Below are positions 1 through 60,740 of a DNA stretch of 60,740 nucleotides, in pieces. A model generated the notes under the pieces. That model was not told the DNA's origin. It saw only the letters and a list, made by a program, of their open reading frames with translations, and did no database searches. The stretch is from a bacterium (GTDB lineage: Bacteria > Planctomycetota > UBA11346): contig JAIFND010000039.1 of the NCBI GenBank assembly GCA_020047915.1, positions 1-60,740 on the forward strand, read 5' to 3'. Both the position numbers and the translations under genes were made by a program. Numbering within the stretch: position 1 is the first letter of the stretch; the number at the start of each line of letters is the position of its first letter.

Positions 1-144
1 GGCGGAAGGCGGAAGGCGGAAGGCGGAAGAGTTGCTGAATCGAGTTGATGGGGGCCTGTCGTAGCGCCGACCCATTTTCGACTTCACGACTAGGCCGGCA
101 GTCCAATCCGCATTTCTTCCGCCTTCCGCCTTCCGACTTCCGCC
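1..144. repeat. Inverted tandem-heptamer element E1. (GGCGGAA)x4 arm at 1-29, 86-nt spacer, (TTCCGCC)-type arm at 116-144. The left arm may be cut by the window edge.
   Basis: Read directly: ggcggaaggcggaaggcggaaggcggaag ... cttccgccttccgccttccgacttccgcc. The arms are reverse-complementary with 1 mismatch. Confidence 0.85.
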
Positions 145-602
145 TTTCCAAGGTCAATGCCCTTAACGCAACGCCATTGGGTCCGGATCGCACACGCCGG
201 ATCGGTTGAGGCTTGGTCATGCAACTCGCCCAAACGTGCCGCGATGGCCAGATCGCCGAGTCTCAGCGCCGCGGTGATCCCGGCCCGCAGGGCGCGCACC
301 CGCCCAGAACTCGCCGTCGGCATGGCAGGCTCGTCTGCCATGCACGCACCAGGCCGGGACAGGGACGTATCCGCGGCAGACATACCCGATTCACATGTCG
401 GTTGATCATGCTCATTCACGTTCGCCATGGTGGGCAGCATCATCGCCTTCACGAGTCTCCGCCATGGGGTGAACTCCCCAGTCCCGCATGCAGGGATAAG
501 GGCCATGTCATTGATCAGGACCTGAGACCACCCCCGATCGGTCACCAATACGATGCAGCCGAGGCGCGTCAGGACGGCCGGCGGCTCGCACAAGCCCGCC
601 AT
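90..602 (-). CDS. Hypothetical protein; start uncertain. The 3' end runs into repeat E1.
   Basis: Open frame with strongly G/C-biased third positions in the stretch sampled (421-480). No recognisable motif. The C-terminal residues RRKAEE are a translation of the repeat arm. Confidence 0.3.
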   Translation of the reverse strand: MAGLCEPPAVLTRLGCIVLVTDRGWSQVLINDMALIPACGTGEFTPWRRLVKAMMLPTMANVNEHDQPTCESGMSAADTSLSRPGACMADEPAMPTASSGRVRALRAGITAALRLGDLAIAARLGELHDQASTDPACAIRTQWRCVKGIDLGKAEVGRRKAEEMRIGLPA

Positions 603-862
603 ACCATGGATATCAGCCGACCGCCAAGCAGCGCCAGGCTGAAAAATGACGGTTTTCCAGGCGCCCCAGTTGCCGCCGTTCCTGTTCCAAGAAAACCCGC
701 CACCACCGCGAGGACGGTGGAGGACAAGGTCTCGGCCCGCGCGGCCCCTCCTGCGACCGCACCAAAAGCCCTACCCAGTCTGGCCAGTTCGCTGGCCAAC
801 TGGGCCCGGTTCAGGTCGCTTTCCGCAAGCAACAAGCGCTTCTGCGCTTCGAGCCGATTCAT
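569..862 (-). CDS. YqjK-like small protein, third gene of an ElaB/YqjD-YqjE-YqjK type operon.
   Basis: N-terminus MNRLEAQKRLLLAESDLNRAQL is typical of YqjK-family proteins. The start overlaps the upstream stop (ATGA at 859-862). Confidence 0.55.
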   Translation of the reverse strand: MNRLEAQKRLLLAESDLNRAQLASELARLGRAFGAVAGGAARAETLSSTVLAVVAGFLGTGTAATGAPGKPSFFSLALLGGRLISMVWRACASRRPS

Positions 863-1248
863 GCCCGGAGGTCGGCGAGGCAGACGCGGTCCTTGCGCAC
901 CTGGTCAAGCGTCGCCGCGAATGGCGACCACTGACGCAGATGCCTGGTCAGAAGCCAGCTCAGAGCCGCGGCGACAGAGGCATAACCTGCCGCCAGGATG
1001 AGCAGCACTCCCAAGGGGGACCACGCCCACCCCTGCAGCACGATGGCGGCCGTGATGGCGATGCCGCAGAGCAGGCCGCAGCCGGCGATGCCCAGCACCA
1101 GCACCAACGCGTGCAGGAGGCGGTTGCGTTCCTCCTGCACCTCCACCGTGACCAGGGTCAGACGGTTCTCTGCGATGGTCAACACCTGTTCGGCGATACG
1201 TCGGGTCGTCACGGCAACCTGCAGACATCCATCCATGGTTTCCGCCAT
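859..1248 (-). CDS. YqjE-like membrane protein (DUF1469 / holin-X superfamily fold).
   Basis: ATG at 1246-1248. Two hydrophobic helices (LVLVLGIAGCGLLCGIAITAAIVL, GVLLILAAGYASVAAALSWLL). Lies between ElaB-like and YqjK-like genes. Confidence 0.6.
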   Translation of the reverse strand: MAETMDGCLQVAVTTRRIAEQVLTIAENRLTLVTVEVQEERNRLLHALVLVLGIAGCGLLCGIAITAAIVLQGWAWSPLGVLLILAAGYASVAAALSWLLTRHLRQWSPFAATLDQVRKDRVCLADLRA

Positions 1249-1255
1249 TGCGCGC

Positions 1256-1561
1256 TCAGCCACAGGAGCGCGTGCAGCGACGCGCGAGCAGGAATCCGAC
1301 CAGGGCGCCGACTCCGACCGCGACGCCGATGGCCACGTACGGATGCTTGTGGACGGCACTGTCGGTGGCCTTGGCGCCCTCGACGACCTTGTCCTTGACC
1401 TGTCCGAGAATCTTCTTGCCGCTCTCCAAGGCGATGGCCAGGCGCTTGCGGGCCTCGGCGACCTTCTCGCCGCCCACATCAGCAGTAGCGGTCATCAGGG
1501 CGAGGGCATCCTCGGCCAGGGTGCCAATGGTGTTGCCACCTTCGTGGGTTTCAGTGCTCAT
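1256..1561 (-). CDS. ElaB/YqjD/DUF883 family membrane-anchored ribosome-binding stress protein.
   Basis: ATG at 1559-1561. Helical N-terminal part followed by the characteristic C-terminal anchor HPYVAIGVAVGVGALVGFLLARR. Confidence 0.75.
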   Translation of the reverse strand: MSTETHEGGNTIGTLAEDALALMTATADVGGEKVAEARKRLAIALESGKKILGQVKDKVVEGAKATDSAVHKHPYVAIGVAVGVGALVGFLLARRCTRSCG

Positions 1562-1875
1562 GGGAGGCTTCGCTTTCTTCTTCTCTGTGTGGCGTCCTAG
1601 GACGGCAGGGCCGGTCGGCTGTGCTGACCAGAACCTAATGCGAAGGCCGACCATCGACGATGGGGCGTTCACCCCTTGGGGTATCGACTCAGGGCCCGAG
1701 CCCCGTCGCACAGCATGACAAGGGCATTGCGATAAGGTGGGGCCTGAACGCGGTGTTGCGCAGCCGACGACGACCACGCGACGAGGCCCCTCGTTTCGTG
1801 GCGATTCCATACTGGGGTAATCACCCCATGGCCATGATTGGCGTCGCATTGATCGTCCGCACCCCGGGGCACCGC

Positions 1876-2553
1876 ATGAAGAAGATCTCCATCCTGATAG
1901 CCGAAGACCATCAGGTCGTCCGCGAAGGCCTCTTGCGTCTCCTTGGGCTTGATGCGGATCTGGACGTGGTCGGCGAGGCCCAGGATGGGCGTACTGCGGT
2001 GGAGATGGCTACGCGTCTGCATCCCGACGTCATCCTCATGGATATCGCCATGCCACAACTCAATGGCCTGGAGGCCACACGCCAGATCCTCAAGAACCGC
2101 CCGGCAACCAAGATCATCATCCTGTCGGCGTACAGCGAAGACTCCTTCATCAATACCGCCACCGAGGCCGGGGCGGTCGGTTTCCTCCTCAAGCAGTCTT
2201 CGGTGCGCAACGTCTGCGATGGCATCCGCTCCGTCATGGCGGGGCAAACCTGTTTCAGCGATCCGATCACCCGACGTATTGCGAACCCAGGTCACTCGAC
2301 TCCCGTGCCCGGCGGACAACCACTGCCGAAACGTGTCGTGCTGACCTCGCGGGAAAACGAGGTGCTGCAATTGGTGGCGGAAGGCAAGGCCAACAAGGAG
2401 ACGGCAGTGGCCTTAGGCATCGGTATCAAGACCGTCGAAAAGCACCGTGAGCATCTCATGTGCAAACTCGGCATCCATGACACCGCCGGCCTGACCCGCT
2501 ATGCCATTGGCGCAGGCATCATCGAGAGCCCGGTCCAGGTCACTATACTCTAA
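1876..2553 (+). CDS. Response regulator, NarL/FixJ family (REC plus LuxR-type HTH).
   Basis: MKKISILIAEDHQVVREGL...PDVILMDIAMP is a REC domain. LTSRENEVLQLVAEGKANKETAVALGIGIKTVEKHREHLMCKLG is a LuxR HTH. Confidence 0.9.
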   Translation: MKKISILIAEDHQVVREGLLRLLGLDADLDVVGEAQDGRTAVEMATRLHPDVILMDIAMPQLNGLEATRQILKNRPATKIIILSAYSEDSFINTATEAGAVGFLLKQSSVRNVCDGIRSVMAGQTCFSDPITRRIANPGHSTPVPGGQPLPKRVVLTSRENEVLQLVAEGKANKETAVALGIGIKTVEKHREHLMCKLGIHDTAGLTRYAIGAGIIESPVQVTIL

Positions 2554-2627
2554 CAGAAAGAATTGTGTCGCTATATGAACCCCGCTGCGACAGTGACGCG
2601 TGTGAATATGCTTCATATACAGGTGGC

Positions 2628-3827
2628 ATGCGACTGGCTTTCATGGGAAACCCGATGAGCCTCTTCCCAGCAGCCTGGGGATCCCGACCCAGCCTCTCGC
2701 TTCTCTATCAGTCCGCCCTGCAGGCCTACCTGAAGCCGGGATCCGACGACAACCTCGATCTGGCGTGCGAGGTGGGTCGTCTCGCCGTGACCCTCGGCCT
2801 GGAGACGATCGACCTGGCCTGGGTACATGAACGCGCGTTCTCCAGCCTGGCTCGGCCGGATTCGTCATCCGCTTGCACGCACTTATATCGGGCCGCGCGA
2901 TTCTTCGCCGAAGTGCTCACCGCGATCGAACGGCCGCAGCGCAGGGCGCTTGAGGACAACAAGCTGTTGACCGCCGAGGTCCAAGAACTCAGCCAGCGCA
3001 ATCTGCATCTGTCCGAATCAGTTGAAGGGCTGCAGCAGGAAATCATCCAGCACCGATCCCTCGAAGAGTCCCTTCGCCTGAGCGAACAGGATGCGCATGC
3101 CAACGAAGTCGGGATGCGCTCCATGTCGCACCTGCTGCTGACCGCCCAGGAGGATGAACGCGGCCGGATCAGCCGGGAACTCCATGACGTCATCGCCCAG
3201 ACCCTGAGCGGCATCAACCTGCGCCTCTCCGCCCTGCACGTTGAGTCCACCACGGGCATCAACCAGGATGACCTCCGACAGAGCATCCGGATCACCCAAC
3301 AGCTGGTCGAGCATTCGGTGGACATCGTGCATCGCTTCGCCCGTGACCTGCGCCCGACCATGCTCGACGACCTCGGCCTGATCCCTGCGCTCCAGGCTCA
3401 TCTGCGCGACTACACGGAGGGCACGGGCATCCGCGTCCATCTTACGGTGTTCGCTGGCATTGAACGCTGCAGCAGCGACCTCCGCACGACCCTGTACCGG
3501 GTCGCCCAGGAGGCCCTGGTCAACGTGGCACGCCATGCCCAGGCCTCCCGGGTGGCCATCACCATCCAGGAACTGGCCGGCCGCATCTTCATGCGCATCG
3601 AAGATGATGGCCTCGGGTTCGAGGTCCTCGGCAAGTCCAGCGCGAAGCGCAACAACCGCCTGGGCCTGATGGGGATGCGCGAACGTGTCGAAATGCTCGG
3701 GGGCGTATTCACGCTGAGTTCTGCGCCGGGCAAGCCGACCGTCATCCTGGCCGAGATCCCCTCTGGAGCGTCGGCCAGGAAAAGCGTGCCCGTCCGACGC
3801 CTTCCGCTGCTGGCCGCACAGGGATAG
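2628..3827 (+). CDS. Sensor histidine kinase (HisKA_3 plus HATPase_c) with an RsbU-N-like N-terminal domain. Start uncertain; the ORF opens at GTG 2565.
   Basis: H-box RISRELHDVIAQTL, then RIEDDGLGF and GLMGMRERVEMLGG. Directly follows the response regulator. Confidence 0.85.
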   Translation: MRLAFMGNPMSLFPAAWGSRPSLSLLYQSALQAYLKPGSDDNLDLACEVGRLAVTLGLETIDLAWVHERAFSSLARPDSSSACTHLYRAARFFAEVLTAIERPQRRALEDNKLLTAEVQELSQRNLHLSESVEGLQQEIIQHRSLEESLRLSEQDAHANEVGMRSMSHLLLTAQEDERGRISRELHDVIAQTLSGINLRLSALHVESTTGINQDDLRQSIRITQQLVEHSVDIVHRFARDLRPTMLDDLGLIPALQAHLRDYTEGTGIRVHLTVFAGIERCSSDLRTTLYRVAQEALVNVARHAQASRVAITIQELAGRIFMRIEDDGLGFEVLGKSSAKRNNRLGLMGMRERVEMLGGVFTLSSAPGKPTVILAEIPSGASARKSVPVRRLPLLAAQG

Positions 3828-3852
3828 GTCTCCTCATTCCCCCATCGAAAGC

Positions 3853-3879
3853 AAAAACCCCGGCTTTCGCCGGGGTTTT
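3853..3879 (+). terminator. Rho-independent terminator after the kinase gene, abutting the 3' end of the convergent tRNA.
   Basis: aaaaaccccgg-ctttcg-ccggggtttt: GC stem followed by a T run. Confidence 0.7.
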
Positions 3880-3882
3880 CTC

Positions 3883-3969
3883 TGGTGCGCGGGGGGGGAC
3901 TCGAACCCCCACGAATTTTACTTCGCTAGCACCTCAAGCTAGTGCGTCTGCCAATTCCGCCACCCGCGC
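3883..3969 (-). tRNA. tRNA-Leu (anticodon GAG), class II with a long variable arm and encoded CCA.
   Basis: Reverse complement is GCGCGGGTGGCGGAATTGGCAGACGCACTAGCTTGAGGTGCTAGCGAAGTAAAATTCGTGGGGGTTCGAGTCCCCCCCCGCGCACCA. Anticodon stem is CTAGC/GCTAG and the loop is TTGAGGT. Confidence 0.9.
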
Positions 3970-4075
3970 AGGTGGAGCGCGGGATGGTAGGACGCCTGCC
4001 TCGTCGTCAAGACCGGGTATTCCGTGCCGGCAACCGACCATCTCAGCAGCACGCTGCCATCGCCGGCGACCGTGA

Positions 4076-4231
4076 TCAATCCACCCTCCACGCGACGGCT
4101 TTTTGGATCGTTGCGAAGGGGCTTGCCGGAGTGCCCGAATTGAGGTTCGAGCCATTGACGCCATCGACGGTGTAGTCGGCGGCGGTCAGGGTGGCGGCAG
4201 AGAGCAGAAGCAACGCGCGAGAGGTGAACAT
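4076..4231 (-). pseudogene. Possible remnant: signal peptide plus the N-terminus of a secreted parallel-beta-helix (DUF1565/pectate-lyase-like) protein, truncated next to the tRNA.
   Basis: The 51-aa ORF reads MFTSRALLLLSAATLTAADYTVDGVNGSNLNSGTPASPFATIQKAVAWRVD*. A related continuation (GGLITVAGDGS) is only readable in another frame and then runs into the tRNA. Confidence 0.3.
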
Positions 4232-4416
4232 GCCACCAGGGTAGCCGATCCCGTCTCATCGGGATGGCCCATTGCGCACGGTCGCTGGCGATTTGCGCAT
4301 ATCACATGCTGTTTGCCGCCTGCGCGGAAGATCCCTTCCCCGAAGCTGACGTCAGCCGGAAACGATGCGGGCGCAGCAGTGGCGCGATGGGGTCAGGGCT
4401 GGCATCATCGCCGGTG

Positions 4417-5109
4417 ATGACCGTCACCTTCATCGGGGATGTGCACGGCTGGCCGGAACGCCTCGCGGCCGTGCTCGCACGGTCCGAAGGTGAACTCGTG
4501 TTCATGGGCGATCTGATCGATCGCGGACCTGACACGCCGGCCGTGCTCGATCACGTCCGCACCCTGACCGACGAAGGCCGGGCCCGCTGCCTGCTGGGCA
4601 ACCATGAATACGCCCTGCTGCGCGGTCTGGGCGCCCCCGACCTCGACTTGGCACCGGATCCGGTGTGGTTCGGCCTGTGGCGCGACCGCCATGGGGGACG
4701 CAGCGTGCTGCGCGACTACCGCGCTGATGATGCGGCCTCTCTACGCCAGGCGATGGGGCCGGCGCTGATCAGCTGGCTCGCCGGCCTGCCGTGGTGCCTG
4801 GAAGGTCCCGGTTGGCTGGCCGTCCACGCCGCCCTGCGCCAGGATCAACCGTTCGCCGAACAGCTGGCCTGCCTACGCGACGGCTGGCGGCATCTGCTTC
4901 ATGAACCCGACCATCTGTACGAGAAGCCGGGGGTACTGCTCGATCATCCTGAACTGCCGCCGGGCGTCGTCCTGGTCAGCGGTCATCTGCCGCTGCCGGA
5001 GCCGTTGATCACCTCGCGACGCATCCTCTGCGACACCTCGGGCGGACTGCCCGGGCGGGTGCTGTCGGGCGTGGTGTGGCCGGGTGGCCGCGTAGTGACC
5101 TCAGCGTAA
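4417..5109 (+). CDS. Metallophosphoesterase, PPP family (ApaH/PrpE-like Ser/Thr phosphatase or diadenosine tetraphosphatase).
   Basis: Motifs GDVHG, GDLIDRGPD and GNHE starting at MTVTFIGDVHG. Confidence 0.8.
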   Translation: MTVTFIGDVHGWPERLAAVLARSEGELVFMGDLIDRGPDTPAVLDHVRTLTDEGRARCLLGNHEYALLRGLGAPDLDLAPDPVWFGLWRDRHGGRSVLRDYRADDAASLRQAMGPALISWLAGLPWCLEGPGWLAVHAALRQDQPFAEQLACLRDGWRHLLHEPDHLYEKPGVLLDHPELPPGVVLVSGHLPLPEPLITSRRILCDTSGGLPGRVLSGVVWPGGRVVTSA

Positions 5110-5403
5110 CGGGGTCGAGCCGTCGCCGGAACGGATGCGGGCCGCGAGTGCACGCTCGATGATCGCGGCGACGCCAAGTCCGCCAGCGGCGTGCTCGGCC
5201 ATGCCATCGACGAACAGGCCCTGGAAGGCGGACGAGCCGGGATCCTCGCCGAACAGGTCGGAGGTCGCTTCGCTGCGCTCGCCCATCGGCTTGAGCAACT
5301 GGCTGACGAACTGCTGCTCGAAGGCCTTGGCCGCCTGATGCAGCTTCTGGCGTGGATCGGCGGCATCGAGGCGGCCGGCACCGGTGATCGAGAGATCAGG
5401 CAT
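5101..5403 (-). CDS. Flagellar rod-binding protein (FlgJ N-terminal-domain-like, no muramidase domain).
   Basis: LHQAAKAFEQQFVSQLLKPM is a Rod_binding motif. ATG at 5401-5403, 3 nt after the flgI stop. Confidence 0.7.
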   Translation of the reverse strand: MPDLSITGAGRLDAADPRQKLHQAAKAFEQQFVSQLLKPMGERSEATSDLFGEDPGSSAFQGLFVDGMAEHAAGGLGVAAIIERALAARIRSGDGSTPLR

Positions 5404-5405
5404 GG

Positions 5406-6533
5406 CTACATGATCTCCAGTTCGCCGTGCAGCGCCCCGGCCCGGTTGATCGCCTCGAAGATCGACACCAGATCGCGCGGCCGTGCGCCCATCGCGTTCA
5501 GCGCATTGGCGATCTGCTCGACCGTCACGCCTTCGACCATGCCCAGGGTGCCAGGGACGATCGGCGGCTGGATGCCGGCCGGCGGCTGGTCGCCGCGCAG
5601 CTTGGTCACCGGATCGCTCCACTGTACCCCGGTCGGCTGGCCATCGGGCCCGACCGGCTTGGCGGTCGGGGTGATGCGCAGCGACAGGCCGCCATGGCTG
5701 ACCGCGACCGCGCCGATGGCGACGGTCGAGCCGACCACGATCGTGCCGGTGCGGGCGTTGATCACGACGCGCGCGCGGACGTCGGGCGAGACGCGCAGAT
5801 CCTCGATACGGGCCAGGGATTCGACCACTTCTTGCGGTGTCGGCGGGCTGGCGAAGCGCAGCGCGATGGCGCGCGCATCCTCGGCGACGACACGTTCCTG
5901 GCCGAACACCTCGGCCAGCGCCTTGGCGACGCGCGAGGCGGTGGTGAAGTCGGGATCGCGCAGCACCAGGCGCAGGCGGTCCTTCTGCACCAGCGTCGCC
6001 GGCACCTCGCGCTCGACGATCGCTTCGATGACCGCGACAGTCTCGATGTTCTTATGATCGGTGCCTACCGGCCCGGGATTGGCCGGCGAGGCGGCACCGT
6101 AACCGCCGATCGAGACCGGACCCTGGGCGACGGCGTAGATCTTGCCGTCCCACGCATCGAGGGGCGTCTGCAGCAAGATGCCGCCGCGCAAGCTGGTGCA
6201 GTCGCCGATCGCTGACAGTTGGCTGTGCAGCCGGGTGCCGGCCTTGCTGAACGAGGGGATGTCGGCGGTCAGCGCGACCAGCGCCACGTTGCGCGAGTCG
6301 AGATCGCTTTCCGCCAGCGCCTGGTTCTTGCGTGCCAGCACCTGGCGCAGCAGCCGCTTGGTCGCCGGGCTCTTGTCGCCGGTGCCGGACAGGCCGACCA
6401 CGATGCCGATGCCATTGAGCTGGTTGTCGCGCACCCCGTCGATGGTGCACAGATCCTTCAGCCGCACGCCGTGCTGCGCTTCGCCGCCCGCCAGTATGGC
6501 AACGAGAGCCATGGCTAGAGCGATGTACCACAT
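5406..6533 (-). CDS. flgI: Flagellar P-ring protein FlgI.
   Basis: Full-length similarity pattern (GVRDNQLNGIGIVVGLSGTGD, LLQTPL, GPVSIGGY, ELEIM terminus). Signal peptide MWYIALAMALVAILAGG. ATG at 6531-6533. Confidence 0.92.
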   Translation of the reverse strand: MWYIALAMALVAILAGGEAQHGVRLKDLCTIDGVRDNQLNGIGIVVGLSGTGDKSPATKRLLRQVLARKNQALAESDLDSRNVALVALTADIPSFSKAGTRLHSQLSAIGDCTSLRGGILLQTPLDAWDGKIYAVAQGPVSIGGYGAASPANPGPVGTDHKNIETVAVIEAIVEREVPATLVQKDRLRLVLRDPDFTTASRVAKALAEVFGQERVVAEDARAIALRFASPPTPQEVVESLARIEDLRVSPDVRARVVINARTGTIVVGSTVAIGAVAVSHGGLSLRITPTAKPVGPDGQPTGVQWSDPVTKLRGDQPPAGIQPPIVPGTLGMVEGVTVEQIANALNAMGARPRDLVSIFEAINRAGALHGELEIM

Positions 6534-6554
6534 CCGTGATGCTGTCACCGAAAA

Positions 6555-6677
6555 GGCGGAAGGCGGAAGGCGGAAGGCGGAAGATCGGCACGCAGGCGAG
6601 TTGGAATGGGCATCAGGCAGGCACGCGCAGCGCGCAGCAATTCTTCCGCCTTCCGCCTTCCGCCTTCCGCCTTCCGG
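6555..6677. repeat. Inverted tandem-heptamer element E2. (GGCGGAA)x4 at 6555-6583, 59-nt spacer, (CTTCCGC)x5 at 6643-6677. Sits in the flgH-flgI intergenic gap.
   Basis: Read directly; four units pair perfectly. Confidence 0.9.
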
Positions 6678-6700
6678 CATGAAGGTATCCTCAAGACAAG

Positions 6701-7312
6701 CTAGAACGGCCATACGGTGTCCAATATCTTACCCAGCCACCCCTCCTGCTGGGCGCGGGTGAGCGGACCTTCCCCGACGATCGACACCTGCAGGTCGTAG
6801 AGCTTCTCGGACAGCACGGTGTTGTCGCTCTTGATGTCGCTGGGCCGGACGATGCCGGCGATCTGGATGGTCTTGCGATCTTCGTTGATCAGCACTTCGC
6901 GCGATCCGCGGATGACCAGCGAGCCGTTGTCGAGGACATCGACCACCTGCACCGCGATTGACGACCGCACCTTGTGGGTCAGGTCGAACTTGCCCTCGCC
7001 CTGGAACTGCTTGGACGAGTCCACATCCAATCCGGGCAGCTTGCCGAGTGCGGTCTCGCCCACGGCGGCCGGCAACTGGTTCGTTCCGGGCAGCAGGTTG
7101 ACGCCGATGTTGGCCTTGTTGTCCCGTTTGTTGTCGGTCTTCTCGTTCTCCGAGACCGAGGTCGTCTCCTGGATGACCACGGTCAGCAGATCACCACGCC
7201 GGCGCGCGGTGGCGTCGGCGTAGAGATTGCCGTCGGCAAGGGTCTCGGCCTGCCACAGGCTCTCGGCGGCCAACGAGGCGGCGAGGCACAGGAGGATCAG
7301 CAATGGTCGCAT
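6701..7312 (-). CDS. flgH: Flagellar L-ring protein FlgH.
   Basis: RGDLLTVVIQETTSVSE, LVIRGSREVLINEDRKTIQIAGIVRPSDI, LGKILDTVWPF. Signal peptide MRPLLILLCLAASLAA. ATG at 7310-7312. Confidence 0.9.
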   Translation of the reverse strand: MRPLLILLCLAASLAAESLWQAETLADGNLYADATARRRGDLLTVVIQETTSVSENEKTDNKRDNKANIGVNLLPGTNQLPAAVGETALGKLPGLDVDSSKQFQGEGKFDLTHKVRSSIAVQVVDVLDNGSLVIRGSREVLINEDRKTIQIAGIVRPSDIKSDNTVLSEKLYDLQVSIVGEGPLTRAQQEGWLGKILDTVWPF

Positions 7313-7384
7313 GTCGGGTTCCTCGACGGTGGCTCGGCTGACGGTCGTAGACGCAACGACCGTGCCAGGCACAGGTCACCGATA

Positions 7385-7419
7385 CTTAATTACAATTAAG
7401 GCAAGCACTTACGTGTCCT
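7385..7419 (-). promoter_or_regulatory. AT-rich 7-2-7 palindrome (cttaatt-ac-aattaag, 7385-7400) next to a weak GG-N10-GC (sigma-54-like) motif upstream of flgH.
   Basis: The minus strand reads AGGACACGTAAGTGCT (7419-7404) followed by the palindrome. This is the most AT-rich stretch I noticed in the window. Confidence 0.25.
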
Positions 7420-7431
7420 AATCCGACTTTC

Positions 7432-7625
7432 CACACAGAGGACCAGAGCACCAGAGGTGAAGGCATGGCTGTGCACGATTTCACTGGTGCACCGGCATGA
7501 ATTTCAGCGCACCGTACAACGCCTCTTGCCTCTGATTCTTTTGGTGCCCTGTGTGACTACTTCTTCAATTGAAAACCACCACTTCGCAGCCCGATGCTTC
7601 CTCTGGTCCTCTGGTCCTCCTTGTG
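7432..7625. repeat. Inverted tandem-octamer element H1. Arms at 7432-7463 and 7597-7625 built from (NACCAGAG) units, with a 133-nt comparatively AT-rich spacer.
   Basis: cacacagaggaccagagcaccagaggtgaagg ... cttcctctggtcctctggtcctccttgtg. Confidence 0.85.
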
Positions 7626-7646
7626 AATACAATGCGAGGTAAGGGA

Positions 7647-9152
7647 TCATGCCGTGGCCGGCTGACCCAGGACCGTAATATAGACCACAGCCTGGTCGCG
7701 CGGGATGCCGAGCAGGTCGGCGGTGTGGTCGTCGAAGAAGCCGCCGATGCCGCTCGCCCCCAGACCTTCGCCCAGCGCAGCCAGGTTCATGCGCTGGCCG
7801 ATGACGCCCGCATCCAGGTGGAGATAGCGGTAGGTGCGGTCGCCCTGGGCGCGCACGCAGGCCTGCAGGTCGGCGGTGTGGAAGATCATCGCCCCGGCGT
7901 CGCCACCGAGATCCTGACCGAGGGCGATGAAGCGCGCCGCCTCGCGCGGGTCGCCCGGCCGCACCGGCCGCAGCTCGAGCTGGTGCGGAGCAAGGTAGTA
8001 CACGCCGGGCGCGACCCCCTCGACGCTGATGATGGCGATGAAGGTCGAGAGACTGCCGCGATCGAAGGAGGGCTGTTCGCCGAGCGCGACCTGCTCGGGC
8101 AGATAGGACGCGGCGAGGATGCGCGCCAGCGCATCGCGGCTGATCGGTCCGGGGTGGAAACGGCGGCAGCTGCGCCGGCGCAGGATGGTGCCGAGCTGGT
8201 CGCCAGCCAGCGGCACGGGGCCGGCGCAACCCGCTCCGCGCAGACGGTCGCCCGAGGCCCAGCCATGCGCCAGTTCCAGGGCGTCCGAGGCGACCTCGCC
8301 CTGCGCGACCAGGCGCGGCCGCACCTCGGGCAGCCGGCTGGCGCGATGCAGCAGATCGAGCGACGGAGCGCTGGCCGCATCGCTAGCCGGGCTGGGCAGG
8401 GCGGTCCACGATGGCCGCTCGGCCGGACCGGGGAGATTCAGCGCCAGCAGGGCGAGCACGCCTTCGTGCTCGCCTTCGAGGCGCAGGGCGTCATCGGCAC
8501 GCTGGTCGCAGAACGCGGCAGTGGCATGCAGGCGCAGGCCGAGGGCATGCGCGACCAGGCCGGCGTTGCCGATGAGGTGGCCGATGTCGAGCAGGATGCG
8601 GCGGTAGGCGCGTTCCTGGTAGCGCCAGCGACTGCGCTGCCACACCCCGGTGACGGCGGCGATCACCGGCGCAGCGGCCAGGGCGGCGTTGCCATAGGCG
8701 GACGCGGTCAAGGCGGCATGCAGATCGCCACCATCGGCCAGCAGCACCAGGCGGTGCCGCCGCGGATCATAGCCGTACAGTCCGGGTTCGAGGCCGGGCC
8801 AGTCGCGTACCGCGAGATACATCTCTGCCGGGTACAATCCGCCTGCCGACGGGGCGGCACGCAGCAGCAGGTCGCGGCCCGGATTGCGCATCACGGCGGT
8901 GACGCCGTAGGTGAAGTAGATCCAACGCGACAGCGCCGCCAGGGTCCGCCCCTGCCACGCCCCGGTCGCCTGCGGCGGCTTGCCGGTGAAGGGGTTGGGG
9001 TCGAGGGGCAGGAGATGGGCGAGTTCAACCCCGCCATCGCTGTGGTATTCCTTCCACGCCAGCGGCTGGCTGTCCCAATCGAGTCCGGGATGCCCGCCGA
9101 TCGTCTCGGGGGCGTACTTGGTCGATTGGTGGTAGCGTATAGCCAGGCTCAT
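7647..9152 (-). CDS. SagB-type dehydrogenase / tandem nitroreductase-fold protein.
   Basis: N-terminus MSLAIRYHQSTKY and PSAGGLYP motifs. Two nitroreductase-like halves over 501 aa. Confidence 0.7.
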   Translation of the reverse strand: MSLAIRYHQSTKYAPETIGGHPGLDWDSQPLAWKEYHSDGGVELAHLLPLDPNPFTGKPPQATGAWQGRTLAALSRWIYFTYGVTAVMRNPGRDLLLRAAPSAGGLYPAEMYLAVRDWPGLEPGLYGYDPRRHRLVLLADGGDLHAALTASAYGNAALAAAPVIAAVTGVWQRSRWRYQERAYRRILLDIGHLIGNAGLVAHALGLRLHATAAFCDQRADDALRLEGEHEGVLALLALNLPGPAERPSWTALPSPASDAASAPSLDLLHRASRLPEVRPRLVAQGEVASDALELAHGWASGDRLRGAGCAGPVPLAGDQLGTILRRRSCRRFHPGPISRDALARILAASYLPEQVALGEQPSFDRGSLSTFIAIISVEGVAPGVYYLAPHQLELRPVRPGDPREAARFIALGQDLGGDAGAMIFHTADLQACVRAQGDRTYRYLHLDAGVIGQRMNLAALGEGLGASGIGGFFDDHTADLLGIPRDQAVVYITVLGQPATA

Positions 9153-9258
9153 CGCCGGTGATTCTCAGGGGCGACGCCATCGGCCAACGGGAAAGACCAC
9201 TGGCCTGGACAGCCAGCATCCATTGCCCCAGGCGCGCGGGCCGCGCGCGATCCCAGGT

Positions 9259-9702
9259 TCAGGCCGGCGGGGCGGCGGGTACCGCGCCGGCGGGGACGCC
9301 GGGGGGCGTCGCCGCGCCAGCCGGACGCACCGCCATCTGGGTGGGGTCGAAGGGGATCATCGGCAGGCCGGCGTGCATCAGCAGGTTGTTGAGCTGAACC
9401 ATGACCTTGCCCGCACCGACGACCAGGAGCTGGCCCATGAACGCGTGGTTCTGGTGCTCGCGCGGGTCGCACTTCACGTCGCTGGTGAAGAGGAAGCGCC
9501 AGCCGCCGCGCGCGAAAGGCTGATCGCCCTCGCCGATGAACAGGGCGAAGCTGACCACGGCGGTATGCATGGTGCCGTCAGTGCTGCTGGGCATGAAGTG
9601 CAACTGGCCGCCGGCGCGGATCTGGGCCTCCTGACCGCTCTTCACCTGGGGGTGCTGCATCACGATCCCGTCGAGGAAGTCGCGGCTGAGGTCGAACTGC
9701 AT
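9259..9702 (-). CDS. Hypothetical 147-aa protein with an Ala/Pro-rich tail, immediately upstream of the SagB-type gene.
   Basis: ATG at 9700-9702. The rest of the 403-aa track ORF is antisense to the ABC ATPase gene. A hairpin gcgcgcgg-g-ccgcgcgc at 9232-9248 follows the stop. Confidence 0.5.
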   Translation of the reverse strand: MQFDLSRDFLDGIVMQHPQVKSGQEAQIRAGGQLHFMPSSTDGTMHTAVVSFALFIGEGDQPFARGGWRFLFTSDVKCDPREHQNHAFMGQLLVVGAGKVMVQLNNLLMHAGLPMIPFDPTQMAVRPAGAATPPGVPAGAVPAAPPA

Positions 9703-9861
9703 GGTCTGGCTCCGGTCAAGCGGGGTGAAGGCCGCACCTGACGCAAGTCGCCGCCAACCGCAAGGACCAGTTGCGGCCCTGGACGACCCCCGCACCATCC
9801 GCCACCCCGCCGGTAAGGTGCGCAGCCCGTGCGCGTCTCCCGGATCCGTAACGGAGTTCCG

Positions 9862-10608
9862 ATGACCGATACCGCTCCAGCCACCGCCGCGCCGCTCATC
9901 GAAGCGGTCGGCCTGTGCAAATACTATGGCGCCTTCACCGCCGTGCAGGATGTCAGCTTCGCCGTGCCGCAGGGCTCGGTGACCGCCTTCCTCGGCCCCA
10001 ACGGCGCCGGCAAGTCCACCACCATGAAGATGCTGACCGGCTTCCTGGCGCCCAGCGCCGGAACCGCACGCATCGCCGGCATCGATGTCGATACCGACCG
10101 TATCGCGGCGGCGCGCCAGCTCGGCTACCTGCCCGAGAATGGCCCCCTCTACCCCGAGATGACCCCGGCCCAGCAGCTGGCCTACGCCGGCCGCGTGCAC
10201 GGCATCCCGGCCGCCCGCCTCAAGGACGCGCTCGACCGCGTGGCCAGCTCCTGCCGCATCGACGAGGTGTGGCACAAGCCGATCCGCAAGCTGTCGAAGG
10301 GCTTCCGCCAGCGCGTCGGCCTGGCCCAGGCCATCCTGCATGATCCCAAGGTGATCATCCTCGACGAGCCGACCGCCGGCCTCGACCCCAACCAGATCCA
10401 GCTGGTGCGCGACCTGATCCGCCAGCTCGCCAAGGACAAGACCGTGCTGCTCTCCACCCACATCCTGCAAGAGGTCGAGGCGATCGCCGATCGCGTCGTC
10501 CTGATCAGCGAAGGCCGGCTGCGCTTCTCGGGCACGCCCGCCGAGCTGGCCAACGGCGGCAGCCTCGAAGAGCGCTTCCGCGAGCTGACGAAGGGAGTCG
10601 CGGCATGA
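9862..10608 (+). CDS. ABC transporter ATP-binding protein (ABC-2 / GldA-like).
   Basis: Walker A GPNGAGKST, signature LSKGFRQR, Walker B IILDEPTAGLD. GGAG lies 6 nt before ATG 9862. Confidence 0.9.
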   Translation: MTDTAPATAAPLIEAVGLCKYYGAFTAVQDVSFAVPQGSVTAFLGPNGAGKSTTMKMLTGFLAPSAGTARIAGIDVDTDRIAAARQLGYLPENGPLYPEMTPAQQLAYAGRVHGIPAARLKDALDRVASSCRIDEVWHKPIRKLSKGFRQRVGLAQAILHDPKVIILDEPTAGLDPNQIQLVRDLIRQLAKDKTVLLSTHILQEVEAIADRVVLISEGRLRFSGTPAELANGGSLEERFRELTKGVAA

Positions 10609-13370
10609 ACACCCTCCACTGGTCCGGCATCGACGCCACCGCCCGCCGCCAGCTGTCCAGCTTCCTGGGCAACCCGCTCGGCTACGTCTTCATCCTCGCC
10701 TTCGTGCTGATCGCCGGCGCCGTCCTGTTCTGGATCGAGACCGGCAGTTCCAACTACTTCGCGCGCAACATCGCCGATCTCGGCCCGTGGCAGCGCGAGA
10801 ACGCCTTCGGCTGGCTGCTCGCCGTGCTGCTGCCCGCCCTGGGCATGGGCGCGTGGGCCGCCGAGCGCGACCACGGCACCGAGGAACACCTGCTGACCCT
10901 GCCGCTGTCGCCGCTCGATGCGCTGATCGGCAAGTGGGCCGCGGTGTCGATCTTCTTCACCATCGCCCTGCTGTGCACCCTGGCGCACGTCTTCGTGGTC
11001 GCCTGGCTGGGCACCCCGGACTGGGGCATGGTCTTCGCCAACTACCTCGGCTGGTGGCTGGCCGGCCTCGCCTTCGCCGGCATCGCCGTTCTCGCCTCGA
11101 CCCTGGTCAGCATGCCCGCCGTCGCCTTCGTGCTCGGCGTCATCGGCTGCGCCGCGGCGCAGTGGTCGTTCAACTTCTGGGAGTTCTACGACGGCTTCGG
11201 CCGCGGTGTGATCTCCTTCGGCGCCGTCGCCGTGGCCCTGGCGGTGGCCGCCGCCGCGCTCGGCGCCGCCACCTTCGTGCTGTCCAGCCGGCGCTGGCGC
11301 CCGGGCAGCCAGGCGATGGTCGCGGTGCAGGTGATGAGCCTGATCTTCGCCGTCGTCCTGGTCGCCAACCTCAGCCGTCTTGCGGCGCGCGGCGGCGTCG
11401 ATGCCGACACCACCGCCGAGGGCCTGTCCTCGGTCTCGCCGGCCTCGATCGCCGCGCTCAAGGAACTGAAGGAGCCGGTCACCGTCACCGCCTTCATCTC
11501 CAAGGACCTGCCGCCCGAACTGGCGCTGAAGGGCAAGGAGGTGGTGGATAAGCTGAAGGCCGTCCAGCGCGCCTCGCCGTCCACCGTCAAGCTCGACATC
11601 CGCTACCCCGCCGACGCCCTCGACGAGGCCGGCGCCCTGGCGCAGACCGAGTTCAACCTCCGGCCGCGCAAGCAGGTCGTCGATTCGGCCAGCGGTCGCC
11701 GCATGGCCGACGTCTTCCTCGGCGCCGCCATCGCCAGCGCCGGACGCAGCCAGGTGATCGAGCACTTCGATCCCGGCTTGTCGGTCGAATACGAACTGGT
11801 GCGCGCCATCCGCGGCGTCGCCGACGTGAAGAAGCGCGTCCTCGGCATCGCCACCACCGATCTCGAGGTGATGGGCGGCTTCGACTACAAGACCATGGGC
11901 ATGACCCAGGGCTGGGAGATCGTCGAGGAGTGGAAGCGCCAGTACGAGGTGCGCAGCGTGTCGCTCGACAGCGATGTCGCGGCGGACATCGAGGTGCTGG
12001 TCGTGCCGCAGCCGAGCACCCTGACGCAGCCGCAGATGGAGAAGCTGCACGACTACATCTGGAACGGCCGGCCCGCCCTGATGCTGGAAGACCCGATGCC
12101 CTTCTTCCAGGTGGTCCAGGGGCGCGGCGATCTGATCCCCAGCCAGCCGAAGAAGAACCCGCAGCAGAACCCGATGATGGGCATGCAGCAGCCGGACAGC
12201 GGCCCGCCCAAGGGCGACCTGCGCCCGCTGATGAAGGGTCTGGGCCTCGACTGGCGCCCGGATGAGGTCACCTGGAGCGACTACAACCCCAGCCACTACT
12301 TCCGCGAGCTGATCCCGGCCAACTTCGTCTGGCTGGTCAAGGACCGCAGCTCGATCGAAAGCGAGGAGCGCTCGGCCGTGACCACCGGCGTCAACGCCCT
12401 GCTGCTGCCCTATCCCGGCAACGTGCAGGCCGCCGCCGACAAGCCCGCCTCGCTCACCGTCACCCCCCTGCTGCTGCCCGGCACCGGCAGCCCGTGGGGC
12501 GTCAACCTGATCATGGACCTGACCCAGCCGAGCTGGCAGGGCCAGGTGCAACTCAAGCGCCCCGACGAGGTGAAGCGCCGGCCCTACCCCGACCAGGGCA
12601 AGCGCCCGGCGCTGGCGGTCGAGATCACCGGCGCGATGCCCAGCGCCTACCCGCGCCTGGTGCCCGGCGCCAAGGCCGAGGAAGGCAAGGAGGCGCCCAA
12701 GCCGCAGACCGGCGCGCTGTCCGGCAAGCCGGTCAAGGTCGTGGTCGTCGCCGACCTCGACCTGGTGGACAACGAGTTCTTCCGCTTCTACCGCGACCAG
12801 GGCAACCAGATGGGCAAGCAGGATGAACTGCGCGTCCTGATGAACCTCAAGAACGTGCAGTTCGTCGCCAACGCGGTGGACGCCCTGTTCGATGACAAGA
12901 GCTACCTCGCGCTGCGCACCCGCCGTCCGCTGCCGCGTCCGCTGCTCAAGCTCGAAGCGGTCGCCACCGAGGCCCAGGAACGCCGCCGCGCCCAGATGGA
13001 GTCGGTCAACACCGACCTGCAGGCCAAGATCGAGACCATCCAGTCCGACTTCCAGGCAAGCCTCACCAAGATCGACGCCCGCGAGGACATCGACGAGGAG
13101 AGCAAGGCGCACGAGAAGAGCCGCGCCCAGATCGTCGGCCAGCGCCGCATCGAGCGTGAGATCAACGACATCAAGCTGAAGATCGAACAGGAGGAGCGGA
13201 AGCTGGAGATCCAGCAGAGCCGCACCGTCGAGGCCTACCAGTGGTGGGTGAAGTTCCTCGCCGTCGCCATCCCCTCGGCCGTGCTCGCGGTCATCGCCCT
13301 GGCGGTCTTCGCCAACCGGGTGGTGCGTGAGAAGAGCCACATCCCGGCCGCCCGCCGTCGTCAGGGCTGA
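10605..13370 (+). CDS. Fusion of an ABC-2 permease (GldF-like, about the first 240 aa) with a GldG-like auxiliary domain, a C-terminal coiled coil and a TM anchor.
   Basis: Six N-terminal hydrophobic helices, then the pattern PVTVTAFISKDLPPEL...VLVVPQPS...KVVVVADLDLVDNEF typical of ABC_transp_aux. ATGA overlap with the ATPase gene. Confidence 0.75.
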   Translation: MNTLHWSGIDATARRQLSSFLGNPLGYVFILAFVLIAGAVLFWIETGSSNYFARNIADLGPWQRENAFGWLLAVLLPALGMGAWAAERDHGTEEHLLTLPLSPLDALIGKWAAVSIFFTIALLCTLAHVFVVAWLGTPDWGMVFANYLGWWLAGLAFAGIAVLASTLVSMPAVAFVLGVIGCAAAQWSFNFWEFYDGFGRGVISFGAVAVALAVAAAALGAATFVLSSRRWRPGSQAMVAVQVMSLIFAVVLVANLSRLAARGGVDADTTAEGLSSVSPASIAALKELKEPVTVTAFISKDLPPELALKGKEVVDKLKAVQRASPSTVKLDIRYPADALDEAGALAQTEFNLRPRKQVVDSASGRRMADVFLGAAIASAGRSQVIEHFDPGLSVEYELVRAIRGVADVKKRVLGIATTDLEVMGGFDYKTMGMTQGWEIVEEWKRQYEVRSVSLDSDVAADIEVLVVPQPSTLTQPQMEKLHDYIWNGRPALMLEDPMPFFQVVQGRGDLIPSQPKKNPQQNPMMGMQQPDSGPPKGDLRPLMKGLGLDWRPDEVTWSDYNPSHYFRELIPANFVWLVKDRSSIESEERSAVTTGVNALLLPYPGNVQAAADKPASLTVTPLLLPGTGSPWGVNLIMDLTQPSWQGQVQLKRPDEVKRRPYPDQGKRPALAVEITGAMPSAYPRLVPGAKAEEGKEAPKPQTGALSGKPVKVVVVADLDLVDNEFFRFYRDQGNQMGKQDELRVLMNLKNVQFVANAVDALFDDKSYLALRTRRPLPRPLLKLEAVATEAQERRRAQMESVNTDLQAKIETIQSDFQASLTKIDAREDIDEESKAHEKSRAQIVGQRRIEREINDIKLKIEQEERKLEIQQSRTVEAYQWWVKFLAVAIPSAVLAVIALAVFANRVVREKSHIPAARRRQG

Positions 13371-13380
13371 GGAGCATATC

Positions 13381-15135
13381 ATGGAACAGAACACTTCCTG
13401 CGCGACCACCTCCTGCTGCGGCGGCTCGAAGGCCACCATGCCGGTGGTCCTCGGCCTGCTCGCCATCGCCACCGCCATCCCGGCCTGGATCCTGCCCGCC
13501 ATGTCGGGTGGCCCCACCGCGGCGGTGGCCAGCACCGGCGGCACCCTCGGCCGGGCCGGGGTCGCCCCCGAGACAATCACCGGTCTGCGCGTCGTCAGCT
13601 GGGACGAGGCGCTGTCCGGAGCGACCATCTTCGAGGTCAAGCGCGACGGCGACCGCTGGATCATCCCCAGCAACCACGCCTATCCTGCCGACGGCAACAC
13701 CCGCGTGACGCGCACGGCCGCAGGTGTGCTCGGCGTGGCCAAGGGCCGCGTCGTCACCGACAAGCCGGCCGAGCACGAGGCGCTTGGCGTGGTCGATCCC
13801 CTGGAACACGGCGCCGACGCCAAGAAGGGCTTCGGCAAGCGCATCACCCTGACCGATGCGACCGGCGCCACCGCCGTGGACATCGTGGTCGGCAACCGCG
13901 TCGAAGGAGCCGATGGCCTCTACTACGTGCGCGAGGTCGGCAAGAACGACGTGGTGACCGCCAAGGTCGAGAGCGACATCTCGACCAAGTTCGTGGATTA
14001 CGTCGAAGTCGATCCCTTCAAGATCGAGCGCGACGGCGTGCGCGGCGTGGCGGTGGTGGACTACCAGCTCGATCCGGACAAGGGGCAGATCACCCCCGGA
14101 CCGGTGACCAAGGCCGCGCGCCCAGCCGCCGACAAGGATTGGGAGAGCACCAACGCCCCAGCCGACAAGCGCCTGGCCAAGGCCAAGGTGGATGAGGTGC
14201 TGTCCGAGCTGGCCGCCCTGCGCCTGCAGGGCGTACGCCCCTTCGACCTGCGCTGGCTGCAGACGCGCGGCTTCTACCTCGCCGACCAGCCGCAGGCCTT
14301 CCAGCTGCCCAACGCCCTCACCGTGCAGCTGGGCGGCAAGCCCTACGCCCTGTTCGGCACCGAAGGCCGCACCGACATCACCACCAAGGACGGCCTGCGC
14401 TACTCGCTGATGTTCGGCAAGGTCGCCCTGGGCGACGACCAGGACAAGGACGCCGAGCAGAAGGCCGAGGAGAAGAAGGACGACAAGCCGGCCGAGGGTG
14501 CGAACCGCTACGTCGCCGTCTTCGTGACCTACGACGCCGCGCTCGACGAGGAGTCCAAGGCCGAGGCGGACAAGAAGCCGGACGAAGCCAAGCCAGCCAA
14601 AAAGAAGCTGACCGGCAAGGAACGCGCCGCCAAGGCGCAGGAGCGCTTCCAGCGCTTCTTCTACGTGGTCAGCGACAGCACCTTCAAGAAGCTGCGCCCC
14701 GATCTTTCCACCTGGTGGGAAGACAAGCCGAAGGAACCGATGGCCGGCGCCAGCGGCAAGACGGTGAAGCAGTGGCTGGCCGACAACGCCGCCCTGCCCG
14801 GCATCACCACCACCCCCAGCGGCCTGCAGTACCAGACCCTGGCGAGCGGCGCCGAGGGCGGCGTCAAACCGACCAGCAGCGACAGCGTCACCGTGGCCTA
14901 CAAGGGCACGTTGATCGACGGCGAGCAGTTCGACGCCAACGACACCGCCAGCTTCGCCGTCACCGGCGTGATCAAGGGCTGGACCGAGGCGCTGCAGCTG
15001 ATGAAGCCGGGGGACAAGCTGAAGCTGTTCATCCCGCCCGAGCTCGGCTACGGCGAAGCCGGCAGCCCGCCCAAGATCGGCGCCAACCAGATCCTCGTCT
15101 TCGAGGTCGAGCTGAAGTCGATCGCCGGGAAGTAA
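13381..15135 (+). CDS. DUF4340-like membrane-anchored protein fused to a C-terminal FKBP-type peptidyl-prolyl isomerase.
   Basis: GAGGAG RBS 7 nt before ATG 13381 and an N-terminal TM. C-terminus GLQYQTL...VTVAYKGTLIDGEQFD...VIKGWTEALQLMKPGDKLKLFIPPELGYG is an FKBP_C domain. Confidence 0.8.
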   Translation: MEQNTSCATTSCCGGSKATMPVVLGLLAIATAIPAWILPAMSGGPTAAVASTGGTLGRAGVAPETITGLRVVSWDEALSGATIFEVKRDGDRWIIPSNHAYPADGNTRVTRTAAGVLGVAKGRVVTDKPAEHEALGVVDPLEHGADAKKGFGKRITLTDATGATAVDIVVGNRVEGADGLYYVREVGKNDVVTAKVESDISTKFVDYVEVDPFKIERDGVRGVAVVDYQLDPDKGQITPGPVTKAARPAADKDWESTNAPADKRLAKAKVDEVLSELAALRLQGVRPFDLRWLQTRGFYLADQPQAFQLPNALTVQLGGKPYALFGTEGRTDITTKDGLRYSLMFGKVALGDDQDKDAEQKAEEKKDDKPAEGANRYVAVFVTYDAALDEESKAEADKKPDEAKPAKKKLTGKERAAKAQERFQRFFYVVSDSTFKKLRPDLSTWWEDKPKEPMAGASGKTVKQWLADNAALPGITTTPSGLQYQTLASGAEGGVKPTSSDSVTVAYKGTLIDGEQFDANDTASFAVTGVIKGWTEALQLMKPGDKLKLFIPPELGYGEAGSPPKIGANQILVFEVELKSIAGK

Positions 15136-15138
15136 GCA

Positions 15139-15259
15139 GGAGCGCGGGCGCCCCCGCCCGACCGGACCGCGGGCGCCCTCGCCCGCGGCGCATGAGGCAG
15201 GGTCAACTGCTGCGGGCGGGGGCGCCCGCAGGCCGGTCGGGCGGGGGCGCCCGCGCTCC
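15139..15259. repeat. GC-rich nested inverted repeat. A perfect 27-bp outer arm pair (15139-15165 / 15233-15259) encloses a second imperfect copy of the same unit (15168-15187 / 15211-15230), with a 22-nt loop.
   Basis: ggagcgcgggcgcccccgcccgaccgg ... ccggtcgggcgggggcgcccgcgctcc. The unit GCGGGCGCCCCCGCCCG is repeated twice per arm. Confidence 0.85.
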
Positions 15260-15313
15260 GTCCGCAGCATGACGGTTGCCGTTTGGCATCCACACCCGCC
15301 CCCTCACGATCAC

Positions 15314-16618
15314 GCCATGACCCCCGCCGATCTCGCCGTCAAGCAGGTGCGCCGCTGCACCATGCCCACCACCCATCGCTTCGCCGGCCGTGGCCAGGGG
15401 CCGGCGATGACCTATGTGCCCGACGATGCTCGGGTGCTGGTCGATGCGATGCAGGGTGGCGACCCGAATCTCGCTTTCGAGAAGGCCGGTCCACGCGAGT
15501 CCATCGCCTTCGATCCCGCCACCACCACCGCAGCCATCCTCACCTCGGGCGGCCTGTGCCCGGGTCTCAACGCGGTGATCTCGTCGGTGTTCATGTCGCT
15601 GCACCACCATTACGGGGTGCGTCGGATACTCGGCGTACCCAACGGCTACGCCGGCCTGATGCCCGGGCGCAGCGCCGGGATCAAGCCGCTCGACCGCGAT
15701 GTGATGAAGTCGATCGCACGCACCGGCGGCTCGTTCCTGGGCAGCGCGCGCATCAAGCCCGATGTGCCGGCGATCGTCGATACCCTGCAGGCCTATGGCA
15801 TCAACCTGCTGTTCTCGATCGGCGGCGACGGCACCCAGCGCGGCACGCATGCGATCCACCAGGAGATCGCCAAGCGCGGCCTGGAGATCGGCGTGGTCGG
15901 CATCCCCAAGACGATCGACAACGATATCTCGTGGGTGCAGAAGACCTTCGGCTTCGAGACCGCCTCGGAGATCGCCCGCCAGGCCATCGCCGCCGCCAAC
16001 ACCGAGGCCGAAAGCGCTATCAACGGCATCGGCCTGGTCCGCCTGATGGGCCGCGATTCCGGCTTCATCGCCGCCGCAGCTTCGATCGCCGCCGCCGACG
16101 CCAACTATTGCCTGGTGCCCGAGGTTCCCTTCGACCTGGAGGGCGAGCACGGCCTGCTTACTGAACTGGAACGCCGCCTGGCCCGGCGCGGCCACGCTGT
16201 GATCGTGGTCGCCGAAGGCGCCGGCCAGGAGCACATGCCCAAGGCTGAGGAGCAGCGCGACGCTTCAGGCAACAAGCTGCACCAGGACATCGGTACCTTC
16301 CTGCGCGACCGCATCGCGGCCCATCTGCGTTCGCGCCAGATCGACTTCGCCCTGAAATACATCGATCCCAGCTACATCATCCGCGCCGCCCCCGCCAACG
16401 CCGCCGACCAGGTGCTCTGCACCATCCTCGGACACGGCGCGGTGCACGCCGCGATGGCCGGACGCACCGACATGATCGTCGGCAGCTGGAACGGCATGTT
16501 CACGCACGTGCCGATCCCGCTCGCGGTCGAGGGTCGCAAGCAGGTGGTGCCGCAAGGCGAGTTGTGGCGGACGGTGCTGGAGACGACGGGGCAGGGGCCC
16601 CTGGTGGCGCCGAGGTAG
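15314..16618 (+). CDS. pfkA: 6-phosphofructokinase; ATP versus PPi specificity not resolvable by eye. Start uncertain (15269, 15314, 15362 or 15407).
   Basis: TSGGLCPGLNAVI, FSIGGDGTQRG, PKTIDNDI, MGRDSGFIA. Confidence 0.88.
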   Translation, partial: AMTPADLAVKQVRRCTMPTTHRFAGRGQGPAMTYVPDDARVLVDAMQGGDPNLAFEKAGPRESIAFDPATTTAAILTSGGLCPGLNAVISSVFMSLHHHYGVRRILGVPNGYAGLMPGRSAGIKPLDRDVMKSIARTGGSFLGSARIKPDVPAIVDTLQAYGINLLFSIGGDGTQRGTHAIHQEIAKRGLEIGVVGIPKTIDNDISWVQKTFGFETASEIARQAIAAANTEAESAINGIGLVRLMGRDSGFIAAAASIAAADANYCLVPEVPFDLEGEHGLLTELERRLARRGHAVIVVAEGAGQEHMPKAEEQRDASGNKLHQDIGTFLRDRIAAHLRSRQIDFALKYIDPSYIIRAAPANAADQVLCTILGHGAVHAAMAGRTDMIVGSWNGMFTHVPIPLAVEGRKQVVPQGELWRTVLETTGQGPLVAPR

Positions 16619-16624
16619 TTGGGG

Positions 16625-16754
16625 TCACACAGAGCCCCAGAGTGACCAGAGGGGAAAGTCTTTGCATGGTACATCGACATGCACCGCCCGGGTGAACCCG
16701 AGAAATCGAGCAAATCCTTGTCTTGACCTCTGGTGGCTCTGGTTCTCTGTGTGA
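16625..16754. repeat. Inverted tandem-octamer element H2. Arms at 16625-16652 and 16727-16754 match at 24 of 28 positions, with a 74-nt spacer. Lies between convergent pfk and the rhodanese gene.
   Basis: tcacacagagccccagagtgaccagagg ... cctctggtggctctggttctctgtgtga. Shares the TCACACAGAG...CCAGAGG arm design with H1. Confidence 0.85.
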
Positions 16755-16775
16755 AATGCTGGGTTTAGGTTCACC

Positions 16776-17327
16776 TCATGCCTTCGCCGTCAGCACGCAG
16801 CATGAACCGCCACTCTTGGCCGAGCGGTTCCACGGCAGGCGGGCGACCAGCAGGGCGAGCGGGCACAGGTCGGTGATGCCGGCCATCAGCAGACCGCCAC
16901 CGAAGAACGCGCTGATCACGGCGAACCAGGGATCGACGGTCAGGGCGAGGATCGCGCCGGTCAGCACCCCGGCTCCGATGATGCTGCGCACCTGGCGCTC
17001 GACGCCGAAGACCGCGCCGCCCGAGCCGTCGATCGGCAGTCCGGCCGCCTTCCAGGCATTGGTCCCGCCACTGATGTCGATCAGTTCGCCGAGGCCGGCG
17101 GTAGCCAGCTTCTCGCACGCTTGACGGCTGCGCACCCCGCTTTGGCAGATCACATGCACCGGGCCGCTGCCGAGACTGGCAGCGTCCAACGCATCAAGGG
17201 GCATGCTGCGGGCGCCAGGAACATGGCCGGCCGCGTATTCAGCCGGGGTGCGGACATCGATGAGGTTCAGCGGACCGGCCTTGAGGCGGTCGCTCAGGGC
17301 GCGCGGGTCAAGTGTGGTGATGGGCAT
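16776..17327 (-). CDS. Rhodanese-domain inner-membrane protein (YgaP-like: rhodanese plus DUF2892).
   Basis: LIDVRTPAEYAAGHVPGA, active-site loop VICQSGVRS, and a C-terminal two-helix membrane domain. Confidence 0.8.
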   Translation of the reverse strand: MPITTLDPRALSDRLKAGPLNLIDVRTPAEYAAGHVPGARSMPLDALDAASLGSGPVHVICQSGVRSRQACEKLATAGLGELIDISGGTNAWKAAGLPIDGSGGAVFGVERQVRSIIGAGVLTGAILALTVDPWFAVISAFFGGGLLMAGITDLCPLALLVARLPWNRSAKSGGSCCVLTAKA

Positions 17328-17409
17328 GGCCGCGAGGGATAGCACGCGGATGTGTCAGGTATACCCGCACCAGCCATTCCTTCGGCACGCCCTGCCGCAT
17401 CATGCCGCC

Positions 17410-19311
17410 ATGCGCGTCCTGCTCGCCCTGCTCCTGCTGACCAGCCTGATCGCCGAGGAATCCTTCTTCTCGCGCCACGGCGTCACCGTCTCGGTGGAAC
17501 TTGAGACCACGGCCGATGGCCCGGTGATCGCGGCGACCTTCCAGCCGCGGCCGCAGGATCCTCCGCTGCATCTCTACGGCATGGGCCTGACACCGGGCGG
17601 GGCCGGCGTGCCGACCAACCTGCGCCTGGCGCCCGGATCGCCGGTGCGCGCGCGCGGTCCGCTGCGCGACGACCAGCCGGTGCACGACCTCGATGGCCTG
17701 CCGGTCTATCCCGATGGCACGGCGGTGACGCTGCGTCTGCCGATCAGCGCGCCGGCGGGCAGCGGCGAGATTCCGGTCGAGGTGCGCGTCTCCTACATGG
17801 CTTGCACCGCCGAGGCCTGCCTGGTGCCGGTCAACGATGCACCGTTGATCCTGCGCGTCCCGGGCGACGGATCTGCACCCGCGGCCGTAGGGGGCGGCGC
17901 CGCGCTCGACGATATCCGCGCCGTGATCCGCGAGGAGTTGGCCGGGACGCAGGCCAAGCTGCGCGCCGAACTGCGGGCCGAGCTGGCGGCTGCCGCAGAG
18001 CCACATGCGATCCGTTGGCGCCGTCCCGCCGACCGCGCCGCCGCCGAGGCGCTGATCGCCGAGGCGCACGCCGCCGGCAAGGCGGCGATCCTCGACTTCA
18101 CCGGCCCGAGCTGCATCAACTGCCTGCTCATGGCCAAGACGGTGTTCCGGGTGCCGGCGGTGGCGCGGGCGTGGAACAGCGGCGTGCCGATCGAGATCGA
18201 CACCGACCCGCCGCACGAGGATCTCGCCGCCTGGCAGCAGGAGCGCTTCGCCACCCAGAACCGCCCGCTCTACATCCGCATCGCACCGGATGGCAGCGAG
18301 GTGCGCTGGGACCGCGTCTTCGATCCTTCCGACACCGCCACCCTCGAACGCCTCGTCGCCCTCCTCGAACGCGGCGAGAGCGCCGCCGGCGATGCGACCG
18401 GCACCGGCTCGGGGTGGGGCGAGTTCCTGCTGCTCGCCGTGCTCGGCGGGCTGTTCACCTTGGTGATGCCGTGCACCTACCCGATGATCCCCTTCACCGT
18501 CAACATGTTCACCAAGCAGGCGGCAGGCGGAGCGAAGCTGCTGCCCCTCGCGGCCGCCTATGCCCTGGGCATCATCGCCTGCTTCGTCGGCCTGGGCGTG
18601 CTGATCACCGGCGTCTTCGGCGCCTCGCTCACCACCCTGGCCGGCCACCCGATCACCAACCTGCTGATCGGCGTCCTCTTCGTCGTGCTCGGCCTGTCGC
18701 TGCTCGGCGCCTGGTTCCTCACCCCGCCGAGCTGGCTGCAGAACGCGGCCGGCGGCGCGCGCGGTGGTTACTTCGGCGCGCTGCTGATGGGCCTGACCTT
18801 CGCCATCACTGCCTTCACCTGCACGGCCCCCTTCGCCGGGGCGGTGCTGGCGGCCGGCGTCGCGCACGGCGCGTGGGGATCGGCCGTGCTCGGCATGGCG
18901 ATCTACAGCGGCACCATCGCCCTGCCCTTCTTCCTGCTCGCCCTCGCTCCCGGCTGGCTGGCGCGACTGCCGCGCGCCGGGGCATGGATGAATGAGTTCA
19001 AGGTGGTGGGCGGGCTGGTTGAGATCGCTGCCGCCTGCAAGTTCCTCGCCATCTGCGACCATGCCTGGGGCTGGGGTATCATCGGACGCACCTTCTGCCT
19101 GGCGAGCTGGAGCGCCATCGCCCTGGCCATCGCCGCCTATGTCCTCGGCTGGTGGCGCCACGACGGCGATGAGAGCATCAAGCACGCCGGCCTCGGCCGG
19201 CTGAGCGCCGCCATCATCTGCGCCGCCCTGGCGATCTGGCTGGCGTCAGGCTTGGCCGGCAACCATCTGGGATTGATCGAGAGCTTCTTCCCGGGTGATG
19301 CAGCGCCGTAG
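17410..19311 (+). CDS. DsbD-like thiol:disulfide interchange protein with permuted domain order (alpha-like, thioredoxin-like, then transmembrane).
   Basis: Signal peptide MRVLLALLLLTSLIA, alpha-like YMACTAEACLVP, Trx-like ILDFTGPSCINC, and a DsbD/CcdA TM core with LVMPCTYPM and AFTCTAPF. Confidence 0.8.
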   Translation: MRVLLALLLLTSLIAEESFFSRHGVTVSVELETTADGPVIAATFQPRPQDPPLHLYGMGLTPGGAGVPTNLRLAPGSPVRARGPLRDDQPVHDLDGLPVYPDGTAVTLRLPISAPAGSGEIPVEVRVSYMACTAEACLVPVNDAPLILRVPGDGSAPAAVGGGAALDDIRAVIREELAGTQAKLRAELRAELAAAAEPHAIRWRRPADRAAAEALIAEAHAAGKAAILDFTGPSCINCLLMAKTVFRVPAVARAWNSGVPIEIDTDPPHEDLAAWQQERFATQNRPLYIRIAPDGSEVRWDRVFDPSDTATLERLVALLERGESAAGDATGTGSGWGEFLLLAVLGGLFTLVMPCTYPMIPFTVNMFTKQAAGGAKLLPLAAAYALGIIACFVGLGVLITGVFGASLTTLAGHPITNLLIGVLFVVLGLSLLGAWFLTPPSWLQNAAGGARGGYFGALLMGLTFAITAFTCTAPFAGAVLAAGVAHGAWGSAVLGMAIYSGTIALPFFLLALAPGWLARLPRAGAWMNEFKVVGGLVEIAAACKFLAICDHAWGWGIIGRTFCLASWSAIALAIAAYVLGWWRHDGDESIKHAGLGRLSAAIICAALAIWLASGLAGNHLGLIESFFPGDAAP

Positions 19312-19373
19312 TTCAGGGGCTTCGCCCAATGGTGTTCAGCCAGGACTCGCGCAGGACTAGGTGTGCCATTGAT

Positions 19374-19438
19374 GTGGCATGGGCGTCCCGCCCATGTGCA
19401 TGAGCCTCGTCGATCACGGGCGAGACGCCCGTGCCACA
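19374..19438. repeat. Two adjacent small GC hairpins (catgggcg-tcc-cgcccatg and cacgggcg-aga-cgcccgtg). The second (19407-19438) is repeated exactly at 32975-33006.
   Basis: A 32-nt identity, tcgtcgatcacgggcgagacgcccgtgccaca, occurs at both loci. Confidence 0.8.
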
Positions 19439-19498
19439 CGCGGCAGGTCGTGTTTAGCTGAACAGGCGGCGGGCCCTGGACCCGGCCGCAAACGACAC

Positions 19499-19528
19499 GG
19501 CGGTGGTCCGCTTGCGCGAACCACCGCC
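19499..19528 (-). terminator. Hairpin downstream of the selenoprotein gene; possible terminator.
   Basis: ggcggtggt-N12-accaccgcc. On the minus strand it is followed by gtgtcgtttg. Confidence 0.4.
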
Positions 19529-19550
19529 ATTGTGCGTCACGGGAAGCAGG

Positions 19551-20486
19551 CTAATTGCTGCCGGCGAGGACCCCGTACACGGTGTCGGGCATGGCCTTGG
19601 CCAACGCGGCCATGCCGTCGCGGCCAGCGGCCTGTTCCTTGGGTTTGCTTGAACCGGTCAGGCGCTTGCACTCCATATAGACCGAACGCGCTTTCAGCTC
19701 CTTCTTGATGACCGGGTCCTTGCCGAGTTCCGACAGGCGGCTCTTCAAGGCCTTGAGATCAAGACCGTCGAAGCGGCGGGACAGCCCCTCCAGCTTCTCG
19801 TAGGCCGCGAAACCTTCGCCTGCGGCAGCCAGGCCAGCCTCCAGCGCAGTGGTCGCCGAGGTGATCACCAGTTGGGACTGCTCGCCGACCGCGTTCTTGC
19901 GCTTGGCGGCACCGACCAATTCCTTGAGCGCCCCGGGCACCAGCCCGCGGTTGGCCTTCCACCACACTTCGATGACCCCGGCCTCGGTCAGGCCCTCGAC
20001 CGGGATGGCATGGGTGCCACCGGTCAGTCCCTTGAGGAAGGGCAGGGGCTTGCCCTTGCCGTAGGTTTCAGCCGTGCTGACGGTCTGCAGCGTGCCGTCA
20101 GGCTTCAGCAGTTCCGTCCACATCGTGGTCTTCTTGCCGACCCCGTTGGGATTGTTCGGGTCGTAGGCGCCGAGCGTGCGCTCGATGCCCTTCGACTTCA
20201 GCAGATCGGCCATCGCCTGCGGCTCGAAGTGCGGCGAGGTGACGATCACCCACACCGGCACCTTCTCCTTCTCAATCCAGTCCACCGCTTCTTTGACGCC
20301 CTCACCGAGGGACGCGACGCAGTGGGGTCAATGACCCGAGAATTGGTAGAGGAGGACGTGCTGTCCGGCGAAATCGGCGCTCGTACGCGAGACGCCGTCG
20401 CTGAACTGGAGCCTGGCGATCGGGTCGGCGGCGGCTAAGAAGCCGGCGACGACCAGCGCGAGACAGAGTCGGGCGAATATGGCCAT
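19551..20486 (-). CDS. Secreted thioredoxin-fold (TlpA/redoxin-like) selenoprotein with an in-frame TGA (Sec) at 20328-20330 in a U-P-H-C redox motif. Merges track ORFs 20328..20852 (C-terminal part) and 19551..20285.
   Basis: Reads MAIFARLCLALVVAGFLAAA...GQHVLLYQFSGH-TGA-PHCVASLGEGVKEAVDWIEKEK... in one frame. WCxxC-type context, SECIS-like hairpin 15-34 nt after the TGA, and selD/selA adjacent. Confidence 0.7.
20296..20315 (-). promoter_or_regulatory. Candidate bacterial SECIS stem-loop for the TGA at 20328-20330.
   Basis: mRNA is UGA-N12-GCG[U]CCCUC-GGU-GAGGGCGU: an 8-bp stem with a bulged U on the 5' side and G/U in the apical loop, at a spacing close to the E. coli fdhF SECIS. Confidence 0.5.
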
Positions 20487-20640
20487 ATATCGATTATGGA
20501 CAGCACGCCGACCAAGACAAGAAACAACCCGCCTCGTATCGCACGCCCGTGCGGGTAGCGCCAGACGGGGATTTGAGCCGCATGCCGATCGACTAGGGTC
20601 CGCCATGCCCGCCATCAATCTGCCCCGCCGCCGTGAAGTC

Positions 20641-22356
20641 ATGAAGCGCTCGATCGCGCTCGGCCACTGCATCTGCGATCCGCGCCTGGGCTGCCCCTGT
20701 CCGACCCTGAAGAACGAGGACCGCTGCCCCTGCGCCGGCGAAACCGCGCCGGAACCACCCGCCGATGCCGTGATCCGGCTGACCCAGAGCGTCAAGGCGG
20801 CGGGCTGCGGCGCCAAGATCGGCAAGGCGCAACTCGCGAGCCTGCTCGGCAACCTGCCGGTGATCGATGATCCGCGCGTCCTGATCGGGTCGGCGGCCGG
20901 CGACGATGCCGCCGTGCTGCGCCTGGACGGGTCGCGCGATGACCTGGTGCAGACCGTCGATGTGCTCTCGCCGCCGGTCGATGATCCCTACAGCTACGGC
21001 CGCATCGCCGCCGCCAACGCCCTGTCCGACATCTGGGCGATGGGCGGCCGCGCGGAATGCTCCCTGTCGGTGGTCGGTTGGCCGATGCACGACCTACCGC
21101 CCAGCGCGCTGGCCGAGGTGCTGCGCGGCGGGGCCGAGGCGATGCGCGAGGCCGGCGTGCCGGTGGTCGGCGGGCAAAGCGTCAACGCCGCCGAACCCTT
21201 CGCCGGCTACAGCGTCACCGGCACCGTGGCCGCCGGGCGCGCGATCCGCAATCAGGGCGCGCAACCGGGCGATGTGCTGGTGCTGAGCAAGGCGCTGGGC
21301 GGCGGGTTCCTGGGGTTCGCGCAGCAGATCGGCCTACTCGCGCCCGAGCACCTCGCCGCCTGGACGGCGCAGATGGCGGCCTTCAACCGCGCCGCCGGCG
21401 AGGCCATGGCGCGGCATGGCGCGCATGCCGGCACCGATGTGACCGGCTTCGCCCTGCTCGGCCATGCGATCGAGATCGCCATGCGCTCGCCGTGCGATCT
21501 GGTCATCGATTTCGATCGCCTGCCGATCCATCCCGGCGTCCAGGACCTGGCCCGCCGCGAGGTGTGGCCGGGAGCCCTGGAGCGCAACCGCGAGGCAGTC
21601 GCGCCCGAGCGCCTTGACCTCGCCGGTCTGAGCCCCGCCCAGATCGCCGTCCTGTTCTGCCCCGAGACCTCGGGCGGCATCCTCGCCTTCCTGCCCGCCG
21701 ATGCGGTGTTTGGCTACCGTGCCGACTGCGCCACCGCCGGGGTGGCGACCAGCGTGATCGGCGAGGTCGTGGCCGGCACCGGGCGCATCCGCGTCACCAC
21801 CAGCGATGCCGCCGCGTGGTCGCCGCTGGGCATCCCGAAATCTAAGGCTCCGGCGCCGACCGCCGCCAAGCTGGCGGCCATGGAAAAAGCTGGAGGCTGG
21901 AAGCTGGAGGCTGGAAGCGTGGCCATCCAGGACCTCGCTACCATCGCAGATCCTGCACATCGCCTCGCCACTGCGATCGCCGCCGCTCCTCCAGCCTCCA
22001 GCCCCCAGCCTCCAGCCCTCCTCCCCGAGACACCGTGCTGCGCCGAACCGCCCGCCACGGCCAACGCCATGGCCCCGCTGCCTACCGTCAGCGGCCTGCC
22101 GCCCGCCGCCGCTGCAGCGGCCTTCACCGCCTACATGCAGGCGGTGACCGCGCCGGGCGCCCTCGACGCGCGGACCAAGAAGCTGATCGCGCTGGCCCTG
22201 TCGGTGGCCGGGCGCTGCGAACCGTGCGTCGGCATCAACGCCGAGGGCGCGCAGAAGGCCGGCGCCGACCAGGCGCAGATCGCCGAAGCAGTGGCCCTGG
22301 GCATCGCCTTCGGTGGCGCCCCGACCGCGATGTTCTACAACGGCCTGCGGAAATAA
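20641..22356 (+). CDS. selD: Selenophosphate synthetase SelD (Cys form) with a Cys-rich N-terminal extension, fused through a repeat-derived linker to a C-terminal AhpD/carboxymuconolactone-decarboxylase-like CxxC domain. Alternative start at 20605.
   Basis: IRLTQSVKAAGCGAKIG, DDAAV, FGRIAAANALSDIWAMGG-type motifs. No stop until 22354-22356. C-terminus ALSVAGRCEPCVGINAEGAQKAG is an AhpD-like core. Confidence 0.85.
   Translation: MKRSIALGHCICDPRLGCPCPTLKNEDRCPCAGETAPEPPADAVIRLTQSVKAAGCGAKIGKAQLASLLGNLPVIDDPRVLIGSAAGDDAAVLRLDGSRDDLVQTVDVLSPPVDDPYSYGRIAAANALSDIWAMGGRAECSLSVVGWPMHDLPPSALAEVLRGGAEAMREAGVPVVGGQSVNAAEPFAGYSVTGTVAAGRAIRNQGAQPGDVLVLSKALGGGFLGFAQQIGLLAPEHLAAWTAQMAAFNRAAGEAMARHGAHAGTDVTGFALLGHAIEIAMRSPCDLVIDFDRLPIHPGVQDLARREVWPGALERNREAVAPERLDLAGLSPAQIAVLFCPETSGGILAFLPADAVFGYRADCATAGVATSVIGEVVAGTGRIRVTTSDAAAWSPLGIPKSKAPAPTAAKLAAMEKAGGWKLEAGSVAIQDLATIADPAHRLATAIAAAPPASSPQPPALLPETPCCAEPPATANAMAPLPTVSGLPPAAAAAAFTAYMQAVTAPGALDARTKKLIALALSVAGRCEPCVGINAEGAQKAGADQAQIAEAVALGIAFGGAPTAMFYNGLRK
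21889..22024. repeat. Inverted tandem-heptamer element F1. (GCTGGAR)x4 at 21889-21918, 66-nt spacer, (CYCCAGC)-type arm at 21985-22024. Lies inside the selD ORF.
   Basis: gctggaggctggaagctggaggctggaagc ... gctcctccagcctccagcccccagcctccagccctcctcc. Translated in frame as AGGWKLEAGS ... APPASSPQPPALLP. Confidence 0.85.
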
Positions 22357-22360
22357 CCGC

Positions 22361-23734
22361 ATGGACACCGACCTGCTGCGCCGCATCCCAGCCGCCGGCA
22401 CACTGCTTAACCGACCGCCGGTGCAGGCCTTGGTGGCCGCGCACGGCCACGGCCTGGTGCGCCACTGCCTGCGCCTGCTGCTCGACGAGCTGCGCGCCGC
22501 CGCCAAGGCCGGTTCAACACCGCCCGCCGCCGAGGAGCTGGAGCGCGAACTCACCGCGCGCGTCCGGCGCATCGCCGTGCCCGCGCTGCGCCGCGTGGTC
22601 AACGCCAGCGGCGTGCTGCTGCACACTGGCCTGGGCCGCAGCCCATTGTGCGATGAGGCGGTGGCGGCGCTGACCGCAGCCGCCGGCTACAGCGCGGTGC
22701 AGGCCAGCCTGGGCAGCGGCGACCGCAGCCTGCGCGAAGAACGTATCGAGCGCATGCTGTGTGAGCTGACTGGCTGCGAAGCGGCGACCGTGGTCAACAA
22801 CAACGCCGCCGCGACCATGCTGATGCTCGCGACGCTCGGAGGCGGCCGCGAGGTGGTGGTGTCGCGCGGCCATCTCGTCGAGATCGGCGGCAGCTACCGC
22901 ATGCCCGATGTCATGGCCATGAGCGGCTGCACCCTGGTCGAGGTCGGCTGCACCAACCGCACCCACCTGCGCGACTACGAACGCGCGATCACCCCGCAGA
23001 CCGCCGCGCTGCTGCATGTCCACACCAGCAACTACCGCATCCGCGGCTTTGCCGGCACGCCCGGCATTGCCGAGCTGGCGGGCCTGGCCAAGGCCAAGGG
23101 CGTGCTGGCCCTCGACGACATCGGCAGCGGCGCGCTGGTGCCGCTCTCCACCGTCGGGGTCGAGGACGAACCGCTGGTCGCAGCGAGCATCGCAGCCGGG
23201 GCCGAAATCGCCTGCTTCAGCGGCGACAAGCTGATCGGCGGCCCGCAGGCCGGCATCCTGGTCGGCAGCCGCGCCGCCATCACCCGCCTGCGCGCCAACC
23301 CCTACGCGCGCATGTTCCGCGTCTGCAAGCTGACCCTCGCCGCCCTCGAGGCGACCCTGGTGCACTACCTCAACGGCACCTGGCGCGAGGCCATCCCGTT
23401 CTGGGCTATGGCCTCGCGGCCGGCCAGCGAGATCGCTGCCGACGCTGCGGCCCTGGCGGCGCGCTGCGCCGACATCTCCGGCCTGCGGGCGCGGGTAGTC
23501 GAAACGGTGGCCTTCGTCGGCAGCGGTTCGGCGCCCGACGAGGGCATCGCCAGCGCCGGACTGCGCCTGAGCGCCGTCGGCATCGAGGCCGGCGAGCTGG
23601 CCAGACGCCTGCGCACCGGCGAACCAAGCGTTTTCGTGCGCCTTGAGGACGGTGCCTGCATCGCCGACTGCCGCACCCTGCGCCCGGGTGACGCCGAGCA
23701 GTTGCTGGCGGCTCTGCGTCGGGCGATGGGGTGA
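22361..23734 (+). CDS. selA: L-seryl-tRNA(Sec) selenium transferase SelA.
   Basis: N-terminus MDTDLLRRIPAAGTLLNRP, body VNNNAAATMLML...FSGDKLIGGPQAGILVG (PLP Lys region). Starts 5 nt after the selD stop. Confidence 0.9.
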   Translation: MDTDLLRRIPAAGTLLNRPPVQALVAAHGHGLVRHCLRLLLDELRAAAKAGSTPPAAEELERELTARVRRIAVPALRRVVNASGVLLHTGLGRSPLCDEAVAALTAAAGYSAVQASLGSGDRSLREERIERMLCELTGCEAATVVNNNAAATMLMLATLGGGREVVVSRGHLVEIGGSYRMPDVMAMSGCTLVEVGCTNRTHLRDYERAITPQTAALLHVHTSNYRIRGFAGTPGIAELAGLAKAKGVLALDDIGSGALVPLSTVGVEDEPLVAASIAAGAEIACFSGDKLIGGPQAGILVGSRAAITRLRANPYARMFRVCKLTLAALEATLVHYLNGTWREAIPFWAMASRPASEIAADAAALAARCADISGLRARVVETVAFVGSGSAPDEGIASAGLRLSAVGIEAGELARRLRTGEPSVFVRLEDGACIADCRTLRPGDAEQLLAALRRAMG

Positions 23735-23737
23735 TGG

Positions 23738-23829
23738 GCTGGAAGCTGGAAGCTGGAAGCTGGAAGCTGGAAGCATGATCCATCCACGGCTTCTCGTTCC
23801 TGTCGCCCCTCCAGCCTCCAGCCTCCAGC
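23738..23829. repeat. Inverted tandem-heptamer element F2. (GCTGGAA)x5 at 23738-23774, 33-nt spacer, (CCTCCAG)x3 at 23808-23829. Fills the convergent selA/pmbA gap.
   Basis: Read directly. Each unit carries an A-versus-G difference, so the pairing is uninterrupted (G-U) only in a minus-strand transcript. Confidence 0.88.
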
Positions 23830-23834
23830 GTCCC

Positions 23835-25205
23835 CTACACCGCCACCATAGCGTGCATACGCATCCACTCGGGGCCGTGCCAGCCGCCGACGGTGGCGAC
23901 TTCGCGGCTGAACGAGGCGCCGGTCATCGCCTCGCGCAGGACGCCCGACACGCTGCCGCCCTTCACCGCGATGCGTGAGCCATCGGGGGCGTTCCACCAG
24001 CCGAAGCGGATCTCGCCGGAGAAGGCGCCGGTGTCGTGGCGCGGATGGAACTCGCTGAAGCGCACCACCTCCAGCGAGCCGTGGCGCAGTTCGGCGGCGC
24101 CATGCCGGCCGGGCGGGGCGACCAGGGTGGCGAGCTGCCCGCGCGGCTGGCGCTCAAGCACCTGCATCCAACGCCCGGCACCGTGCAGCGCGGTCAACAC
24201 GCCGTCCTGGATGAAGTCCTGGCGGCAGGCGGCGTAGCCGTGCTCGTCGAAGCGGTAGGCGGCGAGGCTGGGGACGATCGCATCGCTGCTGAGATTCAGG
24301 CGGTCGCCGCCGCACGGCTCGACCACCGGGGCGTCGAGGGTCAGCGCGGCGATGTTGCGCACATGCTGGGCGGCATCGGCATGCGCGGCGTACCAGCCCA
24401 TCAGCCCGGCCAGATACTCGCCGCCGATCAGCACCGGCAGGCGGCCGGCTGGCGGCGGACCCGCCGCAGCACCGTCGCGCAGGCAGTCGGCGGCGTCGGC
24501 GACGCGCTCGGCCAGGCGCAACTCGCCCAGTGAGGCTGCCTCACAGCGGTCGTAGTATTCGCTCTCCTCGCCGTTGGCGCCGCGATGCAGCAGCACGAAC
24601 TCGGCGTAGCAGCGCGTGCGCCGCTCGGACAGGTCGAGGCCACGGTGGTTGACCAGGCGACGGTCGTCGATGCTGGCGAACAGCTCCAGCGCACTCGGTC
24701 GCGTCCACGGTGCGGCATGCACCGCATCGCCGAACAGGGCGATGTTGCCATGCAGCGCCTGGCCGGGATCGCGCGTGATCTGCTGGTCGGCGAGGAAGTC
24801 GGTGGCGGTGGCCATCTGCGCCCCGGTAGCGGCGCCACCGGCGACGTTGCAGGCGACCACGCCACCGCGCCAACCCGCCGCAGCGCCATTGTCACCCGGA
24901 CCGGGCAGCTTCCACGCGCGGTTGGGCGCCGACTGCGCGCTGGTCACCGCGGCGTCCAGCAGCACGCGCAGGTCGGGGCCGCCATGCACCGGCGTGACGG
25001 TGAAGCCAGCCTCGCCCTGCGTCCCATCCGGGTTCGGCGGCAGGGCTATCCACACCTGCCAGCGCACCGACGAGGCCTCGCGCTCGCTCTCGGGCTTGAG
25101 GAAAGTGAGATAACGCTCGAAGCGGCGGCTGCGCCGTTCGGTCACCTGCCACTGGGCGATCTCCGAGCGGCCAGCGAGGACATTCTGGATGAGGCGCAGG
25201 TCCAT
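23835..25205 (-). CDS. pmbA: PmbA/TldE-family metalloprotease partner.
   Basis: TldD/PmbA-family length and position. The start ATG shares one base with the tldD TGA (TGATG at 25203-25207). Confidence 0.78.
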   Translation of the reverse strand: MDLRLIQNVLAGRSEIAQWQVTERRSRRFERYLTFLKPESEREASSVRWQVWIALPPNPDGTQGEAGFTVTPVHGGPDLRVLLDAAVTSAQSAPNRAWKLPGPGDNGAAAGWRGGVVACNVAGGAATGAQMATATDFLADQQITRDPGQALHGNIALFGDAVHAAPWTRPSALELFASIDDRRLVNHRGLDLSERRTRCYAEFVLLHRGANGEESEYYDRCEAASLGELRLAERVADAADCLRDGAAAGPPPAGRLPVLIGGEYLAGLMGWYAAHADAAQHVRNIAALTLDAPVVEPCGGDRLNLSSDAIVPSLAAYRFDEHGYAACRQDFIQDGVLTALHGAGRWMQVLERQPRGQLATLVAPPGRHGAAELRHGSLEVVRFSEFHPRHDTGAFSGEIRFGWWNAPDGSRIAVKGGSVSGVLREAMTGASFSREVATVGGWHGPEWMRMHAMVAV

Positions 25206-26596
25206 CAGGCCACCACCGCTTTCAGGCGCAGGGCCGGTCCGCCGTCCGTCACCTTGACCCACTCCTTGTAGCCCTTGCCGCACATGCCGAGGCTGGCCTC
25301 GACCACCTCGCGGCCGACGCCGCTGACCGACTGCAGCAGGCGCGGCACCGAGCCAGTGACGACAACCGGACTGAAGACCTTGCCGGTCAGGCGACCGTCG
25401 ATGATCTCCTCCGCCATCGCGCCTTCGAGCTGGATGCCCCAGCCCTTGGGGTCCTCCATGCCGTTGCTGGGATGGGTGAGGAAATAGCCGCGCCGCACCG
25501 CACCGATGAGCTGCTGCGTGGTCGCATCGCCCGGCCCGAAGAAGGTGTTGGTCATGCGCGTGTAGGGCTTGTGGTCGTAGCTTTCGCGCCGGCCGTTGGC
25601 GGTCTTGGCGACCTGCTGACCGCGACGGGCCAGTTCGGCCTGGCTGTGGCGGTCATTGAGCCCGGCGACCAGCACGCCCTTCTCGACAATACGCGTCGGA
25701 CTGGCGAGCACGCCTTCGTCGTCGAAGAAGTAGGACGCGGCCCAGCCGTTGCTGGGATCGTCGTACATATCGACCAGCGGCGAGGCCACCGGTTTGCCGA
25801 GGAACTCGGCGCCGCGCGCGCGGTCCTTGAGGAAGAGGTCCTGTTCGGTGCCATGGCCGAAGGCCTCGTGCGCGAAGATGCCGGCGAAGTGCCCGTCGAA
25901 CACGCACTCGTGCTCGCCGGGATCGGGGATGCGCGGGGCACCGAGGATGCGCGGACCGTCGCGCACCACCTCGGCCGCGACCGCTGCCGGATCGGCGAGG
26001 CGCTCCCAGCCGCCGATCGCCTCGCGGCCGTGGTGCAACTGCGCCTGCTGGGCGCCATCAGCGAAGATGCCGAGGCAGACCTGGCGCACGCGGTGCAGAC
26101 GCTGGTGCATCTGGCGGGTGCGATCGACGTACACGACCTCGGCGTGCACATCGCCGACCATGCCGACCGCCTCGCGGCAACGCGGACCAGCCAGCACGGC
26201 GGCGCGCAGGGCGCGGGCCGCCTCGATCTTGGTTGCGGCCGACAGGCTGCGTGGGTCGTGCTGCATCGGCTGCTCGAAACGGCGTTCGAGGCGGTCGAGC
26301 GATTCGATGCGACGCTCCCAGTCGACATGCGCATGGCGCACCCGGTCGGCCAGACGATGCGTCGCCTCGCGCACCGCTTCGGGACTGGGATCGTCGCTGC
26401 TGATCTCCAGGAAGCGGTCGCCGGTCCACGCCGAGAGGGTGAAACCGGCCTCGGGCGGCAGCGGCTGGCACGACACCGAGGCGCTGTCGACGCGCACCTG
26501 GGTGCCGGCGTTGCGCCGCGCGTAGGCGCTGGCGTTGGGCGCCAGGCGTTCGAGCGTCGCGACGGCGGTGGCGAGGGCGGGGATGAGGCTGTCCAC
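25205..26596 (-). CDS. tldD: Metalloprotease TldD.
   Basis: HEAFGHGTEQD zinc motif and the TldD family pattern throughout. GTG start at 26594-26596. Confidence 0.88.
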   Translation of the reverse strand: MDSLIPALATAVATLERLAPNASAYARRNAGTQVRVDSASVSCQPLPPEAGFTLSAWTGDRFLEISSDDPSPEAVREATHRLADRVRHAHVDWERRIESLDRLERRFEQPMQHDPRSLSAATKIEAARALRAAVLAGPRCREAVGMVGDVHAEVVYVDRTRQMHQRLHRVRQVCLGIFADGAQQAQLHHGREAIGGWERLADPAAVAAEVVRDGPRILGAPRIPDPGEHECVFDGHFAGIFAHEAFGHGTEQDLFLKDRARGAEFLGKPVASPLVDMYDDPSNGWAASYFFDDEGVLASPTRIVEKGVLVAGLNDRHSQAELARRGQQVAKTANGRRESYDHKPYTRMTNTFFGPGDATTQQLIGAVRRGYFLTHPSNGMEDPKGWGIQLEGAMAEEIIDGRLTGKVFSPVVVTGSVPRLLQSVSGVGREVVEASLGMCGKGYKEWVKVTDGGPALRLKAVVA

Positions 26597-26611
26597 GGTG
26601 GATCCTTGGGC

Positions 26612-29600
26612 TCAGCGCGCGGCGGTGACCGGCAGGGTGCCGCCGAGCAGGGCTGGGACGGCATCATCCGGAGTGAGCGGCAGGTCGTGGCGATGCAGCA
26701 CGACGTCGGTGGCGCCGTCGGCCCAGCGCAGGCGCAGGCGGTTCTCGCCAGCCTTCAGCAGCCAGGCAGGCAGTTCGGCGCTGGCCGATGCAGGGAAGCG
26801 CACCACATCGCGCTGCCCGTCGGCATTCTCGACGATGACATAGGTGAGACCGACCGATTCGATGTGCGCCGTGCGACCGACCTCGGCCACCAGGCGGGCG
26901 CCAGGCGTGCGTGCCGGCATGGCGATCTCACCCTGCCAGGCGAGGGGCCGGTCGTCGGCGGCGATGGCAGGATTGGAGGCCAGGCGCAGGCTGTAGGTGA
27001 CGCCGGGACGGAAGTCGCCGACCAGGCGCACGCGGCCATCACTGATGCTGGTCTGCAACGGCACGCTGGGCGTGATCGCGATCTCGCCCAGCAGAGCAGC
27101 GGGATTCAACGGCACGCGGTTGAGTTGCAGTTCGATGATGCCAGGGCCGAAGGCGGGCAGACTGGCACTGGGCGCCGAGACCGCCACTGCCGGCAGCGTG
27201 CGCACGGTGAAGCTCGGCACGCGCTCGCGCGCGAAGCGGAAGCCGCCCAGGGCGCGCAACTCGTCGCTGAACGCCAGGCTGACGGTGGCGTCGGCAGGCA
27301 GTTCGCCAGCCGGCGTGAACACGCAGGTGCGGGCATCCTGCCAGGCGCAGGTGCCGGCCCCGGCCGGCGTGACGACGGGCAACGGCGCGGCTGTCCGCGT
27401 CGCCTCGTCGAGCGGCAGATTGAGCGTCCACGCCACGCTCTGGCTGCGCGACACGATCGCTCCATCGCTCGGACCGCTGGCTGCCAGCACATCCCTCGGC
27501 TGATCCATCCACGCCACGAGCACGCCGACGGCCAGCACCAGGAGTGCGAGCATCGCTGCGGTCGGAAGGTGGCGGGGGCGGGACATCGTGGCGGGCTTGG
27601 GCGGGGGTGAGGTCGGGGCGGGGGTGGGTGCGGTGTTGGCGGTCTCGGGCCGGATCGGCGGCGGATCCGGGTCAGGATCCGGTGGTGGCGATGGTGGCAC
27701 TTCCGCGACAGGTGCGGGCTCGGCGATCACCGGTGCGACCGGCTCGGGTTCCGGCGGCGGCACGACCGCCTGGACGGTCTCCACCACGGCTGACACGACG
27801 AGCTGTGGAGCTGGCGCCACGGTTTCCGGGACGACCAGCCTAGCGACCGGCTCGGGGGCCGGCTCCGGAGCACACACGACGGCGACTGGTTCCGGCTCTG
27901 GGGCGGGGGCAGGAGGAACCACGACCGGAGCAACGGTGAGGGGTTCCGGCTCGGGAACAGAAGCCATCGCTACCGGTTCCGGTTCCGGTTCCGGTTCCGG
28001 TTCCGGCGCAACGGCTACTGGTTCCGGTTCCGGCGCAACGGCGACTGGTTCCGGTTCCGGCGCGGGTTCGGGCTCGGGCACAACGGCGACTGGTTCCGGT
28101 TCTGGCGTAGCGACGACCGGCTCCGGTGCCGCCGCGATCGCGACCGGTTGGGCTTCGGGATCGCTTGGCGCAGCCCGGGCAACCGGGGCTTCCTCGGCCT
28201 GCGGCACAGGCTCGGGTGGTGCTTCCGGCGCTGCGATCGGTACGACCAGCGGCGCACCGGCCTCGGGCAGCGGCAGCACGATGGGTGCCCCCGGCAACGG
28301 GTCCGGGATCACGACGCCCAGCGGCACGACCTCGAAGCTGGGCGGGGTCGGCCCGTCGGCGGTCGGCTGCGGACCCTGCGGCGTCATCTGCGGAGCGCCG
28401 GCGGCGGGATCGGGGATCGGCGGCGGAGCCTCGATGGCGGGTTTGACAACCTCGGCCACCGGCCGGGGACGCGGCGGGGCTCGCTTCGGCTTGGGCGGCT
28501 CGTCGGGCTTGGCGACCACCTCCACCACCACAGGTGGCGGGGGTGGTGGTGGCGGGGCAGGCTTGACCACGCCCGGTGGCAACGGCTCGCCGGGATGCGT
28601 CTCCTCCCACCAGGCGATGAAGCCGAGTTCGAGATCGGAAGCGCGGCCGAGCAGGCGCTCGACCCCGATCTCGCTTTCGAGGTCGCGCAGGAAGCGCTGC
28701 TCCTCGTTCTCGACCGCCGGCTCGGCCTCGTCGCCGGTCTTCTCGTCCTCGATCTCGGCGGCGCTGCCGCCGCGCGGTTGCCAGGTGACCAGGGGCGGCC
28801 GGCGCTGGCGCTTGGGCAGCTGCTCGGCCGGGCCGGGGTCGCCACCCGCGATGGCGCGCTCGTCCTCGGGCCGGAAGCGCAGGTGGACGTCGCCGTACTG
28901 CTCTTCCTGGCGCACCGTCAGCATGCGCTGACGCGTGCCTTCGAGGATCGCCATGACGATGCCGACCCGGGCGATCAGGCCGTCATCCAGGGCGAAGAGC
29001 TCGGACATGCGACCTTCGCCACGGCTGCGCATCGATTCGACGACCTGGGCGATGCGCACGCCCATCGGCACATCATCGACGATGACGGTGCGCGGGCCGA
29101 GACTGTCGATGCGCTTGAGCAGATCGAACCACAGGTTGGCCAGCGTCCCGGCCCCGACGTCCTTCAGCTCCCAGGCATCGACCTCGGCCGGATCGTCGGG
29201 CACCACCTCGCGATGACCTCGTTCGTGACGCAGGCGGCGCTCGTCGTCGCGGCGGTCGAGATCGAAGGCCGCCTCCTTGGCGGCGCGATAGACCAGCAGC
29301 TTGCGGATCAGGCCGGCGCGCGGGTCGAACTCGTCCTCGCCGTCGTCCTCGACCTCGGTGCCCTCGGGCGGCGGGGCGACCTGGCGCGCCTTGATCTCCA
29401 GCAGGGTCGCGGCCATGACCACGAAGTCGCCGGCGGCTTCGAGGTCGAGGGTGGTGCCGGCCGCCGCCGCGACCCAGGTCGCGAACTGGTCGGCGATGGT
29501 GGTGATCGGCAGATCTTTGATGTCCACCTCGGTGCGGCGCACCAGGTAGAGCAGCAGATCCATCGGGCCGCTGAACTGGTCGAGGGCGACGGTGATTCCG

Positions 29601-29677
29601 ACATCCCCGGCCGGCGTCGACTCGTCGGTCGGCGGCGGGGCGGGCGGCGCAGCAGTGCCGTCAGGGCCCTCGGGCAT
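26612..29677 (-). CDS. scpA: ScpA-like kleisin N-terminal region continuing in frame into a ~390-aa Pro/Glu/Val-rich low-complexity linker, one TM helix and an extracytoplasmic Ig-like C-terminal region.
   Basis: LDQFSGPMDLLLYLVRRTEVDIKDLPITTIADQF...ATLLEIKAR is ScpA. Followed by (PEPEPVAVA)n, then TM AAMLALLVLAVGVLVAW, then PSDGAIVSRSQSVAWTLNLPLD. No stop codon over 1021 codons. Confidence 0.6.
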   Translation of the reverse strand: MPEGPDGTAAPPAPPPTDESTPAGDVGITVALDQFSGPMDLLLYLVRRTEVDIKDLPITTIADQFATWVAAAAGTTLDLEAAGDFVVMAATLLEIKARQVAPPPEGTEVEDDGEDEFDPRAGLIRKLLVYRAAKEAAFDLDRRDDERRLRHERGHREVVPDDPAEVDAWELKDVGAGTLANLWFDLLKRIDSLGPRTVIVDDVPMGVRIAQVVESMRSRGEGRMSELFALDDGLIARVGIVMAILEGTRQRMLTVRQEEQYGDVHLRFRPEDERAIAGGDPGPAEQLPKRQRRPPLVTWQPRGGSAAEIEDEKTGDEAEPAVENEEQRFLRDLESEIGVERLLGRASDLELGFIAWWEETHPGEPLPPGVVKPAPPPPPPPPVVVEVVAKPDEPPKPKRAPPRPRPVAEVVKPAIEAPPPIPDPAAGAPQMTPQGPQPTADGPTPPSFEVVPLGVVIPDPLPGAPIVLPLPEAGAPLVVPIAAPEAPPEPVPQAEEAPVARAAPSDPEAQPVAIAAAPEPVVATPEPEPVAVVPEPEPAPEPEPVAVAPEPEPVAVAPEPEPEPEPEPVAMASVPEPEPLTVAPVVVPPAPAPEPEPVAVVCAPEPAPEPVARLVVPETVAPAPQLVVSAVVETVQAVVPPPEPEPVAPVIAEPAPVAEVPPSPPPDPDPDPPPIRPETANTAPTPAPTSPPPKPATMSRPRHLPTAAMLALLVLAVGVLVAWMDQPRDVLAASGPSDGAIVSRSQSVAWTLNLPLDEATRTAAPLPVVTPAGAGTCAWQDARTCVFTPAGELPADATVSLAFSDELRALGGFRFARERVPSFTVRTLPAVAVSAPSASLPAFGPGIIELQLNRVPLNPAALLGEIAITPSVPLQTSISDGRVRLVGDFRPGVTYSLRLASNPAIAADDRPLAWQGEIAMPARTPGARLVAEVGRTAHIESVGLTYVIVENADGQRDVVRFPASASAELPAWLLKAGENRLRLRWADGATDVVLHRHDLPLTPDDAVPALLGGTLPVTAAR
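27975..28112. repeat. Hexanucleotide microsatellite (GGTTCC)x5 followed by about three copies of a 27-nt unit; encodes the (PE)n / PEPEPVAVA repeats of the ScpA-linker.
   Basis: ggttccggttccggttccggttccggttccggcgcaacggctactggttccggttccggcgcaacggcgactggttccggttccggc... Confidence 0.85.
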
Positions 29678-29723
29678 GGCGGGATGCTAGGAGCGTCGGA
29701 GCGGGGGGGAAGGCCCCCGACCT

Positions 29724-30989
29724 CTATTCTTCGCCAGCGTCGTAGCCCCGGGCGGGATAGGCGCGGGGGTCCTCGAACACCGCCCGGCCGGAATCCCCGG
29801 CCATGGGCATGGCGCGGTCACCAAAGGCTCGGCCGGAGTCGTCATACAGGAACCGGCCCAGGGCGCCCTTGAAGTCCTTCCACTCCTTGCCGGCATAGGA
29901 GATGAAGCGGCGCATCGAGGCCTGCAGTTCGGCAGCGTCCTCGCGCGGGTTCTCAATCAGGGCGATGCGCAGGTCCTCGCGCAGCAGGATGCCGAGACCG
30001 ATGTTGGAACGCCACCAGCGACGCACATCGGCACCCAGCGGTCCGCACTCGCGTTCATAGACGATGAAGAAGCGGTCGACGTCGGCGATCAAGGCCGGCA
30101 GCAGGTCGATCTGGTGGTTGGCGAAGCGGCCCAGGTCGTCGATCAGTTTCAGCGTATCCTCGTGGATCCCCTCGCCGAAGCGCACGATCTCGTTGCCCAA
30201 CGCGGTAAGCTCCTGGGGCGGCAGTTGGGCCCAGCGGTAGACATCGGCGATCAGGCGCGGTGGCATGGCGCCGGCCTCATAGGCCCACCACTGCTTGAGG
30301 TCGGCCACCAGGTAGTTCGCTTCGAGGGCGCGGGCGGCTCGGAAGCGACGCAGGTCCTCGCGCATGCGTTGACCCTGAACGCGCTCGATCGACATGAAGT
30401 TGTCCGTACTCGACACCAGGCGGCGCCATTCGCGTTCGCGCCATTGCAGGAAGGTGAGCAGGTCGACCTGCAGGTTGCCCGCCTCCCAGCCGAGGCGCTC
30501 GTAGGCCTCGCGCAGTTCGCGGCGCAACGGCAGCCATTCGCGGTCCTGCCATTCGACGAACATCGCGACGTCGCGGACCAGGCCGGCCCATTCGAATTCG
30601 GCATGCTCGAAGAAGAGCACGATGTCCTTGGTCAGCTTCGGGAAGTTGCGGATCTCGTAGCCGTAGAAACGCGCCGCATCGAGAGTCAGCTGCTCGATGG
30701 TGCCCCATTCGTAGGCGATCAGCACCGCCAGGTCGTCGCGCAGCCGCCACCATTCGCGATGCCGCCAGGCGAAGAAGGCGGCAGCATCGTGCGGCATCTC
30801 ACTGGCGACACCCAGCTCAGCGCGGCCGTAACGGGCCAGATCACGCGTGATCTGCTCGACCTCGGCCCCGCGCGCCTGGCGGAAGCGGCGCAGGTCGTCG
30901 CGCACCTCGTTGCGTTCCGCCTGGCTGCCGCATCCGCTGAGGATGAGCAGCGCCAAACAGGCGAGCAGGCACGCGAGAACACGAGGCAT
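29724..30989 (-). CDS. Hypothetical lipoprotein made of at least 7 copies of a ~35-40 aa Trp/Arg-rich helical repeat.
   Basis: Lipobox LILSGC. Recurring F-x-x-W-x-x-R-E-W-x-x-L-x-x-D pattern (FFAWRHREWWRLRDDL, FVEWQDREWLPLRREL, FLQWREREWRRLVSS ...). Confidence 0.6.
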   Translation of the reverse strand: MPRVLACLLACLALLILSGCGSQAERNEVRDDLRRFRQARGAEVEQITRDLARYGRAELGVASEMPHDAAAFFAWRHREWWRLRDDLAVLIAYEWGTIEQLTLDAARFYGYEIRNFPKLTKDIVLFFEHAEFEWAGLVRDVAMFVEWQDREWLPLRRELREAYERLGWEAGNLQVDLLTFLQWREREWRRLVSSTDNFMSIERVQGQRMREDLRRFRAARALEANYLVADLKQWWAYEAGAMPPRLIADVYRWAQLPPQELTALGNEIVRFGEGIHEDTLKLIDDLGRFANHQIDLLPALIADVDRFFIVYERECGPLGADVRRWWRSNIGLGILLREDLRIALIENPREDAAELQASMRRFISYAGKEWKDFKGALGRFLYDDSGRAFGDRAMPMAGDSGRAVFEDPRAYPARGYDAGEE

Positions 30990-31222
30990 GCTGGCATGTT
31001 CAGCGTCCATCGCCCCGGACCAAGCTGGCGGATTGCCCGTTCCATCCCGTGTGTGAAAGACGACGGGGATGGTGATGGTTGCGTATCCGTTCCAACCACT
31101 ATCGTCCGCCCCCGCACAGCTGGACCCCGGGAGCAGGAAGCCTCCGAATCTGGTCAGGCCTTGACGGGAGCAGCCATAAGGTGGCGGCCAGCGTCCCGGG
31201 TCATCTGGCTGTGCATTTCTCC

Positions 31223-31255
31223 GACCTGGCCCGCCGCATTGCGGCGGGCCAGGTC
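31223..31255 (+). promoter_or_regulatory. Perfect 15-bp GC hairpin with a 3-nt loop, followed by ATTT, 15 nt before the glycerate kinase start codon.
   Basis: gacctggcccgccgc-att-gcggcgggccaggtc-atttcc. Confidence 0.45.
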
Positions 31256-31270
31256 ATTTCCGGACCACGC

Positions 31271-32578
31271 ATGACCGATCCGCTCGTTGCGATGCTCCAT
31301 GCCGCGCTGGGGGCAGTCGAGCCCGGCAACGCGGTGCGGCGGCACCTGCGCCGGGATGGTGGACGCCTGGTCCTCAGCGACGGCCGCTCGCTGCCGCTTG
31401 GACGGCGCACCGTCGTGGTCGGCGCCGGTAAGGCCTCGGCACCGATGGCCGCCGCCCTCGAGGACCTGCTTGGCCAGGACCTGGATGCTGGCGTCGTGGT
31501 GGTGAAACATGGGCATACCTGTCCATTGCAGAAGATCCGGCTGATCGAAGCCGGGCATCCGGTGCCCGACGACCAGGGGCTGGCCGGGGCCACAGCCCTG
31601 ATGCAGGCGGTGAGCGGACTCACGTCCGATGACCTGGTGATCTGCGCCCTGTCGGGCGGGGCCAGCGCCCTGCTGCCGGCTCCGGTCGCCGGACTGGATC
31701 TCGCGGACAAGCAGGCCGTCACCCGGTTGCTGCTCGCCAGCGGTGCCGACATCCAGGCGGTGAACACCGTGCGCAAGCATCTCTCGCGCCTCAAGGGTGG
31801 CCGTCTGGCGGTGCAGGCCGCCCCGGCTCCGCTCCTGACCCTCGCCATCTCGGACGTGATCGGTGATGATTGGGGGACGATCGGCAGCGGTCCGACCGTA
31901 GCGGATCCGACCACCCTGGGCGAGGCGCAAGCGGTCTGCCGCGCCGCCGGCATCTGGGACGCCCTGCCGCCAGCCGCCCGCACGGCGCTGTGCGATCCCC
32001 GGCATGAGTCGCCCAAGTCCGATCACGCCTGCTTCACCACCGCCAGCTGTCTGCTGGTCGCGAGCAACGCCCTGGCCCTGTCCGCGATCGCGGCCGCCTG
32101 TCCGGATTACGGTTTCCGGGCCCAGCTCGATCCCGCCGTTCTGCACGGCGAGGCCGCCGAGGCTGCCCTCCGCTTCGTCGCCCAGGCGGCGGAACTCGCC
32201 CGGGCCGGCCGGGCGACAGCCCTGATCGCAGGCGGCGAGACCACGGTCACGCTGGGCGCGCACCCCGGCCTGGGTGGTCGCAACCAGGAGTTCGCCCTCG
32301 CCGCCGCCCTCGCGCTCGAGCGCCTGGACCCGAGCCTGTCCCGCCGCATCCGCATCCTGGCGGCCGGCACCGACGGTAATGACGGCCCGACCGATGCGGC
32401 CGGTGGCCTGGTCGAGGCCACTACGGCCGCCCGCATGCGCCAGGCCGGGCGCGACCCGCAGCGCGACCTGCTGTCCCATGACGCCTACCCATGCCTGGCC
32501 GCAGCCGGGGCCCTGCTGCGCACTGGGCCGACCTGCACCAACGTCATGGACGTCGCGATCGCGCTGATCGCGGCGTGA
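31271..32578 (+). CDS. Glycerate 2-kinase / hydroxypyruvate reductase family (DUF4147 plus MOFRL).
   Basis: VVGAGKASAPMAAALE, SGGASALL, IAGGETTVTL, AAGTDGNDGPTDAAG, GPTCTNVMDV. Confidence 0.85.
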   Translation: MTDPLVAMLHAALGAVEPGNAVRRHLRRDGGRLVLSDGRSLPLGRRTVVVGAGKASAPMAAALEDLLGQDLDAGVVVVKHGHTCPLQKIRLIEAGHPVPDDQGLAGATALMQAVSGLTSDDLVICALSGGASALLPAPVAGLDLADKQAVTRLLLASGADIQAVNTVRKHLSRLKGGRLAVQAAPAPLLTLAISDVIGDDWGTIGSGPTVADPTTLGEAQAVCRAAGIWDALPPAARTALCDPRHESPKSDHACFTTASCLLVASNALALSAIAAACPDYGFRAQLDPAVLHGEAAEAALRFVAQAAELARAGRATALIAGGETTVTLGAHPGLGGRNQEFALAAALALERLDPSLSRRIRILAAGTDGNDGPTDAAGGLVEATTAARMRQAGRDPQRDLLSHDAYPCLAAAGALLRTGPTCTNVMDVAIALIAA

Positions 32579-32619
32579 CTGCCGCCGCCGCCACATAGCC
32601 TGCGCCCAACGAGGGAACG

Positions 32620-32967
32620 ATGCTGCGAGAAATGCTGATCGGCAAACTGCACCGGGGTTCGGTCACCGAGTGCCGCATCGACTACGAAGGCAGCCTAACG
32701 GTCGACCAGGATCTCATCGACGCCGCCGGCATGCTGCTGCACCAGAAGGTCCAGGTGCTGGACATCGACAACGGCGCCCGCATCGAGACCTACCTAATCG
32801 CCGGCGAGCGCGGCAGCCGCCACATCATGGTCAACGGCGCCGCCGCCCGCCTGTTCCACAAGGGCGACCGCGTCATCGTCTGCGCCTACGGCATCTGCGA
32901 CGAGACCGAGGCCCGCACCCTGGTCCCCAAAGTCGTCCTCCTCGACGCGGCCAACAACCAGATCTGA
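32620..32967 (+). CDS. panD: Aspartate 1-decarboxylase PanD.
   Basis: MLREMLIGKLHRGSVTECRIDYEGSLTVD (self-cleavage G-S), then NGARIETYLI...VNGAAAR. Confidence 0.92.
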   Translation: MLREMLIGKLHRGSVTECRIDYEGSLTVDQDLIDAAGMLLHQKVQVLDIDNGARIETYLIAGERGSRHIMVNGAAARLFHKGDRVIVCAYGICDETEARTLVPKVVLLDAANNQI

Positions 32968-32974
32968 CCCGTCA

Positions 32975-33006
32975 TCGTCGATCACGGGCGAGACGCCCGT
33001 GCCACA
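32975..33006. repeat. Second copy of the 32-nt hairpin element (cacgggcg-aga-cgcccgtg core).
   Basis: Identical to 19407-19438. Confidence 0.8.
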
Positions 33007-33020
33007 TGCGCCGTAACGCA

Positions 33021-33046
33021 AAGACCCCGGTATCCACCGGGGTCTT
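33021..33046 (+). terminator. Rho-independent terminator of panD.
   Basis: aagaccccgg-tatcca-ccggggtctt followed by gtctttcc. Confidence 0.6.
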
Positions 33047-33062
33047 GTCTTTCCTATAAGGT

Positions 33063-33394
33063 CCAGCGCGCCAGCGCTGGCGGCCGCCAGGGGCGCGGGC
33101 GGCATACAATCGGCGCAGCCGATGCCGCCCTGGTTTCCGAGCGCAGCGAGGAAACCAAGCCCCGCCCGTGGCCGAGGGGCAGGCCCCCGGTCGTCCGGGG
33201 GCCGTGGGGACGCAGTCCCCAAGCAGAAAAACCAGCGCGCCAGCGCTGGCGGCCGCCAGGGGCGCGGGGCGGATACAATGGGCGCTAGCCCATCCGCCCC
33301 TGGTTTCCGAGCGCAGCGAGGAAACCAAGCCCCGCCCGCGGCCGAGGGGCAGGCCCCCGGTCGTCCGGGGGCCGTGGGGACGCAGTCCCCAAGC
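33063..33394. repeat. Two tandem copies (33063-33224 and 33232-33394) of a ~162-nt multi-hairpin unit in the convergent panD / outer-membrane-protein gap.
   Basis: The units are near-identical except in one hairpin (33097-33130 versus 33266-33300), where both stems change in a compensatory way. Other hairpins are tggtttcc-N12-ggaaacca, ggcccccgg-tcgt-ccgggggcc and tgggga-cgcag-tcccca. Confidence 0.85.
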
Positions 33395-34288
33395 TTACTG
33401 CGGCTTGTAGTCGAGTCCCACCGAAATCACGAAGTCCCCACCATCCTGGCCGCCATTGCGGAAGTTGTTACGGATTTCCTGCGACAACCAGAACGACGCC
33501 TCGGTCTCGACGAAGGCGTACACGTCCTGCACAAACACCGGGGTGGTGATGCGAGCGCCGGCGGCCAGGGTGGTGAGACCCGTGCTGTCCTTGCCGCCGA
33601 TCGTGTTGCGGTATTCGCTGTCGGCGAAGTTCAGTTTCTGCCACAGGGCGATGTCGAGTGAGTTGTACTGGATGAACTCGCGGCCACCGATACCGCCGCG
33701 CGTGGCGCGCCACTCGCTGCTGATGTTCTGCTCGATGCCGGCGCCGACTTCGACGCCTTCGATCGGCAGGGCCAGCCAAGCATCAGCGCCAAACCAGCGC
33801 TGCTTGCCCTTCAGGTAGTTGCGGTAGCCAGGCACATCATACGAACGCTGGTGCGGATAGGTGATCCAGGTGAAGTGCGGAATGATCTGCAGCAGGGGGA
33901 TCGAGGTGTCGCGCGGGTCGCGGATCTCAAGGGCCCAGTCCAGCTTGAGTTCAGCACGCTGCCACTGGCCGGGGCTGGTGTGGGAGCCCGGACGGCTGAC
34001 GTCCGGAGCCTGGCCGAGCGACCAGTCGGTGTTCAGGGCGATGCCGAGGCCGTAGGCGCGGAACTGGCCGTCGAGGCCGAGGGCGGCATCGTCATGCACC
34101 ACGCGGTAGTCATCGGTGATCTTGCTCTGCAGCGACGCTTCGAGACCGACATAGTACTCGGGGGTGCTGCCGGGGGCGGCACCGAGCACCAGCGGAGCGA
34201 AGGCGAACTCGTGGTCCAGGGCAGCGGCGGAGCCGGCAGCGCAGAGGGCGAGGATCGCGGGGACGAGACGGGAGGCGGAGCGAGTCAT
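33395..34288 (-). CDS. Putative outer-membrane beta-barrel protein.
   Basis: Signal peptide MTRSASRLVPAILALCAAGSAAA. Alternating hydrophobic pattern and a C-terminal VISVGLDYKPQ. The start overlaps the gpsA stop (ATGA at 34285-34288). Confidence 0.55.
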   Translation of the reverse strand: MTRSASRLVPAILALCAAGSAAALDHEFAFAPLVLGAAPGSTPEYYVGLEASLQSKITDDYRVVHDDAALGLDGQFRAYGLGIALNTDWSLGQAPDVSRPGSHTSPGQWQRAELKLDWALEIRDPRDTSIPLLQIIPHFTWITYPHQRSYDVPGYRNYLKGKQRWFGADAWLALPIEGVEVGAGIEQNISSEWRATRGGIGGREFIQYNSLDIALWQKLNFADSEYRNTIGGKDSTGLTTLAAGARITTPVFVQDVYAFVETEASFWLSQEIRNNFRNGGQDGGDFVISVGLDYKPQ

Positions 34289-35259
34289 GCGTCGTCTTCC
34301 TTGGGGGAGCGGGAAAGGAGCTGATGCACGGCCTGGGCGACCGGGACGGACTCCCAGATGACGGAGGCCACCTGGGATGCGATCGGAAGTTCGACGGCCA
34401 CACGCCGCCCGAGCTCGACCGCCGCTCGGCAGGTCCATGCACCTTCGGCCACGGTGCTTGATTGGGATAGAAAGTCCATGGGGTTTTGCCCGCGCGCCAG
34501 CGCCAGCCCCAGGGCACGGTTGCGACCGTGCGGGGCATAGCAGGTGGTCATCAGATCGCCGACCCCGGCCACTCCGGCGAAGGTCGCATCCTGGGCGCCC
34601 AGGGCCCGGCCCAGGCGGCGCATCTCGGCCAGGCCGCGGGCGACCAGGGCGGCGCGCGCGTTGTCGCCCAAGCCCAGCCCCTCGCACATGCCGCTCGCCA
34701 CCGCGATGACGTTCTTGAGTGCCCCGCACAGTTCCACTCCCAGCAAGTCGCTGGAGGTGTAGATGCGCAGGCGCTGGCCGTGCAGCACCTCGACCAGGCG
34801 TCGGCAGGCGGCGGCGTCGCCGGCGGCGACCAGGCAGGCAGGCAGGCCACGCAGCACTTCGATGGCATGGCTGGGCCCAGAGAGGACTGCGACCGGCCGG
34901 CCGGGCAGCTCGGCGGTCAGGATTTCACTGACCCGGGCCAGCGAGCCCTGCTCGAGGCCCTTGGCCAGGGATACCACCGGCACGGTCGAGATCGCGGCCG
35001 ACAGTTCGCGCGCCTGGGCGCGGGTATGCTGGGTCGGCACGCCCCACAGGATGAGGTCGGCGCTACGCAGGCGCTTGGGATCGGAGACGATCTCAACGGC
35101 GGCAGGCAGCGGCAGGCCGGGCAGCTGGGGATGCTGGCGGTCGGCGGCGATGCGCGCCGTCTTGGCCGGATCACGGCCCCACAGCAGGACCGGCTCGCGA
35201 GCGGCGATCAGACAGGCGGTGGCCGTGCCCCAGGATCCGGTGCCGACGACGGCAATCAC
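34285..35259 (-). CDS. gpsA: NAD(P)H-dependent glycerol-3-phosphate dehydrogenase GpsA.
   Basis: IAVVGTGSWGTA, GPSHAIEV, LKNVIAVASGM, GDLMTTC. Confidence 0.9.
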   Translation of the reverse strand: MIAVVGTGSWGTATACLIAAREPVLLWGRDPAKTARIAADRQHPQLPGLPLPAAVEIVSDPKRLRSADLILWGVPTQHTRAQARELSAAISTVPVVSLAKGLEQGSLARVSEILTAELPGRPVAVLSGPSHAIEVLRGLPACLVAAGDAAACRRLVEVLHGQRLRIYTSSDLLGVELCGALKNVIAVASGMCEGLGLGDNARAALVARGLAEMRRLGRALGAQDATFAGVAGVGDLMTTCYAPHGRNRALGLALARGQNPMDFLSQSSTVAEGAWTCRAAVELGRRVAVELPIASQVASVIWESVPVAQAVHQLLSRSPKEDDA

Positions 35260-35425
35260 CCGAAAAGCCGCATTTCACAAGGAGGAACAAAGGCAACAGA
35301 GCTCGCAACGACACATTGCGAGCGATAGGACAGATACGATTCGCGGGAGTGATCGGCTGTGTTCCACGTCATGTCGCCTCCGTTACCTTCGTTCCTCCGT
35401 GTGAATCCGGATGCGATCTCCAGGA

Positions 35426-35842
35426 TCACAGGTCTGGCAGAGCCTTCGGATCGGTGGGATCAGGCGCCGCCGGTTCGGGGACGGTGCCACCGTCAGGATC
35501 GGTACGCCGGGCGCGGCTGATGATCTCGTCCATACGGTCGCGCTTCTGCTCGCGGTCATCGAACAGCAGGCGCAGGTCGGGAACCAGGCGGGTGCGCACC
35601 GCCGGGGCGAAGCTGCGCCGCAGATGCGGACGGGCGCTTTCCAGGGCGTGCTCGGCCAGCTTGCGCTCGCGCATGCCGCCCAGCACCGTCCAGTAGGCGG
35701 TGACCAACTGCAGATCGCCGGTCAGTTCGACCCGGGTGATCGTCACCAGGCCCATGCGCGGGTCGTCGAGCCCGCGCACCGCGGTGGCGATCTCGCGGTG
35801 CAGGAGCGAGGCGAGGCGCTGCTGACGGGTCGGAGCGGACAT
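35426..35842 (-). CDS. rbfA: Ribosome-binding factor A.
   Basis: RLASLLHREIATAV...DPRMGLVTITRVELTGDLQLVTAYWTV. Lies downstream of infB. Confidence 0.88.
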   Translation of the reverse strand: MSAPTRQQRLASLLHREIATAVRGLDDPRMGLVTITRVELTGDLQLVTAYWTVLGGMRERKLAEHALESARPHLRRSFAPAVRTRLVPDLRLLFDDREQKRDRMDEIISRARRTDPDGGTVPEPAAPDPTDPKALPDL

Positions 35843-35845
35843 GGG

Positions 35846-35983
35846 GTAGCTTAGAGCTTAGAGCTTTGAGCTTTGGGCTTTGAGCCCGAAGCGGTGCGTG
35901 ATTATTGGATTGCTGTGCAGCATAGGAAAAGTTCAGCGCAAAGTGAATGGTCTGCGGACTCTAAGCTCTAAGCTCTAAGCTTA
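35846..35983. repeat. Inverted tandem-heptamer element G1. (TAGAGCT/TTGAGCT)-type arm at 35846-35885, 72-nt AT-richer spacer, (CTAAGCT)x3 arm at 35958-35983 that overlaps the infB stop codon.
   Basis: gtagcttagagcttagagctttgagctttgggctttgagc ... actctaagctctaagctctaagctta. Confidence 0.88.
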
Positions 35984-38900
35984 GGAGGCGGCAGCCTTCC
36001 TCGGCACCTTTTCCTTGAGGTAGAACTCCATCAGGTCGCCTTCCTTGATGTCCTGGAAGTTCTCGACCGTCAGGCCGCACTCGAAGCCCTCGCGGACCTC
36101 CTTGACGTCCTCCTTGAAGCGCCGCAGCGAGCCGACCTTGCCGGCATGGAGGATGTTCGAGTCGCGGGTGATGCGCATGAAGGCGTCGCGGCGCACCAGG
36201 CCGTCGACCACGCGCAGACCGGCGACCATGCCCGTCTTGCTGATCTGGAAGGTCGTCTTCACCTCGGCGTGACCGATGATGTTCTCGCGCGTCTCGGGTT
36301 CGAGCATGCCGGCCGCGGCCAGCTTCAGCTCGTCGAGCAGCTCGTAGATGATGGTGTAGCTGCGGATGTCGACGCCGTTGTCGTCGGCGATCATGCGCGC
36401 CTTCGAGTCGGCGACGACGTGGAAGCCGATGACCGTGGCCTTGGACGCGACCGCCAGGGTCACGTCGCTGCTGTTGATGCCGCCGACGCCGCTGTGGATG
36501 ATCGCGACGCGGACATCCTGGCTGGTCAGGTCGTTGATCGTCTTCTGCAGCACTTCCAGCGAGCCGCTGGCGTCGGCCTTCACCACCACGCGCAGCTCCT
36601 TCTTCTTCGATTCGGCGATGTCGCCGAGGATCGAGCTGCTGGTGATGTTCTTGGCCTTGGCCATCAGTTCGCGGTCGCGGTTCTTCTGCCGGCGGACTTC
36701 GGCTGCCTCGGCAGCCTGGGCGAGGTCCTCCATCACCCGGAAGCTGTCGCCGGCGCGCGGCATCTCGTCGAGGCCGATGATCTCGGCAGCGGTCGAGGGT
36801 CCGGCGATCTCGGCGCGCTCGCCCTTCCAGTTGGTCAGGCTGCGCACGCGGCCATAGGCCGCACCGGCCAGCACGACATCACCGATCGCCAGCGTGCCAC
36901 GCTGCACCAGGAAGGTGGCGGTGACGCCCTGGCCTTCGCTGCGGTTGGCTTCGAGCACGGTGCCGGAGGCGGGGGCGAAGTGGTTCGCCTTCAGTTCCTT
37001 GACGTCGGTCTCGAGCGCGAGACGCGAGAGCAGGTCCTCGATGCCGACGCCGGTGATCGCGCTGGTGCGCACGACGCCGATCTCGCCGCCCCATTCCTCG
37101 GCCTGCAGACCCTGCTCGGCGAGCTGGCGGATGACGCGCTCCTGCGCCTGCGGGGTGGCCTCGGGCTTGTCGCACTTGTTCATCGCCACGACCACCGCGA
37201 CGCCGGCGGCCTTGGCGTGGTTGATCGCCTCGATGGTCTGCGGCATGCAGCCGTCCACCGCATCGACGACGATGACCGCGATGTCGGTCACCTTTGAACC
37301 ACGCGCGCGCATCTCGGTGAAGGCCTGGTGGCCGGGGGTGTCGATGAACGTCACCTCCATGCCGTTGGGCGCGGTCACGGTGTAGGCGCCGATATGCTGG
37401 GTGATGCCGCCGGCCTCGCCGGCCGCGATCTCGGTCTTGCGGATCGCATCGAGCAGGCTGGTCTTGCCGTGGTCAACGTGGCCCATGATGGTCACGATCG
37501 GCGGACGCGGGGTCAGGTCCTCGGGCTTGTCGGCGGTGATGACCTGGGTCTCGGCCTCGATCTCCTCGTCGAGATCCTTCGGCTCGGTGATGGTCACCGT
37601 CTTCTTGAATTCCTGGGCCAGCAGCTCGACCTCGGACTTGCCGAGCACCGAGTTGATGTTGGCCATCACGCCGGCCATGAACAGCTTGGCGATGATCACG
37701 CTGACCTTGACGCCGCCGGCCTCGGAGAACTCGCGCACCGTGCACGGCACGGCGATCGAGAACTCGGTGACGCCGCTGATGTCCTCGTCGAGCGACGAGC
37801 GCAGGCGGCGACGGGTGAGGTTGCCTTCCTGCTCGTTGGGATCGTCCTTGCCGGGCACCGCACCACGCGCGCCGCCGCGAGCCGGACCGCGGTTGGGACC
37901 ACCGGGGCCGCGGTTGGGGCCGCCCGGGCCGCGTCCAGGACCGCCGGGTCCGCGACCGGGACCGCCGGGTCCGCGGCTGAGGCCGCCTGGGCCGCCGGGC
38001 GTCTTGGTGCGGTCGATGGTGCGGAAGCCAGGACGCTTCGCCGCGGCCTTGGCCTCGGCGACCTTCTTGGCCATCTCCATGTTGCGCTGGATGTTGGCCT
38101 GGATGAGGCGGCGGCGTTCTTCGGGCGACAGCGGCTGGTCGGGCAGCACCGGGGTGCCGGCGGCGGGCGCGACGGGCGCGGGCGGCTTGGGTATCGCCTT
38201 GATCGTGTGGTCGGCCTTCTCGTGGGTCTGCTTGGCCATCGCGGCCAGCTTCGAGCCGACGCCGGCGACGGTCTTCAGGACCGGGGCGGCAGGCTTGGCG
38301 ACGACCGGCTTGGGGGCCAGGGCGGGGGCCCGCGCCGGCTCGGGGGTCGGGGCCAGTTCGGGCTGCGACTCGGCGATCGTGGTGAGGGTGGCGGGCGTCT
38401 GGGCCGGCGTGGCGGGCACGACGGCGGGCGTCTCGGCGACCGGGGTGACGGCCGGGGCGGCGGCAGGCGTGGCGGGCTGGGCTGCGGCGGCGGCTGCCGC
38501 AGCGGCATCGGCGCGCGCGGTGGCCTGGTTCTGCTTCATCGTGGCAAGCTGTTCGGCGATACGCTGGGCTTCGCTCTCGCGGCGGCGCAGCTCGTCCTCG
38601 GCGACGATGCGCTGGCGTTCCAGGTCCTGGCGGACGCGCTCGTCCTCTTCCAGGCGCTTGCGCTCGGAGGCCTCGTCGGCCACGCGCTTGGCGTCGTCCT
38701 CGGCCTGGCGGCGGGCCAGCTCCTCGGCGTGCTTCTTGCGCTCCTCGATGAGCTTGCGCTCCTCGTCGGCCTTGGCCTTGGCGGCCTCCTCCTCGGCCTT
38801 CTTCTTGCGCGTCTCCATGCCCTTCTTGGCCTGGAGCTTCTTCTGGTGCTTCTCTTCGAACTCCTTGGCGATGATCGGAGTGAAGGGCTTGCCGTCGGCG

Positions 38901-39058
38901 GTCTCGAGGCCGTCGCAGGCCAGGATGCGGGCGACCTCTGCTTCCTTCAGCACCGACTCGGCGCCTTTGGTAAGTTTGATCTTGAGATCGACCTCGACGA
39001 CCTCGACCAGGAGGTCGAGGGAGAGGTTATGGGCCTTGGCCAACTCGGCGAGCTTCAT
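35981..39058 (-). CDS. infB: Translation initiation factor IF-2.
   Basis: [22 protein letters not shown]-domain. Charged and Gly/Pro-rich N-terminal region. 1025 aa. Confidence 0.95.
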
Positions 39059-39125
39059 GCAGTTTCCGTAGGGGCGAACACGATGGCGCGGTTCCGGCCG
39101 CGCTCAAGCGGCGGTCTGCGCCGTG

Positions 39126-40433
39126 TCAGGAGGCCGCCGAGGACGAGGTCGGGGCCGGCTGGGCGGCGGCGGTGGCGGCGGCGGCGATGGCGCGCGCCTC
39201 TTCTTCCTGGGCACGGCGCTCGGCCTCGGCGCGCTGTTCAAGCAGCTTCTGCTTGTCGGCGCGCTGCTCGGGGGTGAGCAGCTCTTCGGCCTTGGCGATC
39301 AGCTTGGTGGCCAGCTCGAGATCGACCGGGGCGCCCTGCAGGCCCTCGACCAGGCGCTCGGGCACCTGGGCGGCAAGCACCGAGAGGGCGTCGAGGTGGT
39401 TGTCGAGGAAGGTCTCGCGCAGGAAGTCGTCGAGCAGCTTGGCGTCGATGAGCAGCTGGAGCTCTTCCGAGCCCTTCTGGCGCTTCTCGGTCTGCGCCTC
39501 TTCGCTCATCACGTCGATCTTGTAGCGGGTCAGGCGGGCCGACAGGCGGACGTTCTGGCCGGCCTTGCCGATCGCCAGGGGCAGCTGGTCCTGCGACACC
39601 ACGACGCGGGCGCGGTCGCGGAAGTGGTCGTAGCTGATGCGCAGGATGCGGGCGGGCTTGAGCGAGTTCTCGATGTACTGCGCCGAGTCCTCGGCCCACG
39701 GGATGATGTCGATCTTCTCGCCGCCGAGTTCATCGGTGACCTTGCTGATGCGGCTGCCGCGCATGCCGACGCACGAACCGACCGGGTCGATGCGCGGATC
39801 AGTGCTGGCGACCGCGATCTTGGTGCGGCGGCCGGGCTCGCGCACGATGCCCTTCACCTCGATCAGGCCGTCGGCGATCTCGGGGATCTCGGCACGGAAC
39901 AACTCGCGCACGAAGTTGGCGTGGGTACGCGAGAGGACGATGCGCAGGCGGCTGCCCTTCTTCTCGCACTTCAGCACGTAGGCGCGCACCACCGCACCGG
40001 GGCGGTACACCTCGCCGGGCAACTGCTCCTCTTTCGGCATGATCGCCTCGGCGCGGCCGCCCAGGGCGATGATCGCCATGCCGTGCTCTTCACGCATGAC
40101 CGTGCCTGAGACGACGGTGTGCAGACGGGGTGAGAAGTCGTCGTAGAGGCGGTCTCGCTCGGTCTCGCGCAGGCCCTGCACGAAGACCTGCTTGGCGACG
40201 TTGGCGACGATACGGCCGAGCGTCTCGAGATCGACCGGCTTGTCGTCCTCGAAGGCGCGGATCTCGCCGCTCTCGCGGTCGATCGTCACGGTGAAGTCGC
40301 CGGTCGCGTCGAAACGCTTCTGGGCGGCCTGCTGCATCGCGCGCTCGATGTGGTCGATGATCACGGATTTGTCGACGCCGCGCTCCTTGGCGAGGGCTTC
40401 GACGCGCTGCAGGAAATTGGCGGCGTTGAACAT
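39126..40433 (-). CDS. nusA: Transcription termination/antitermination factor NusA.
   Basis: N-terminal domain, S1, two KH domains (GACVGMRGSRI-type motif) and an acidic C-terminal repeat. Upstream of infB. Confidence 0.95.
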   Translation of the reverse strand: MFNAANFLQRVEALAKERGVDKSVIIDHIERAMQQAAQKRFDATGDFTVTIDRESGEIRAFEDDKPVDLETLGRIVANVAKQVFVQGLRETERDRLYDDFSPRLHTVVSGTVMREEHGMAIIALGGRAEAIMPKEEQLPGEVYRPGAVVRAYVLKCEKKGSRLRIVLSRTHANFVRELFRAEIPEIADGLIEVKGIVREPGRRTKIAVASTDPRIDPVGSCVGMRGSRISKVTDELGGEKIDIIPWAEDSAQYIENSLKPARILRISYDHFRDRARVVVSQDQLPLAIGKAGQNVRLSARLTRYKIDVMSEEAQTEKRQKGSEELQLLIDAKLLDDFLRETFLDNHLDALSVLAAQVPERLVEGLQGAPVDLELATKLIAKAEELLTPEQRADKQKLLEQRAEAERRAQEEEARAIAAAATAAAQPAPTSSSAAS

Positions 40434-40565
40434 CTGGATCGTCCTAGACGAAAAAAGCGTGAGCCGGAGGGCCCACGCTTCCGGTTTCCCGAAAGGTTGA
40501 GACGGCAGGAGGGTATCGTCTTTCGCGGGTGGTCAATGTGGATCCGGCGGGGCAGGGGGAGGGGA

Positions 40566-40712
40566 GGCGGAAGGCGGAAGGCGGAAGGCGGAAGAGTCGC
40601 TTGATGCGTGCGATCGGCATCAGTCCGGTTCACGGGCCAATGCTGCGCCCGGCGGATGGCGACGATCGCGCAACTTGGCAATTCTTCCGCCTTCCGCCTT
40701 CCTCCTTCCGCC
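40566..40712. repeat. Inverted tandem-heptamer element E3. (GGCGGAA)x4 at 40566-40594, 89-nt spacer, (TTCCKCC)x4 at 40684-40712. Lies between the RACo-like gene and nusA.
   Basis: Read directly. One unit carries a G-to-T change (cttcctcc). Confidence 0.9.
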
Positions 40713-40728
40713 TTTCGACCTGGGTGTG

Positions 40729-42216
40729 CTACGCCCCCGCCCCCGGAAATGCCATCGCATCTATGTACGTGTCGTCGAAGCTGGGTTCGATCTTCAGTTC
40801 GACCTGGCGGGTCAGCGAGCGGATCGCGGTATAGGCATGATCATCATCATGCAGGGCCAGGCGCGCGCCGAGCAGGGCGCTGTTGCCCGACGGGCTGATG
40901 CGCTCGGGGGCGATGGGCAGCAGGCCGATACGCACCGCAGAAACGATGCGCACGTAGTTGCCGAAGGCGCCGGCCAGGAAGACCCGACGCAGGTCGTGCA
41001 CCGTGCCACCGCGCGCCTTGCACAGCAGATGTATGCCGGCCGCGATCGCGCCCTTGGCAAGCTGCAGCTGGCGCACATCCATGCCCTGCAGGGCGAGGCC
41101 GGGCGCCAGCGGCAGGTCGGTGCGGCCGCGCGCCAGTCGCCCCGAGGGCACGATCCAGCCGAGTTCAAGGGCGGCGGCGACCGCATCGACCAGACCACTG
41201 CCGCAGATGCCGCGCGGCGCACCGCCACCCAGCACCTCGGGCGCCAGGGCACCGTCCACCGCCTGCACCGCGCCGATCGCGCCGGTCGCGGCGCGCATGC
41301 CGATCGAGATGCCGGCGCCCTCGAATGCCGGCCCGGCGGCGGTGCTGGCGCACACCAGGCCATCGCGCCCGCCGCACACCAACTCGCCGTTGGTGCCCAG
41401 GTCGATGAGCAGGTTGAGGCCATCGAGACGGTGCAGCCCGGTGGCGAGGATGCCGGCAGTGAGGTCCGAGCCGACGAAGCCGCCGAGGCAGGGCAGGACG
41501 CGCACCGGGGCGTCGATGCCCCAGCCGAGATCGCGCGCCTGCAGGTCCAGCAGTCCATCCTCCACCGGCCGGTAGGGCGGGGTGGACAGCGGCGTGACGT
41601 CGATGCAACCGAACAGGTGGTGCATCGCGGTGTTACCGACCACCACAACGAGGCGCACCGGGACCGGCGCGAGGACGGCCAGTTCGCCGGCCATGCGGCC
41701 CAGTTCGCCGCGCACCAGGCCGGCCAGCTCGGCGGCGCCGCCACGCTTGGCGTGGTCGATGCGCGTCATCAGGTCGGCACCGAGACGGGCCTGCGGATTC
41801 AGCGCGGTGCGCGTCGCCAGCACCCGGCCATCGCGGCGATCGACCAACTGGGCGACCAGGGTGGTGGTGCCGAGGTCGATGGCGATGCCGCAGCCGTCAC
41901 GCGGCGCGACCGTCACCGGGGTGTCATCGGCGAGGACCGGGCTCGACCAGCGCGCCAGCTCCAGGACCAGGCCATCGTACGCCGCCATGCGGCAGCCGAG
42001 GCGCCAACCGGCGGCAAGCTGGTCCGGGGTGAACGAGCGCAGGTCGGCCTCGACCGGGGGCGGTGGCACCGACAGCACGCGCACCCGGCAGGCCTTGCAC
42101 GTGCCGCGCCCGCCGCACGGGAACTCGACCCCATGCGGGAACAGCAGCTGCTGCAGCGGCGTCCCGGCAGCGACCTCGAGTGTGGTTCCGGCGGGCAGCA
42201 GGCGGACCGTCGCCAT
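40729..42216 (-). CDS. Corrinoid reductive activase (RACo/AcsV-like): 2Fe-2S ferredoxin domain plus an ASKHA ATPase domain (DUF4445).
   Basis: N-terminus CGGRGTCKACRV plant-type ferredoxin motif. IAIDLGTTTLV and LLIDLGTNGE ASKHA phosphate motifs. Confidence 0.8.
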   Translation of the reverse strand: MATVRLLPAGTTLEVAAGTPLQQLLFPHGVEFPCGGRGTCKACRVRVLSVPPPPVEADLRSFTPDQLAAGWRLGCRMAAYDGLVLELARWSSPVLADDTPVTVAPRDGCGIAIDLGTTTLVAQLVDRRDGRVLATRTALNPQARLGADLMTRIDHAKRGGAAELAGLVRGELGRMAGELAVLAPVPVRLVVVVGNTAMHHLFGCIDVTPLSTPPYRPVEDGLLDLQARDLGWGIDAPVRVLPCLGGFVGSDLTAGILATGLHRLDGLNLLIDLGTNGELVCGGRDGLVCASTAAGPAFEGAGISIGMRAATGAIGAVQAVDGALAPEVLGGGAPRGICGSGLVDAVAAALELGWIVPSGRLARGRTDLPLAPGLALQGMDVRQLQLAKGAIAAGIHLLCKARGGTVHDLRRVFLAGAFGNYVRIVSAVRIGLLPIAPERISPSGNSALLGARLALHDDDHAYTAIRSLTRQVELKIEPSFDDTYIDAMAFPGAGA

Positions 42217-42242
42217 CAGCGATCCTCACCCGATGCAGGCAA

Positions 42243-42408
42243 GGCGGAAGGCGGAAGGCGGAAGGCGGAAGAGTTGCCAAGCCGGGACGATGGACGCTGT
42301 CCGCCTGGATCAGCCCACCGCCCGTTCGGACCCAGGGCGCACGCTAAAGCTGTATCCCCGAGCGCGCAGATCCGCATTTCTTCCGCCTTCCTCCTTCCGC
42401 CTTCCGCC
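42243..42408. repeat. Inverted tandem-heptamer element E4. (GGCGGAA)x4 at 42243-42271, 108-nt spacer, (TTCCKCC)x4 at 42380-42408. Lies between the DUF1638 gene and the RACo-like gene.
   Basis: Read directly. Shares the junction motifs gagttgc and atccgcatttcttcc with E1. Confidence 0.9.
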
Positions 42409-42427
42409 TTCGTCGGCCTGCCCGCCC

Positions 42428-43186
42428 TCACGCTTCCGCCCCGATCAGGCTGCCATCGTAACGCGGCACGATGCGGCTTCCGGGCGGCACGACCAGGAAG
42501 CGCTGCTCGTCCCACGGCCCGTTGACCAGGGCCTCGATCCAGGCGGTGTCGCCGGGCATCACCTCCAGGCGCCAGCCCTGGCTGGCGGCGCGACGGGCGG
42601 CCTCGGCGCGCACCCCCTCCTGCGGACCAACCCCGGTATCGATGTAGGCCAGACGCTCGTAGTGACGGCATTGCGCCTGCATCTCGTCCCACAGGTAGCG
42701 GGCGTTGTCCTCGCCGTACTTCTCCAGCATGCGCCGCCAGGCCGGGTCATCGGCCGGCGGATCCTTGGGCGTGTTGGCCAGCCAGTCGCTGGCGTCGCCG
42801 CGAAAGCGCTCGATCCAGCCGATCGACAGCCAGTAGGTGCCAGGGGCCTTGGCGTGCTCGTCGGTGAAGCGCTTGGCCGAGCCGAGCAGGCAGGCGATGC
42901 AGTCGTGGCTACGCAGGGCGACCAGCGGAGCGTGGCGCGCCTGCAGGCCGAGGATGCCGTTGTTGCACAGGGCGTAGCCGAGGATCACCGCGTCGTAGCC
43001 TTCGGCCGGTACGGCATCGATCGCAGCCTGGATCTCGCGCGCCATCGGCTTGCCGCCCTGGCTGTGCAGGTTGGCGGGCAGGAAGCGGATATCCACGAGG
43101 TTGGGCGAGCGCGCCGCTGCGGCGGCCAGTTCACGCGTGAACACGCCGCAGCCGATCGCAGCGTAGCGCTTGGCCACGATGGTCAT
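42428..43186 (-). CDS. DUF1638 domain protein (typical neighbour of corrinoid methyltransferase systems).
   Basis: Family-like N-terminus (AAIGCGVFTREL) and conserved context with a B12-binding protein. Starts 3 nt after the upstream stop. Confidence 0.65.
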   Translation of the reverse strand: MTIVAKRYAAIGCGVFTRELAAAAARSPNLVDIRFLPANLHSQGGKPMAREIQAAIDAVPAEGYDAVILGYALCNNGILGLQARHAPLVALRSHDCIACLLGSAKRFTDEHAKAPGTYWLSIGWIERFRGDASDWLANTPKDPPADDPAWRRMLEKYGEDNARYLWDEMQAQCRHYERLAYIDTGVGPQEGVRAEAARRAASQGWRLEVMPGDTAWIEALVNGPWDEQRFLVVPPGSRIVPRYDGSLIGAEA

Positions 43187-43188
43187 CG

Positions 43189-43827
43189 TCAGGCCGGCGC
43201 GACCAGGCGCCGGGCCAGGGCGACGGCAGAGCTGGCGTTGTCGCTGTAGCCGTCAGCGCCGATCTCCTTGGCGTAGGCGTCGGTGATCGGCGCGCCGCCG
43301 ATCATCACCTTGACCTTGCCGCGCACGCCCGAGGCGTTGAGCGCCGCCAGGGTGTCCTTCATCGCCGGCATGGTGGTGGTGAGCAGGGCGGAGAGGGCGA
43401 TGATGTTGGCCCCCTTCTCGTTCACCGCGGCGACGAACTTGTCGGGCGCGACGTCGACACCGAGGTCGATGATCTCGAAGCCGCCGCCTTCCAGCATCGC
43501 GGCGACCAGGTTCTTGCCGATGTCGTGCAGGTCGCCCTTGACCGTGCCGATGGCGACCTTGCCGACCGGCTGCACGCCACTCTTGGCGAGCAGCGGACGG
43601 ATCAGCTCCATCGAGCCCTTCATCGCGCGGGCCGAGATCAGCAGCTCGGGCACGAAATACTCGTTACACTCGAAGCGGCGGCCGACCTCGTCCATGGCCG
43701 GGATCAGCGCTTTGCCGAGCAGGTCGCCGGGGGAGACGCCGGCCTTGATGGCGGCGTCGGTCAGCGCCTTGGCGGTCTTGGCGTCGCCATCGACAACGGC
43801 GTCATGAAGGGGCTTGAGATCGGTCAT
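43189..43827 (-). CDS. Cobalamin-binding corrinoid protein (MtaC/MtbC-like).
   Basis: B12-binding-2 helical cap plus a Rossmann domain with GTVKGDLHDIGKNLV (DxHxxG) and the SALLTTT motif. Confidence 0.85.
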   Translation of the reverse strand: MTDLKPLHDAVVDGDAKTAKALTDAAIKAGVSPGDLLGKALIPAMDEVGRRFECNEYFVPELLISARAMKGSMELIRPLLAKSGVQPVGKVAIGTVKGDLHDIGKNLVAAMLEGGGFEIIDLGVDVAPDKFVAAVNEKGANIIALSALLTTTMPAMKDTLAALNASGVRGKVKVMIGGAPITDAYAKEIGADGYSDNASSAVALARRLVAPA

Positions 43828-43907
43828 GGTCGGGCTCCTGGCGGAAGGCGTGGTTGCTGGCTGCGATGATAGGTCGGCACACGGACAGACACCTATCTTT
43901 TACGATC

Positions 43908-44819
43908 ATGGATGCGACCATTACGATCATGGCCAGGAACCCCGCGCAGTTCACCATCGTCACTGACTTCCCGCCCCGCACCTGCGACACCTCGCCGTCC
44001 TTCGCCCGCTCGCTGGCCAGCCTGGCGCTGCCCCAGGTCAGCGCCGCACTCTACGCATGCACCGCCGCCTGGCGCATTCCGCGCCGGCGCCAACGCCATG
44101 ATCTGCTGCTGCTGCCGCTGGCCGGTCGCCTCAAGGCCGGCATCGATGGGCGCTGGTACGCCCTCTCCCCGCGCCGGCTGCTGCTCGCCCCGCGTGGCAG
44201 CTGGGTGCAGGCCGAGGCCGATCCAGCCGCCCCGCCGCGCCTGGCCATCATCGTCCTGCGTGCCGACACCGCGGGCGGGATACCGGTGCAGGTGGCGGCC
44301 GGACTGCCGTGGGCGGTGCAGCTGCGCGACGAGGACGGCGTCGAGGCCCTGCTGCTCGCCGCCTGCCGCGAGGACGCGCAGCGCGCTCCTGGCTGGCAGC
44401 CGGCCGTGCATGCCCTGGTCATCCAGGCGCTGGTGGCGGTCGCGCGCCGCGCCGGAGCGCGCACCGCCATCCGCAACCCGGCTTCAGCCGGCGCGCTGGC
44501 ACGCATCAGTCCGGCCCTGGCGGTGATGAGCCAGGACCTCGCCCAGCCGCTGCGTATCCCCGAGCTGGCGCTGGCCTGCGGACTGGGCGCGGTGCAGTTC
44601 CGCCGCCTGTTCCGCGCCGCCCTGGCGCGCACGCCGATCCAGCACCTGCACCGCCTGCGTCTGGCCGAGGCGCAACGCCTGCTCGCCGGGGGGGCGCTGG
44701 TGCATGAGGCGGCCGAGGCGGTGGGTTACCGCTCCAGCGCCTGCCTCGACCGTATCTTCCGCCGCCTCGCCAACGCCCCGCCGGGGCGCTGGCGGCAGAC
44801 GGCGCTGGGCCTCACCTGA
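43908..44819 (+). CDS. AraC-family transcriptional regulator.
   Basis: C-terminal double HTH (IPELALACGLGAVQFRRLFR ... EAAEAVGYRSSACLDRIFRR). Divergent from the corrinoid genes. Confidence 0.78.
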   Translation: MDATITIMARNPAQFTIVTDFPPRTCDTSPSFARSLASLALPQVSAALYACTAAWRIPRRRQRHDLLLLPLAGRLKAGIDGRWYALSPRRLLLAPRGSWVQAEADPAAPPRLAIIVLRADTAGGIPVQVAAGLPWAVQLRDEDGVEALLLAACREDAQRAPGWQPAVHALVIQALVAVARRAGARTAIRNPASAGALARISPALAVMSQDLAQPLRIPELALACGLGAVQFRRLFRAALARTPIQHLHRLRLAEAQRLLAGGALVHEAAEAVGYRSSACLDRIFRRLANAPPGRWRQTALGLT

Positions 44820-46449
44820 TCGCCGGCACCCCGTCCCACGCCAGGATCAGGGCGCCACGCCGCGCCAGGTCGGCCCACACCGCGATGCGCCGGGCCCCGG
44901 GCACGAAGGCCGTGGCATCGACCAGTCCCAGACGCGCGGCCAGGCCACTGCCCTTGGGAAAGCGTTCGAGCGGCAAGGGGGCAGCCTCGCCGGCGAAGGC
45001 GCGCGCCCGCGCCACCGCGCTCGCCAGGGTGCCCAGGCCATCAGCCAGGCGCTCGGCGACCGCCTGCTCGCCGGTGAAGACCCGGCCCTGGGCGAGGGTG
45101 TCGATGCGCTCGCGGGGCAGGTTGCGGCGCTGCGCGACCAGGCGGCGGAACCGGTCGTCGACATCGGCGATGACCCGGCGATACACCGCCTCGCGCTCGG
45201 CCGTCCAGCCGAAGGGCGACATCAGCGCCCCATGCGGCGCGGCCAGTTCGACGTGGCGGCGCACGCCGAGGAGGTCGGCGGCCCCCTGCAGATCGGGGAC
45301 CATGGCGAAGGCGCCGATCGACCCAGTGATGGTGGCGCGGTGGACGCGGATCTCGCGCGCCGCGCAAGCGATCCAGTAGCCGCCGCTGGCGGCCACGCCA
45401 TCCATCAGGCAGACCACCGGCTTGGCCTCGTCGAGGCGGCGCACAGCGTGGTGGATGCGGTCGCTGGCGGTGGCATCGCCGCCCGGCGAGTCGATGCGCA
45501 GCACCACCGCCGCAACCCGGCGGTCGTCGCGCAACCGGTCGAGCAGGGCGCAAGTGTCGCCATCAGCGACGGTGTCGCCGGGCATCGAATGCTCGCCTGG
45601 GATGATCATGCCGGCCAGCTCGACCACCGCGACCGAGCGCGCCGGACGCGCCGCGGAATCACCGCCGAGCAACTGGCCCCAGAAGCGCATCATCCCGGCG
45701 AAGCTGCTGAGGTCGGGAACCTCGGCCCCGAAACGCACGCGGCGCAAGGGCGTGGGCTGCGCCGCCAGCCAGGCGCCCGGCTCGACCGCCTGAGTGACCA
45801 GGCCAAGGCCCTTGGCCGCGCTGCCGGTCTGCAGGCCCTCGGCCCGCGCCTTGGCCAGGTCCAGGCCCGGACGCGCCGCCAGGGACACCAGCACACGGTC
45901 CATCCCCTCGATCAGTTGGCGCATCTCGGCCCGGGCGGCATCCGAGGGCCCCTCACGGGTGAAGGTCTCGGGAGCGGTCTTGAACTCGCCGCTGGCCACG
46001 GCGTGGAAGCGCACCCCGACCCGCGCCAGCGCAGGGGCCAGGTACCAGCCCTCGGCCGCCAGGCCATGCACCGCGAGGACGCCAGCGGCGGGCATCACCA
46101 CCTCGTCGCAGGCCGCGGCGATGACCAGGGCGGGGTCGCCGACCCGGTCGAGCAGGCAGGCGACGCTGGTACCGGGGCCGCGCTCGCGCAGCACCGCTGC
46201 GATCTCCTCGGCGGCGGCCAGGCCCCCCGAAAAACCGCGCGACAGGTCGAGGACGAGGCGTGCCTCGCCCGCCGCCAGGGCGTCGCGCAGCTTGGTGGTC
46301 ACCTCGTGCAGCGACGGGTCACCGCCGCCGAGGAAGCCTTCGGAGGGGCGCAGGGCGAGATCCCCGTTCAGGGTCAGCAGCACCGTCCCGCGCGCCTCGC
46401 CGGCGGCGAGGGCGAGGGTGGCGAAAAGCGCCAGGATGATGCGAAGCAT
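44812..46449 (-). CDS. sppA: Signal peptide peptidase SppA, two-domain (67K) type.
   Basis: Two ClpP/crotonase-fold halves, GVAASGGYWIA (Ser nucleophile region), signal anchor MLRIILALFATLALAAG. ATG at 46447-46449. Confidence 0.85.
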   Translation of the reverse strand: MLRIILALFATLALAAGEARGTVLLTLNGDLALRPSEGFLGGGDPSLHEVTTKLRDALAAGEARLVLDLSRGFSGGLAAAEEIAAVLRERGPGTSVACLLDRVGDPALVIAAACDEVVMPAAGVLAVHGLAAEGWYLAPALARVGVRFHAVASGEFKTAPETFTREGPSDAARAEMRQLIEGMDRVLVSLAARPGLDLAKARAEGLQTGSAAKGLGLVTQAVEPGAWLAAQPTPLRRVRFGAEVPDLSSFAGMMRFWGQLLGGDSAARPARSVAVVELAGMIIPGEHSMPGDTVADGDTCALLDRLRDDRRVAAVVLRIDSPGGDATASDRIHHAVRRLDEAKPVVCLMDGVAASGGYWIACAAREIRVHRATITGSIGAFAMVPDLQGAADLLGVRRHVELAAPHGALMSPFGWTAEREAVYRRVIADVDDRFRRLVAQRRNLPRERIDTLAQGRVFTGEQAVAERLADGLGTLASAVARARAFAGEAAPLPLERFPKGSGLAARLGLVDATAFVPGARRIAVWADLARRGALILAWDGVPAIR

Positions 46450-46457
46450 ATCCGTGG

Positions 46458-46552
46458 GCTGGAGGCTGAAGGCTGGAGGCTGGAGGCTCCCAGCCACCCG
46501 CCGACAGGTCCCGCGGCCCCCAGCTTCCAGCCTCCAGCTTCCAGCCTCCAGC
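46458..46552. repeat. Inverted tandem-heptamer element F3. (GCTGRAG)x4 at 46458-46487, ~32-nt spacer, (CAGCYTC)-type arm at 46520-46552. Lies between a small ORF and sppA.
   Basis: gctggaggctgaaggctggaggctggaggc ... ccagcttccagcctccagcttccagcctccagc. Confidence 0.88.
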
Positions 46553-46556
46553 TTTC

Positions 46557-46844
46557 TCATATCAGCCCCTTGCGGCCATAGGCCCGTTCGATCACCCCGG
46601 GCAGGTGGTCGTAGGCATTGCGCAGGTCGCCGGGTTCGCCGTGCACGGCAGTGAAGAAGTCGGCTCCCCGGTCGGTCGGCTTGATCCCGACCAGGACGAA
46701 GCTCATCCCGCCGAGCACGACCTGGATCGCCTTGCGCTGGTCCTCGCTCAGCCCGTCAAGGCCGGCCGGGGCGGCCGGTTCTGGTGCCGGCGCGGCCGGC
46801 TTGGCCCCTGCCGCACCAGGGAAACGGATGATCTTGTCGCTCAT
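46557..46844 (-). CDS. Hypothetical 95-aa protein.
   Basis: ATG at 46842-46844, with codon bias consistent with coding. No recognisable motif. Divergent from pilM. Confidence 0.45.
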   Translation of the reverse strand: MSDKIIRFPGAAGAKPAAPAPEPAAPAGLDGLSEDQRKAIQVVLGGMSFVLVGIKPTDRGADFFTAVHGEPGDLRNAYDHLPGVIERAYGRKGLI

Positions 46845-47048
46845 GCCGGGACGGTCGGAGGTTGACCAGGAGGCGCAAGGGCGCGTCCGGACTTCCAGAC
46901 AGCGGACTCCGCCCATCAGCCCCTCCACGGGTGACACACACACGCTCACCGTACGAACCGCGCCCCTTGGTCCCCGGCAGCGGCCCCGCTAGGGTGGCGC
47001 TACATCCCGGTATGCACCGGGCCGCATCCACCAGCGGGGAAACGCGTT

Positions 47049-48059
47049 ATGGACTCCCATCCGGTCGCCTGGGGCCTCGACATCGGTCACTCGTCGATCA
47101 AGGCCGTCAAGCTGTCGCGCAGTGGCGGCAGCGTCACTGTGCTCGGTTACGCCATCGAACCGGTCACCGTGCCGGAAGGCGGCGACCGTGACCAGGCCGT
47201 CACCGCCGCCATACAGGCGATCGTCGCGCGCGAGGAGTTCGGCGCCACGCCGGTCTTCGCCGCGATCTCGGGCCGCCAGGTGTTCACCCGCCCGGTGAAC
47301 GTCCCGGTGATCAACCCGAAGAAGATGCACACGATGGTCGAGCTGGAGGCCAAGCAGCAGATCCCGGGCAACTTCGACGAGGTCGAATGGGGCTACCACA
47401 GCTCACCCGCCCCCGACGGCGCCTCGCTCGACGTCGCGCTGTTCGCGGTGAAGCGTGAGGTGATCCAGCAGATCATCAGCAAGTGCAAGTCGGTGGGCAT
47501 CAACCTGACCGGCGTGTCGGTGCCCTCGCTGGCGCTCTATAACTTCATCAAGTTCGACCAGGAGTTCCCCGACGGCGAAGCCGTCATCATCCTCGATGTC
47601 GGCGCCGACAACACCGATCTGGTGGTGTACCAGGGCGACCAGCTGTGGATGCGTTCGCTGACCGTGGCCGGCAACGACATCACCCAGGTCTTCGCCAAGA
47701 AGTTCCGCGTCAGCGTGCCCGAGGCCGAAACACTGAAGCGCCAGGTCAACGACAGCCGCCAGGCCGACAAGATCATCAAGGTGATCGAAAGCGGCCTGTC
47801 GGAACTGACCAGCGAGATCAACCGCAGCCTCGGCTTCTACCGCACCCAGAACGCCAGCGCCACGCTCGACAACCTGGTGATCTCGGGCAACACCTTCCGC
47901 CTGCCCGGCCTGCCCGAGTACATGGCCGAGAAGCTGCGCCTGACCATCAACATCCTCGAGGACCTCGACCGCATCCCATGCAGGATCTGCAGTCGCTGGG
48001 CGTCGCCATGGGCCTCGGCCTGCAGGCGACCGGGGTGTCGCGCGCCAACGTCAACCTGA
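47049..48059 (+). CDS. pilM: Type IV pilus assembly protein PilM (actin-like ATPase fold). The last ~30 codons of this frame look out of frame (see frameshift finding).
   Basis: GLDIGHSSIKAVKL, ILDVGADNTDLVV, ISGNTFRLPGLPEYMAEKL. Confidence 0.8.
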   Translation: MDSHPVAWGLDIGHSSIKAVKLSRSGGSVTVLGYAIEPVTVPEGGDRDQAVTAAIQAIVAREEFGATPVFAAISGRQVFTRPVNVPVINPKKMHTMVELEAKQQIPGNFDEVEWGYHSSPAPDGASLDVALFAVKREVIQQIISKCKSVGINLTGVSVPSLALYNFIKFDQEFPDGEAVIILDVGADNTDLVVYQGDQLWMRSLTVAGNDITQVFAKKFRVSVPEAETLKRQVNDSRQADKIIKVIESGLSELTSEINRSLGFYRTQNASATLDNLVISGNTFRLPGLPEYMAEKLRLTINILEDLDRIPCRICSRWASPWASACRRPGCRAPTST

Positions 48060-48862
48060 TGCCGAGCGCGCTGCAGACCGAGAAGCTGCTCGCGACCAAG
48101 CGCTGGGCGGCGGCTGCCATTGTCGCCATGCTCGCCGGCACGGTCTATGCCGACTACGCTATCGCCAGCAGCGCCAACGACACCAACGTGCGCCTGGCGC
48201 AGACGGTGAAGCGTTACGCCGACGAGAACCGTGATCGCATGAGCGAGTCCACCGAGGTTTTACGCCTGGTCCAGGACCTCGCCCCCCAGCTGGCCCGCTT
48301 CGACGCCATCGGCTCCAACCAGGGCCTGGCCCACGCCGCGCTCGCTGGGGCGACCGGCATCGTGCAGATGATCGCCACGACCCCCGAACTGCGCCCGACC
48401 ATCCCGGCGGCGCTGGCCGAGAGCACGCCGGCCCTGCAAGCGGCCTACCTGCGCAGCGTCGAGCTGCAGCCCAGCACGGAAGGCGGCGGCAAAGTGGCCG
48501 ATCCGTTCAACCCGTTGGGCAGTCCGCGTACCGTCACCGTCCAGGTGGACATCCCCAGCGGCGCCCGCCAGGGCGAGGTGCGCTCGTCGCTGCTCAAGGC
48601 GCTGCGCGAGATGCCGGTGCCCGCCCACCTCCAGGACCTGACCAGGACGCCGACCCTGTTCAGCGAGGTGCAGGCGACCAGCGACATCGAGGGTACGATC
48701 GACTGGTGGTATCTCGATCGCAACCATCTGGATGACAAGGGCGATGCGAAGCCGATCGAAGAGCGCAAGAGCCTCTCGACCAGCGTCACCACCTACACCT
48801 GCACCATCGCCGCGCCCTCGGCGCCTGCCGCACCTGTCGTGGCCGTGGAGACCAAGCCGTGA
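47978..48862 (+). CDS. PilN-like membrane protein that carries the missing PilM C-terminus at its N-terminal end.
   Basis: LGVAMGLGLQATGV (PilM C-terminal GLALR-type motif) followed by ANVNLMPSAL (PilN INLLP motif) and TM WAAAAIVAMLAGTVYADYAIA. Confidence 0.6.
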   Translation: MQDLQSLGVAMGLGLQATGVSRANVNLMPSALQTEKLLATKRWAAAAIVAMLAGTVYADYAIASSANDTNVRLAQTVKRYADENRDRMSESTEVLRLVQDLAPQLARFDAIGSNQGLAHAALAGATGIVQMIATTPELRPTIPAALAESTPALQAAYLRSVELQPSTEGGGKVADPFNPLGSPRTVTVQVDIPSGARQGEVRSSLLKALREMPVPAHLQDLTRTPTLFSEVQATSDIEGTIDWWYLDRNHLDDKGDAKPIEERKSLSTSVTTYTCTIAAPSAPAAPVVAVETKP

Positions 48863-49872
48863 AGCACATCTTCTGGATCGTCTGCGGCGCCCTGTCCCTG
48901 CTCATCCTCGTCGCCTGGTTCGTGGTCGTGCCCACTGCCGACGCGCAGAGCGCCAAGCAGAAGCTCGACCAGCAGGCCAAGGATCTCAAGGATCTCGAGC
49001 GGCGCGCCCTGGCCGGCAACCCGCCCGGCGTGTGGGATGCCGAAAACGCCGCCGAGACCGAGCGCCTCTCGCGTGAATTCCTGATCACCGACCGGTGGAA
49101 GAACACCCTCCAGCCGCACGTGGACAAGTACAAGAAGCAGCTCGAGGACATCCGCACCCAGCTGCTCGGCCGTTCAGGCTGGCTGGCCAAGCCGATCGCC
49201 CCGACCAGCAACGTGCTGGAATGGTACAACGCCTACATCCAGGCCAGCGAGGCGGTTATCGCCAACCTGCGCTCGCGCGGCTGCATGGTCGCGGCCAGCC
49301 CCACCGAAGTGGTCTCGGCGGCCGGTGAAAGCCCCAGCAACGTGCGCGCCGTGATCGGCCTCTACACCAAGTCCGGCTCCTTCCCCGATCCCAAAGAGCA
49401 CCCGCTGCTGACCGCGCGCCTGCGCGTGATCGAACTGCTCGCCGACCGGCTGATCGCGGCCCGCACCGCCATCGCCGACAATCCCCTGGTCGGCCCGACC
49501 GGGCGCAGCGACGACCGCGCCGGCTCCAGCCCGGTGGTGGTGTCGCTCGAATGGACCTCGGCCGGACAGGGCGAGATCGGCCAGACGATCGAGACCACGG
49601 TCTCGAGCCTGGTGACGGTGCGTTCAGTCGGCGTGCGCCTGACGCTGGCTGGTCCGGTCAGCGCCCTGCTCGCCGCCAGCTCGGCCATCGAGGGCAACAC
49701 CAGCACCGACCGGCCGCTGCTGAGCATCGCCAACGCCAGCCTCAGCAAGCGCACGGAATTCGCCGCCGGCGAGCGTTTCGACGCCGCCGCCGAGGCCGCC
49801 CGCCTGGTGCTGACCATCAACGTCCTCGATTTCGCCGCCGTCGCCGCGACGGCCACGCCGGGAGTGAACTGA
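48859..49872 (+). CDS. Membrane-anchored coiled-coil protein in the PilO position.
   Basis: GTGA start/stop overlap, N-terminal TM IFWIVCGALSLLILVAWFVVV, then a coiled coil. Confidence 0.5.
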   Translation: MKHIFWIVCGALSLLILVAWFVVVPTADAQSAKQKLDQQAKDLKDLERRALAGNPPGVWDAENAAETERLSREFLITDRWKNTLQPHVDKYKKQLEDIRTQLLGRSGWLAKPIAPTSNVLEWYNAYIQASEAVIANLRSRGCMVAASPTEVVSAAGESPSNVRAVIGLYTKSGSFPDPKEHPLLTARLRVIELLADRLIAARTAIADNPLVGPTGRSDDRAGSSPVVVSLEWTSAGQGEIGQTIETTVSSLVTVRSVGVRLTLAGPVSALLAASSAIEGNTSTDRPLLSIANASLSKRTEFAAGERFDAAAEAARLVLTINVLDFAAVAATATPGVN

Positions 49873-49873
49873 C

Positions 49874-51721
49874 ATGAGCGCCAAGTCCTTCCTCATCGCG
49901 CACGGCGAGAAGTTGGCCGTGGTGGCCGTCGCCGGGGGCTGCGCCCTGGTCCTGTGGAGCGCCGCGTCCGACGAAAGCATCCGGCCCAAGGACAACCAGC
50001 AGCAGATCGAGGCGATCAACGCCAAGATCAGCCAGGGCTTCCTCAAGAACGAAGCCCCGGTCATGAAGGAGCCGCGGCCCTACCTCGACCAGCTGCTCGG
50101 CCGGCTCTCTGAACAGGCCCCGATCACCCCGACCATGGCCTGGTTGACCGCCCCGCCTGACAAGGGCAAGGGAACCGCCGGCGGCGGTCCGGGGGATGGC
50201 TTCTATTATTTCTACGAACTGCTGACCCCGACCGTGTCGATCAAGGATGCGGTCGGCGCCCTGGAGATCGGCGTCAACGCCCCGGAAACGACCCAGCAGG
50301 GTCTCGGTCGCCGGGTCAGTTCCGAGGCCTCGCGCCGCTGGGAACGCAACGACAAGGGCCCGATCATCAACACTGGCCGCCACCTGGCGCTGCAGGTCGA
50401 GATCAAGATCGGCGATGGCGAATGGCGCCCCCTGGCCCTGCCCGGCGGTTCCAAGGACGGCATCCTGCCGCTGGCCAGCCTCACCCGCGACGCCCTGCGC
50501 AGCATCCCCACGCCTGAACCGTGGCAGTTGCACCAGATCCGCGCCCGGATCATCGCCGCCGCCACCGCCCTCGACCTGGCCGCCCCGTGGGTCGAACGGC
50601 CACGCGCCAGCGTCCTGGTCACCTCCGGACCCGCCTCCGAGGGGCCGACCAAGGACGAAGCCCTGCTCGGCCAGGCGGCCCGCGAGGTCAAGGCCAAGGA
50701 CGGCGCGCTATTCAAGAGCCTGCTGCGTCCGGTCGAGGGGCCACTGCCCCCCGGCACCAAGCTCGAAGCCAACGAGCGGCTGTTCCTCGGCCCGTGGAGT
50801 CCGGTCGCCGCGGTCGAGGCCACCGCCAGCGTGCGCTTCGCCCTGGTCGGTCTCAGCACTGGCATGGATCCCAACGATCCGACCAAGAGCCGCGACGTCG
50901 GCCGCTTCCTCCTGCTGCGCCTGTTCGCCAAGGGTGCAGAACGCAAATGGATGGAGAAGCCGATCGAGGAGAAGTTCGGCCAGGGCGATGTGCTGGGGAT
51001 CAAGGACCACACCATGGTCGACCCCTTCGGCGCGGCCAAGATCCGCGTCGATCTGCCCACCCCCTTCGTGGTCGAAAAACTGGTCAAGGACCAGAAGCGC
51101 ATCATCTACTGGTCGCTCAAGCCGAAGGCCCGCCCTGCCGGTGGCAAGGACCGCGACCTGGTGCTCGACAAGAAAGAGGTCGCGACCGACATCGTGGTGC
51201 TGAAGAACCCCGACAGCGGCAGCGAACTGGTGCTGACCAAGCTGATCTCGATCAGCCCGCCAGCCAACGCCGACACCCTGATCTATCCGCACCGCACCGC
51301 GACCTACTCGGAGAAGGACGAGTTCGCCAAGGCGCCCAGTGATTTCCGCCAGTGGGGCCTGCAACCCGAGGCGCCCAAGGCGTATGAGGCCGGCACCGGC
51401 CCCCTCGCCGACCTCTACCGGGCGCGCAAGGACGAAGGCGCCCTCGATGCCGAAAACTACGCTACCGATACCACCTACTACGTCATGCCGGATGCCCGGG
51501 TGGTCTGGTGGGATACGGTCGAGCACAAGGTCAAGATCGAGGACCCGCGCGGCGTCATGACGGCCAAGAGCGAAGCTCCGGCCGCACCGCCCGCTGGCGA
51601 TCCGGCCGGCGAAGCGGCGCCAGCGCCGCAGCAGCCCGGACCGGCCCCCAAGCCGGCGGCCCCGTCCGGCGCAGCCTTCGGCCAGCCCCCGCCCCCCACT
51701 CTCCCCGGCAAGCGTCCCTGA
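49874..51721 (+). CDS. Hypothetical 615-aa membrane-anchored protein with a Pro-rich C-terminus.
   Basis: ATG 1 nt after the previous stop, N-terminal TM LAVVAVAGGCALVLW. No recognised domain. Confidence 0.5.
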   Translation: MSAKSFLIAHGEKLAVVAVAGGCALVLWSAASDESIRPKDNQQQIEAINAKISQGFLKNEAPVMKEPRPYLDQLLGRLSEQAPITPTMAWLTAPPDKGKGTAGGGPGDGFYYFYELLTPTVSIKDAVGALEIGVNAPETTQQGLGRRVSSEASRRWERNDKGPIINTGRHLALQVEIKIGDGEWRPLALPGGSKDGILPLASLTRDALRSIPTPEPWQLHQIRARIIAAATALDLAAPWVERPRASVLVTSGPASEGPTKDEALLGQAAREVKAKDGALFKSLLRPVEGPLPPGTKLEANERLFLGPWSPVAAVEATASVRFALVGLSTGMDPNDPTKSRDVGRFLLLRLFAKGAERKWMEKPIEEKFGQGDVLGIKDHTMVDPFGAAKIRVDLPTPFVVEKLVKDQKRIIYWSLKPKARPAGGKDRDLVLDKKEVATDIVVLKNPDSGSELVLTKLISISPPANADTLIYPHRTATYSEKDEFAKAPSDFRQWGLQPEAPKAYEAGTGPLADLYRARKDEGALDAENYATDTTYYVMPDARVVWWDTVEHKVKIEDPRGVMTAKSEAPAAPPAGDPAGEAAPAPQQPGPAPKPAAPSGAAFGQPPPPTLPGKRP

Positions 51722-51852
51722 CCCGCCGGTGAGAGTGACACCACGGACGCCGGCAGGGCCTTAGCCCTCCGGCCTCCGCCCCCCATCCTAGCATCCACCA
51801 GCCCGCCGGCATGCCTTCGCACGCATGCCACCATCGCCCAGAGGGACGCCCC

Positions 51853-54348
51853 ATGCGCTCGCGTTCACCCCTCCATAACCACCGCCTGCCGCTGACTCCG
51901 CTGCTGCTCGCCATCGCCGCCATGGTGCCAGCTGCAGAGCCCGCCGTGCAGCCGGAGGCGCCTGGAGATACGGCCGTCGCCAGCCAGCCCGGCCAGGCTG
52001 AAGTGGCTGCCGACGCCAAATACACCGAGGCCCTCGGCCGCTACCGTGCCGGCGCCTTCGCCGAGACCCTTGATCTGGTCGAGCAGGCCGTCGCCCTGTA
52101 TCCGCCCCATCGCGGCGCCCAGCAGTTGCGCAGCGATGTGCTGGCCGTGCTGTCCAACCGCGCCAACCGCCTGCGCATGGCGGCGAGCTGGTTCGGCAGC
52201 CTGCAGGACATCCGCACCCAGGAGACCGCCGTCCGCCTCAGCGCCCTGCTCGAGCGCGGCGACAAGGCGATGGCTGCGGGTGACTTCGCCGCCGCCGAGC
52301 TGGACTACGACCGGGTCGAGATCGGCATCCGCTCGTTCCCGTACAAGTTCGACTGGGGCGAACTGCCCAAGCAGGTCGCCGACAAGCGCAACGCCGCCCG
52401 CGACCGGGCGCGCGGAGCCGAACTGCAGCGTCAGCAGGACGACCGCACCGCCGCCGCCGAGACCGCCCGCCAGCAGGCCGACCTGCAGGCCGAGGCCCTG
52501 CGCCTCAAGGTCGATGAACTGATGCGCCGCGCCACCGCGGCCTTCAACCGCAAGGACTACCGTCGCTCCGAGGTCGAGGCGTGGAACGCCTACGAACTCG
52601 ACCGCCGTCGCGAGGACGCCCGCGAACTCTACCTCGATTCGCGCCGCGAAGGCCATTACTCCTTCGACGTCGCCTACCGCGTCGAGCGCACCGAAGGCAT
52701 CGCCCGGGTCGCCGAAGAGGTGCACAAGTCGCTGATCCCGCAGAACGAACTGCTGGTCTATCCCGAGGACTGGCAGCGCCGCACCTTGCGCAAGCCGCGC
52801 GAGATCGGCACCTCGAAGGCCGAGCCGTGGATGGCCGCACTCAACGACCGCATGGAACAGCGCGTCACCTTCGACTTCCAGGACCAGAGCTTCGAAGATG
52901 TCGTCACCTTCCTGCGCCAGGTGACCGGCGTGAACATCATCGTCGCGCCCGAAGTGCTGGCCGCTGCCGGCGGCGGCACGGTCACGCTCAAGGTGCGCGA
53001 CATGCGCTTCCGCGATGCGCTGAAGTGGATCCTCGAGATCACCGGCCATCACATGGCGATCCAGGACCAGGCGATCTTCATCAACAACCAGCCGGTGACC
53101 GGCGCGGTGGTGCTGCGCCTCTACGACGTCACCGACCTGATCACCCCGGTGAAGGACGAGCCGGGCGCCGAATTGGCCTACTCGGCCGCCAGCGGCGGCA
53201 GCGGCGGCGGCGACCTGCTGGGCAGCTCGGGCGGCGAAGAGACGGCTGCCGCCGACCCCGAAGCCCTGGTCACCTTTATCAAGAACAACGTCACCAAGGA
53301 CGCCTGGGACAAGGATGACGTCAGCATCCAGCAGCGCAGTGGTTCGACCCTGTTCGTCAGCCAGACCCCCGAAGGCCACGAACTGGTCGCCCAGTTGCTC
53401 GCCAACCTGCGCAACCAGACCGCCATGCAGGTCAACGTCAGCGTCCGCCTGCTTGATGTGCGCAAGGGATTCTTTGAGGAGATCGGGGTCGAGTGGCACA
53501 ACAACCCGACCAACATGATCAGTTCGCCGATCGCCAACAACTCCGGCGTCTATAACGTCACGACCAACGGCAACGCCACCTCCGGCTCGGGCACCAGCCT
53601 GGGCGGCACCCTGTACCAGCAGCTGCCCGGCAACGCCACCTCGATCGGCTATGGCATCACCCCGACGATCAACCTCGGGCAGGCCCTCCCCAAGGGCCTG
53701 GTCCTGGAAGGATTCGCCCAGGGATTCCTCGGCATGGACCAGGTCAACGCGATCTTCAGCGCCGCTGAAGACGAGACCGACGCCACGGTGCTCAACCACC
53801 CGCAGATCACCTGCTTCAACGGCCAACGTGCCAACGCCGCCTTCATCGGTCAGTACGCCTACATCAAGGACTACGAGATCGTCTCCAGCAACTACGATCC
53901 GGTGATCGAGGTGCTGAACTACGGCGACCTGCTTGATGTGCGCCCGGTGATCTCCAGCGACCGTAAGTATGTCACCATGGAGATCCGTCCGACCAACGTC
54001 GGCCTGGTCGGTGTCTTCGTCGAATACATCGCCGCCTACCAGATCGTTGGCAACACCGGTACGACCGGCGGCGTAGTCGTCCCCGCCACCTTCCCGATCG
54101 AGTTGCCGAACGTGCAGGTGCAGACCCTGCGCAGCACGGTGATGATCCCCGACCGCGGCAGCCTGCTGATCGGCGGCTTCAACCGCTCGCTGCGCCAGCG
54201 CACCCACAGCGGCATCCCCTTCCTCAGCCACATCCCCTTCCTCGGTCGTCTGTTCAGCCGCAACGGCACCTACGACGAAAGCCGCAAGATCTTCTTCCTG
54301 CTCTCCGCAACCATCCTCGACCTGGCCGAGAGCGAGCAGCAGCAGTGA
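51853..54348 (+). CDS. Secretin (GspD/PilQ family), paralogue 1, with a TPR/coiled-coil N-terminal region.
   Basis: N-domain VTFDFQDQSFEDVVTFLRQVTGVNIIV. Secretin core from NVSVRLLDVRKGFFEEIGVEW to SGIPFLSHIPFLGRLFS. Confidence 0.85.
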   Translation: MRSRSPLHNHRLPLTPLLLAIAAMVPAAEPAVQPEAPGDTAVASQPGQAEVAADAKYTEALGRYRAGAFAETLDLVEQAVALYPPHRGAQQLRSDVLAVLSNRANRLRMAASWFGSLQDIRTQETAVRLSALLERGDKAMAAGDFAAAELDYDRVEIGIRSFPYKFDWGELPKQVADKRNAARDRARGAELQRQQDDRTAAAETARQQADLQAEALRLKVDELMRRATAAFNRKDYRRSEVEAWNAYELDRRREDARELYLDSRREGHYSFDVAYRVERTEGIARVAEEVHKSLIPQNELLVYPEDWQRRTLRKPREIGTSKAEPWMAALNDRMEQRVTFDFQDQSFEDVVTFLRQVTGVNIIVAPEVLAAAGGGTVTLKVRDMRFRDALKWILEITGHHMAIQDQAIFINNQPVTGAVVLRLYDVTDLITPVKDEPGAELAYSAASGGSGGGDLLGSSGGEETAAADPEALVTFIKNNVTKDAWDKDDVSIQQRSGSTLFVSQTPEGHELVAQLLANLRNQTAMQVNVSVRLLDVRKGFFEEIGVEWHNNPTNMISSPIANNSGVYNVTTNGNATSGSGTSLGGTLYQQLPGNATSIGYGITPTINLGQALPKGLVLEGFAQGFLGMDQVNAIFSAAEDETDATVLNHPQITCFNGQRANAAFIGQYAYIKDYEIVSSNYDPVIEVLNYGDLLDVRPVISSDRKYVTMEIRPTNVGLVGVFVEYIAAYQIVGNTGTTGGVVVPATFPIELPNVQVQTLRSTVMIPDRGSLLIGGFNRSLRQRTHSGIPFLSHIPFLGRLFSRNGTYDESRKIFFLLSATILDLAESEQQQ

Positions 54349-56606
54349 CCGCAGCGGCCGGCAGGACGACGATTCGGGGGCTCGCGCGCCAGCGCGTGAC
54401 GCGCCCCGTCGTCGCCATCCTGCTGGTCGCCGCCAGCCTGGCGGGCGGCGAGGCCCTGCCGGCAGACCGGGTTGAACAACGCCAGGCCGACGAGCAGGCG
54501 CGCACCGCGGCTTTGGGACCGGCGCTGGATGACGCCCGCTTCCTGCTTGCTGCCGGCCAGGCGCGGGTGGCGGCAGACCACCTGCGCAGCGCCCTGGTCG
54601 GCGTCCCCGCCGACGCCCCGCGGCGCGCCGAGGCCGCCAGCCTGCTGGCCGAGGCTGAGTCCGCCCAGGCAGCCAACGATCTGAGCGCGGAAGACGCCGC
54701 CCGTCAGAGCAGCGCCGCCAACGCCACCGCCGGCGCCGCCCGCGAGGCCGGCGTCCGCAGCAGCCTGCGCGCCGAGCGCCTGGCCCGCATCCGCGACCTG
54801 CGTCAGCGCGAACACCACGAACTGGCCCTGGCGCACTGCCGCGTGCTGTTGCGCGACCTGCCAGCCGACACCGAGGTCGAAGCCGAGTACCGGGAACTGC
54901 TCGACCTCGCCCATGCCGCCCGCCGCAGCAGCATCGCCGAACGCGAGCGTGACCTGCGTTCCGAGATCGCCCTGTTGGTCGAACGCTCGCTGATCCCCGA
55001 AGGCTTCGATGGCGAACCGGTGTGGCCCGCGGACTGGGACCAACGCCGGGCCGGCCGGCGCAGCCGCCTGGATGCCGGCCCAGAGGCAGCGAGCGACTCG
55101 GATGCGGTACGCGACCGCCTGGCCCAGCGCGTAACCATCATCTTCGACGCGACTCCAGCTGTCGATGCCCTGGCCCAACTTGCCCGCCTCGCCGGGATCA
55201 GCATCGTGGTGGCGCCCGAACTGCAGGCCGCCGCCGACCGCATCGTCACCCTGCGCGCAGCGCGCATGCGGCTTGAAGATGTGCTGACCTGGATCACCGA
55301 ACAGGGCGGGACGCGCTGGTCGATCACCAAGGGCGCCGTCTTCGTCGGCGACCAGGCGACCAGCGACCGCACCGTCGCGCTGCATGACATCGGCGGCCTG
55401 ATGCTCGGCGCGGTGGACCAGCCCGGCCCGGTGATGGCCATGAGCACCGCCGACGGCGCCTCTGGCGGCGCCAGTCTGGTCGCCGCCGAACCGGCGGCCA
55501 CGGCCGTCGCGACCGGGGACGACATCGCCGACCTGATCCGCCGCGTGGTCAGCCCGCGGCTCTGGGAACAAGAGGGCAATGCCATCGTCGTGCGCGGGAC
55601 GACCCTGCTGGTCACCGCCCCGCAAGAGGCGCAGACCCTGATCCGCGAGTTCATCCGGGCCCAAGAGGCGCAACGCAGCCTGGCGGTGCGCATTGATGCC
55701 CGCTGGCTGGAACTGACCGACCGCTTCGTCGAGGAGATCGGCGTCCAGTGGACTTCGGGGGCCGGCACGATGGTCGCCCCGGCCAACGGCCAGCCCTCGG
55801 CTGGCTTCCTGCGCCGGACCGGTGCCTGGTCGGTGGCAGCCAACTCCACCAACCAGTTGCCAGGCACCGCCATGTCCGTGGTCCCCGCGACCAGCGGCAC
55901 CGGCCTGACCCTGCAGACCTCGTTCTTCGGTGAGAACAAGTTCAACGCCATCCTCAGCGCCCTGGAACGCAATGCCCAGGGCCGCGTGCTGCAAGCCCCC
56001 GAGGTCACCTGCCTGAACGGCCAGCAGGCGCACGCCGTCTTCGCCAGCCAGTTGGCCTACATCAGCGACTACGAGATCGTCGCCAGCTATCCCGATCCGG
56101 TCATCTCGGTGCTGAACCTGGGCACGATGATCGAGGTCCGCCCGATGATCAGCGCGGACCGCAAGTATGTCACCCTGGACCTGCGCACCTCGGTCAGTTC
56201 CGCGACCCTGTTCACGGAATACATCGACTACTTCGTGACCATTCCAGGCACCTTGCTGGATCCGAATGCGCTCACCCCGCCGCCGAATGCGGATGACGTC
56301 GGTACCCAGTACCTCGACAACCTGCTGCTCATCGAAACGTCCGCCCGCGCCCCGATCGAATTGCCGAACGTCGCCGTGCAGGCGACCGCCACCACGGTGA
56401 TGGTGCCGGATCGCGGCAGCCTGCTGGTCGGCGGCTTCACCCGCAGCCTCGACCAGTTCAGCTCGACCCGGGTGCCGCTGCTCGGATCGATCCCCTTCCT
56501 CGGCCGGCTGTTCGGCGCCCGTGGGCGCTACGCCGACCGCACCAAGCTCTACCTGATGTCCACCGTCTCGATCATCAACTACCCGGAACTGGAGGCCCGC
56601 CTGTGA
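54345..56606 (+). CDS. Secretin (GspD/PilQ family), paralogue 2.
   Basis: GTGA overlap. VTIIFDATPAVDALAQLARLAGISIVV, AVRIDARWLELTDRFVEEIGVQW, RVPLLGSIPFLGRLFG. Confidence 0.85.
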   Translation: MTAAAGRTTIRGLARQRVTRPVVAILLVAASLAGGEALPADRVEQRQADEQARTAALGPALDDARFLLAAGQARVAADHLRSALVGVPADAPRRAEAASLLAEAESAQAANDLSAEDAARQSSAANATAGAAREAGVRSSLRAERLARIRDLRQREHHELALAHCRVLLRDLPADTEVEAEYRELLDLAHAARRSSIAERERDLRSEIALLVERSLIPEGFDGEPVWPADWDQRRAGRRSRLDAGPEAASDSDAVRDRLAQRVTIIFDATPAVDALAQLARLAGISIVVAPELQAAADRIVTLRAARMRLEDVLTWITEQGGTRWSITKGAVFVGDQATSDRTVALHDIGGLMLGAVDQPGPVMAMSTADGASGGASLVAAEPAATAVATGDDIADLIRRVVSPRLWEQEGNAIVVRGTTLLVTAPQEAQTLIREFIRAQEAQRSLAVRIDARWLELTDRFVEEIGVQWTSGAGTMVAPANGQPSAGFLRRTGAWSVAANSTNQLPGTAMSVVPATSGTGLTLQTSFFGENKFNAILSALERNAQGRVLQAPEVTCLNGQQAHAVFASQLAYISDYEIVASYPDPVISVLNLGTMIEVRPMISADRKYVTLDLRTSVSSATLFTEYIDYFVTIPGTLLDPNALTPPPNADDVGTQYLDNLLLIETSARAPIELPNVAVQATATTVMVPDRGSLLVGGFTRSLDQFSSTRVPLLGSIPFLGRLFGARGRYADRTKLYLMSTVSIINYPELEARL

Positions 56607-59149
56607 AGCCCCTGACCTGCCGCCACACCCGCCGCCTGGCGCTTACCGCCACCATGCTCGCCCTGTGCGCCGCCTCGCTGCAGTCGGGCGAGGCCGTCCC
56701 GCCGGCCCAAAGCGGTGCGGCCGCTGAACTCGAGCGCTACGCCGCCGAACGCGCCGCCCACCAGGCCGGGGGCAACCAGGCCGCCGAGTTCCACTACGTG
56801 CGCGGCATGCGCGCCAAAGAGGAGAACCGGCTCGCCGAAGCGGTGCGTGAACTGACCCTGGCGGTCGATTATGCCCCAAGCAACGAGGCCTACGGCAAGG
56901 AACTGAGCGCGGTACGCGCCCTGGCCGGCCTCGAGCGCGATCCGCGCTCGCAGCAGATCGACCGCCTGGTCGATGAGGCCCAGGTCAAGGACCAGGAACT
57001 GTGGAACGAGGCCCAGGCCAAGAAGGAGGCCGGCATCGCCGCGATGCAGTCCGGTGACTTCAACCTCGCCGACCGCTCGTTCCAGATGGCCCTGGTGCGC
57101 CTGGAAAGCCTGCCCTTCGCCGACGAGCGCAAGCTGGCGGCGTTGCGCGAGGTCGAGACCCTGGCCTCTGACGCGCGCAGCCGCCGCGAAGCCAAGGACC
57201 GCACCGTCGCCGCCGAGCGCAACCGCAGCGCCCAGGACCGCAGCCAGCAGTTGCGCGACCTTGGACTGCAGCTCGAGCGCGACCGCATCGACGCGATGCT
57301 GCGCCGCGCCCTGCGCGCCCGTGAGCGCCGCGACTACGACGAGTCGATCCTGATCTGCGAACAGGTGCTGAAGCTGAACCGCGCCGACGAACGCGCCGCC
57401 GACCTGCTGGCCAAGTGCCGGCGCGAACGCCACGTCTATATCCGCCAGATGACCGCCGACCGCTGGGACGAAGAGCACCGTCTCCTCTCCGAGTCGATCC
57501 GCAGCTCGATGCTGCCGCAGCTCGAACTGGTGCGCTACACCACCGAGTGGCCCGAGCTCGACGCCCGGCGCAGCGCCCCGGTGCAGGGTCTCGAGGAGAA
57601 GAACGAGGCCTGGCGCAAGGAGATCGCCAACCAGCTCGAACAGGAGATCACCCTCGACTTCTCCGATACCGACCTGGTCGATGTGGTCGGCTTCCTGCAG
57701 CGCGTGACCAATGCCAACATCGTCCTCGACCCGCGCGTGGCGGCCGGCAGTCCGGCCCCGGTGACGCTGCGCGTCGATCGCATGAAGATGCGCTTCGTCC
57801 TCGATTTCATCATGCGCATCACCAATCTGAAATACACGTTGCGCAACGAGGCGATCTACATCAGCAACGAACAGGGCACGCGCGGCGACCTGTTCATGAA
57901 GATGTACGACGTCCGCGACCTGACCCACGCGATGGACAGCTTCCCCGGCCCCAGCCTGGAGATCCCCAAGCCGGGTGGCACCGGCAGCCAGCTGCTGCCC
58001 CCGACCGCGGCCGAGACCAAGCCGGAGACCTCGGAGTTCATCGAGATCATCCAGCAGGTCGTCTCCCCGGCCAGTTGGAGCCCGGATGCCGGCACCACGA
58101 TCGAGGAATACAACGGCGCGATGGTGGTGAACCAGAGCGGCGAGGTGCATATCCAGATCGACGAGCTGCTGCGCGCCCTGCGCAACCAGCGTGGCTCGCA
58201 GATCCACGTGAAGTGCAAGTTCCTGTCGGTCGAGAACTCGATGCTCGAGGAGATCGGGGTCAGCTGGCAGAACTACAATGCCGCCAACCGCCCCAATGGA
58301 CCCGGTGGCACGCTACCAGGGTATAATGCTGGCGGCGATCCCAATGGCACCACCACCGGCACCACCGCCCCCGACCTCCAGGTCGGCGGCGCCTGGGGTG
58401 CACCCACCGACCAGATCCTGACCGCCGGGCGCATCAACAACCAGTTGCTCAGCTACACCAGCGGTACCACCCTGGCCACCGGTGGCGGTCTGAACCTGCA
58501 GACCCAGAGCTGGCAGTTGGCCTCGAACTTCTGGGCCAGCGCCATCCTCAACGCGGTCGAGAAAGACCGCCGTTCGAACGTCACTTTCGAGCCCGACATC
58601 ACGTTGTTCAATGGCCAGCAGGCCCACATCGTGAACATGAACCAGCAGTCCTACATCTCGGACTACGACGTGGTCCAGGGCCAGTACGACCCGATCATCT
58701 CGATCCTGTCCTACGGCACCGTGCTGGACGTGAAGGCGATCGCCTCGGCCGACAAGAAGTACATCACTCTGAGCCTGCGCCCGACCAACGCCCAGGTGCA
58801 GGCCTGGCGCCGCTTTGGCCCGCCCGCCGTCGGCTGGCCGGGCGGCCCGGTCGATCAGACCGGCTCGGCCGTGGCAGCTGGCTTCGGCAGCTTCCCGCTG
58901 CTCATCCCGCAGTTGTCCTACAATGCCGTGCGCACCTCGGTCACCGTCCCCGACGGCGGCTCGCTGGTCATCGCCGGCATGACCAACGGCGACAGCCGGC
59001 GCAGCCATGCTGGCGTGCCCTTCCTGTCCCACATTCCCTTCCTCGGTCGCCTGTTCAGCTCGAACGGTCGCACCGAGGCCGAGATTCGGCAGTTGATCAT
59101 CGTGCAGGCGGACCTGATCCTGTTCGACGAGATCGAACAGAAGCTCTGA
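56603..59149 (+). CDS. Secretin (GspD/PilQ family), paralogue 3.
   Basis: GTGA overlap. ITLDFSDTDLVDVVGFLQRVTNANIVL, HVKCKFLSVENSMLEEIGVSW, AGVPFLSHIPFLGRLFS. Confidence 0.85.
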   Translation: MKPLTCRHTRRLALTATMLALCAASLQSGEAVPPAQSGAAAELERYAAERAAHQAGGNQAAEFHYVRGMRAKEENRLAEAVRELTLAVDYAPSNEAYGKELSAVRALAGLERDPRSQQIDRLVDEAQVKDQELWNEAQAKKEAGIAAMQSGDFNLADRSFQMALVRLESLPFADERKLAALREVETLASDARSRREAKDRTVAAERNRSAQDRSQQLRDLGLQLERDRIDAMLRRALRARERRDYDESILICEQVLKLNRADERAADLLAKCRRERHVYIRQMTADRWDEEHRLLSESIRSSMLPQLELVRYTTEWPELDARRSAPVQGLEEKNEAWRKEIANQLEQEITLDFSDTDLVDVVGFLQRVTNANIVLDPRVAAGSPAPVTLRVDRMKMRFVLDFIMRITNLKYTLRNEAIYISNEQGTRGDLFMKMYDVRDLTHAMDSFPGPSLEIPKPGGTGSQLLPPTAAETKPETSEFIEIIQQVVSPASWSPDAGTTIEEYNGAMVVNQSGEVHIQIDELLRALRNQRGSQIHVKCKFLSVENSMLEEIGVSWQNYNAANRPNGPGGTLPGYNAGGDPNGTTTGTTAPDLQVGGAWGAPTDQILTAGRINNQLLSYTSGTTLATGGGLNLQTQSWQLASNFWASAILNAVEKDRRSNVTFEPDITLFNGQQAHIVNMNQQSYISDYDVVQGQYDPIISILSYGTVLDVKAIASADKKYITLSLRPTNAQVQAWRRFGPPAVGWPGGPVDQTGSAVAAGFGSFPLLIPQLSYNAVRTSVTVPDGGSLVIAGMTNGDSRRSHAGVPFLSHIPFLGRLFSSNGRTEAEIRQLIIVQADLILFDEIEQKL

Positions 59150-59197
59150 CCCGGGGGGCGCTTTTGCCCGGGGGGCTCCGCGGCTACGGCCCGGCGT

Positions 59198-59235
59198 GAA
59201 AGAAGGGGGAGCGCTCAGCCGCTCCCCCTTCTTTC
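59198..59235 (+). terminator. Rho-independent terminator of the pilM-secretin operon.
   Basis: A 16-bp stem gaaagaagggggagcg-ctcagc-cgctcccccttctttc followed by atttt. Confidence 0.7.
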
Positions 59236-59375
59236 ATTTTCGCCGGGCCTGCGCCGCTCCCGCCCCCCGAACCCCCCGGCCTCGGCGCGTCCGGCATCTT
59301 CGCTGCGCTCCGATACCTACCGCACCGAGGCTTGCCTTCCCTGGGAGCGCAGGCTTCAGCCTGCATCGAGGGCAA

Positions 59376-60740
<1,365 letters not shown>

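What the first reader, a model, noticed from the sequence alone, without database searches (positions are those of the whole stretch)
21889..22024. A heptamer-arm element is embedded in frame inside the selD reading frame and forms the linker of a SelD-AhpD fusion
The SelD catalytic region ends around 21800 (…GRIRVTTSD). The AhpD/CMD-like CxxC domain starts around 22070 and has its own possible Met (MAPLPTV). The ~100 codons between them are mostly element F1, translated as AGGWKLEAGS...APPASSPQPPALLP. No stop codon separates the two parts, so as sequenced the element is translated. One reading is that an element inserted between two adjacent genes and fused them. The other is that the fusion is older and the repeat evolved within a disordered linker. 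All left/right arm differences here are A-versus-G transitions. They give A-C mismatches in the sense mRNA, which would weaken the hairpin for the ribosome.
Basis: partly seen in the sequence, partly recalled or inferred. Interest (0 to 1): 0.65.

Follow-up and report, generated by a model that had tools for sequence, protein, structure and literature searches.

The report
Hairpin repeat translated inside SelD-AhpD linker
A 144-base copy of a dispersed hairpin repeat, whose arms are tandem 7-base units, sits in frame in the floppy linker of an old SelD-AhpD fusion protein of an uncultured planctomycete; it is a tolerated insertion, variable between strains, and did not create the fusion.

Summary
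Window 21881-22024 is an inverted repeat with (GCTGGAR)4 arms, translated without a stop inside one ORF (20605-22356). That ORF encodes a Cys-rich N-terminus, SelD, a linker and an AhpD/CMD CxxC domain. Two other assemblies carry identical DNA.

The element did not make the fusion. All 120 best homologues (41-91% identity; Planctomycetota and Bacillota names) have SelD plus CMD without it, and share an invariant CC motif just downstream.

The nearest strain (L001) and a lake-water contig have an unrelated, hairpin-free 63 nt in place of the 144 nt. Both alleles occur together in lake metagenomes.

F1 is one of eight heptamer-armed hairpins in the window. Its arm is 35/36 identical to an intergenic copy, and arm words are 10-20 times deeper than flanks in metagenomes. 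Four other copies are missing from relatives, where the genes abut.

The arms have no stop codon in any frame, and the net change is +27 codons in a low-confidence (pLDDT below 50) linker.

Elsewhere, GCTGGAR arrays lie in frame in HypF, HPr-EI, XdhC and PurL, between Pfam domains.

Verdict: a tolerated insertion like the Rickettsia palindromic elements, of the paired-heptamer-repeat kind seen in Xanthomonas. It is a new variant of a known kind and moderately interesting.

The parts
20605..22356 (+). selD-ahpD fusion ORF (583 aa; an upstream ATG at 20479 would give 625 aa)
   Evidence: The ORF is listed. Homologues begin at the equivalent of MPAINLPRRREVMKRS.
20641..20742 (+). Cys-rich N-terminal motif (HCxCD..CPC..CxCAGE)
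   Evidence: H21, C22, C24, C30, C32, C41, C43, A44, G45 and E46 are invariant in alignment A1.
20767..21795 (+). SelD (selenide, water dikinase) core
   Evidence: TIGR00476 scores 313.8 bits against a cut-off of 125. NF002098 covers residues 97-439 of the 625-aa reading. AIRS and AIRS_C also match. pLDDT is 80-98.
21820..22095 (+). Inter-domain linker, variable in length and sequence among homologues
   Evidence: A1 shows only gaps and unalignable residues here, apart from the CC motif. pLDDT block means are 27-50 for P0001 residues 431-510, and most of 411-539 is below 50.
21881..22024 (+). Element F1: the 144-nt block replaced by an unrelated 63 nt in the element-free allele; translated as (M)EKAGGWKLEAGSVAIQDLATIADPAHRLATAIAAAPPASSPQPPALLP
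   Evidence: Alignment with L001. An X8 contig joins 21880 to 22025 with 63 letters between.
21882..21923 (+). Left arm: GGAAAAA + GCTGGAG GCTGGAA GCTGGAG GCTGGAA + GCGTGGC
   Evidence: It is 35/36 identical to the left end of E8 read on the minus strand.
21924..21981 (+). Interior (loop) of F1, 58 nt. Among the family copies seen here, interiors range from 12 nt to about 70 nt (F1, measured between the heptamer arrays)
   Evidence: The four differences in the lake allele are all synonymous.
21982..22024 (+). Right arm: GCCGCTC + CTCCAGC CTCCAGC CCCCAGC CTCCAGC + CCTCCTCC
22036..22041 (+). Invariant Cys-Cys motif of the linker, 4 codons after the element
   Evidence: C478 and C479 are invariant in A1.
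22108..22332 (+). AhpD/CMD-like domain with CxxC (CEPC at 22216-22227)
   Evidence: PF02627 scores 55.3 bits against a cut-off of 23. TIGR00778 also matches. CEPC is located.
23736..23833 (+). E4: same family (GCTGGAA x5 ... CTCCAGC x3). It fills the whole spacer between the selA stop (23734) and the convergent pmbA-like stop (23835)
   Evidence: It is absent from L001, which has a different hairpin with arms that read as a 9-nt repeat at that place.
46455..46556 (-). E8: same family. It fills the spacer between the upstream gene's stop (46557) and the sppA start (46449)
   Evidence: It is absent from L127, where the two genes overlap.
1..146 (+). E1: GGCGGAA-armed hairpin (sister family), cut by the window start
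6553..6676 (+). E2: GGCGGAA-armed hairpin between an upstream gene (stop 6701) and flgI (start 6533)
35846..35983 (+). E5: AGCTTWG-armed hairpin between infB and rbfA. Its arm supplies the infB stop codon
   Evidence: It is absent from L126 and L127.
40562..40717 (+). E6: GGCGGAA-armed hairpin between the RACo-like gene and nusA. The insertion changes the RACo C-terminus (G* to GAGA*)
42239..42413 (+). E7: GGCGGAA-armed hairpin between the DUF1638 gene and the RACo-like gene. In relatives these two genes overlap (TGATG)

Best explanation
F1 is a copy of a family of small hairpin repeats with no transposase gene in this window. The stems of these repeats are tandem heptamers, (GCTGGAR)n paired with (YTCCAGC)n. 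The family is multi-copy in this uncultured Planctomycetota lineage.

Shown:
- The host gene already encoded one protein made of a Cys-rich N-terminus, SelD, a variable linker with a CC motif, and an AhpD-like CxxC domain.
- The 144-nt block lies in that linker. It sits where the element-free allele has an unrelated 63 nt, a net +81 nt or +27 codons.
- GCTGGAR and GGCGGAA arms have no stop codon in any of the six frames. F1 as a whole is open in 5 of 6 frames.
- The selD locus is polymorphic for the element in natural populations.
- Other copies of these hairpins fill the junctions between genes of operons.

Inferred:
- A length that is a multiple of three was enough to keep the AhpD domain in frame.
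- The 48 extra residues are translated as part of a predicted disordered tether.
- They are tolerated and close to neutral.
- The domain linker behaves like an intergenic spacer. Copies survive only at boundaries between functional units.
- Spread is by a MITE/REP-like copying process or by recombination between copies. The enzyme responsible is unknown.
For: Fusion older than the element:
- All 120 best homologues carry AIRS + AIRS_C + CMD.
- 14 of the 16 aligned sequences lack the element, and the CC motif and N-terminal Cys motif are invariant.

Dispersed family:
- The window holds 8 heptamer-armed hairpins.
- F1 and E8 arms are 35/36 identical, and F1 and E4 share subterminal sequence.
- Arm word depth is 217-241 against 12-18 for flanks in X1, and 10-22 times the flanks in lake runs. 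Other copies with interiors of 12-38 nt are seen.

Presence/absence:
- L001 and a 1065-nt X8 contig have 63 nt instead of the 144 nt.
- The L001 linker has no hairpin potential (z = +0.78).
- Both alleles occur in X6, X7 and X10.
- E5, E6 and E7 are absent from L126 (IF-2 97% identical). E5-E8 are absent from L127 (IF-2 89%). In these relatives infB-rbfA, DUF1638-RACo and the gene upstream of sppA-sppA abut or overlap; the RACo-nusA spacer is simply shorter.

Frame compatibility and tolerance:
- Stop-free arms, and 144 nt is a multiple of three.
- Three in-frame alleles exist: the window's, P0002 (6 codons shorter), and a lake allele.
- Linker block-mean pLDDT is 27-50.

Generality:
- GCTGGAR arrays lie in frame between Pfam domains in HypF (a full hairpin, -66 kcal/mol), an HPr-EI fusion, XdhC and PurL. 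They interrupt the ALAD domain in HemB and lie within the glycosyltransferase match in a GT1 protein.

No other signal:
- No terminator-like or promoter-like site falls inside the element.
- No Rfam family matches above threshold.
Against: - The event is not a clean insertion into an empty site. 144 nt stand where the other allele has an unrelated 63 nt, so the order of events is unresolved. It could be insertion plus deletion, two independent insertions at one point, or an allele swap by recombination.
- P0002 (about 91% identity) has the element, while the closer P0003 lacks it. This implies either loss or recombination.
- No target-site duplication could be defined at E5-E7, and the window has no transposase. 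The mobility mechanism is inferred only.
- In the lake allele all 4 interior differences are synonymous, and the 82 nt of arms have none. That hints at constraint rather than pure neutrality.
- No RNA or protein data show that the segment is actually translated.
Confidence: 0.75

Rival explanations
1. The element has been co-opted. One version is that the strong hairpin in the mRNA slows or tunes translation between the SelD and AhpD domains, or changes mRNA stability or processing. Another is that the extra 48 residues lengthen the tether in a useful way.
For: - The sense RNA folds at -81.3 kcal/mol.
- The element has stayed in frame in three diverged alleles.
- In the lake allele 4 of 4 interior changes are synonymous, and there are no changes in 82 nt of arms, while the next 60 nt of linker carry 4 non-synonymous and 1 synonymous change.
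- All three GCTGGAR copies in the window have the same orientation relative to local transcription.
Against: - The element-free allele coexists in the same lake populations and is the only allele seen in X8, so the element is dispensable.
- The interior is only about 65% conserved at the protein level between P0001 and P0002.
- Conservation of the arms is equally explained by gene conversion among copies.
- Four substitutions are a very small sample.
- No transcript data exist.
Confidence: 0.15
2. The repeat arose in place. Slippage would have expanded a heptamer in the low-complexity linker, and template switching would have built the complementary arm, with no input from other loci.
For: - The flank GCCAAGCTGGCGGCC (21867-21881) resembles the unit AAGCTGGAGGC.
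- Linkers of this protein vary in length among relatives.
- The L001 allele looks like a local duplication of KSKAPAP (read).
Against: - F1 and E8 are 35/36 identical over the outer GARAAA plus four units.
- The alternation of GAG and GAA units is the same in both.
- F1 shares subterminal sequence with E4.
- Many further copies with the same 31-mers exist in metagenomes.
Confidence: 0.05
3. The element inserted between two separate genes, selD and an ahpD-like gene, removed the stop codon and fused them.
For: No stop separates the two parts. A Met lies before the AhpD domain.
Against: - The fusion is present without the element in all but one (P0002) of the 120 best homologues.
- The element-free alleles L001 and X8 are also fused.
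- The Met is replaced by Pro in L001 and in the lake alleles.
Confidence: 0.02
4. Assembly artefact: a repeat-induced chimera or a collapsed repeat produced a false in-frame join.
For: Assembly graphs break at the arms. Logan contigs end at 21915-21920 and 21988.
Against: - The sequence is identical in three assemblies from different samples.
- Single contigs span the whole element in X5 (468 nt), and in X6 and X10 (237 nt).
- P0002 carries a diverged copy at the same place.
Confidence: 0.01

Closest known systems
Paired inverted heptameric repeats (GGGAATC)n of Xanthomonas campestris and X. axonopodis (Rehm et al. 2015, PMC4692102)
   Same: - Tandem 7-nt units, most often four per array.
- 70-75 cases per genome where two arrays lie close together in convergent orientation on opposite strands.
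- 89-93% are intergenic and lie close to the 3' end of the upstream ORF.
- 7-11% overlap ORFs.
- They are not associated with IS elements.
   Different: - The unit sequence differs and has no G3 tract, so the G-quadruplex idea does not carry over.
- 83% of the Xanthomonas repeats are kept in the same gene context between two species. Here, copies are present or absent between strains with ~97% identical IF-2.
- A full hairpin translated inside a domain linker was not described there.
Rickettsia palindromic elements (RPE; Ogata et al. 2000, as reviewed in PMC10969869)
   Same: A small palindromic dispersed repeat inserted in frame into unrelated housekeeping genes, translated as an extra peptide, and compatible with the protein's fold and function.
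   Different: - No sequence relationship and a different phylum.
- RPEs are ~150 bp with a conserved encoded peptide. Here only the arms are conserved and the interior varies from 12 to about 70 nt.
- In this window 1 of 8 copies is intragenic, whereas nearly half of RPEs are.
MITEs, REP/BIME and ERIC-type small palindromic repeats
   Same: Short (about 100-175 nt), multi-copy, inverted-repeat ends, placed at gene junctions within operons, present or absent between strains, and with no coding capacity of their own.
   Different: - No target-site duplication could be defined.
- No cognate transposase or RAYT gene lies in the window.
- The arms are internally tandem-repetitive rather than unique terminal inverted repeats.
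- There is no GTAG-type REP head.
Cyanobacterial STRR heptamers and TAACTGA direct repeats of Beggiatoaceae (PMC4679880; cited in PMC4692102)
   Same: Abundant intergenic tandem heptanucleotide arrays of 2-6 or more units, with function unknown.
   Different: Those are mostly direct, unpaired arrays with different units. Here the arrays are paired into hairpins.
Known SelD fusion proteins (Ndh-SelD, NifS-SelD; PMC2398784)
   Same: SelD fused to a redox or sulfur/selenium-handling partner that has conserved Cys motifs.
   Different: - The partner here is a C-terminal AhpD/CMD CxxC domain, joined by a CC-bearing linker, with an added Cys-rich N-terminus.
- The two selenium papers read for it do not mention this architecture.

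Membership tests
Paired inverted heptameric SSR (Xanthomonas GGGAATC type) | Tandem arrays of a 7-nt unit, typically about 4 units | tested here: met
   Arrays of 3.9 and 4.3 units in F1, and 3.3-5.4 units across the 16 arrays of the eight elements.
Paired inverted heptameric SSR (Xanthomonas GGGAATC type) | Two arrays close together on opposite strands (convergent), able to form a stem-loop | tested here: met
   Fold z-scores are -7.2 and -8.35.
Paired inverted heptameric SSR (Xanthomonas GGGAATC type) | G3+ tract in every unit (potential to form a G-quadruplex) | tested here: not met
   The units GCTGGAR, GGCGGAA and AGCTTWG have at most GG.
MITE | Terminal inverted repeats, small size, many copies | tested here: met
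MITE | Target-site duplication flanking the insertion | tested here: inconclusive
   Compared with empty sites in L126 and L127. E7 shows only TGA duplicated, E6 shows CCGG plus 7 extra nt, E5 replaces 8 nt, and F1 replaces 63 nt.
MITE | Insertion polymorphism with empty sites in relatives | tested here: met
   E5-E8 are absent from L126 and/or L127. F1 and E4 are absent from L001.
MITE | A parent element or transposase whose ends match | not testable with these tools
   No transposase lies in the window, and the rest of the genome is not available. One lead: TIGR02436 genes are bracketed by GCTGGAR arrays in other metagenomes.
REP/BIME with RAYT | A 20-40 nt imperfect palindrome with a conserved 5' tetranucleotide head, plus a RAYT (Y1 transposase) gene | tested here: not met
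   The arms are 28-40 nt tandem heptamers with no common head. No Y1 transposase was found among the window ORFs scanned.
Rickettsia palindromic elements | Palindromic repeat inserted in frame in ORFs and translated | tested here: met
   This is a match in behaviour only.
Rickettsia palindromic elements | Sequence membership in one of the RPE families, with a conserved encoded peptide | not tested
   No RPE sequence was compared. The interior of these elements is not conserved among copies, the organism is a planctomycete, and no Rfam family matches.
Intrinsic terminator | GC-rich hairpin followed by a T run | tested here: not met
   No terminator-like site in 20300-24000. CCCGAGACACC follows the stem.
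SelD (TIGR00476) | Score above the curated cut-off, and an active-site Cys/Sec-x-x-Lys loop | tested here: met
   313.8 bits against 125. In GCGAKIGK, C68 and K71 are invariant.
AhpD/CMD (PF02627, TIGR00778) | Score above the cut-off, and a CxxC motif | tested here: met
   55.3 bits against 23, and 35.8 against 27.8. In CEPC, C538 and C541 are invariant.

The most novel reading that the evidence does not exclude
Heptamer-armed hairpins are an undescribed class of mobile or rapidly copied element. They settle at boundaries between functional units, meaning operon gene junctions and inter-domain linkers. In this way they repeatedly add translated segments to multi-domain proteins in many bacteria (SelD-AhpD, HypF, HPr-EI, XdhC, PurL).

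Their spread could be tied to either of two things. One is the TIGR02436 four-helix-bundle (Avd / 23S-IVS-protein-like) genes, which are bracketed by the same arrays in 3 of 120 metagenome loci and lie next to an array in 2 more. The other is recombination at the Chi-like octamer GCTGGAGG that each unit junction creates.
Probability: 0.2. Interest if true: 0.7.

Novelty: new variant of a known kind. Interest (0 to 1): 0.45.

Why it matters
- It is a clean natural example of how selfish hairpin repeats lengthen protein linkers without harm. Both alleles are still segregating in lake populations, so the cost or benefit can be measured directly.
- Paired heptamer-repeat hairpins had been noticed in Xanthomonas but never shown to move. 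Here they differ in presence or absence between close strains and can fill whole operon junctions, in one case (E5) even supplying the upstream gene's stop codon.
- It is a practical warning for annotation. The element does not mark a gene fusion, a frameshift or a misassembly.
- It also draws attention to a widespread SelD-AhpD fusion with a Cys-rich N-terminus and a CC motif. The two selenium papers read here do not mention it.

Tried and rejected
- A protein-pattern scan of species genomes gave one irrelevant Chitinophagaceae hit. The organism has no close representative there.
- The same scan of metagenome contigs found nothing.
- DNA for P0002 could not be fetched. Its allele is known only as protein.
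- No RNA run holds the gene, so transcription and translation could not be tested.
- Rfam gave only matches to animal and viral miRNA-precursor families, far below their thresholds (45 bits against 90). These are generic hairpin matches.
- I tested whether F1's interior is the old linker, with arms added on either side. MAFFT pairs the 63 nt of L001 with it at only about 50% identity and one shared 8-mer. Flanks in selD's 3' half are ~97-99% identical and the loci ~95% overall. Rejected.
- I looked for a general rule on which strand gets G-U and which gets A-C mismatches across all 11 hairpins. There is none. It holds only within the GCTGGAR family.
- I looked for target-site duplications at three empty-site comparisons. 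None is convincing.
- Viral contigs hold only 3 matches to the arm pattern, so the element is not phage-borne.
- The L111 pair looked intragenic. Its codon-position GC pattern shows an antisense ORF, so I treated it as intergenic.
Full report
**What is there**

The + strand ORF that ends at 22356 is uninterrupted from 20479. Homologues begin at the Met at 20605, which gives 583 aa. Pfam and NCBIfam place SelD (TIGR00476, 313.8 bits against a cut-off of 125; AIRS and AIRS_C) on residues 97-439 of the 625-aa reading. They place a CMD/AhpD domain on residues 544-618 (PF02627, 55.3 bits against 23).

Between the two domains lies an inverted repeat. Its arms are 21889-21923 and 21982-22016: 35 nt, 86% complementary, 58 nt apart. 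Each arm is about four tandem heptamers, GCTGGAR on the left and YYCCAGC on the right.

A three-unit pattern occurs 16 times in the window against 0.01 expected. The segment folds far better than shuffled sequence: sense RNA -81.3 kcal/mol, z = -7.2; antisense -102.1, z = -8.35; DNA z = -6.6.

The same DNA, base for base, is in two other assemblies from different samples, L003 and L004. Single run contigs span the whole element in X5, X6 and X10. The observation and the reading frame are therefore sound.

**The fusion is old and the element is not its cause**

A search of 5.8 billion proteins returned 120 best hits at 41-91% identity. The few named ones are Planctomycetota, Pirellulaceae and Bacillota MAGs. 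All 120 carry AIRS + AIRS_C + CMD in one chain of 487-583 aa.

In a 16-sequence alignment three features are invariant: the Cys-rich N-terminal motif, the SelD core, and a Cys-Cys pair (C478, C479; window 22036-22041) four codons after the element. The stretch where the element lies is gaps in every sequence except P0001 and P0002. The Met of 'MAPLPTV' is Pro in the nearest strain and in the lake alleles, so it is not a start codon.

The two selenium papers I read describe Ndh-SelD and NifS-SelD fusions but not this architecture.

**Presence and absence of the element**

The closest relative, P0003 (locus L001), is about 95% identical overall and ~97-99% identical in selD's 3' half. It is identical up to 21880 and again from 22025. 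In between it has 63 unrelated nt where the window has 144, and that 63 nt has no hairpin potential (z = +0.78). The difference is 81 nt, or 27 codons.

P0002 is about 91% identical and has the element with the same left junction (…AAKLAAMEKAGGWKLEAGS…), but its interior is 6 codons shorter and diverged.

In lake-water metagenomes:
- A 1065-nt X8 contig carries only the element-free join ('skips 144, 63 letters between').
- X6, X7 and X10 carry both alleles.

The locus is thus polymorphic in nature, and at least three element-bearing alleles keep the frame. The order of events is not resolved. It could be insertion with deletion, two insertions at one point, or an allele exchange. P0002, the more distant relative, has the element while the closer P0003 lacks it.

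**F1 is a member of a dispersed family**

The window holds eight hairpins with heptamer arms:
- GGCGGAA family: E1 (1-146), E2 (6553-6676), E6 (40562-40717), E7 (42239-42413).
- GCTGGAR family: F1, E4 (23736-23833), E8 (46455-46556).
- AGCTTWG family: E5 (35846-35983).

It also holds three other long hairpins with quasi-repetitive arms.

F1's left end, GAAAAAGCTGGAGGCTGGAAGCTGGAGGCTGGAAGC, matches E8 read on the minus strand at 35 of 36 positions. F1 and E4 share subterminal sequence. Interiors differ in length and sequence.

In metagenome X1 the arm words reach depth 217-241 against 12-18 for the flanks. In lake runs the ratio is 10-22. Other copies with interiors of 12-38 nt are seen joined to the same arms.

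All other copies in the window are intergenic. The apparent ORFs across E2 and E8 start upstream of the true starts of flgI and sppA.

**Evidence that copies come and go**

IF-2 placed the organism in Planctomycetota, with 91% identity to a 'Planctomycetes bacterium' MAG. It also gave two related contigs. L126 (IF-2 97% identical, 11.5 kb) and L127 (IF-2 89%, 23 kb) have no heptamer array and no long hairpin at all. At the sites of the window's elements:
- E5: the genes abut. infB and rbfA are 9 nt apart in L126.
- E7: the genes overlap as TGATG.
- E8: the genes overlap in L127.
- E6: RACo and nusA are separated by a spacer about 100 nt long in both relatives, against 295 nt in the window.

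In the window E4, E5 and E8 make up the whole spacer. E5's arm supplies the infB stop codon, and E6 changes the last residues of the RACo-like protein.

No clear target-site duplication emerges. The window has no transposase. One caveat: arm words are still about 10 times deeper than flanks in X8, whose selD allele is element-free. Other genomes or loci in that sample therefore carry copies.

**Why the insertion is tolerated**

GCTGGAG, GCTGGAA, GCTGGGG and GGCGGAA arrays have no stop codon in any of the six frames. F1 as a whole is open in five of six frames, and its length is a multiple of three. Roughly a quarter to a third of random insertions of such an element into an ORF would therefore keep the frame. 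That estimate is my inference.

An AlphaFold model built on the 16-sequence alignment has pLDDT 80-98 for SelD. Block means are 27-50 for residues 431-510, which include the element-coded residues 426-474. This is consistent with a disordered tether. The alignment is shallow, and the AhpD domain itself is also modelled poorly.

No terminator-like or promoter-like site lies within the element. No Rfam family matches above threshold.

**The A-versus-G asymmetry**

Within the heptamer part of the arms all three differences are A on the left against G on the reverse complement of the right arm. Over the extended arms the count is six of eight. In the sense RNA these give A-C mismatches. In the antisense RNA they give G-U pairs, and that fold is 21 kcal/mol stronger.

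The same polarity is found in intergenic E4 (3/3) and E8 (3/4). It was therefore inherited with the element, not selected in selD. All three GCTGGAR copies have the same orientation relative to the neighbouring genes. So do E2, E6 and E7 of the GGCGGAA family. These numbers are small. Both a transcript-level role and strand-specific insertion would explain them.

**A hint of constraint**

The lake element-bearing allele differs from the window at 21927, 21942, 21948 and 21981. All four are synonymous third-position changes. Its 82 nt of arms have no difference. Just downstream in the linker, 22064, 22069, 22070 and 22075 change residues. X7 adds one non-synonymous change, P450T.

With four sites this is only suggestive. 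It keeps the 'co-opted' rival alive at about 0.15. Against that rival, the interior is about 65% identical in protein between P0001 and P0002, and the element-free allele persists.

**Generality**

- 22 loci have an inverted partner array within 500 nt, half in each topology.
- Ten arrays lie in frame in real proteins. Nine have Pfam matches, on both sides of the array in at least HypF, HPr-EI, XdhC and PurL:
  - HypF, between the zinc fingers and the YrdC domain, as a full hairpin of -66 kcal/mol.
  - An HPr-EI fusion, in the linker.
  - XdhC, in the linker.
  - PurL.
  - HemB.
  - A GT1 glycosyltransferase.
  - Wzy, YfhO/Polysacc_synt and PMT-like membrane proteins.
  - One 565-aa protein (L097) with no Pfam match.

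The selD case is therefore one instance of a recurring outcome.

**Comparison with what is known**

The nearest described kind is the GGGAATC heptamer repeat of Xanthomonas. There are about 186 arrays per genome, mostly of four units. 70-75 occur as convergent pairs, 89-93% are intergenic and close to the upstream ORF, and 7-11% overlap ORFs (PMC4692102). Those repeats were discussed as G-quadruplex formers, and 83% keep their gene context between two species. Here the units cannot form G4 structures, and copies differ between strains.

The behaviour, in-frame translation of a palindromic selfish repeat in a housekeeping gene, is that of the Rickettsia palindromic elements and of some intragenic MITE and ERIC copies (PMC10969869). 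The resemblance is functional only; there is no sequence relationship. A literature search for the arm sequences returned only unrelated hits from animal-cell and mouse studies.

**Verdict**

The feature is a tolerated insertion, still segregating, of a heptamer-armed hairpin repeat in the disordered linker of an ancient SelD-AhpD fusion.

It is a new variant of a known kind and of moderate interest. Its main value is as a tractable example, and as a pointer to an understudied class of repeat.

Noticed in passing
window 20605-22356; alignment A1: The host protein belongs to a widespread family with a fixed architecture: a Cys-rich N-terminus (HCxCD..CPC..CxCAGE), SelD, a linker with an invariant CC, and an AhpD-like CxxC domain. 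All 120 best hits have it. The two selenium papers I read list only Ndh-SelD and NifS-SelD fusions.
   Followed up: partly
window 35846-35983, 40562-40717, 42239-42413, 46455-46556 versus L126 and L127: Four heptamer-armed hairpins fill operon gene junctions. E5-E7 are absent from a strain with 97% identical IF-2, and E5-E8 from a species with 89% identical IF-2. E5 supplies the infB stop codon and E6 rewrites the RACo-like C-terminus.
   Followed up: yes
L054 16-520, L015 337-845, L049 2801-3328, L027 5012-5493, L060 2829-3521: In five of 120 metagenome loci, a TIGR02436 'four helix bundle protein' gene (the 23S rRNA IVS-protein / Avd-like family) lies next to GCTGGAR arrays. In L054, L015 and L027 it is bracketed as (YTCCAGC)n - ORF - (GCTGGAR)n. 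The L027 copy is frameshifted. It may be a cargo-bearing relative of the hairpins.
   Followed up: partly
L026 235-360, L064 2651-2685, L059 1064-1105, L076 8020-8110, L106 912-939, L072 327-354: GCTGGAR heptamer arrays are translated in frame in HypF, an HPr-EI fusion, XdhC, PurL, HemB and a GT1 glycosyltransferase from unrelated metagenomes. In the first four they lie between Pfam domains. In the coding copies one arm is often decayed.
   Followed up: partly
window 21870-21877 and every unit junction of the GCTGGAG arrays: GCTGGAGG, formed at each unit junction, and GCTGGCGG, 3 nt before the insertion junction, are two of the five candidate Chi motifs reported for Proteobacteria. G(G/C)TGGAGG is a Haemophilus Chi (PMC8022716). 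L054's arm even contains GCTGGTGG. This is a resemblance only, and the other two heptamer families do not share it.
   Followed up: no
window 21927, 21942, 21948, 21981 (lake allele in X6, X7, X10): All four differences in the element's interior are synonymous third-position changes. The 82 nt of arms show none. The linker just downstream changes four residues.
   Followed up: partly
L001 about 8060-8170 (downstream of selA): Where the window has E4, the related strain has a different hairpin whose arms read as a 9-nt repeat (ACGGAGGGC-like), folding at -74 kcal/mol, z = -5.3. In the more distant L005 the same place holds tRNA-Sec (5941-6034).
   Followed up: partly
window 33063-33394; L001 insertion opposite window ~19560: A 170-nt unit is repeated twice in tandem at 95% identity. 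A related ~177-nt block is inserted in L001 between the DsbD-like gene and the 244-aa gene, where the window lacks it. This is a second family of repeats that is polymorphic between strains.
   Followed up: no
window 16623-16756, 15137-15261, 7430-7627: Three further long hairpins with quasi-repetitive arms. H2 lies between convergent pfk and a rhodanese gene, and shows only one mismatch with L001 across the hairpin (two in the ~180 nt displayed), where the background identity is ~95%. H1 has 51-nt arms and folds at -134 kcal/mol. H3 has CCAGAG-type 8-mer arms.
   Followed up: no
window 16776-23734: A cluster related to selenium or sulfur handling: a YgaP-like rhodanese, a DsbD/TsoB-like membrane protein (17203-19311), a conserved 244-aa gene and a 52-aa gene with no Pfam family, selD-ahpD, and selA. 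The order is the same in L001, L003 and L004, and partly in L005.
   Followed up: no
window 51811-59149: Three consecutive secretin-family genes of 845, 753 and 848 aa (GspD / PilQ / Amuc_1098-like), following a pilM-like gene.
   Followed up: no

Follow-up and report, generated by a model that had tools for sequence, protein, structure and literature searches.

Region 33063–33394 of the window, by which we mean the whole analysed stretch of 60,740 nucleotides of Planctomycetota DNA, contains two tandem units, A and B. With a probability of about 0.7, these are neighbouring copies of a REP/BIME-like mosaic repeat of about 130–165 nt that belongs to an uncultured Planctomycetota clade. The unit of this family has two parts. 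The first is a three-way junction with an almost invariant, TACAA-bulged hairpin (V) and a freely variable hairpin (P4), and the second consists of the REP-type hairpins P6 and P7, each following GT[AG]G. A preliminary description of the region had suggested a REP/BIME-like element, and this suggestion gained support from a dispersed multi-copy family, GT[AG]G-tagged hairpins, mosaics, arrays and a location at gene 3' ends.

Two tandem units between convergent genes

Tandem Repeats Finder reported region 33063–33394 as a repeat with a period of 170, 2.0 copies and 95% matches (score 604). A 27-mer of the unit occurred twice in the window versus 0 expected. The two nearly identical units of about 162 nt described beforehand measure 162 and 163 nt, and they indeed lie 3' of both panD and a gene for an outer-membrane beta-barrel protein (OMP), between these two convergent genes. 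The OMP gene is the last one of an infB-rbfA-gpsA-OMP string on the − strand, and the best structural matches of its model were PcoB, FapF, NanC and Tsx. The features of the locus are:

32620–32967, + strand: panD (Pfam Asp_decarbox)
32983–33005, − strand: GTGG-tagged REP hairpin GTGGCACGGGCG-TCT-CGCCCGTG, a separate short repeat family of the window genome
33021–33046, no strand assigned: terminator-like hairpin AAGACCCCGG-TATCCA-CCGGGGTCTT, T-rich on both strands (terminator scan)
33063–33224, + strand: unit A, 162 nt; covariance model R1, 106.1 bits over 33080–33221
33063–33080, + strand: unit A, P1 (predicted fold)
33081–33087 / 33168–33174, + strand: unit A, outer stem (predicted fold)
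33090–33094 / 33159–33163, + strand: unit A, inner stem (predicted fold)
33097–33130, + strand: unit A, V hairpin, TACAA bulge at 33105–33109 (predicted fold)
33131–33157, + strand: unit A, P4 (predicted fold)
33182–33203, + strand: unit A, P6 (predicted fold)
33205–33221, + strand: unit A, P7 (predicted fold)
33225–33231, no strand assigned: A/B spacer agaaaaa, 7 nt, A-rich
33232–33394, + strand: unit B, 163 nt; covariance model R1, 95.5 bits over 33249–33391
33232–33249, + strand: unit B, P1 (predicted fold)
33266–33300, + strand: unit B, V hairpin, TACAA bulge at 33274–33278, GCTA loop (predicted fold)
33301–33327, + strand: unit B, P4 (predicted fold)
33352–33373, + strand: unit B, P6 (predicted fold)
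33375–33391, + strand: unit B, P7 (predicted fold)
33395–33397, − strand: TAA stop of the OMP gene, exactly abutting the end of unit B
33395–34288, − strand: OMP gene, 297 aa (predicted structure, pLDDT 80.5)

Each unit was predicted to fold into P1, a three-way junction in which an outer and an inner stem surround the bulged V hairpin and P4, and finally P6 and P7. The four to five further hairpins per unit mentioned earlier were found as P1, P4, P6 and P7 together with the two enclosing stems. Minimum free energies on the + strand were −109.8 kcal/mol for unit A and −112.2 kcal/mol for unit B (z = −5.9 and −5.8), those on the − strand −104.3 and −107.3 kcal/mol (z = −4.0 and −4.4). On the − strand the agaaaaa spacer provides a U-run behind the P1 hairpin of unit B, so that P1 plus UUUUUCU matches the intrinsic-terminator pattern (terminator scan: 33250–33231, −). 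This arrangement is absent from unit A and from most family units. On the + strand the terminator scan detected no terminator 3' of the units, a sequence scan detected no promoter-like site at the units and a tRNA/tmRNA scan no such gene at the site.

The panD-OMP spacer contains further repeats besides the units, as the hairpins at 32983–33005 and 33021–33046 lie 5' of unit A. The first, GTGG-tagged one has three copies in the window versus 0 expected, at 19374–19396 (+), 19415–19437 (−) and 32983–33005 (−). Positions 19374–19437 form a REPIN-like doublet of this other REP. The copy at 32983–33005 is missing from this spot in the sister lineage described below, and the short-read contigs L003 and L004 break inside it. 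The second hairpin stands between panD and the units, is terminator-like in both directions and is conserved in the sister lineage except for its loop.

With Rfam 15 the best match in the window region reached 23.8 bits versus a gathering threshold of 114. Ten family loci gave 0 matches at the gathering threshold. At locus L140 the best score was 25.5 versus 72.5 bits. Relaxed thresholds yielded BSnc120, a guanidine-II half-site, xerDC and others, which we regarded as noise. Taken at face value, the guanidine-II match would turn the − strand P6 hairpins, GGCCCCCGG-ACGA-CCGGGGGCC, into the two hairpins of a guanidine-II (mini-ykkC) riboswitch. Each P6 does resemble one RF01068 hairpin including the ACGA loop, at 21 bits. 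However, the gathering threshold is 32 bits, the hairpins are 170 nt apart while the RF01068 model is compact with 48 positions, they are located after a stop codon with no gene downstream, and neither sequence nor loop of P6 is conserved in the family. Position and P6 variability refute the riboswitch and leave it with next to no probability.

The units belong to a dispersed family

An nhmmer profile constructed from five unit variants detected a second locus (L039, 5934–6059, E = 2e-12) in the MAG of a distant relative with a 53% identical OMP. This match, flanked by two other convergent genes, has an identical V hairpin of 32 nt and keeps the P4 fold through three compensated pairs. A scan of GTDB genomes with the V pattern GGSSGSATACAATSGGCGC yielded more than 103 stretches among the matches listed, mostly from Planctomycetota MAGs. 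The remainder of these were isolated chance hits without family flanks, mostly in coding-looking sequence of other phyla. The covariance model R1, derived from 57 units and comprising 134 positions with 43 pairs, recognized at least 110 units in 83 sources from at least 15 Planctomycetota MAGs (15–16), including units that the V pattern had missed. Individual MAGs carry many of them: at least 38 on 21 contigs in JACCZE01, at least 20 in CAZZAM01 and at least 12 in JBBREK01. In the 60-kb window only units A and B scored with R1 (106 and 95 bits). The next match (35759–35889, 20.9 bits, E = 0.017) extends over the start of rbfA and was judged to be noise.

Within the family, tandem arrays of 2–4 units with A-rich spacers are common, and A-rich tails follow the units. 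Partial units, module mosaics and extra P6-P7 modules were also observed. The window units are divergent members with GCCCGYGG for the GACAAAG junction, CCAG for CCGAG and a longer P6. Scans with an exact 27-mer and an exact 30-mer gave 0 matches in a set of GTDB genomes that does not contain the window species, and P4 is variable. Viral contigs and plasmids yielded no copies. A metagenome scan with a 21-mer of the P4 apex retrieved look-alike hairpins of unrelated bacteria, which are not members of the family. Further copies in relatives, as considered in the preliminary description, were found, and they showed compensatory changes in the stems in question.

The family fold, its covariation and the folded strand

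On the + strand, the 5' part of the family consensus reads cGGGC-GCCGAG-nnnn-GGT-[V]-AC-[P4, variable]-GAG-n'n'n'n'-GACAAA-GCCCG-GGGGTAGG. The 3' part continues with [P6]-CCGTA-[P7: GGGGC-GAA-GCCCC]-TGAGCAAA. The consensus of V is GGCGGCA-TACAA-TCGGC-GCA-GCCGA-TGCCGCC. Six typical units folded singly all adopted the same architecture.

In alignment A2, 95.0% of the cells were paired, compared to 81.5% after shuffling (79–82% overall) and 28–45% with slid partners; units of the same genome are related, so these cell counts overstate the number of independent events. Two-sided changes were found for 30 of the 43 pairs in A2 and for 37 of 43 in the model-fitted alignment A3. The covariation score was 0.332 for A2 versus 0.086 in shuffles (reached by 0 of 500) and 0.336 for A3. 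V had been pre-filtered for complementarity in A2, while the outer stem, the inner stem, P4 and P6 were unfiltered and carry most of the signal. A pairing of the GGGG preceding P6 with the CCCC of P7 proposed by RNAalifold was treated as an alignment artefact, and P7 was specified by hand. Judged from these alignments, the fold is clearly maintained throughout the family by compensatory change. Unpaired invariant nucleotides stand beside the freely covarying stems, namely the TACAA bulge, the internal loop of GCCGAG and GACAAAG, and GGGGTAGG. Sequence and loop of P6 vary freely (GCA, GAA, TCAC and others).

Concerning the folded strand, 36 G-U-type cells were counted versus 17 of the A-C type (p about 0.01, with cells that are not independent; the A-C counts of P7 were left out due to a register error). 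Tandem G.A pairs within P4, which would be C.U on the opposite strand, GNA/GNNA loops, GT[AG]G 5' of P6 and P7, a G-U pair at 33169 and slightly better folding energies likewise read in favor of the + strand. One change in the sister-lineage contig L021 favors the − strand (a U.C mismatch becomes G.U). We assign the fold to the + strand with moderate confidence.

Units A and B differ by one hairpin module

The V hairpin of unit A (33097–33130) is GGGCGGCA-TACAA-TCGGC-GCA-GCCGA-TGCCGCCC and that of unit B (33266–33300) is GGGGCGGA-TACAA-TGGGC-GCTA-GCCCA-TCCGCCCC, exactly as quoted in the preliminary description. Its observation of structure-preserving, two-sided changes in the outer and the inner stem around a retained TACAA was also correct. 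Both bases are exchanged in four pairs, of which three belong to the outer stem and one to the inner, each time between G-C and C-G. The loop of B contains an extra T, and 13 of 13 base pairs remain paired in both units. Outside V, the sole difference is T33169 (A) versus C33339 (B), which makes a G-U versus a G-C pair on the + strand. Overall, 9 of 35 columns differ in the hairpin versus 1 of 128 elsewhere (Fisher p = 3e-6).

Across the family, the outer stem of V occurs in the compensated versions GGCGGCA/TGCCGCC, GGGCGGA/TCCGCCC and GGCGGGA/TCCCGCC, and the inner stem as TCGGC/GCCGA, TGGGC/GCCCA and TCGCC/GGCGA. L057 and L071 show the inner-stem change in full, and L118 has a half-compensated intermediate of it. 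The A-type and the B-type V were found unchanged in distant genomes and at the same locus of the sister lineage, and no intermediates from A to B were observed at the window locus. Neighbouring units elsewhere often differ by a single hairpin module too, P6 in L140 and L071 and V in L107 as in the window.

These data bear on the proposal that the units arose by a locus-specific tandem duplication, followed by stepwise compensatory mutation of one hairpin, without any family context. It would account for the fact that, V excepted, each of A and B has the other as its closest relative, and the complete pairing of V in both units agrees with it. However, the unit belongs to a family of at least 110 members, both V versions persist without change in the sister lineage as well as in distant genomes, and A-to-B intermediates are absent at this locus. 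Moreover, eight substitutions fall into 34 nt and 1 elsewhere, which module replacement fits better, and the one-module pattern is repeated in other arrays. The proposal is thereby largely refuted and appears very improbable to us.

The earlier reading of the A/B covariation consequently needs to be divided. The changes are compensatory, and the fold is kept family-wide. Both V versions are, however, standard variants of the family, and the A/B pair alone is not independent evidence for selection on the fold. As these comparisons indicate, the A/B difference is not a product of fresh compensatory evolution after a local duplication. A module-wise replacement is the likelier origin, since an entire hairpin module also distinguishes adjacent units of other arrays. 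As A and B are mutually closest outside V, they presumably derive from a local duplication or have been homogenized since. The most economical history would start with an ancestral A-B tandem, of which one unit would have been lost in the sister strains, a step supported by the remnant in L019 (see below). Short-tract conversion would then swap modules among family members, instead of eight local point mutations.

Units are mostly located at the 3' ends of genes

The position of the units was analyzed on the basis of stop codons and ORF lengths, using ORFs of at least 100 codons and random positions as controls. For 22 of 52 arrays a convergent stop codon was found within 20 nt of the P7 (3') end, compared to 4.4% of random positions (p = 1e-16). 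Within 100 nt of the 3' end this applied to 33 of 52 arrays, and a co-directional stop was located within 100 nt of the 5' end in 25 of 44, usually 21–100 nt away (controls about 21%). All of the nine tightest junctions (3–5 nt) involve TAG or TAA versus a background of 40% (p = 3e-4); TGA constitutes 60% of the stop codons in these genomes. The neighbouring genes are unrelated housekeeping genes encoding an EamA transporter, NDH-2, GH10, oxidoreductases and flagellar rod proteins. No transposase was present among the genes flanking family units.

The same locus in other assemblies

The locus was recovered from other samples by exact-protein look-ups; a search for relatives seeded with GpsA alone found none. 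Two near-identical strains, with flanks 99.6–100% identical to the window, contain a single unit, A-type in L001 and B-type in L002. These single units may be the result of short-read repeat collapse rather than real alleles, which is possible due to identical segments of 36 nt and 56 nt between the units. A single unit is found at the same place in a sister lineage (OMP 92% identical as protein, 88% as DNA). Its strains L019, L020, L024 and L026 carry an A-type unit followed by the remnant aaaaag+ccccaagc, and L021 and L023 a B-type unit. The sister-lineage assemblies used k=141, and such variants should be resolved there.

The single units raise the question whether the tandem itself is an assembly artefact that joins the A allele and the B allele of a single-unit locus. 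Nearly the same strain shows one unit in short-read assemblies (A in L001, B in L002), and several contigs break inside the unit, both in favor of an artefact. Against it stand the A-B junction ccccaagc-agaaaaa-ccagcgc, which is unique and must occur in reads, the related A-rich remnant after the unit in L019, and the A-rich-spaced tandem arrays that are common across the family in independent assemblies. Besides, a 170-nt repeat with identical segments of 36 and 56 nt is expected to collapse at k <= 55. We therefore hold such an artefact to be highly improbable.

Between window and sister lineage, unit A and the unit of L019 differ at 5 positions, unit B and the unit of L021 at 6 (162 nt), all of them confined to loops, the junction or a non-canonical P4 pair. 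The orthologous units are thus 96–97% conserved, compared to 75–90% at the third codon positions of the flanking genes. The corresponding 10–25% of differences there would predict 16–40 differences per 162 nt (P <= 0.0012 to 3e-12). Between the stop of panD and the terminator hairpin, the spacer is unalignable between the two lineages. By this comparison, the orthologous window copy is under purifying selection, and the conservation of this copy suggests a host role as well. In more distant relatives the panD-OMP spacer contained no such element. Some of them have a different multi-hairpin element at panD-OMP, which is tandemly duplicated in L040.

In an alternative reading, the unit is a functional structured RNA from a multi-copy gene family, be it an RNA that binds protein or acts as a catalyst, or an element working in cis within the 3' UTR. 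Selection would then see the RNA fold, and the repeat-like spread would be secondary. This reading would account for the invariant unpaired nucleotides beside covarying stems, and for the purifying selection on the orthologous copy, at least as well as a REP/BIME-like repeat. It agrees with the position of the units within the presumed 3' UTR of one or both adjacent genes, and with the G-U excess, which indicates one folded strand. On the other hand, no Rfam family matched, and neither a promoter-like site nor a + strand terminator after the unit was detected; the lack of an Rfam match and of a promoter-like site also applies to the independent sRNA that the preliminary description had named as compatible. 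Loops vary between orthologues, which leaves no conserved seed. It is repeats, not RNA genes, that typically show partial units, mosaics and arrays of differing length, and the GT[AG]G tags are part of a system known to act on DNA. Overall, we consider a functional RNA rather unlikely.

Comparison with known repeat families

The family shares with the REP/BIME elements of E. coli that extragenic, multi-copy, GC-rich imperfect palindromes form mosaics with other conserved motifs and tandem arrays whose length varies. In both cases they lie at gene 3' ends, often no more than about 15 nt from the stop, and carry a 5' GT[AG]G tag. As for the tag, the family carries GTAG before P6 and P7, while in the window P7 has GTGG (33204–33207) and P6 a degenerate GCAG. 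The units are extragenic and mostly at gene 3' ends. As in a BIME, a junction module is combined with two REPs, the units form arrays of 2–4, and the window spacer also harbors an unrelated REP. In contrast to the E. coli BIME, the Planctomycetota unit is much larger and includes a three-way junction that covaries and bears an invariant bulged hairpin, a part for which BIMEs offer no counterpart. The sequences are not similar, the phylum is a different one and no cognate RAYT was found.

REPs tagged with GTAG, with GTGG variants and stems of 6–9 bp, are known from the PVC superphylum, including Rhodopirellula baltica and Opitutus terrae, according to Di Nocera et al. (2013, PMC3733652). P6 and P7 resemble them as stem-loops of 4–9 bp after GTAG (in the window GTGG and GCAG), in agreement with the definition given there. 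The PVC elements described there are single hairpins or dimers of 20–40 bp, whereas the family presented here has two distinct tagged hairpins in a fixed head-to-tail order after a junction module of 100 nt. The REPIN-RAYT systems of Pseudomonas and others are similar in being non-autonomous, in their strand-specific fold, in forming populations of variants within a genome and in their long persistence at orthologous sites. In REPINs, however, two inverted REPs make up a single long hairpin, an arrangement that the family units do not have, and no RAYT was found.

BOX (pneumococcal), Correia, RUP and ERIC elements are also modular, intergenic and stably folded, with variable numbers of internal modules; they have no sequence similarity to the family. 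Correia and RUP elements belong to the MITEs and have terminal inverted repeats as well as target duplications, both of which the family units lack. No inverted repeat is formed by the two ends of the unit, CCAGCGCG... and ...GTCCCCAAGC in the window and GGGCGCCGAG... and ...GCCCCTGA in the family, and no flanking duplication was observed. With neither terminal inverted repeats nor target duplications at the units, nothing marks precisely where the mobile unit would begin and end.

Class 3 TnpAY1 HUH proteins are found mainly in Planctomycetes, together with high-copy "atypical secondary structures" that have a 5' foot CnGA (Quentin et al., 2018, PMC6006769). The family corresponds to these structures in its Planctomycetes origin, its high copy number and its departure from simple REP hairpins, and an invariant CCGA(G) immediately precedes the inner stem of the junction in its units. 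In contrast, the window copies have CCAG for CCGAG, and no class 3 gene was found in the DNA searched. Strings matching the element were absent from the supplements of that paper. The link is only a lead.

In a further reading, the core of the three-way junction would be a new class of structured nucleic-acid motif with its own function, to which the REP hairpins are merely attached. To this core would belong the foot CCGA(G), a 6x6 internal loop (GCCGAG/GACAAA), the hairpin with the invariant TACAA bulge and the variable P4. We regard this reading as doubtful. In one version of it, the core would be the substrate that the poorly known class 3 HUH-Y1 proteins of Planctomycetes recognize and cleave. 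In the other, it would be a functional RNA present in many copies, either catalytic or acting as a protein sponge, and transcribed at the ends of genes.

In the literature searched, sequence strings of the element retrieved only primers or vectors, or nothing. By this search the family was previously undescribed. What sets it apart from known REPs is its size and the covarying three-way junction with the invariant bulged hairpin.

Possible spread and role of the REP/BIME-like repeat

For the REP/BIME-like repeat the following mechanism may be envisaged. The + strand, with GT[AG]G 5' of the hairpins, would be the strand that is folded and selected. By analogy to REP/RAYT and IS200/IS605 systems, the repeat probably spreads as single-stranded DNA through an HUH-Y1 transposase, RAYT-like or of class 3, whose gene would lie at another place in the genome. 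The repeat would settle at gene 3' ends, with the P7 end beside the TAG or TAA stops of convergent genes, through a preference for TA-containing stop codons or through retention beside them. Tandem duplication would expand it locally. Short-tract conversion would exchange hairpin modules between copies and leave A and B different only in V. E. coli REP elements form stable structures at transcript ends. By analogy, the likeliest host role might lie in a stable structure where the converging transcripts of infB-rbfA-gpsA-OMP and of panD end.

The HUH-Y1 transposase is the weakest step of this mechanism. No such gene was detected in the window or in about 0.9 Mb of Planctomycetota DNA, using tblastn with RayT and IS608 TnpA queries and the HUH...Y motif. 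This negative result is weak, because such genes are usually single-copy. The one match of the HUH...Y/Y1 search was located on an unrelated contig (L011) and was confirmed as Pfam Y1_Tnp.

Implications

A well-defined and structurally elaborate interspersed repeat is added to a phylum whose non-coding DNA is almost unstudied. For annotation, model R1 detects these elements, which break the short-read assemblies of these MAGs. RNA-motif discovery should take into account that covariation between neighbouring copies can stem from the swapping of ready-made hairpin modules. The tight abutment to TAG and TAA stops and the signals on one strand are testable hints on insertion or selection. If the junction is indeed the substrate of class 3 HUH proteins, an orphan transposase class would gain its element.

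Second REP family and palindromes

The window carries a second, classical REP family, consisting of GTGG-tagged hairpins (GTGGCAYGGGCG-nnn-CGCCCRTG). The first two copies form an inverted, REPIN-like doublet (one instance), and the third is a singleton directly past the panD stop codon.

19374-19396 (+), GTGG-tagged REP hairpin, copy 1
19415-19437 (-), GTGG-tagged REP hairpin, copy 2
32983-33005 (-), GTGG-tagged REP hairpin, copy 3

As the singleton after panD is missing from the sister lineage, which carries a single unit of the separate multi-hairpin repeat family at the same panD-OMP site, it represents a recent gain. Breaks of short-read contigs fall inside it. Long palindromes of two types, with arms built of simple repeats, were also observed. 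The arms of the first type lie about 100 nt apart.

1-146, 6555-6673, 40566-40714, 42243-42410, palindrome, (GGCGGAAG)4 facing (CTTCCGCC)4, four copies
21887-22013, 23729-23833, 46456-46549, palindrome, (AAGCTGGAGGCTGG)n facing (CCAGCCTCCAGC)n, three copies

Heptamer and octamer microsatellites resembling the palindrome arms were found directly 5' of units of the multi-hairpin repeat family in the metagenome-assembled genome (MAG) JACCZE01.

Probable coding repeats and marginal matches

A GC-rich array of six copies of 27-55 nt (CCGGTTCCGG...ACGGCGACTGG) is positioned upstream of a 428-aa gene, and the region around it is probably coding. Three diverged paralogous segments (62-78% identity) share a motif translated as IPFLGRLF and are probably tandem paralogous genes.

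27847-28159, GC-rich repeat array
53725-53981 / 55923-56179 and 54194, 56452, 58995, diverged paralogous segments

The covariance model also gave a marginal match at 35759-35889 (+) (20.9 bits, E = 0.017), which extends over the start of rbfA and the spacer between infB and rbfA and is probably noise. Other lineages carry, in the spacer downstream of the same OMP gene, another type of multi-hairpin element, which is roughly 125 nt long and closes with a terminator-like hairpin. L040 has it as a tandem duplicate, and model R1, the covariance model of the family unit, did not match it.

L036 3874-4100, L040 589-900, L044 2389-2620, different multi-hairpin element, downstream of the OMP gene

Hairpins and junctions of the family unit

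The apical part of the variable hairpin P4 (stem-GAGCGNAGCGA-stem) combines tandem G.A, two G-C pairs and a GNA triloop. On the - strand, P6 resembles one guanidine-II riboswitch hairpin with its ACGA loop; at 21 bits versus a threshold of 32, this likeness was judged coincidental.

33134-33154 and 33304-33324, P4 apical part
33175-33202 and 33345-33372 (-), P6 guanidine-II-like hairpin

The exact P4-apex 21-mer TTTCCGAGCGCAGCGAGGAAA recurs in hairpin repeats of unrelated metagenome contigs (L007-L017), whose hosts are unrelated bacteria of both low and high GC content; covarying versions such as GAGTGTAACGA were also present. Within contig L011, positions 8597-9196 code for an IS200/RAYT-like protein with a Pfam match to Y1_Tnp (E = 8e-8).

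In nine units a gap of 3-5 nt separates the P7 end from the stop codon of a convergent gene. This codon was TAG or TAA in 9/9 and TGA in 0/9 cases; TGA accounts for 60% of stop codons in the genomes carrying family units. Two different MAGs showed a unit interrupted directly after the junction motif GACAAAG, where a shared foreign sequence (ATACTACCACCGAATCAAGTCC...) takes over; both locus sequences stop at that point.

L069 128-213 (-), L121 116-201 (-), unit cut after GACAAAG

The foreign sequence may be an insertion sequence targeting the family repeat.

Follow-up and report, generated by a model that had tools for sequence, protein, structure and literature searches.

The closest described relative of the locus considered here is the pilus-like cluster of Akkermansia muciniphila, which encodes the PilQ-like Amuc_1098, Amuc_1099, Amuc_1100, the PilM-like Amuc_1101 and Amuc_1102 (PMC5332112). 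Clusters of this type, including the verrucomicrobial loci L010 and L051, share one gene order, in which a PilM-N fusion is followed by the genes for a roughly 330-aa protein, a further unknown protein and a TPR-plus-secretin outer-membrane protein, and they hold neither an ATPase nor a pilin. A PilM-family gene at the beginning and a secretin gene at the end are also typical of the type IVa PilMNOPQ operons of Pseudomonas, Myxococcus, Thermus and the V. cholerae competence pilus. More than one secretin per organism is found in multi-secretin genomes such as that of P. aeruginosa (XcpQ, HxcQ, PilQ, PscC), where each secretin belongs to its own gene cluster and its own machine. Here, we report a planctomycete form of this Akkermansia cluster, Amuc_1098-1102, with three secretin genes in place of one. 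In contrast to the secretins of P. aeruginosa, the three paralogues, S1, S2 and S3, are arranged head to tail in a single operon, connected by stop/start overlaps and always inherited together. The operon was found in the window, a stretch of 60,740 nucleotides (contig JAIFND010000039.1, assembly GCA_020047915.1), and consists of six genes (47049-59149), of which the secretin genes are the last three (Table 1).

Table 1. Positions of the operon features in the window and of the domains (in residues) in the modelled secretins.
Feature	Position	Strand	Description
Fused PilM-PilN-like gene	47049..48862	+	Actin-like ATPase fold and transmembrane/periplasmic part
337-aa protein	48859..49872	+	N-terminal membrane anchor; occupies the Amuc_1100 position of Akkermansia-type clusters
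615-aa protein	49874..51721	+	N-terminal membrane anchor, conserved HGEK motif, Pro-rich tail
Secretin S1	51853..54348	+	831 aa; Pfam Secretin E 1.1e-21
S1 stop/S2 start GTGA overlap	54345..54348	+	CAG CAG TGA / GTG ACC, read directly
Secretin S2	54345..56606	+	753 aa; Pfam Secretin E 1.1e-21
S2 stop/S3 start GTGA overlap	56603..56606	+	CTG TGA / GTG AAG, read directly
Secretin S3	56603..59149	+	848 aa; Pfam Secretin E 3e-21
S2 model, residues	helical 40-259; N0 262-348; N3 391-444; barrel 447-744		
S3 model, residues	helical/TPR 40-303; N0 346-436; N3 476-531; barrel 533-839		

The original prediction, made from the sequence alone, was of three consecutive secretin genes, the second and third starting with GTG inside the preceding stop codon. 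Both overlaps were confirmed by direct reading, and the three open reading frames each matched the Pfam Secretin domain (PF00263) at E values of about 1e-21, with 77.5, 77.6 and 76.2 bits for S1, S2 and S3 against a cutoff of 27.5. Of the two possible starts of S1, at 51811 and 51853, the second is favoured, since this ATG is preceded by GAGGGA and the orthologues begin with MRSRS. When the operon was scanned for promoters and terminators, sites were no commoner than in shuffled sequence.

The secretin fold, with N-domains and a double-walled beta-barrel protomer, was obtained in the AlphaFold2 models of S2 and S3 (pLDDT 71.6 and 78.6, respectively), in both of which a signal peptide leads into a long helical/TPR region, followed by an N0-like domain, an N3-like domain and the beta-barrel. 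S1 can be aligned with its paralogues over its full length and is made up of the same parts, a signal peptide, a helical/TPR region, N0-like and N3-like domains and a secretin barrel. The assumption of one build for all three was sound with regard to the order of parts, but not in detail, as S2 has the N-domain motif VTIIFDA, not one of the xTxDFxD type, and some 90 aa fewer in the helical region. The expected terminal (I/V)PFLGRLF motif reads IPFLGRLF identically in S1, S2 and S3, and the barrel and C-terminal motifs FNGQxA, YDPVI and VPDxGSL are likewise present in each of them. By inspection, all three proteins and their orthologues have a Sec signal peptide, a hydrophobic N-terminus followed by an AxE/AGE-type site, and no lipobox cysteine is conserved among the orthologues of S1, S2 or S3. 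S3 was considered as a self-piloting lipoprotein on account of a cysteine in the signal peptide of the window copy, and this was rejected since the residue is not kept in orthologues.

Structural matches found by Foldseek were PilQ, InvG, BfpB, GspD, RcpA and pIV, with E values from 1e-24 to 1e-11; the best match of S3 was V. cholerae PilQ (6w6m, E 4e-24), and the best sequence match was Myxococcus PilQ (3jc8). The trio resembles GspD in having N0- and N3-like domains in the periplasm ahead of the secretin barrel, and PulD and XcpQ were also among the Foldseek matches. However, only two ring domains were modelled here rather than N0-N3, and GspD is without an N-terminal TPR extension. In Pfam, S3 also matched the GspD N0 domain weakly and TPR_2 at 25.2 bits (E 1.5e-5), short of the cutoff of 27. 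Compared with type IVa PilQ, of which there is one per operon, the three secretins gave no Pfam match to the AMIN domain (PF11741), and a helical/TPR region takes the N-terminal position. The family models all scored below their cutoffs for S1, S2 and S3: 76.6, 68.8 and 73.5 bits against 284 for PilQ (TIGR02515), 68.3, 97.8 and 66.9 against 351 for GspD (TIGR02517), and 92.5, 64.5 and 88.9 against 750 for the Amuc_1098 family (NF042912), the last confined to the C-terminal 140 or so residues. The Amuc_1098 family was the best NCBIfam match of S1 and S3, and that of S2 was type_II_gspD (E 5.6e-28, below cutoff). The trio has the Amuc_1098-type layout described for Akkermansia (PMC4960237), in which a TPR/helical N-terminus is combined with a secretin and the gene follows a PilM fusion of the Amuc_1101 kind.

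The upstream genes had been described as pilM/N-like, and this identity holds, but there is a single fused gene, which appears split only through 31 missing nucleotides. It exceeded the cutoffs of TIGR01175 (140.2 bits against 133) and PF11104, PilM_2 (120.9 bits against 27, E 7e-35), and its best NCBIfam match was the Amuc_1101 family (E 5e-51), at 174 bits below the cutoff of 650. The orthologues are single reading frames of 599-625 aa, and the window copy looks frameshifted at 47976/47977, where the 31 nucleotides are missing. In four independent run assemblies the frame is restored by 31 nucleotides that the window copy lacks. The break is an assembly artefact and the operon is intact; a decaying operon and a natural split were both rejected on these grounds.

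The 337-aa protein is conserved in all related loci and is equivalent to Amuc_1100 by position only, with marginal similarity. Alignment with a verrucomicrobial Amuc_1100-family protein gave an hhalign probability of 50% (E 1.6e-4), profile searches gave no direct Pfam or PDB match, and the Amuc_1100 family model (PF28028) found no match in 19 orthologues at E<=1. Weak T2SSM matches were obtained for two to three orthologues, and the protein is possibly PilO/GspM-like. The 615-aa protein, which is also kept in all related loci (25-64% identity), had no Pfam, NCBIfam or PDB match. It is twice as large as the protein in the Amuc_1099 position, to which it showed no similarity and is unrelated. 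An Amuc_1102-like gene is not found upstream here, in which the operon also differs from the Akkermansia cluster, and unlike in type IVa operons PilM and PilN are fused. PilO and PilP were not recognisable in the operon in Pfam, NCBIfam and PDB profile searches, and no separate pilotin gene was seen in it. Among the window reading frames scanned there was no pilus ATPase, platform protein or pilin, as had been noted beforehand; gsp genes are absent from the window as well, and its remaining genes are housekeeping genes.

A search of related genomes for the triple arrangement revealed the order PilM-N fusion, a protein of about 340 aa, one of about 610 aa, S1, S2 and S3 in 16 contigs including the window, and the shared order persists down to 42% PilM-N identity. 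The trio is present on every sufficiently long contig (16/16); fewer than three secretins were not found on any contig with enough DNA, and five more contigs end before the trio is complete and are consistent with it. Among the MAGs carrying the operon are GCA_014193115.1, GCA_038318565.1 and GCA_028280785.1. Neither loss nor relocation of S1, S2 or S3 was seen among the genomes examined. The S2/S3 GTGA is kept in all 16 non-redundant contigs showing both genes. Of 19 non-redundant related contigs, 9 have an S1/S2 overlap, either GTGA or ATGA, and in the rest the spacer is -1 to 66 nt. A GTDB genome scan with a three-sequence PilM-N alignment, whose patterns were narrow, returned six loci. The distant PilM-like loci L038 and L041-L044 were rejected as members of the same system, as no secretin gene lies within 10 kb of them.

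Verrucomicrobial and other PVC clusters with the same layout have one secretin, so that the premise of a single secretin in canonical systems is true of the nearest relatives, the verrucomicrobial Akkermansia-type clusters. A conserved tandem secretin pair is found in a second planctomycete lineage, where the two copies form a clade of their own (A+B, 92% bootstrap). With gaps of 105 and 174 nt this pair is uncoupled, it does not adjoin PilM-N, and it arose independently. The proviso that the triple arrangement might prove widespread and already described applies in its first half, the trio being universal in this planctomycete clade, but not in its second, since no description of a secretin trio was found in the searchable literature. 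The trio is a variant of a known pilus-like cluster and is, by that literature, new.

S1, S2 and S3 are only 30-35% identical to one another, and orthologue identity exceeds paralogue identity in every domain; the helical N-terminal regions are the most divergent part between paralogues (15-22% identity). In the tree, which was by neighbour-joining only, they form separate orthogroups with bootstrap values of 100, 88 and 100, and the sister grouping of S1 and S2 reached 68% only. Orthologues are 45-74% identical for S1, 33-56% for S2 and 51-81% for S3, for which there are more than 120 orthologue clusters. S2 is the fastest-evolving copy (33-56% against 45-77% for S1 and S3), and a profile search with distant S2-like sequences gave 15 matches. 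The family as a whole has roughly 1,800 representatives. The S2 barrel was rejected as a general strain-level hotspot, the pattern being seen in one near-identical genome pair and absent from three others. In close genome pairs the dN/dS of the trio was 0.10-0.19 (S1 0.12-0.19, S2 0.15-0.19), near the 0.13-0.14 of PilM-N. The three are old paralogues under purifying selection. Recent tandem duplication with decaying copies, named beforehand as the outcome that would count against the original prediction, is ruled out by the low mutual identity, full length everywhere, separate orthogroups and purifying selection; the alignment and phylogeny showed three diverged full-length orthogroups and no decaying copy. 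Each of the three is a complete secretin, competent to form a pore, and they have stayed together since duplication.

The six genes appear to encode a scaffold that spans the envelope and belongs to a PVC-type machine resembling a type IV pilus. It would comprise the PilM-N fusion in the cytoplasm and inner membrane, two periplasmic proteins with membrane anchors, and a pore in the outer membrane. In this lineage the pore gene was duplicated twice, long ago. The fibre or cargo, the ATPase, the platform protein and the pilins would be encoded elsewhere in the genome. Translational coupling could provide matched amounts of S1, S2 and S3, which may co-assemble into one mixed secretin ring. A 1:1:1 repeat would be compatible with the 12- or 15-fold symmetry of known secretin rings, and through the differing helical and N0/N3 domains a single channel would make periplasmic contacts of three kinds. 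The suggestion of a heteromeric, stacked or substrate-specific channel has become more plausible through the strict co-inheritance, the fixed gene order and the invariant S2/S3 GTGA. Among these we infer that a heteromeric pore is the best reading, and stacking is unlikely because S1, S2 and S3 all keep a complete membrane barrel. We would give the explanation as a whole, a pilus-like scaffold operon with a co-assembled mixed S1/S2/S3 pore, slightly less than an even chance, and an obligate hetero-oligomeric S1-S2-S3 ring, for example of five or four repeats, is proposed more tentatively.

To our knowledge, every solved secretin structure, including those of the relatives matched here, is a homo-oligomer of one subunit type. 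Where a bacterium has several secretins, each is usually reserved for a single system. Both points count for three separate homo-oligomeric pores, with each paralogue assigned to its own fibre, substrate or location in the cell, such as distinct types of pilus, export as opposed to uptake, or the pole as opposed to the cell body, and with the PilM-N platform and regulation in common. With a signal peptide and a full domain set apiece, the paralogues could each assemble alone, the divergence of the helical regions fits different partners, and co-transcription and coupling would also suit three homomeric pores made together. However, no examined genome has dispensed with or moved a paralogue, the invariant S2/S3 overlap is more typical of subunits in fixed ratio, and the operon holds a single set of platform genes, so that separate pores seem somewhat unlikely.

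The faster evolution and shorter helical region of S2, and an operon in which no separate pilotin gene was seen, would suit one pore-former, most likely S3 or S1, with the other paralogues as outer-membrane-inserted helpers that might assist assembly or piloting, cap or plug the pore, or serve as a peptidoglycan or periplasm spacer. The TPR region of Akkermansia PilQ has been proposed to be pilotin-like (PMC4960237), which points the same way. Yet every barrel and C-terminal motif is kept in all three, dN/dS values are similar and no copy is marked by lost pore features, which makes this division of labour quite improbable. Redundant tandem duplicates lacking distinct roles, kept by chance or dosage, are close to refuted, given the divergence of the paralogues, stable orthogroups with none lost in 16 contigs and purifying selection on all three, and dosage copies normally stay similar or disappear.

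Through the operon, genomes of uncultured planctomycetes are linked to the Akkermansia cluster Amuc_1098-1102, of which Amuc_1100 is of medical interest. That the abundant PVC-type complex is the protein basis of planctomycete crateriform structures and their fibres (PMC12673574, PMC5394234) is much less likely than the mixed ring; the operon is a concrete candidate gene set for such surface fibres and craters. The trio lineage offers a natural test of whether secretin rings can be heteromeric, and may show how the subunits could share out ring symmetry, gating and periplasmic docking. If the mixed ring is true, it would be the first case of a secretin pore with unlike subunits and, given the independent tandem pair, mixed pores would have evolved more than once in planctomycetes.

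The window, a chromosomal contig of 69% G+C, carries three tandem secretin paralogues, S1, S2 and S3, at the end of a six-gene operon. A Pfam Secretin domain was found in each (E around 1e-21; the score of about 77 bits is well above the 27.5-bit cutoff), together with a signal peptide, judged by eye, and pore motifs. The S1/S2 and S2/S3 junctions read CAGCAGTGACC and CGCCTGTGAAG, respectively, and at both the GTG start and the preceding TGA stop share four bases. The second ATG of S1 (51853), the start in the original prediction, is preferred over that at 51811 because GAGGGA lies upstream and the MRSRS start of the orthologues is matched. Pairwise identity is 35% for S1/S2, 31% for S1/S3 and 30% for S2/S3, S1 and S3 aligning over their full length and S2 from the N-domain onward; FNGQxA, YDPVI and VPDxGSL are kept in all three and IPFLGRLF is identical. 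AlphaFold2 models of two of the three, S3 (pLDDT 78.6) and S2 (pLDDT 71.6), agree in the order of their parts, although the helical region of S2 (40-259) is shorter. Foldseek with the S3 model placed the V. cholerae competence PilQ (6w6m, E 4e-24) at the top, followed by InvG, BfpB, GspD, RcpA and pIV, and Myxococcus PilQ ranked first in a profile search of PDB sequences. The ORFs, Pfam matches, junction reads, motifs and models thus confirm the three consecutive, coupled secretins of common build that had been predicted. Taken singly, the parts are unremarkable representatives of families already known.

Positions of features in the window and, where an L-number is given, in related loci on other contigs
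Feature	Position	Strand	Size or parts
S1	51811/51853-54348	+	845 aa (ORF listing); 831 aa from second ATG
S2	54345-56606	+	753 aa (ORF listing)
S3	56603-59149	+	848 aa (ORF listing)
S3 AlphaFold2 model			signal peptide; helical/TPR 40-303; N0-like 346-436; N3-like 476-531; barrel 533-839
Tandem TPR-secretin pair, other Planctomycetota lineage	L047:10001-15886; L048:6809-12829		about 1000 + 930 aa
SppA gene and neighbour	44812-46949	-	neighbour 130 aa
Small SRP RNA	31117-31214
Glycerate-kinase-like ORF	31079-32578
AIRS-CMD fusion gene	20479-22356
ScpA-like gene	26612-29677	-	1021 aa
Contig end	1-4000
tRNA gene	3886-3969	-
Extra gene before S1	L011:9332-9952		206 aa
Divergent S2 barrel region	L034:13716-14716		about 1 kb
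PilM-like matches	L041-L043:10001-11206; L044:3291-4496		about 830 aa

Orthologues of S3 form more than 120 clusters at 51-81% identity, and those with a named source all come from Planctomycetota metagenome-assembled genomes; the clade, known from metagenome assemblies alone, is placed at phylum level. Neighbourhoods were drawn from GTDB genomes (narrow search patterns), JGI metagenomes and exact-protein look-ups. The triple arrangement, which the original prediction had proposed to seek in related genomes, was found in 16 non-redundant contigs including the window, always as the fused PilM-PilN-like gene (PilM-N), a protein of about 340 aa, one of about 610 aa, S1, S2 and S3, with each secretin best matching its own window counterpart and PilM-N identity falling to 42%. 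Five more contigs end after S1 or S2 and are compatible with the trio, and wherever a contig had enough DNA at least three secretins were seen. All 16 contigs keep the GTGA overlap between S2 and S3; S1 and S2 overlap in 9/19, the spacing otherwise being -1 to 66 nt. In one contig (L011) the ~610-aa gene and S1 are separated by an extra gene, whose product is only an N0/N-domain-like secretin piece (family HMM E 5e-36, positions 358-513). The contigs L034 and L035 differ at 123 positions within the S2 barrel region and are near-identical elsewhere (S1 99.9%, PilM-N 100%), which could reflect a tract of recombination or a surface part of S2 that varies among strains; such divergence was absent from three other related contig pairs compared likewise.

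At E<=1e-30 an exhaustive profile search returned 1,841 representatives of the family, and the match usually spans the whole length from TPR to barrel. In a neighbour-joining tree (distance-based, 300 bootstraps) rooted on a verrucomicrobial homologue, S1, S2 and S3 were each monophyletic (100%, 88% and 100%), and S1 and S2 paired as sisters with weak support (68%). Orthologue identity exceeded paralogue identity in every domain, and dN/dS, from pairs close enough for unsaturated dS, was 0.12-0.19 for S1, 0.15-0.19 for S2 and 0.10 for S3, with 0.13-0.14 for PilM-N in the same genome pairs. These patterns rule out one intact and two decaying copies, and the recent tandem duplication that would have undone the original prediction gives way to 30-35% identity, separate orthogroups and purifying selection; S1, S2 and S3 are old, separately conserved genes. 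Another Planctomycetota lineage harbours a conserved tandem TPR-secretin pair that is not adjacent to PilM-N. The two copies fall into separate orthogroups (97% and 86%) that join in one clade (92%), so this duplication is independent of the trio; in L047 the pair is followed by three proteins of no recognised family and ExbB/ExbD.

The gene opening the operon at 47049 belongs to the PilM family (TIGR01175, 140 bits against a cutoff of 133; Amuc_1101 family, E 5e-51), as predicted; the pilM/N-like genes of that prediction are a single fusion in the orthologues, where one protein of 599-625 aa unites PilM with a PilN-like transmembrane/periplasmic part. In the window the reading frame switches near 47976. 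Between 47976 and 47977, contigs from four sequencing runs of the same source microbial-mat study, assembled independently, all contain 31 additional bases, AGGTCGCCGCCGGCCTCGACCGCACCCACTT, which put PilM-N back in frame, reading DRIQVAAGLDRTHFMQD. The split in the deposited contig is therefore an assembly artefact and not gene decay. The missing length equals a common assembler word size.

PilM-N is followed by proteins of 337 aa and 615 aa. The six genes lie close together, with 4-nt overlaps and a single 1-nt gap; only S1 is set further off, by 90-130 nt. Both proteins have an N-terminal hydrophobic anchor and lack Pfam or NCBIfam matches, in keeping with their earlier description as unrecognisable and membrane-anchored. 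The 337-aa protein occupies the position of Amuc_1100 in the Akkermansia cluster, and its putative homology to that family is marginal (hhalign probability 50%, E 1.6e-4): PF28028 had no match in 19 orthologues, two to three of which gave weak GspM/PilO-type matches. For the 615-aa protein, comparisons with the Amuc_1099-position protein and profile searches detected no relatives outside the clade.

The remaining ORFs scanned are housekeeping (flgH/flgI, an ABC system, pfk, a selD-like gene, selA, a scpA-like gene, gpsA, rbfA, infB, nusA, a corrinoid/RACo set, an AraC regulator, SppA, ligA, a two-component pair), with SRP RNA and tRNA; none encodes a pilus ATPase, platform protein or pilin, as had been noted from the DNA. 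The genes for SppA (S49 signal-peptide peptidase) and a small protein adjoin the operon divergently and are kept in close relatives, and in the distant single-secretin locus L049 the secretin is likewise followed closely by an SppA gene; this proximity may be a functional link or chance. The 5' end of a listed DUF4147/MOFRL ORF contains a bacterial small SRP RNA (Rfam, 48 bits), so translation of that gene must begin downstream of the listed start. The selenophosphate-synthetase-like protein combines AIRS domains with a carboxymuconolactone-decarboxylase (CMD) domain fused at its C-terminus; its gene lies directly upstream of selA and overlaps it. The ScpA match is confined to the first ~265 residues of its protein, the rest having no Pfam match. 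The contig end has 62-64% G+C against about 69%; on it lie a tRNA gene and genes for a histidine kinase and a LuxR-type response regulator.

A single conserved operon thus encodes three complete secretins along with a PilM-N platform protein and two anchored proteins of the periplasm. The secretins are always co-inherited; their order is fixed and the start/stop overlap of S2 and S3 never varies. The three would be made in matched amounts and work together in a single machine, for which a mixed ring is the simplest arrangement. Secretin rings have 12- or 15-fold symmetry, which a three-subunit repeat would suit. The choice among a mixed ring, separate pores and a pore with helpers is made on the genomic pattern, and the mixed ring is tentatively favoured. 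Three co-produced homomeric pores, each for a different fibre or cargo, are the main rival and somewhat less likely; every solved secretin is, to our knowledge, homomeric and each paralogue looks self-sufficient. Less likely again is one pore-former with two derived helpers, S2, faster-evolving and with a shorter N-terminus, being the candidate helper. Simple redundancy of three copies is very unlikely.

The players responsible for the fibres and crateriform structures of planctomycetes are still given as unknown in a 2025 review (PMC12673574; PMC5394234). In full-text searches on planctomycete secretins/PilM/PilQ, crateriform structures and heteromeric, tandem or multiple secretins we found no description of tandem or heteromeric secretins. 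Of the reservation that the arrangement might be widespread and already described, the first half holds within the clade and the second does not; the conserved coupled trio is, as far as could be found, undescribed.

Distant PilM-like proteins at L041-L044, from one metagenome set (26-28% identity), have no secretin within 10 kb and probably belong to a different system. Outside the trio clade context comes from just five loci. The verrucomicrobial loci L010 (Candidatus Didemnitutus) and L051 encode PilM-N, an Amuc_1100-family protein, a ~305-aa protein and one TPR-secretin of 887-925 aa, and the PVC locus L049 PilM-N, three proteins of no recognised family and one secretin. Akkermansia Amuc_1098-1102, thought to make pilus-like structures (PMC4960237; PMC5332112), has the layout of L010 and L051 with one secretin, whereas the window operon has three. 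Since PVC loci of like layout hold a single secretin, gene order and homology indicate that a pilus-like scaffold common to PVC bacteria takes its planctomycete form in the window operon, where one pore gene has turned into three.
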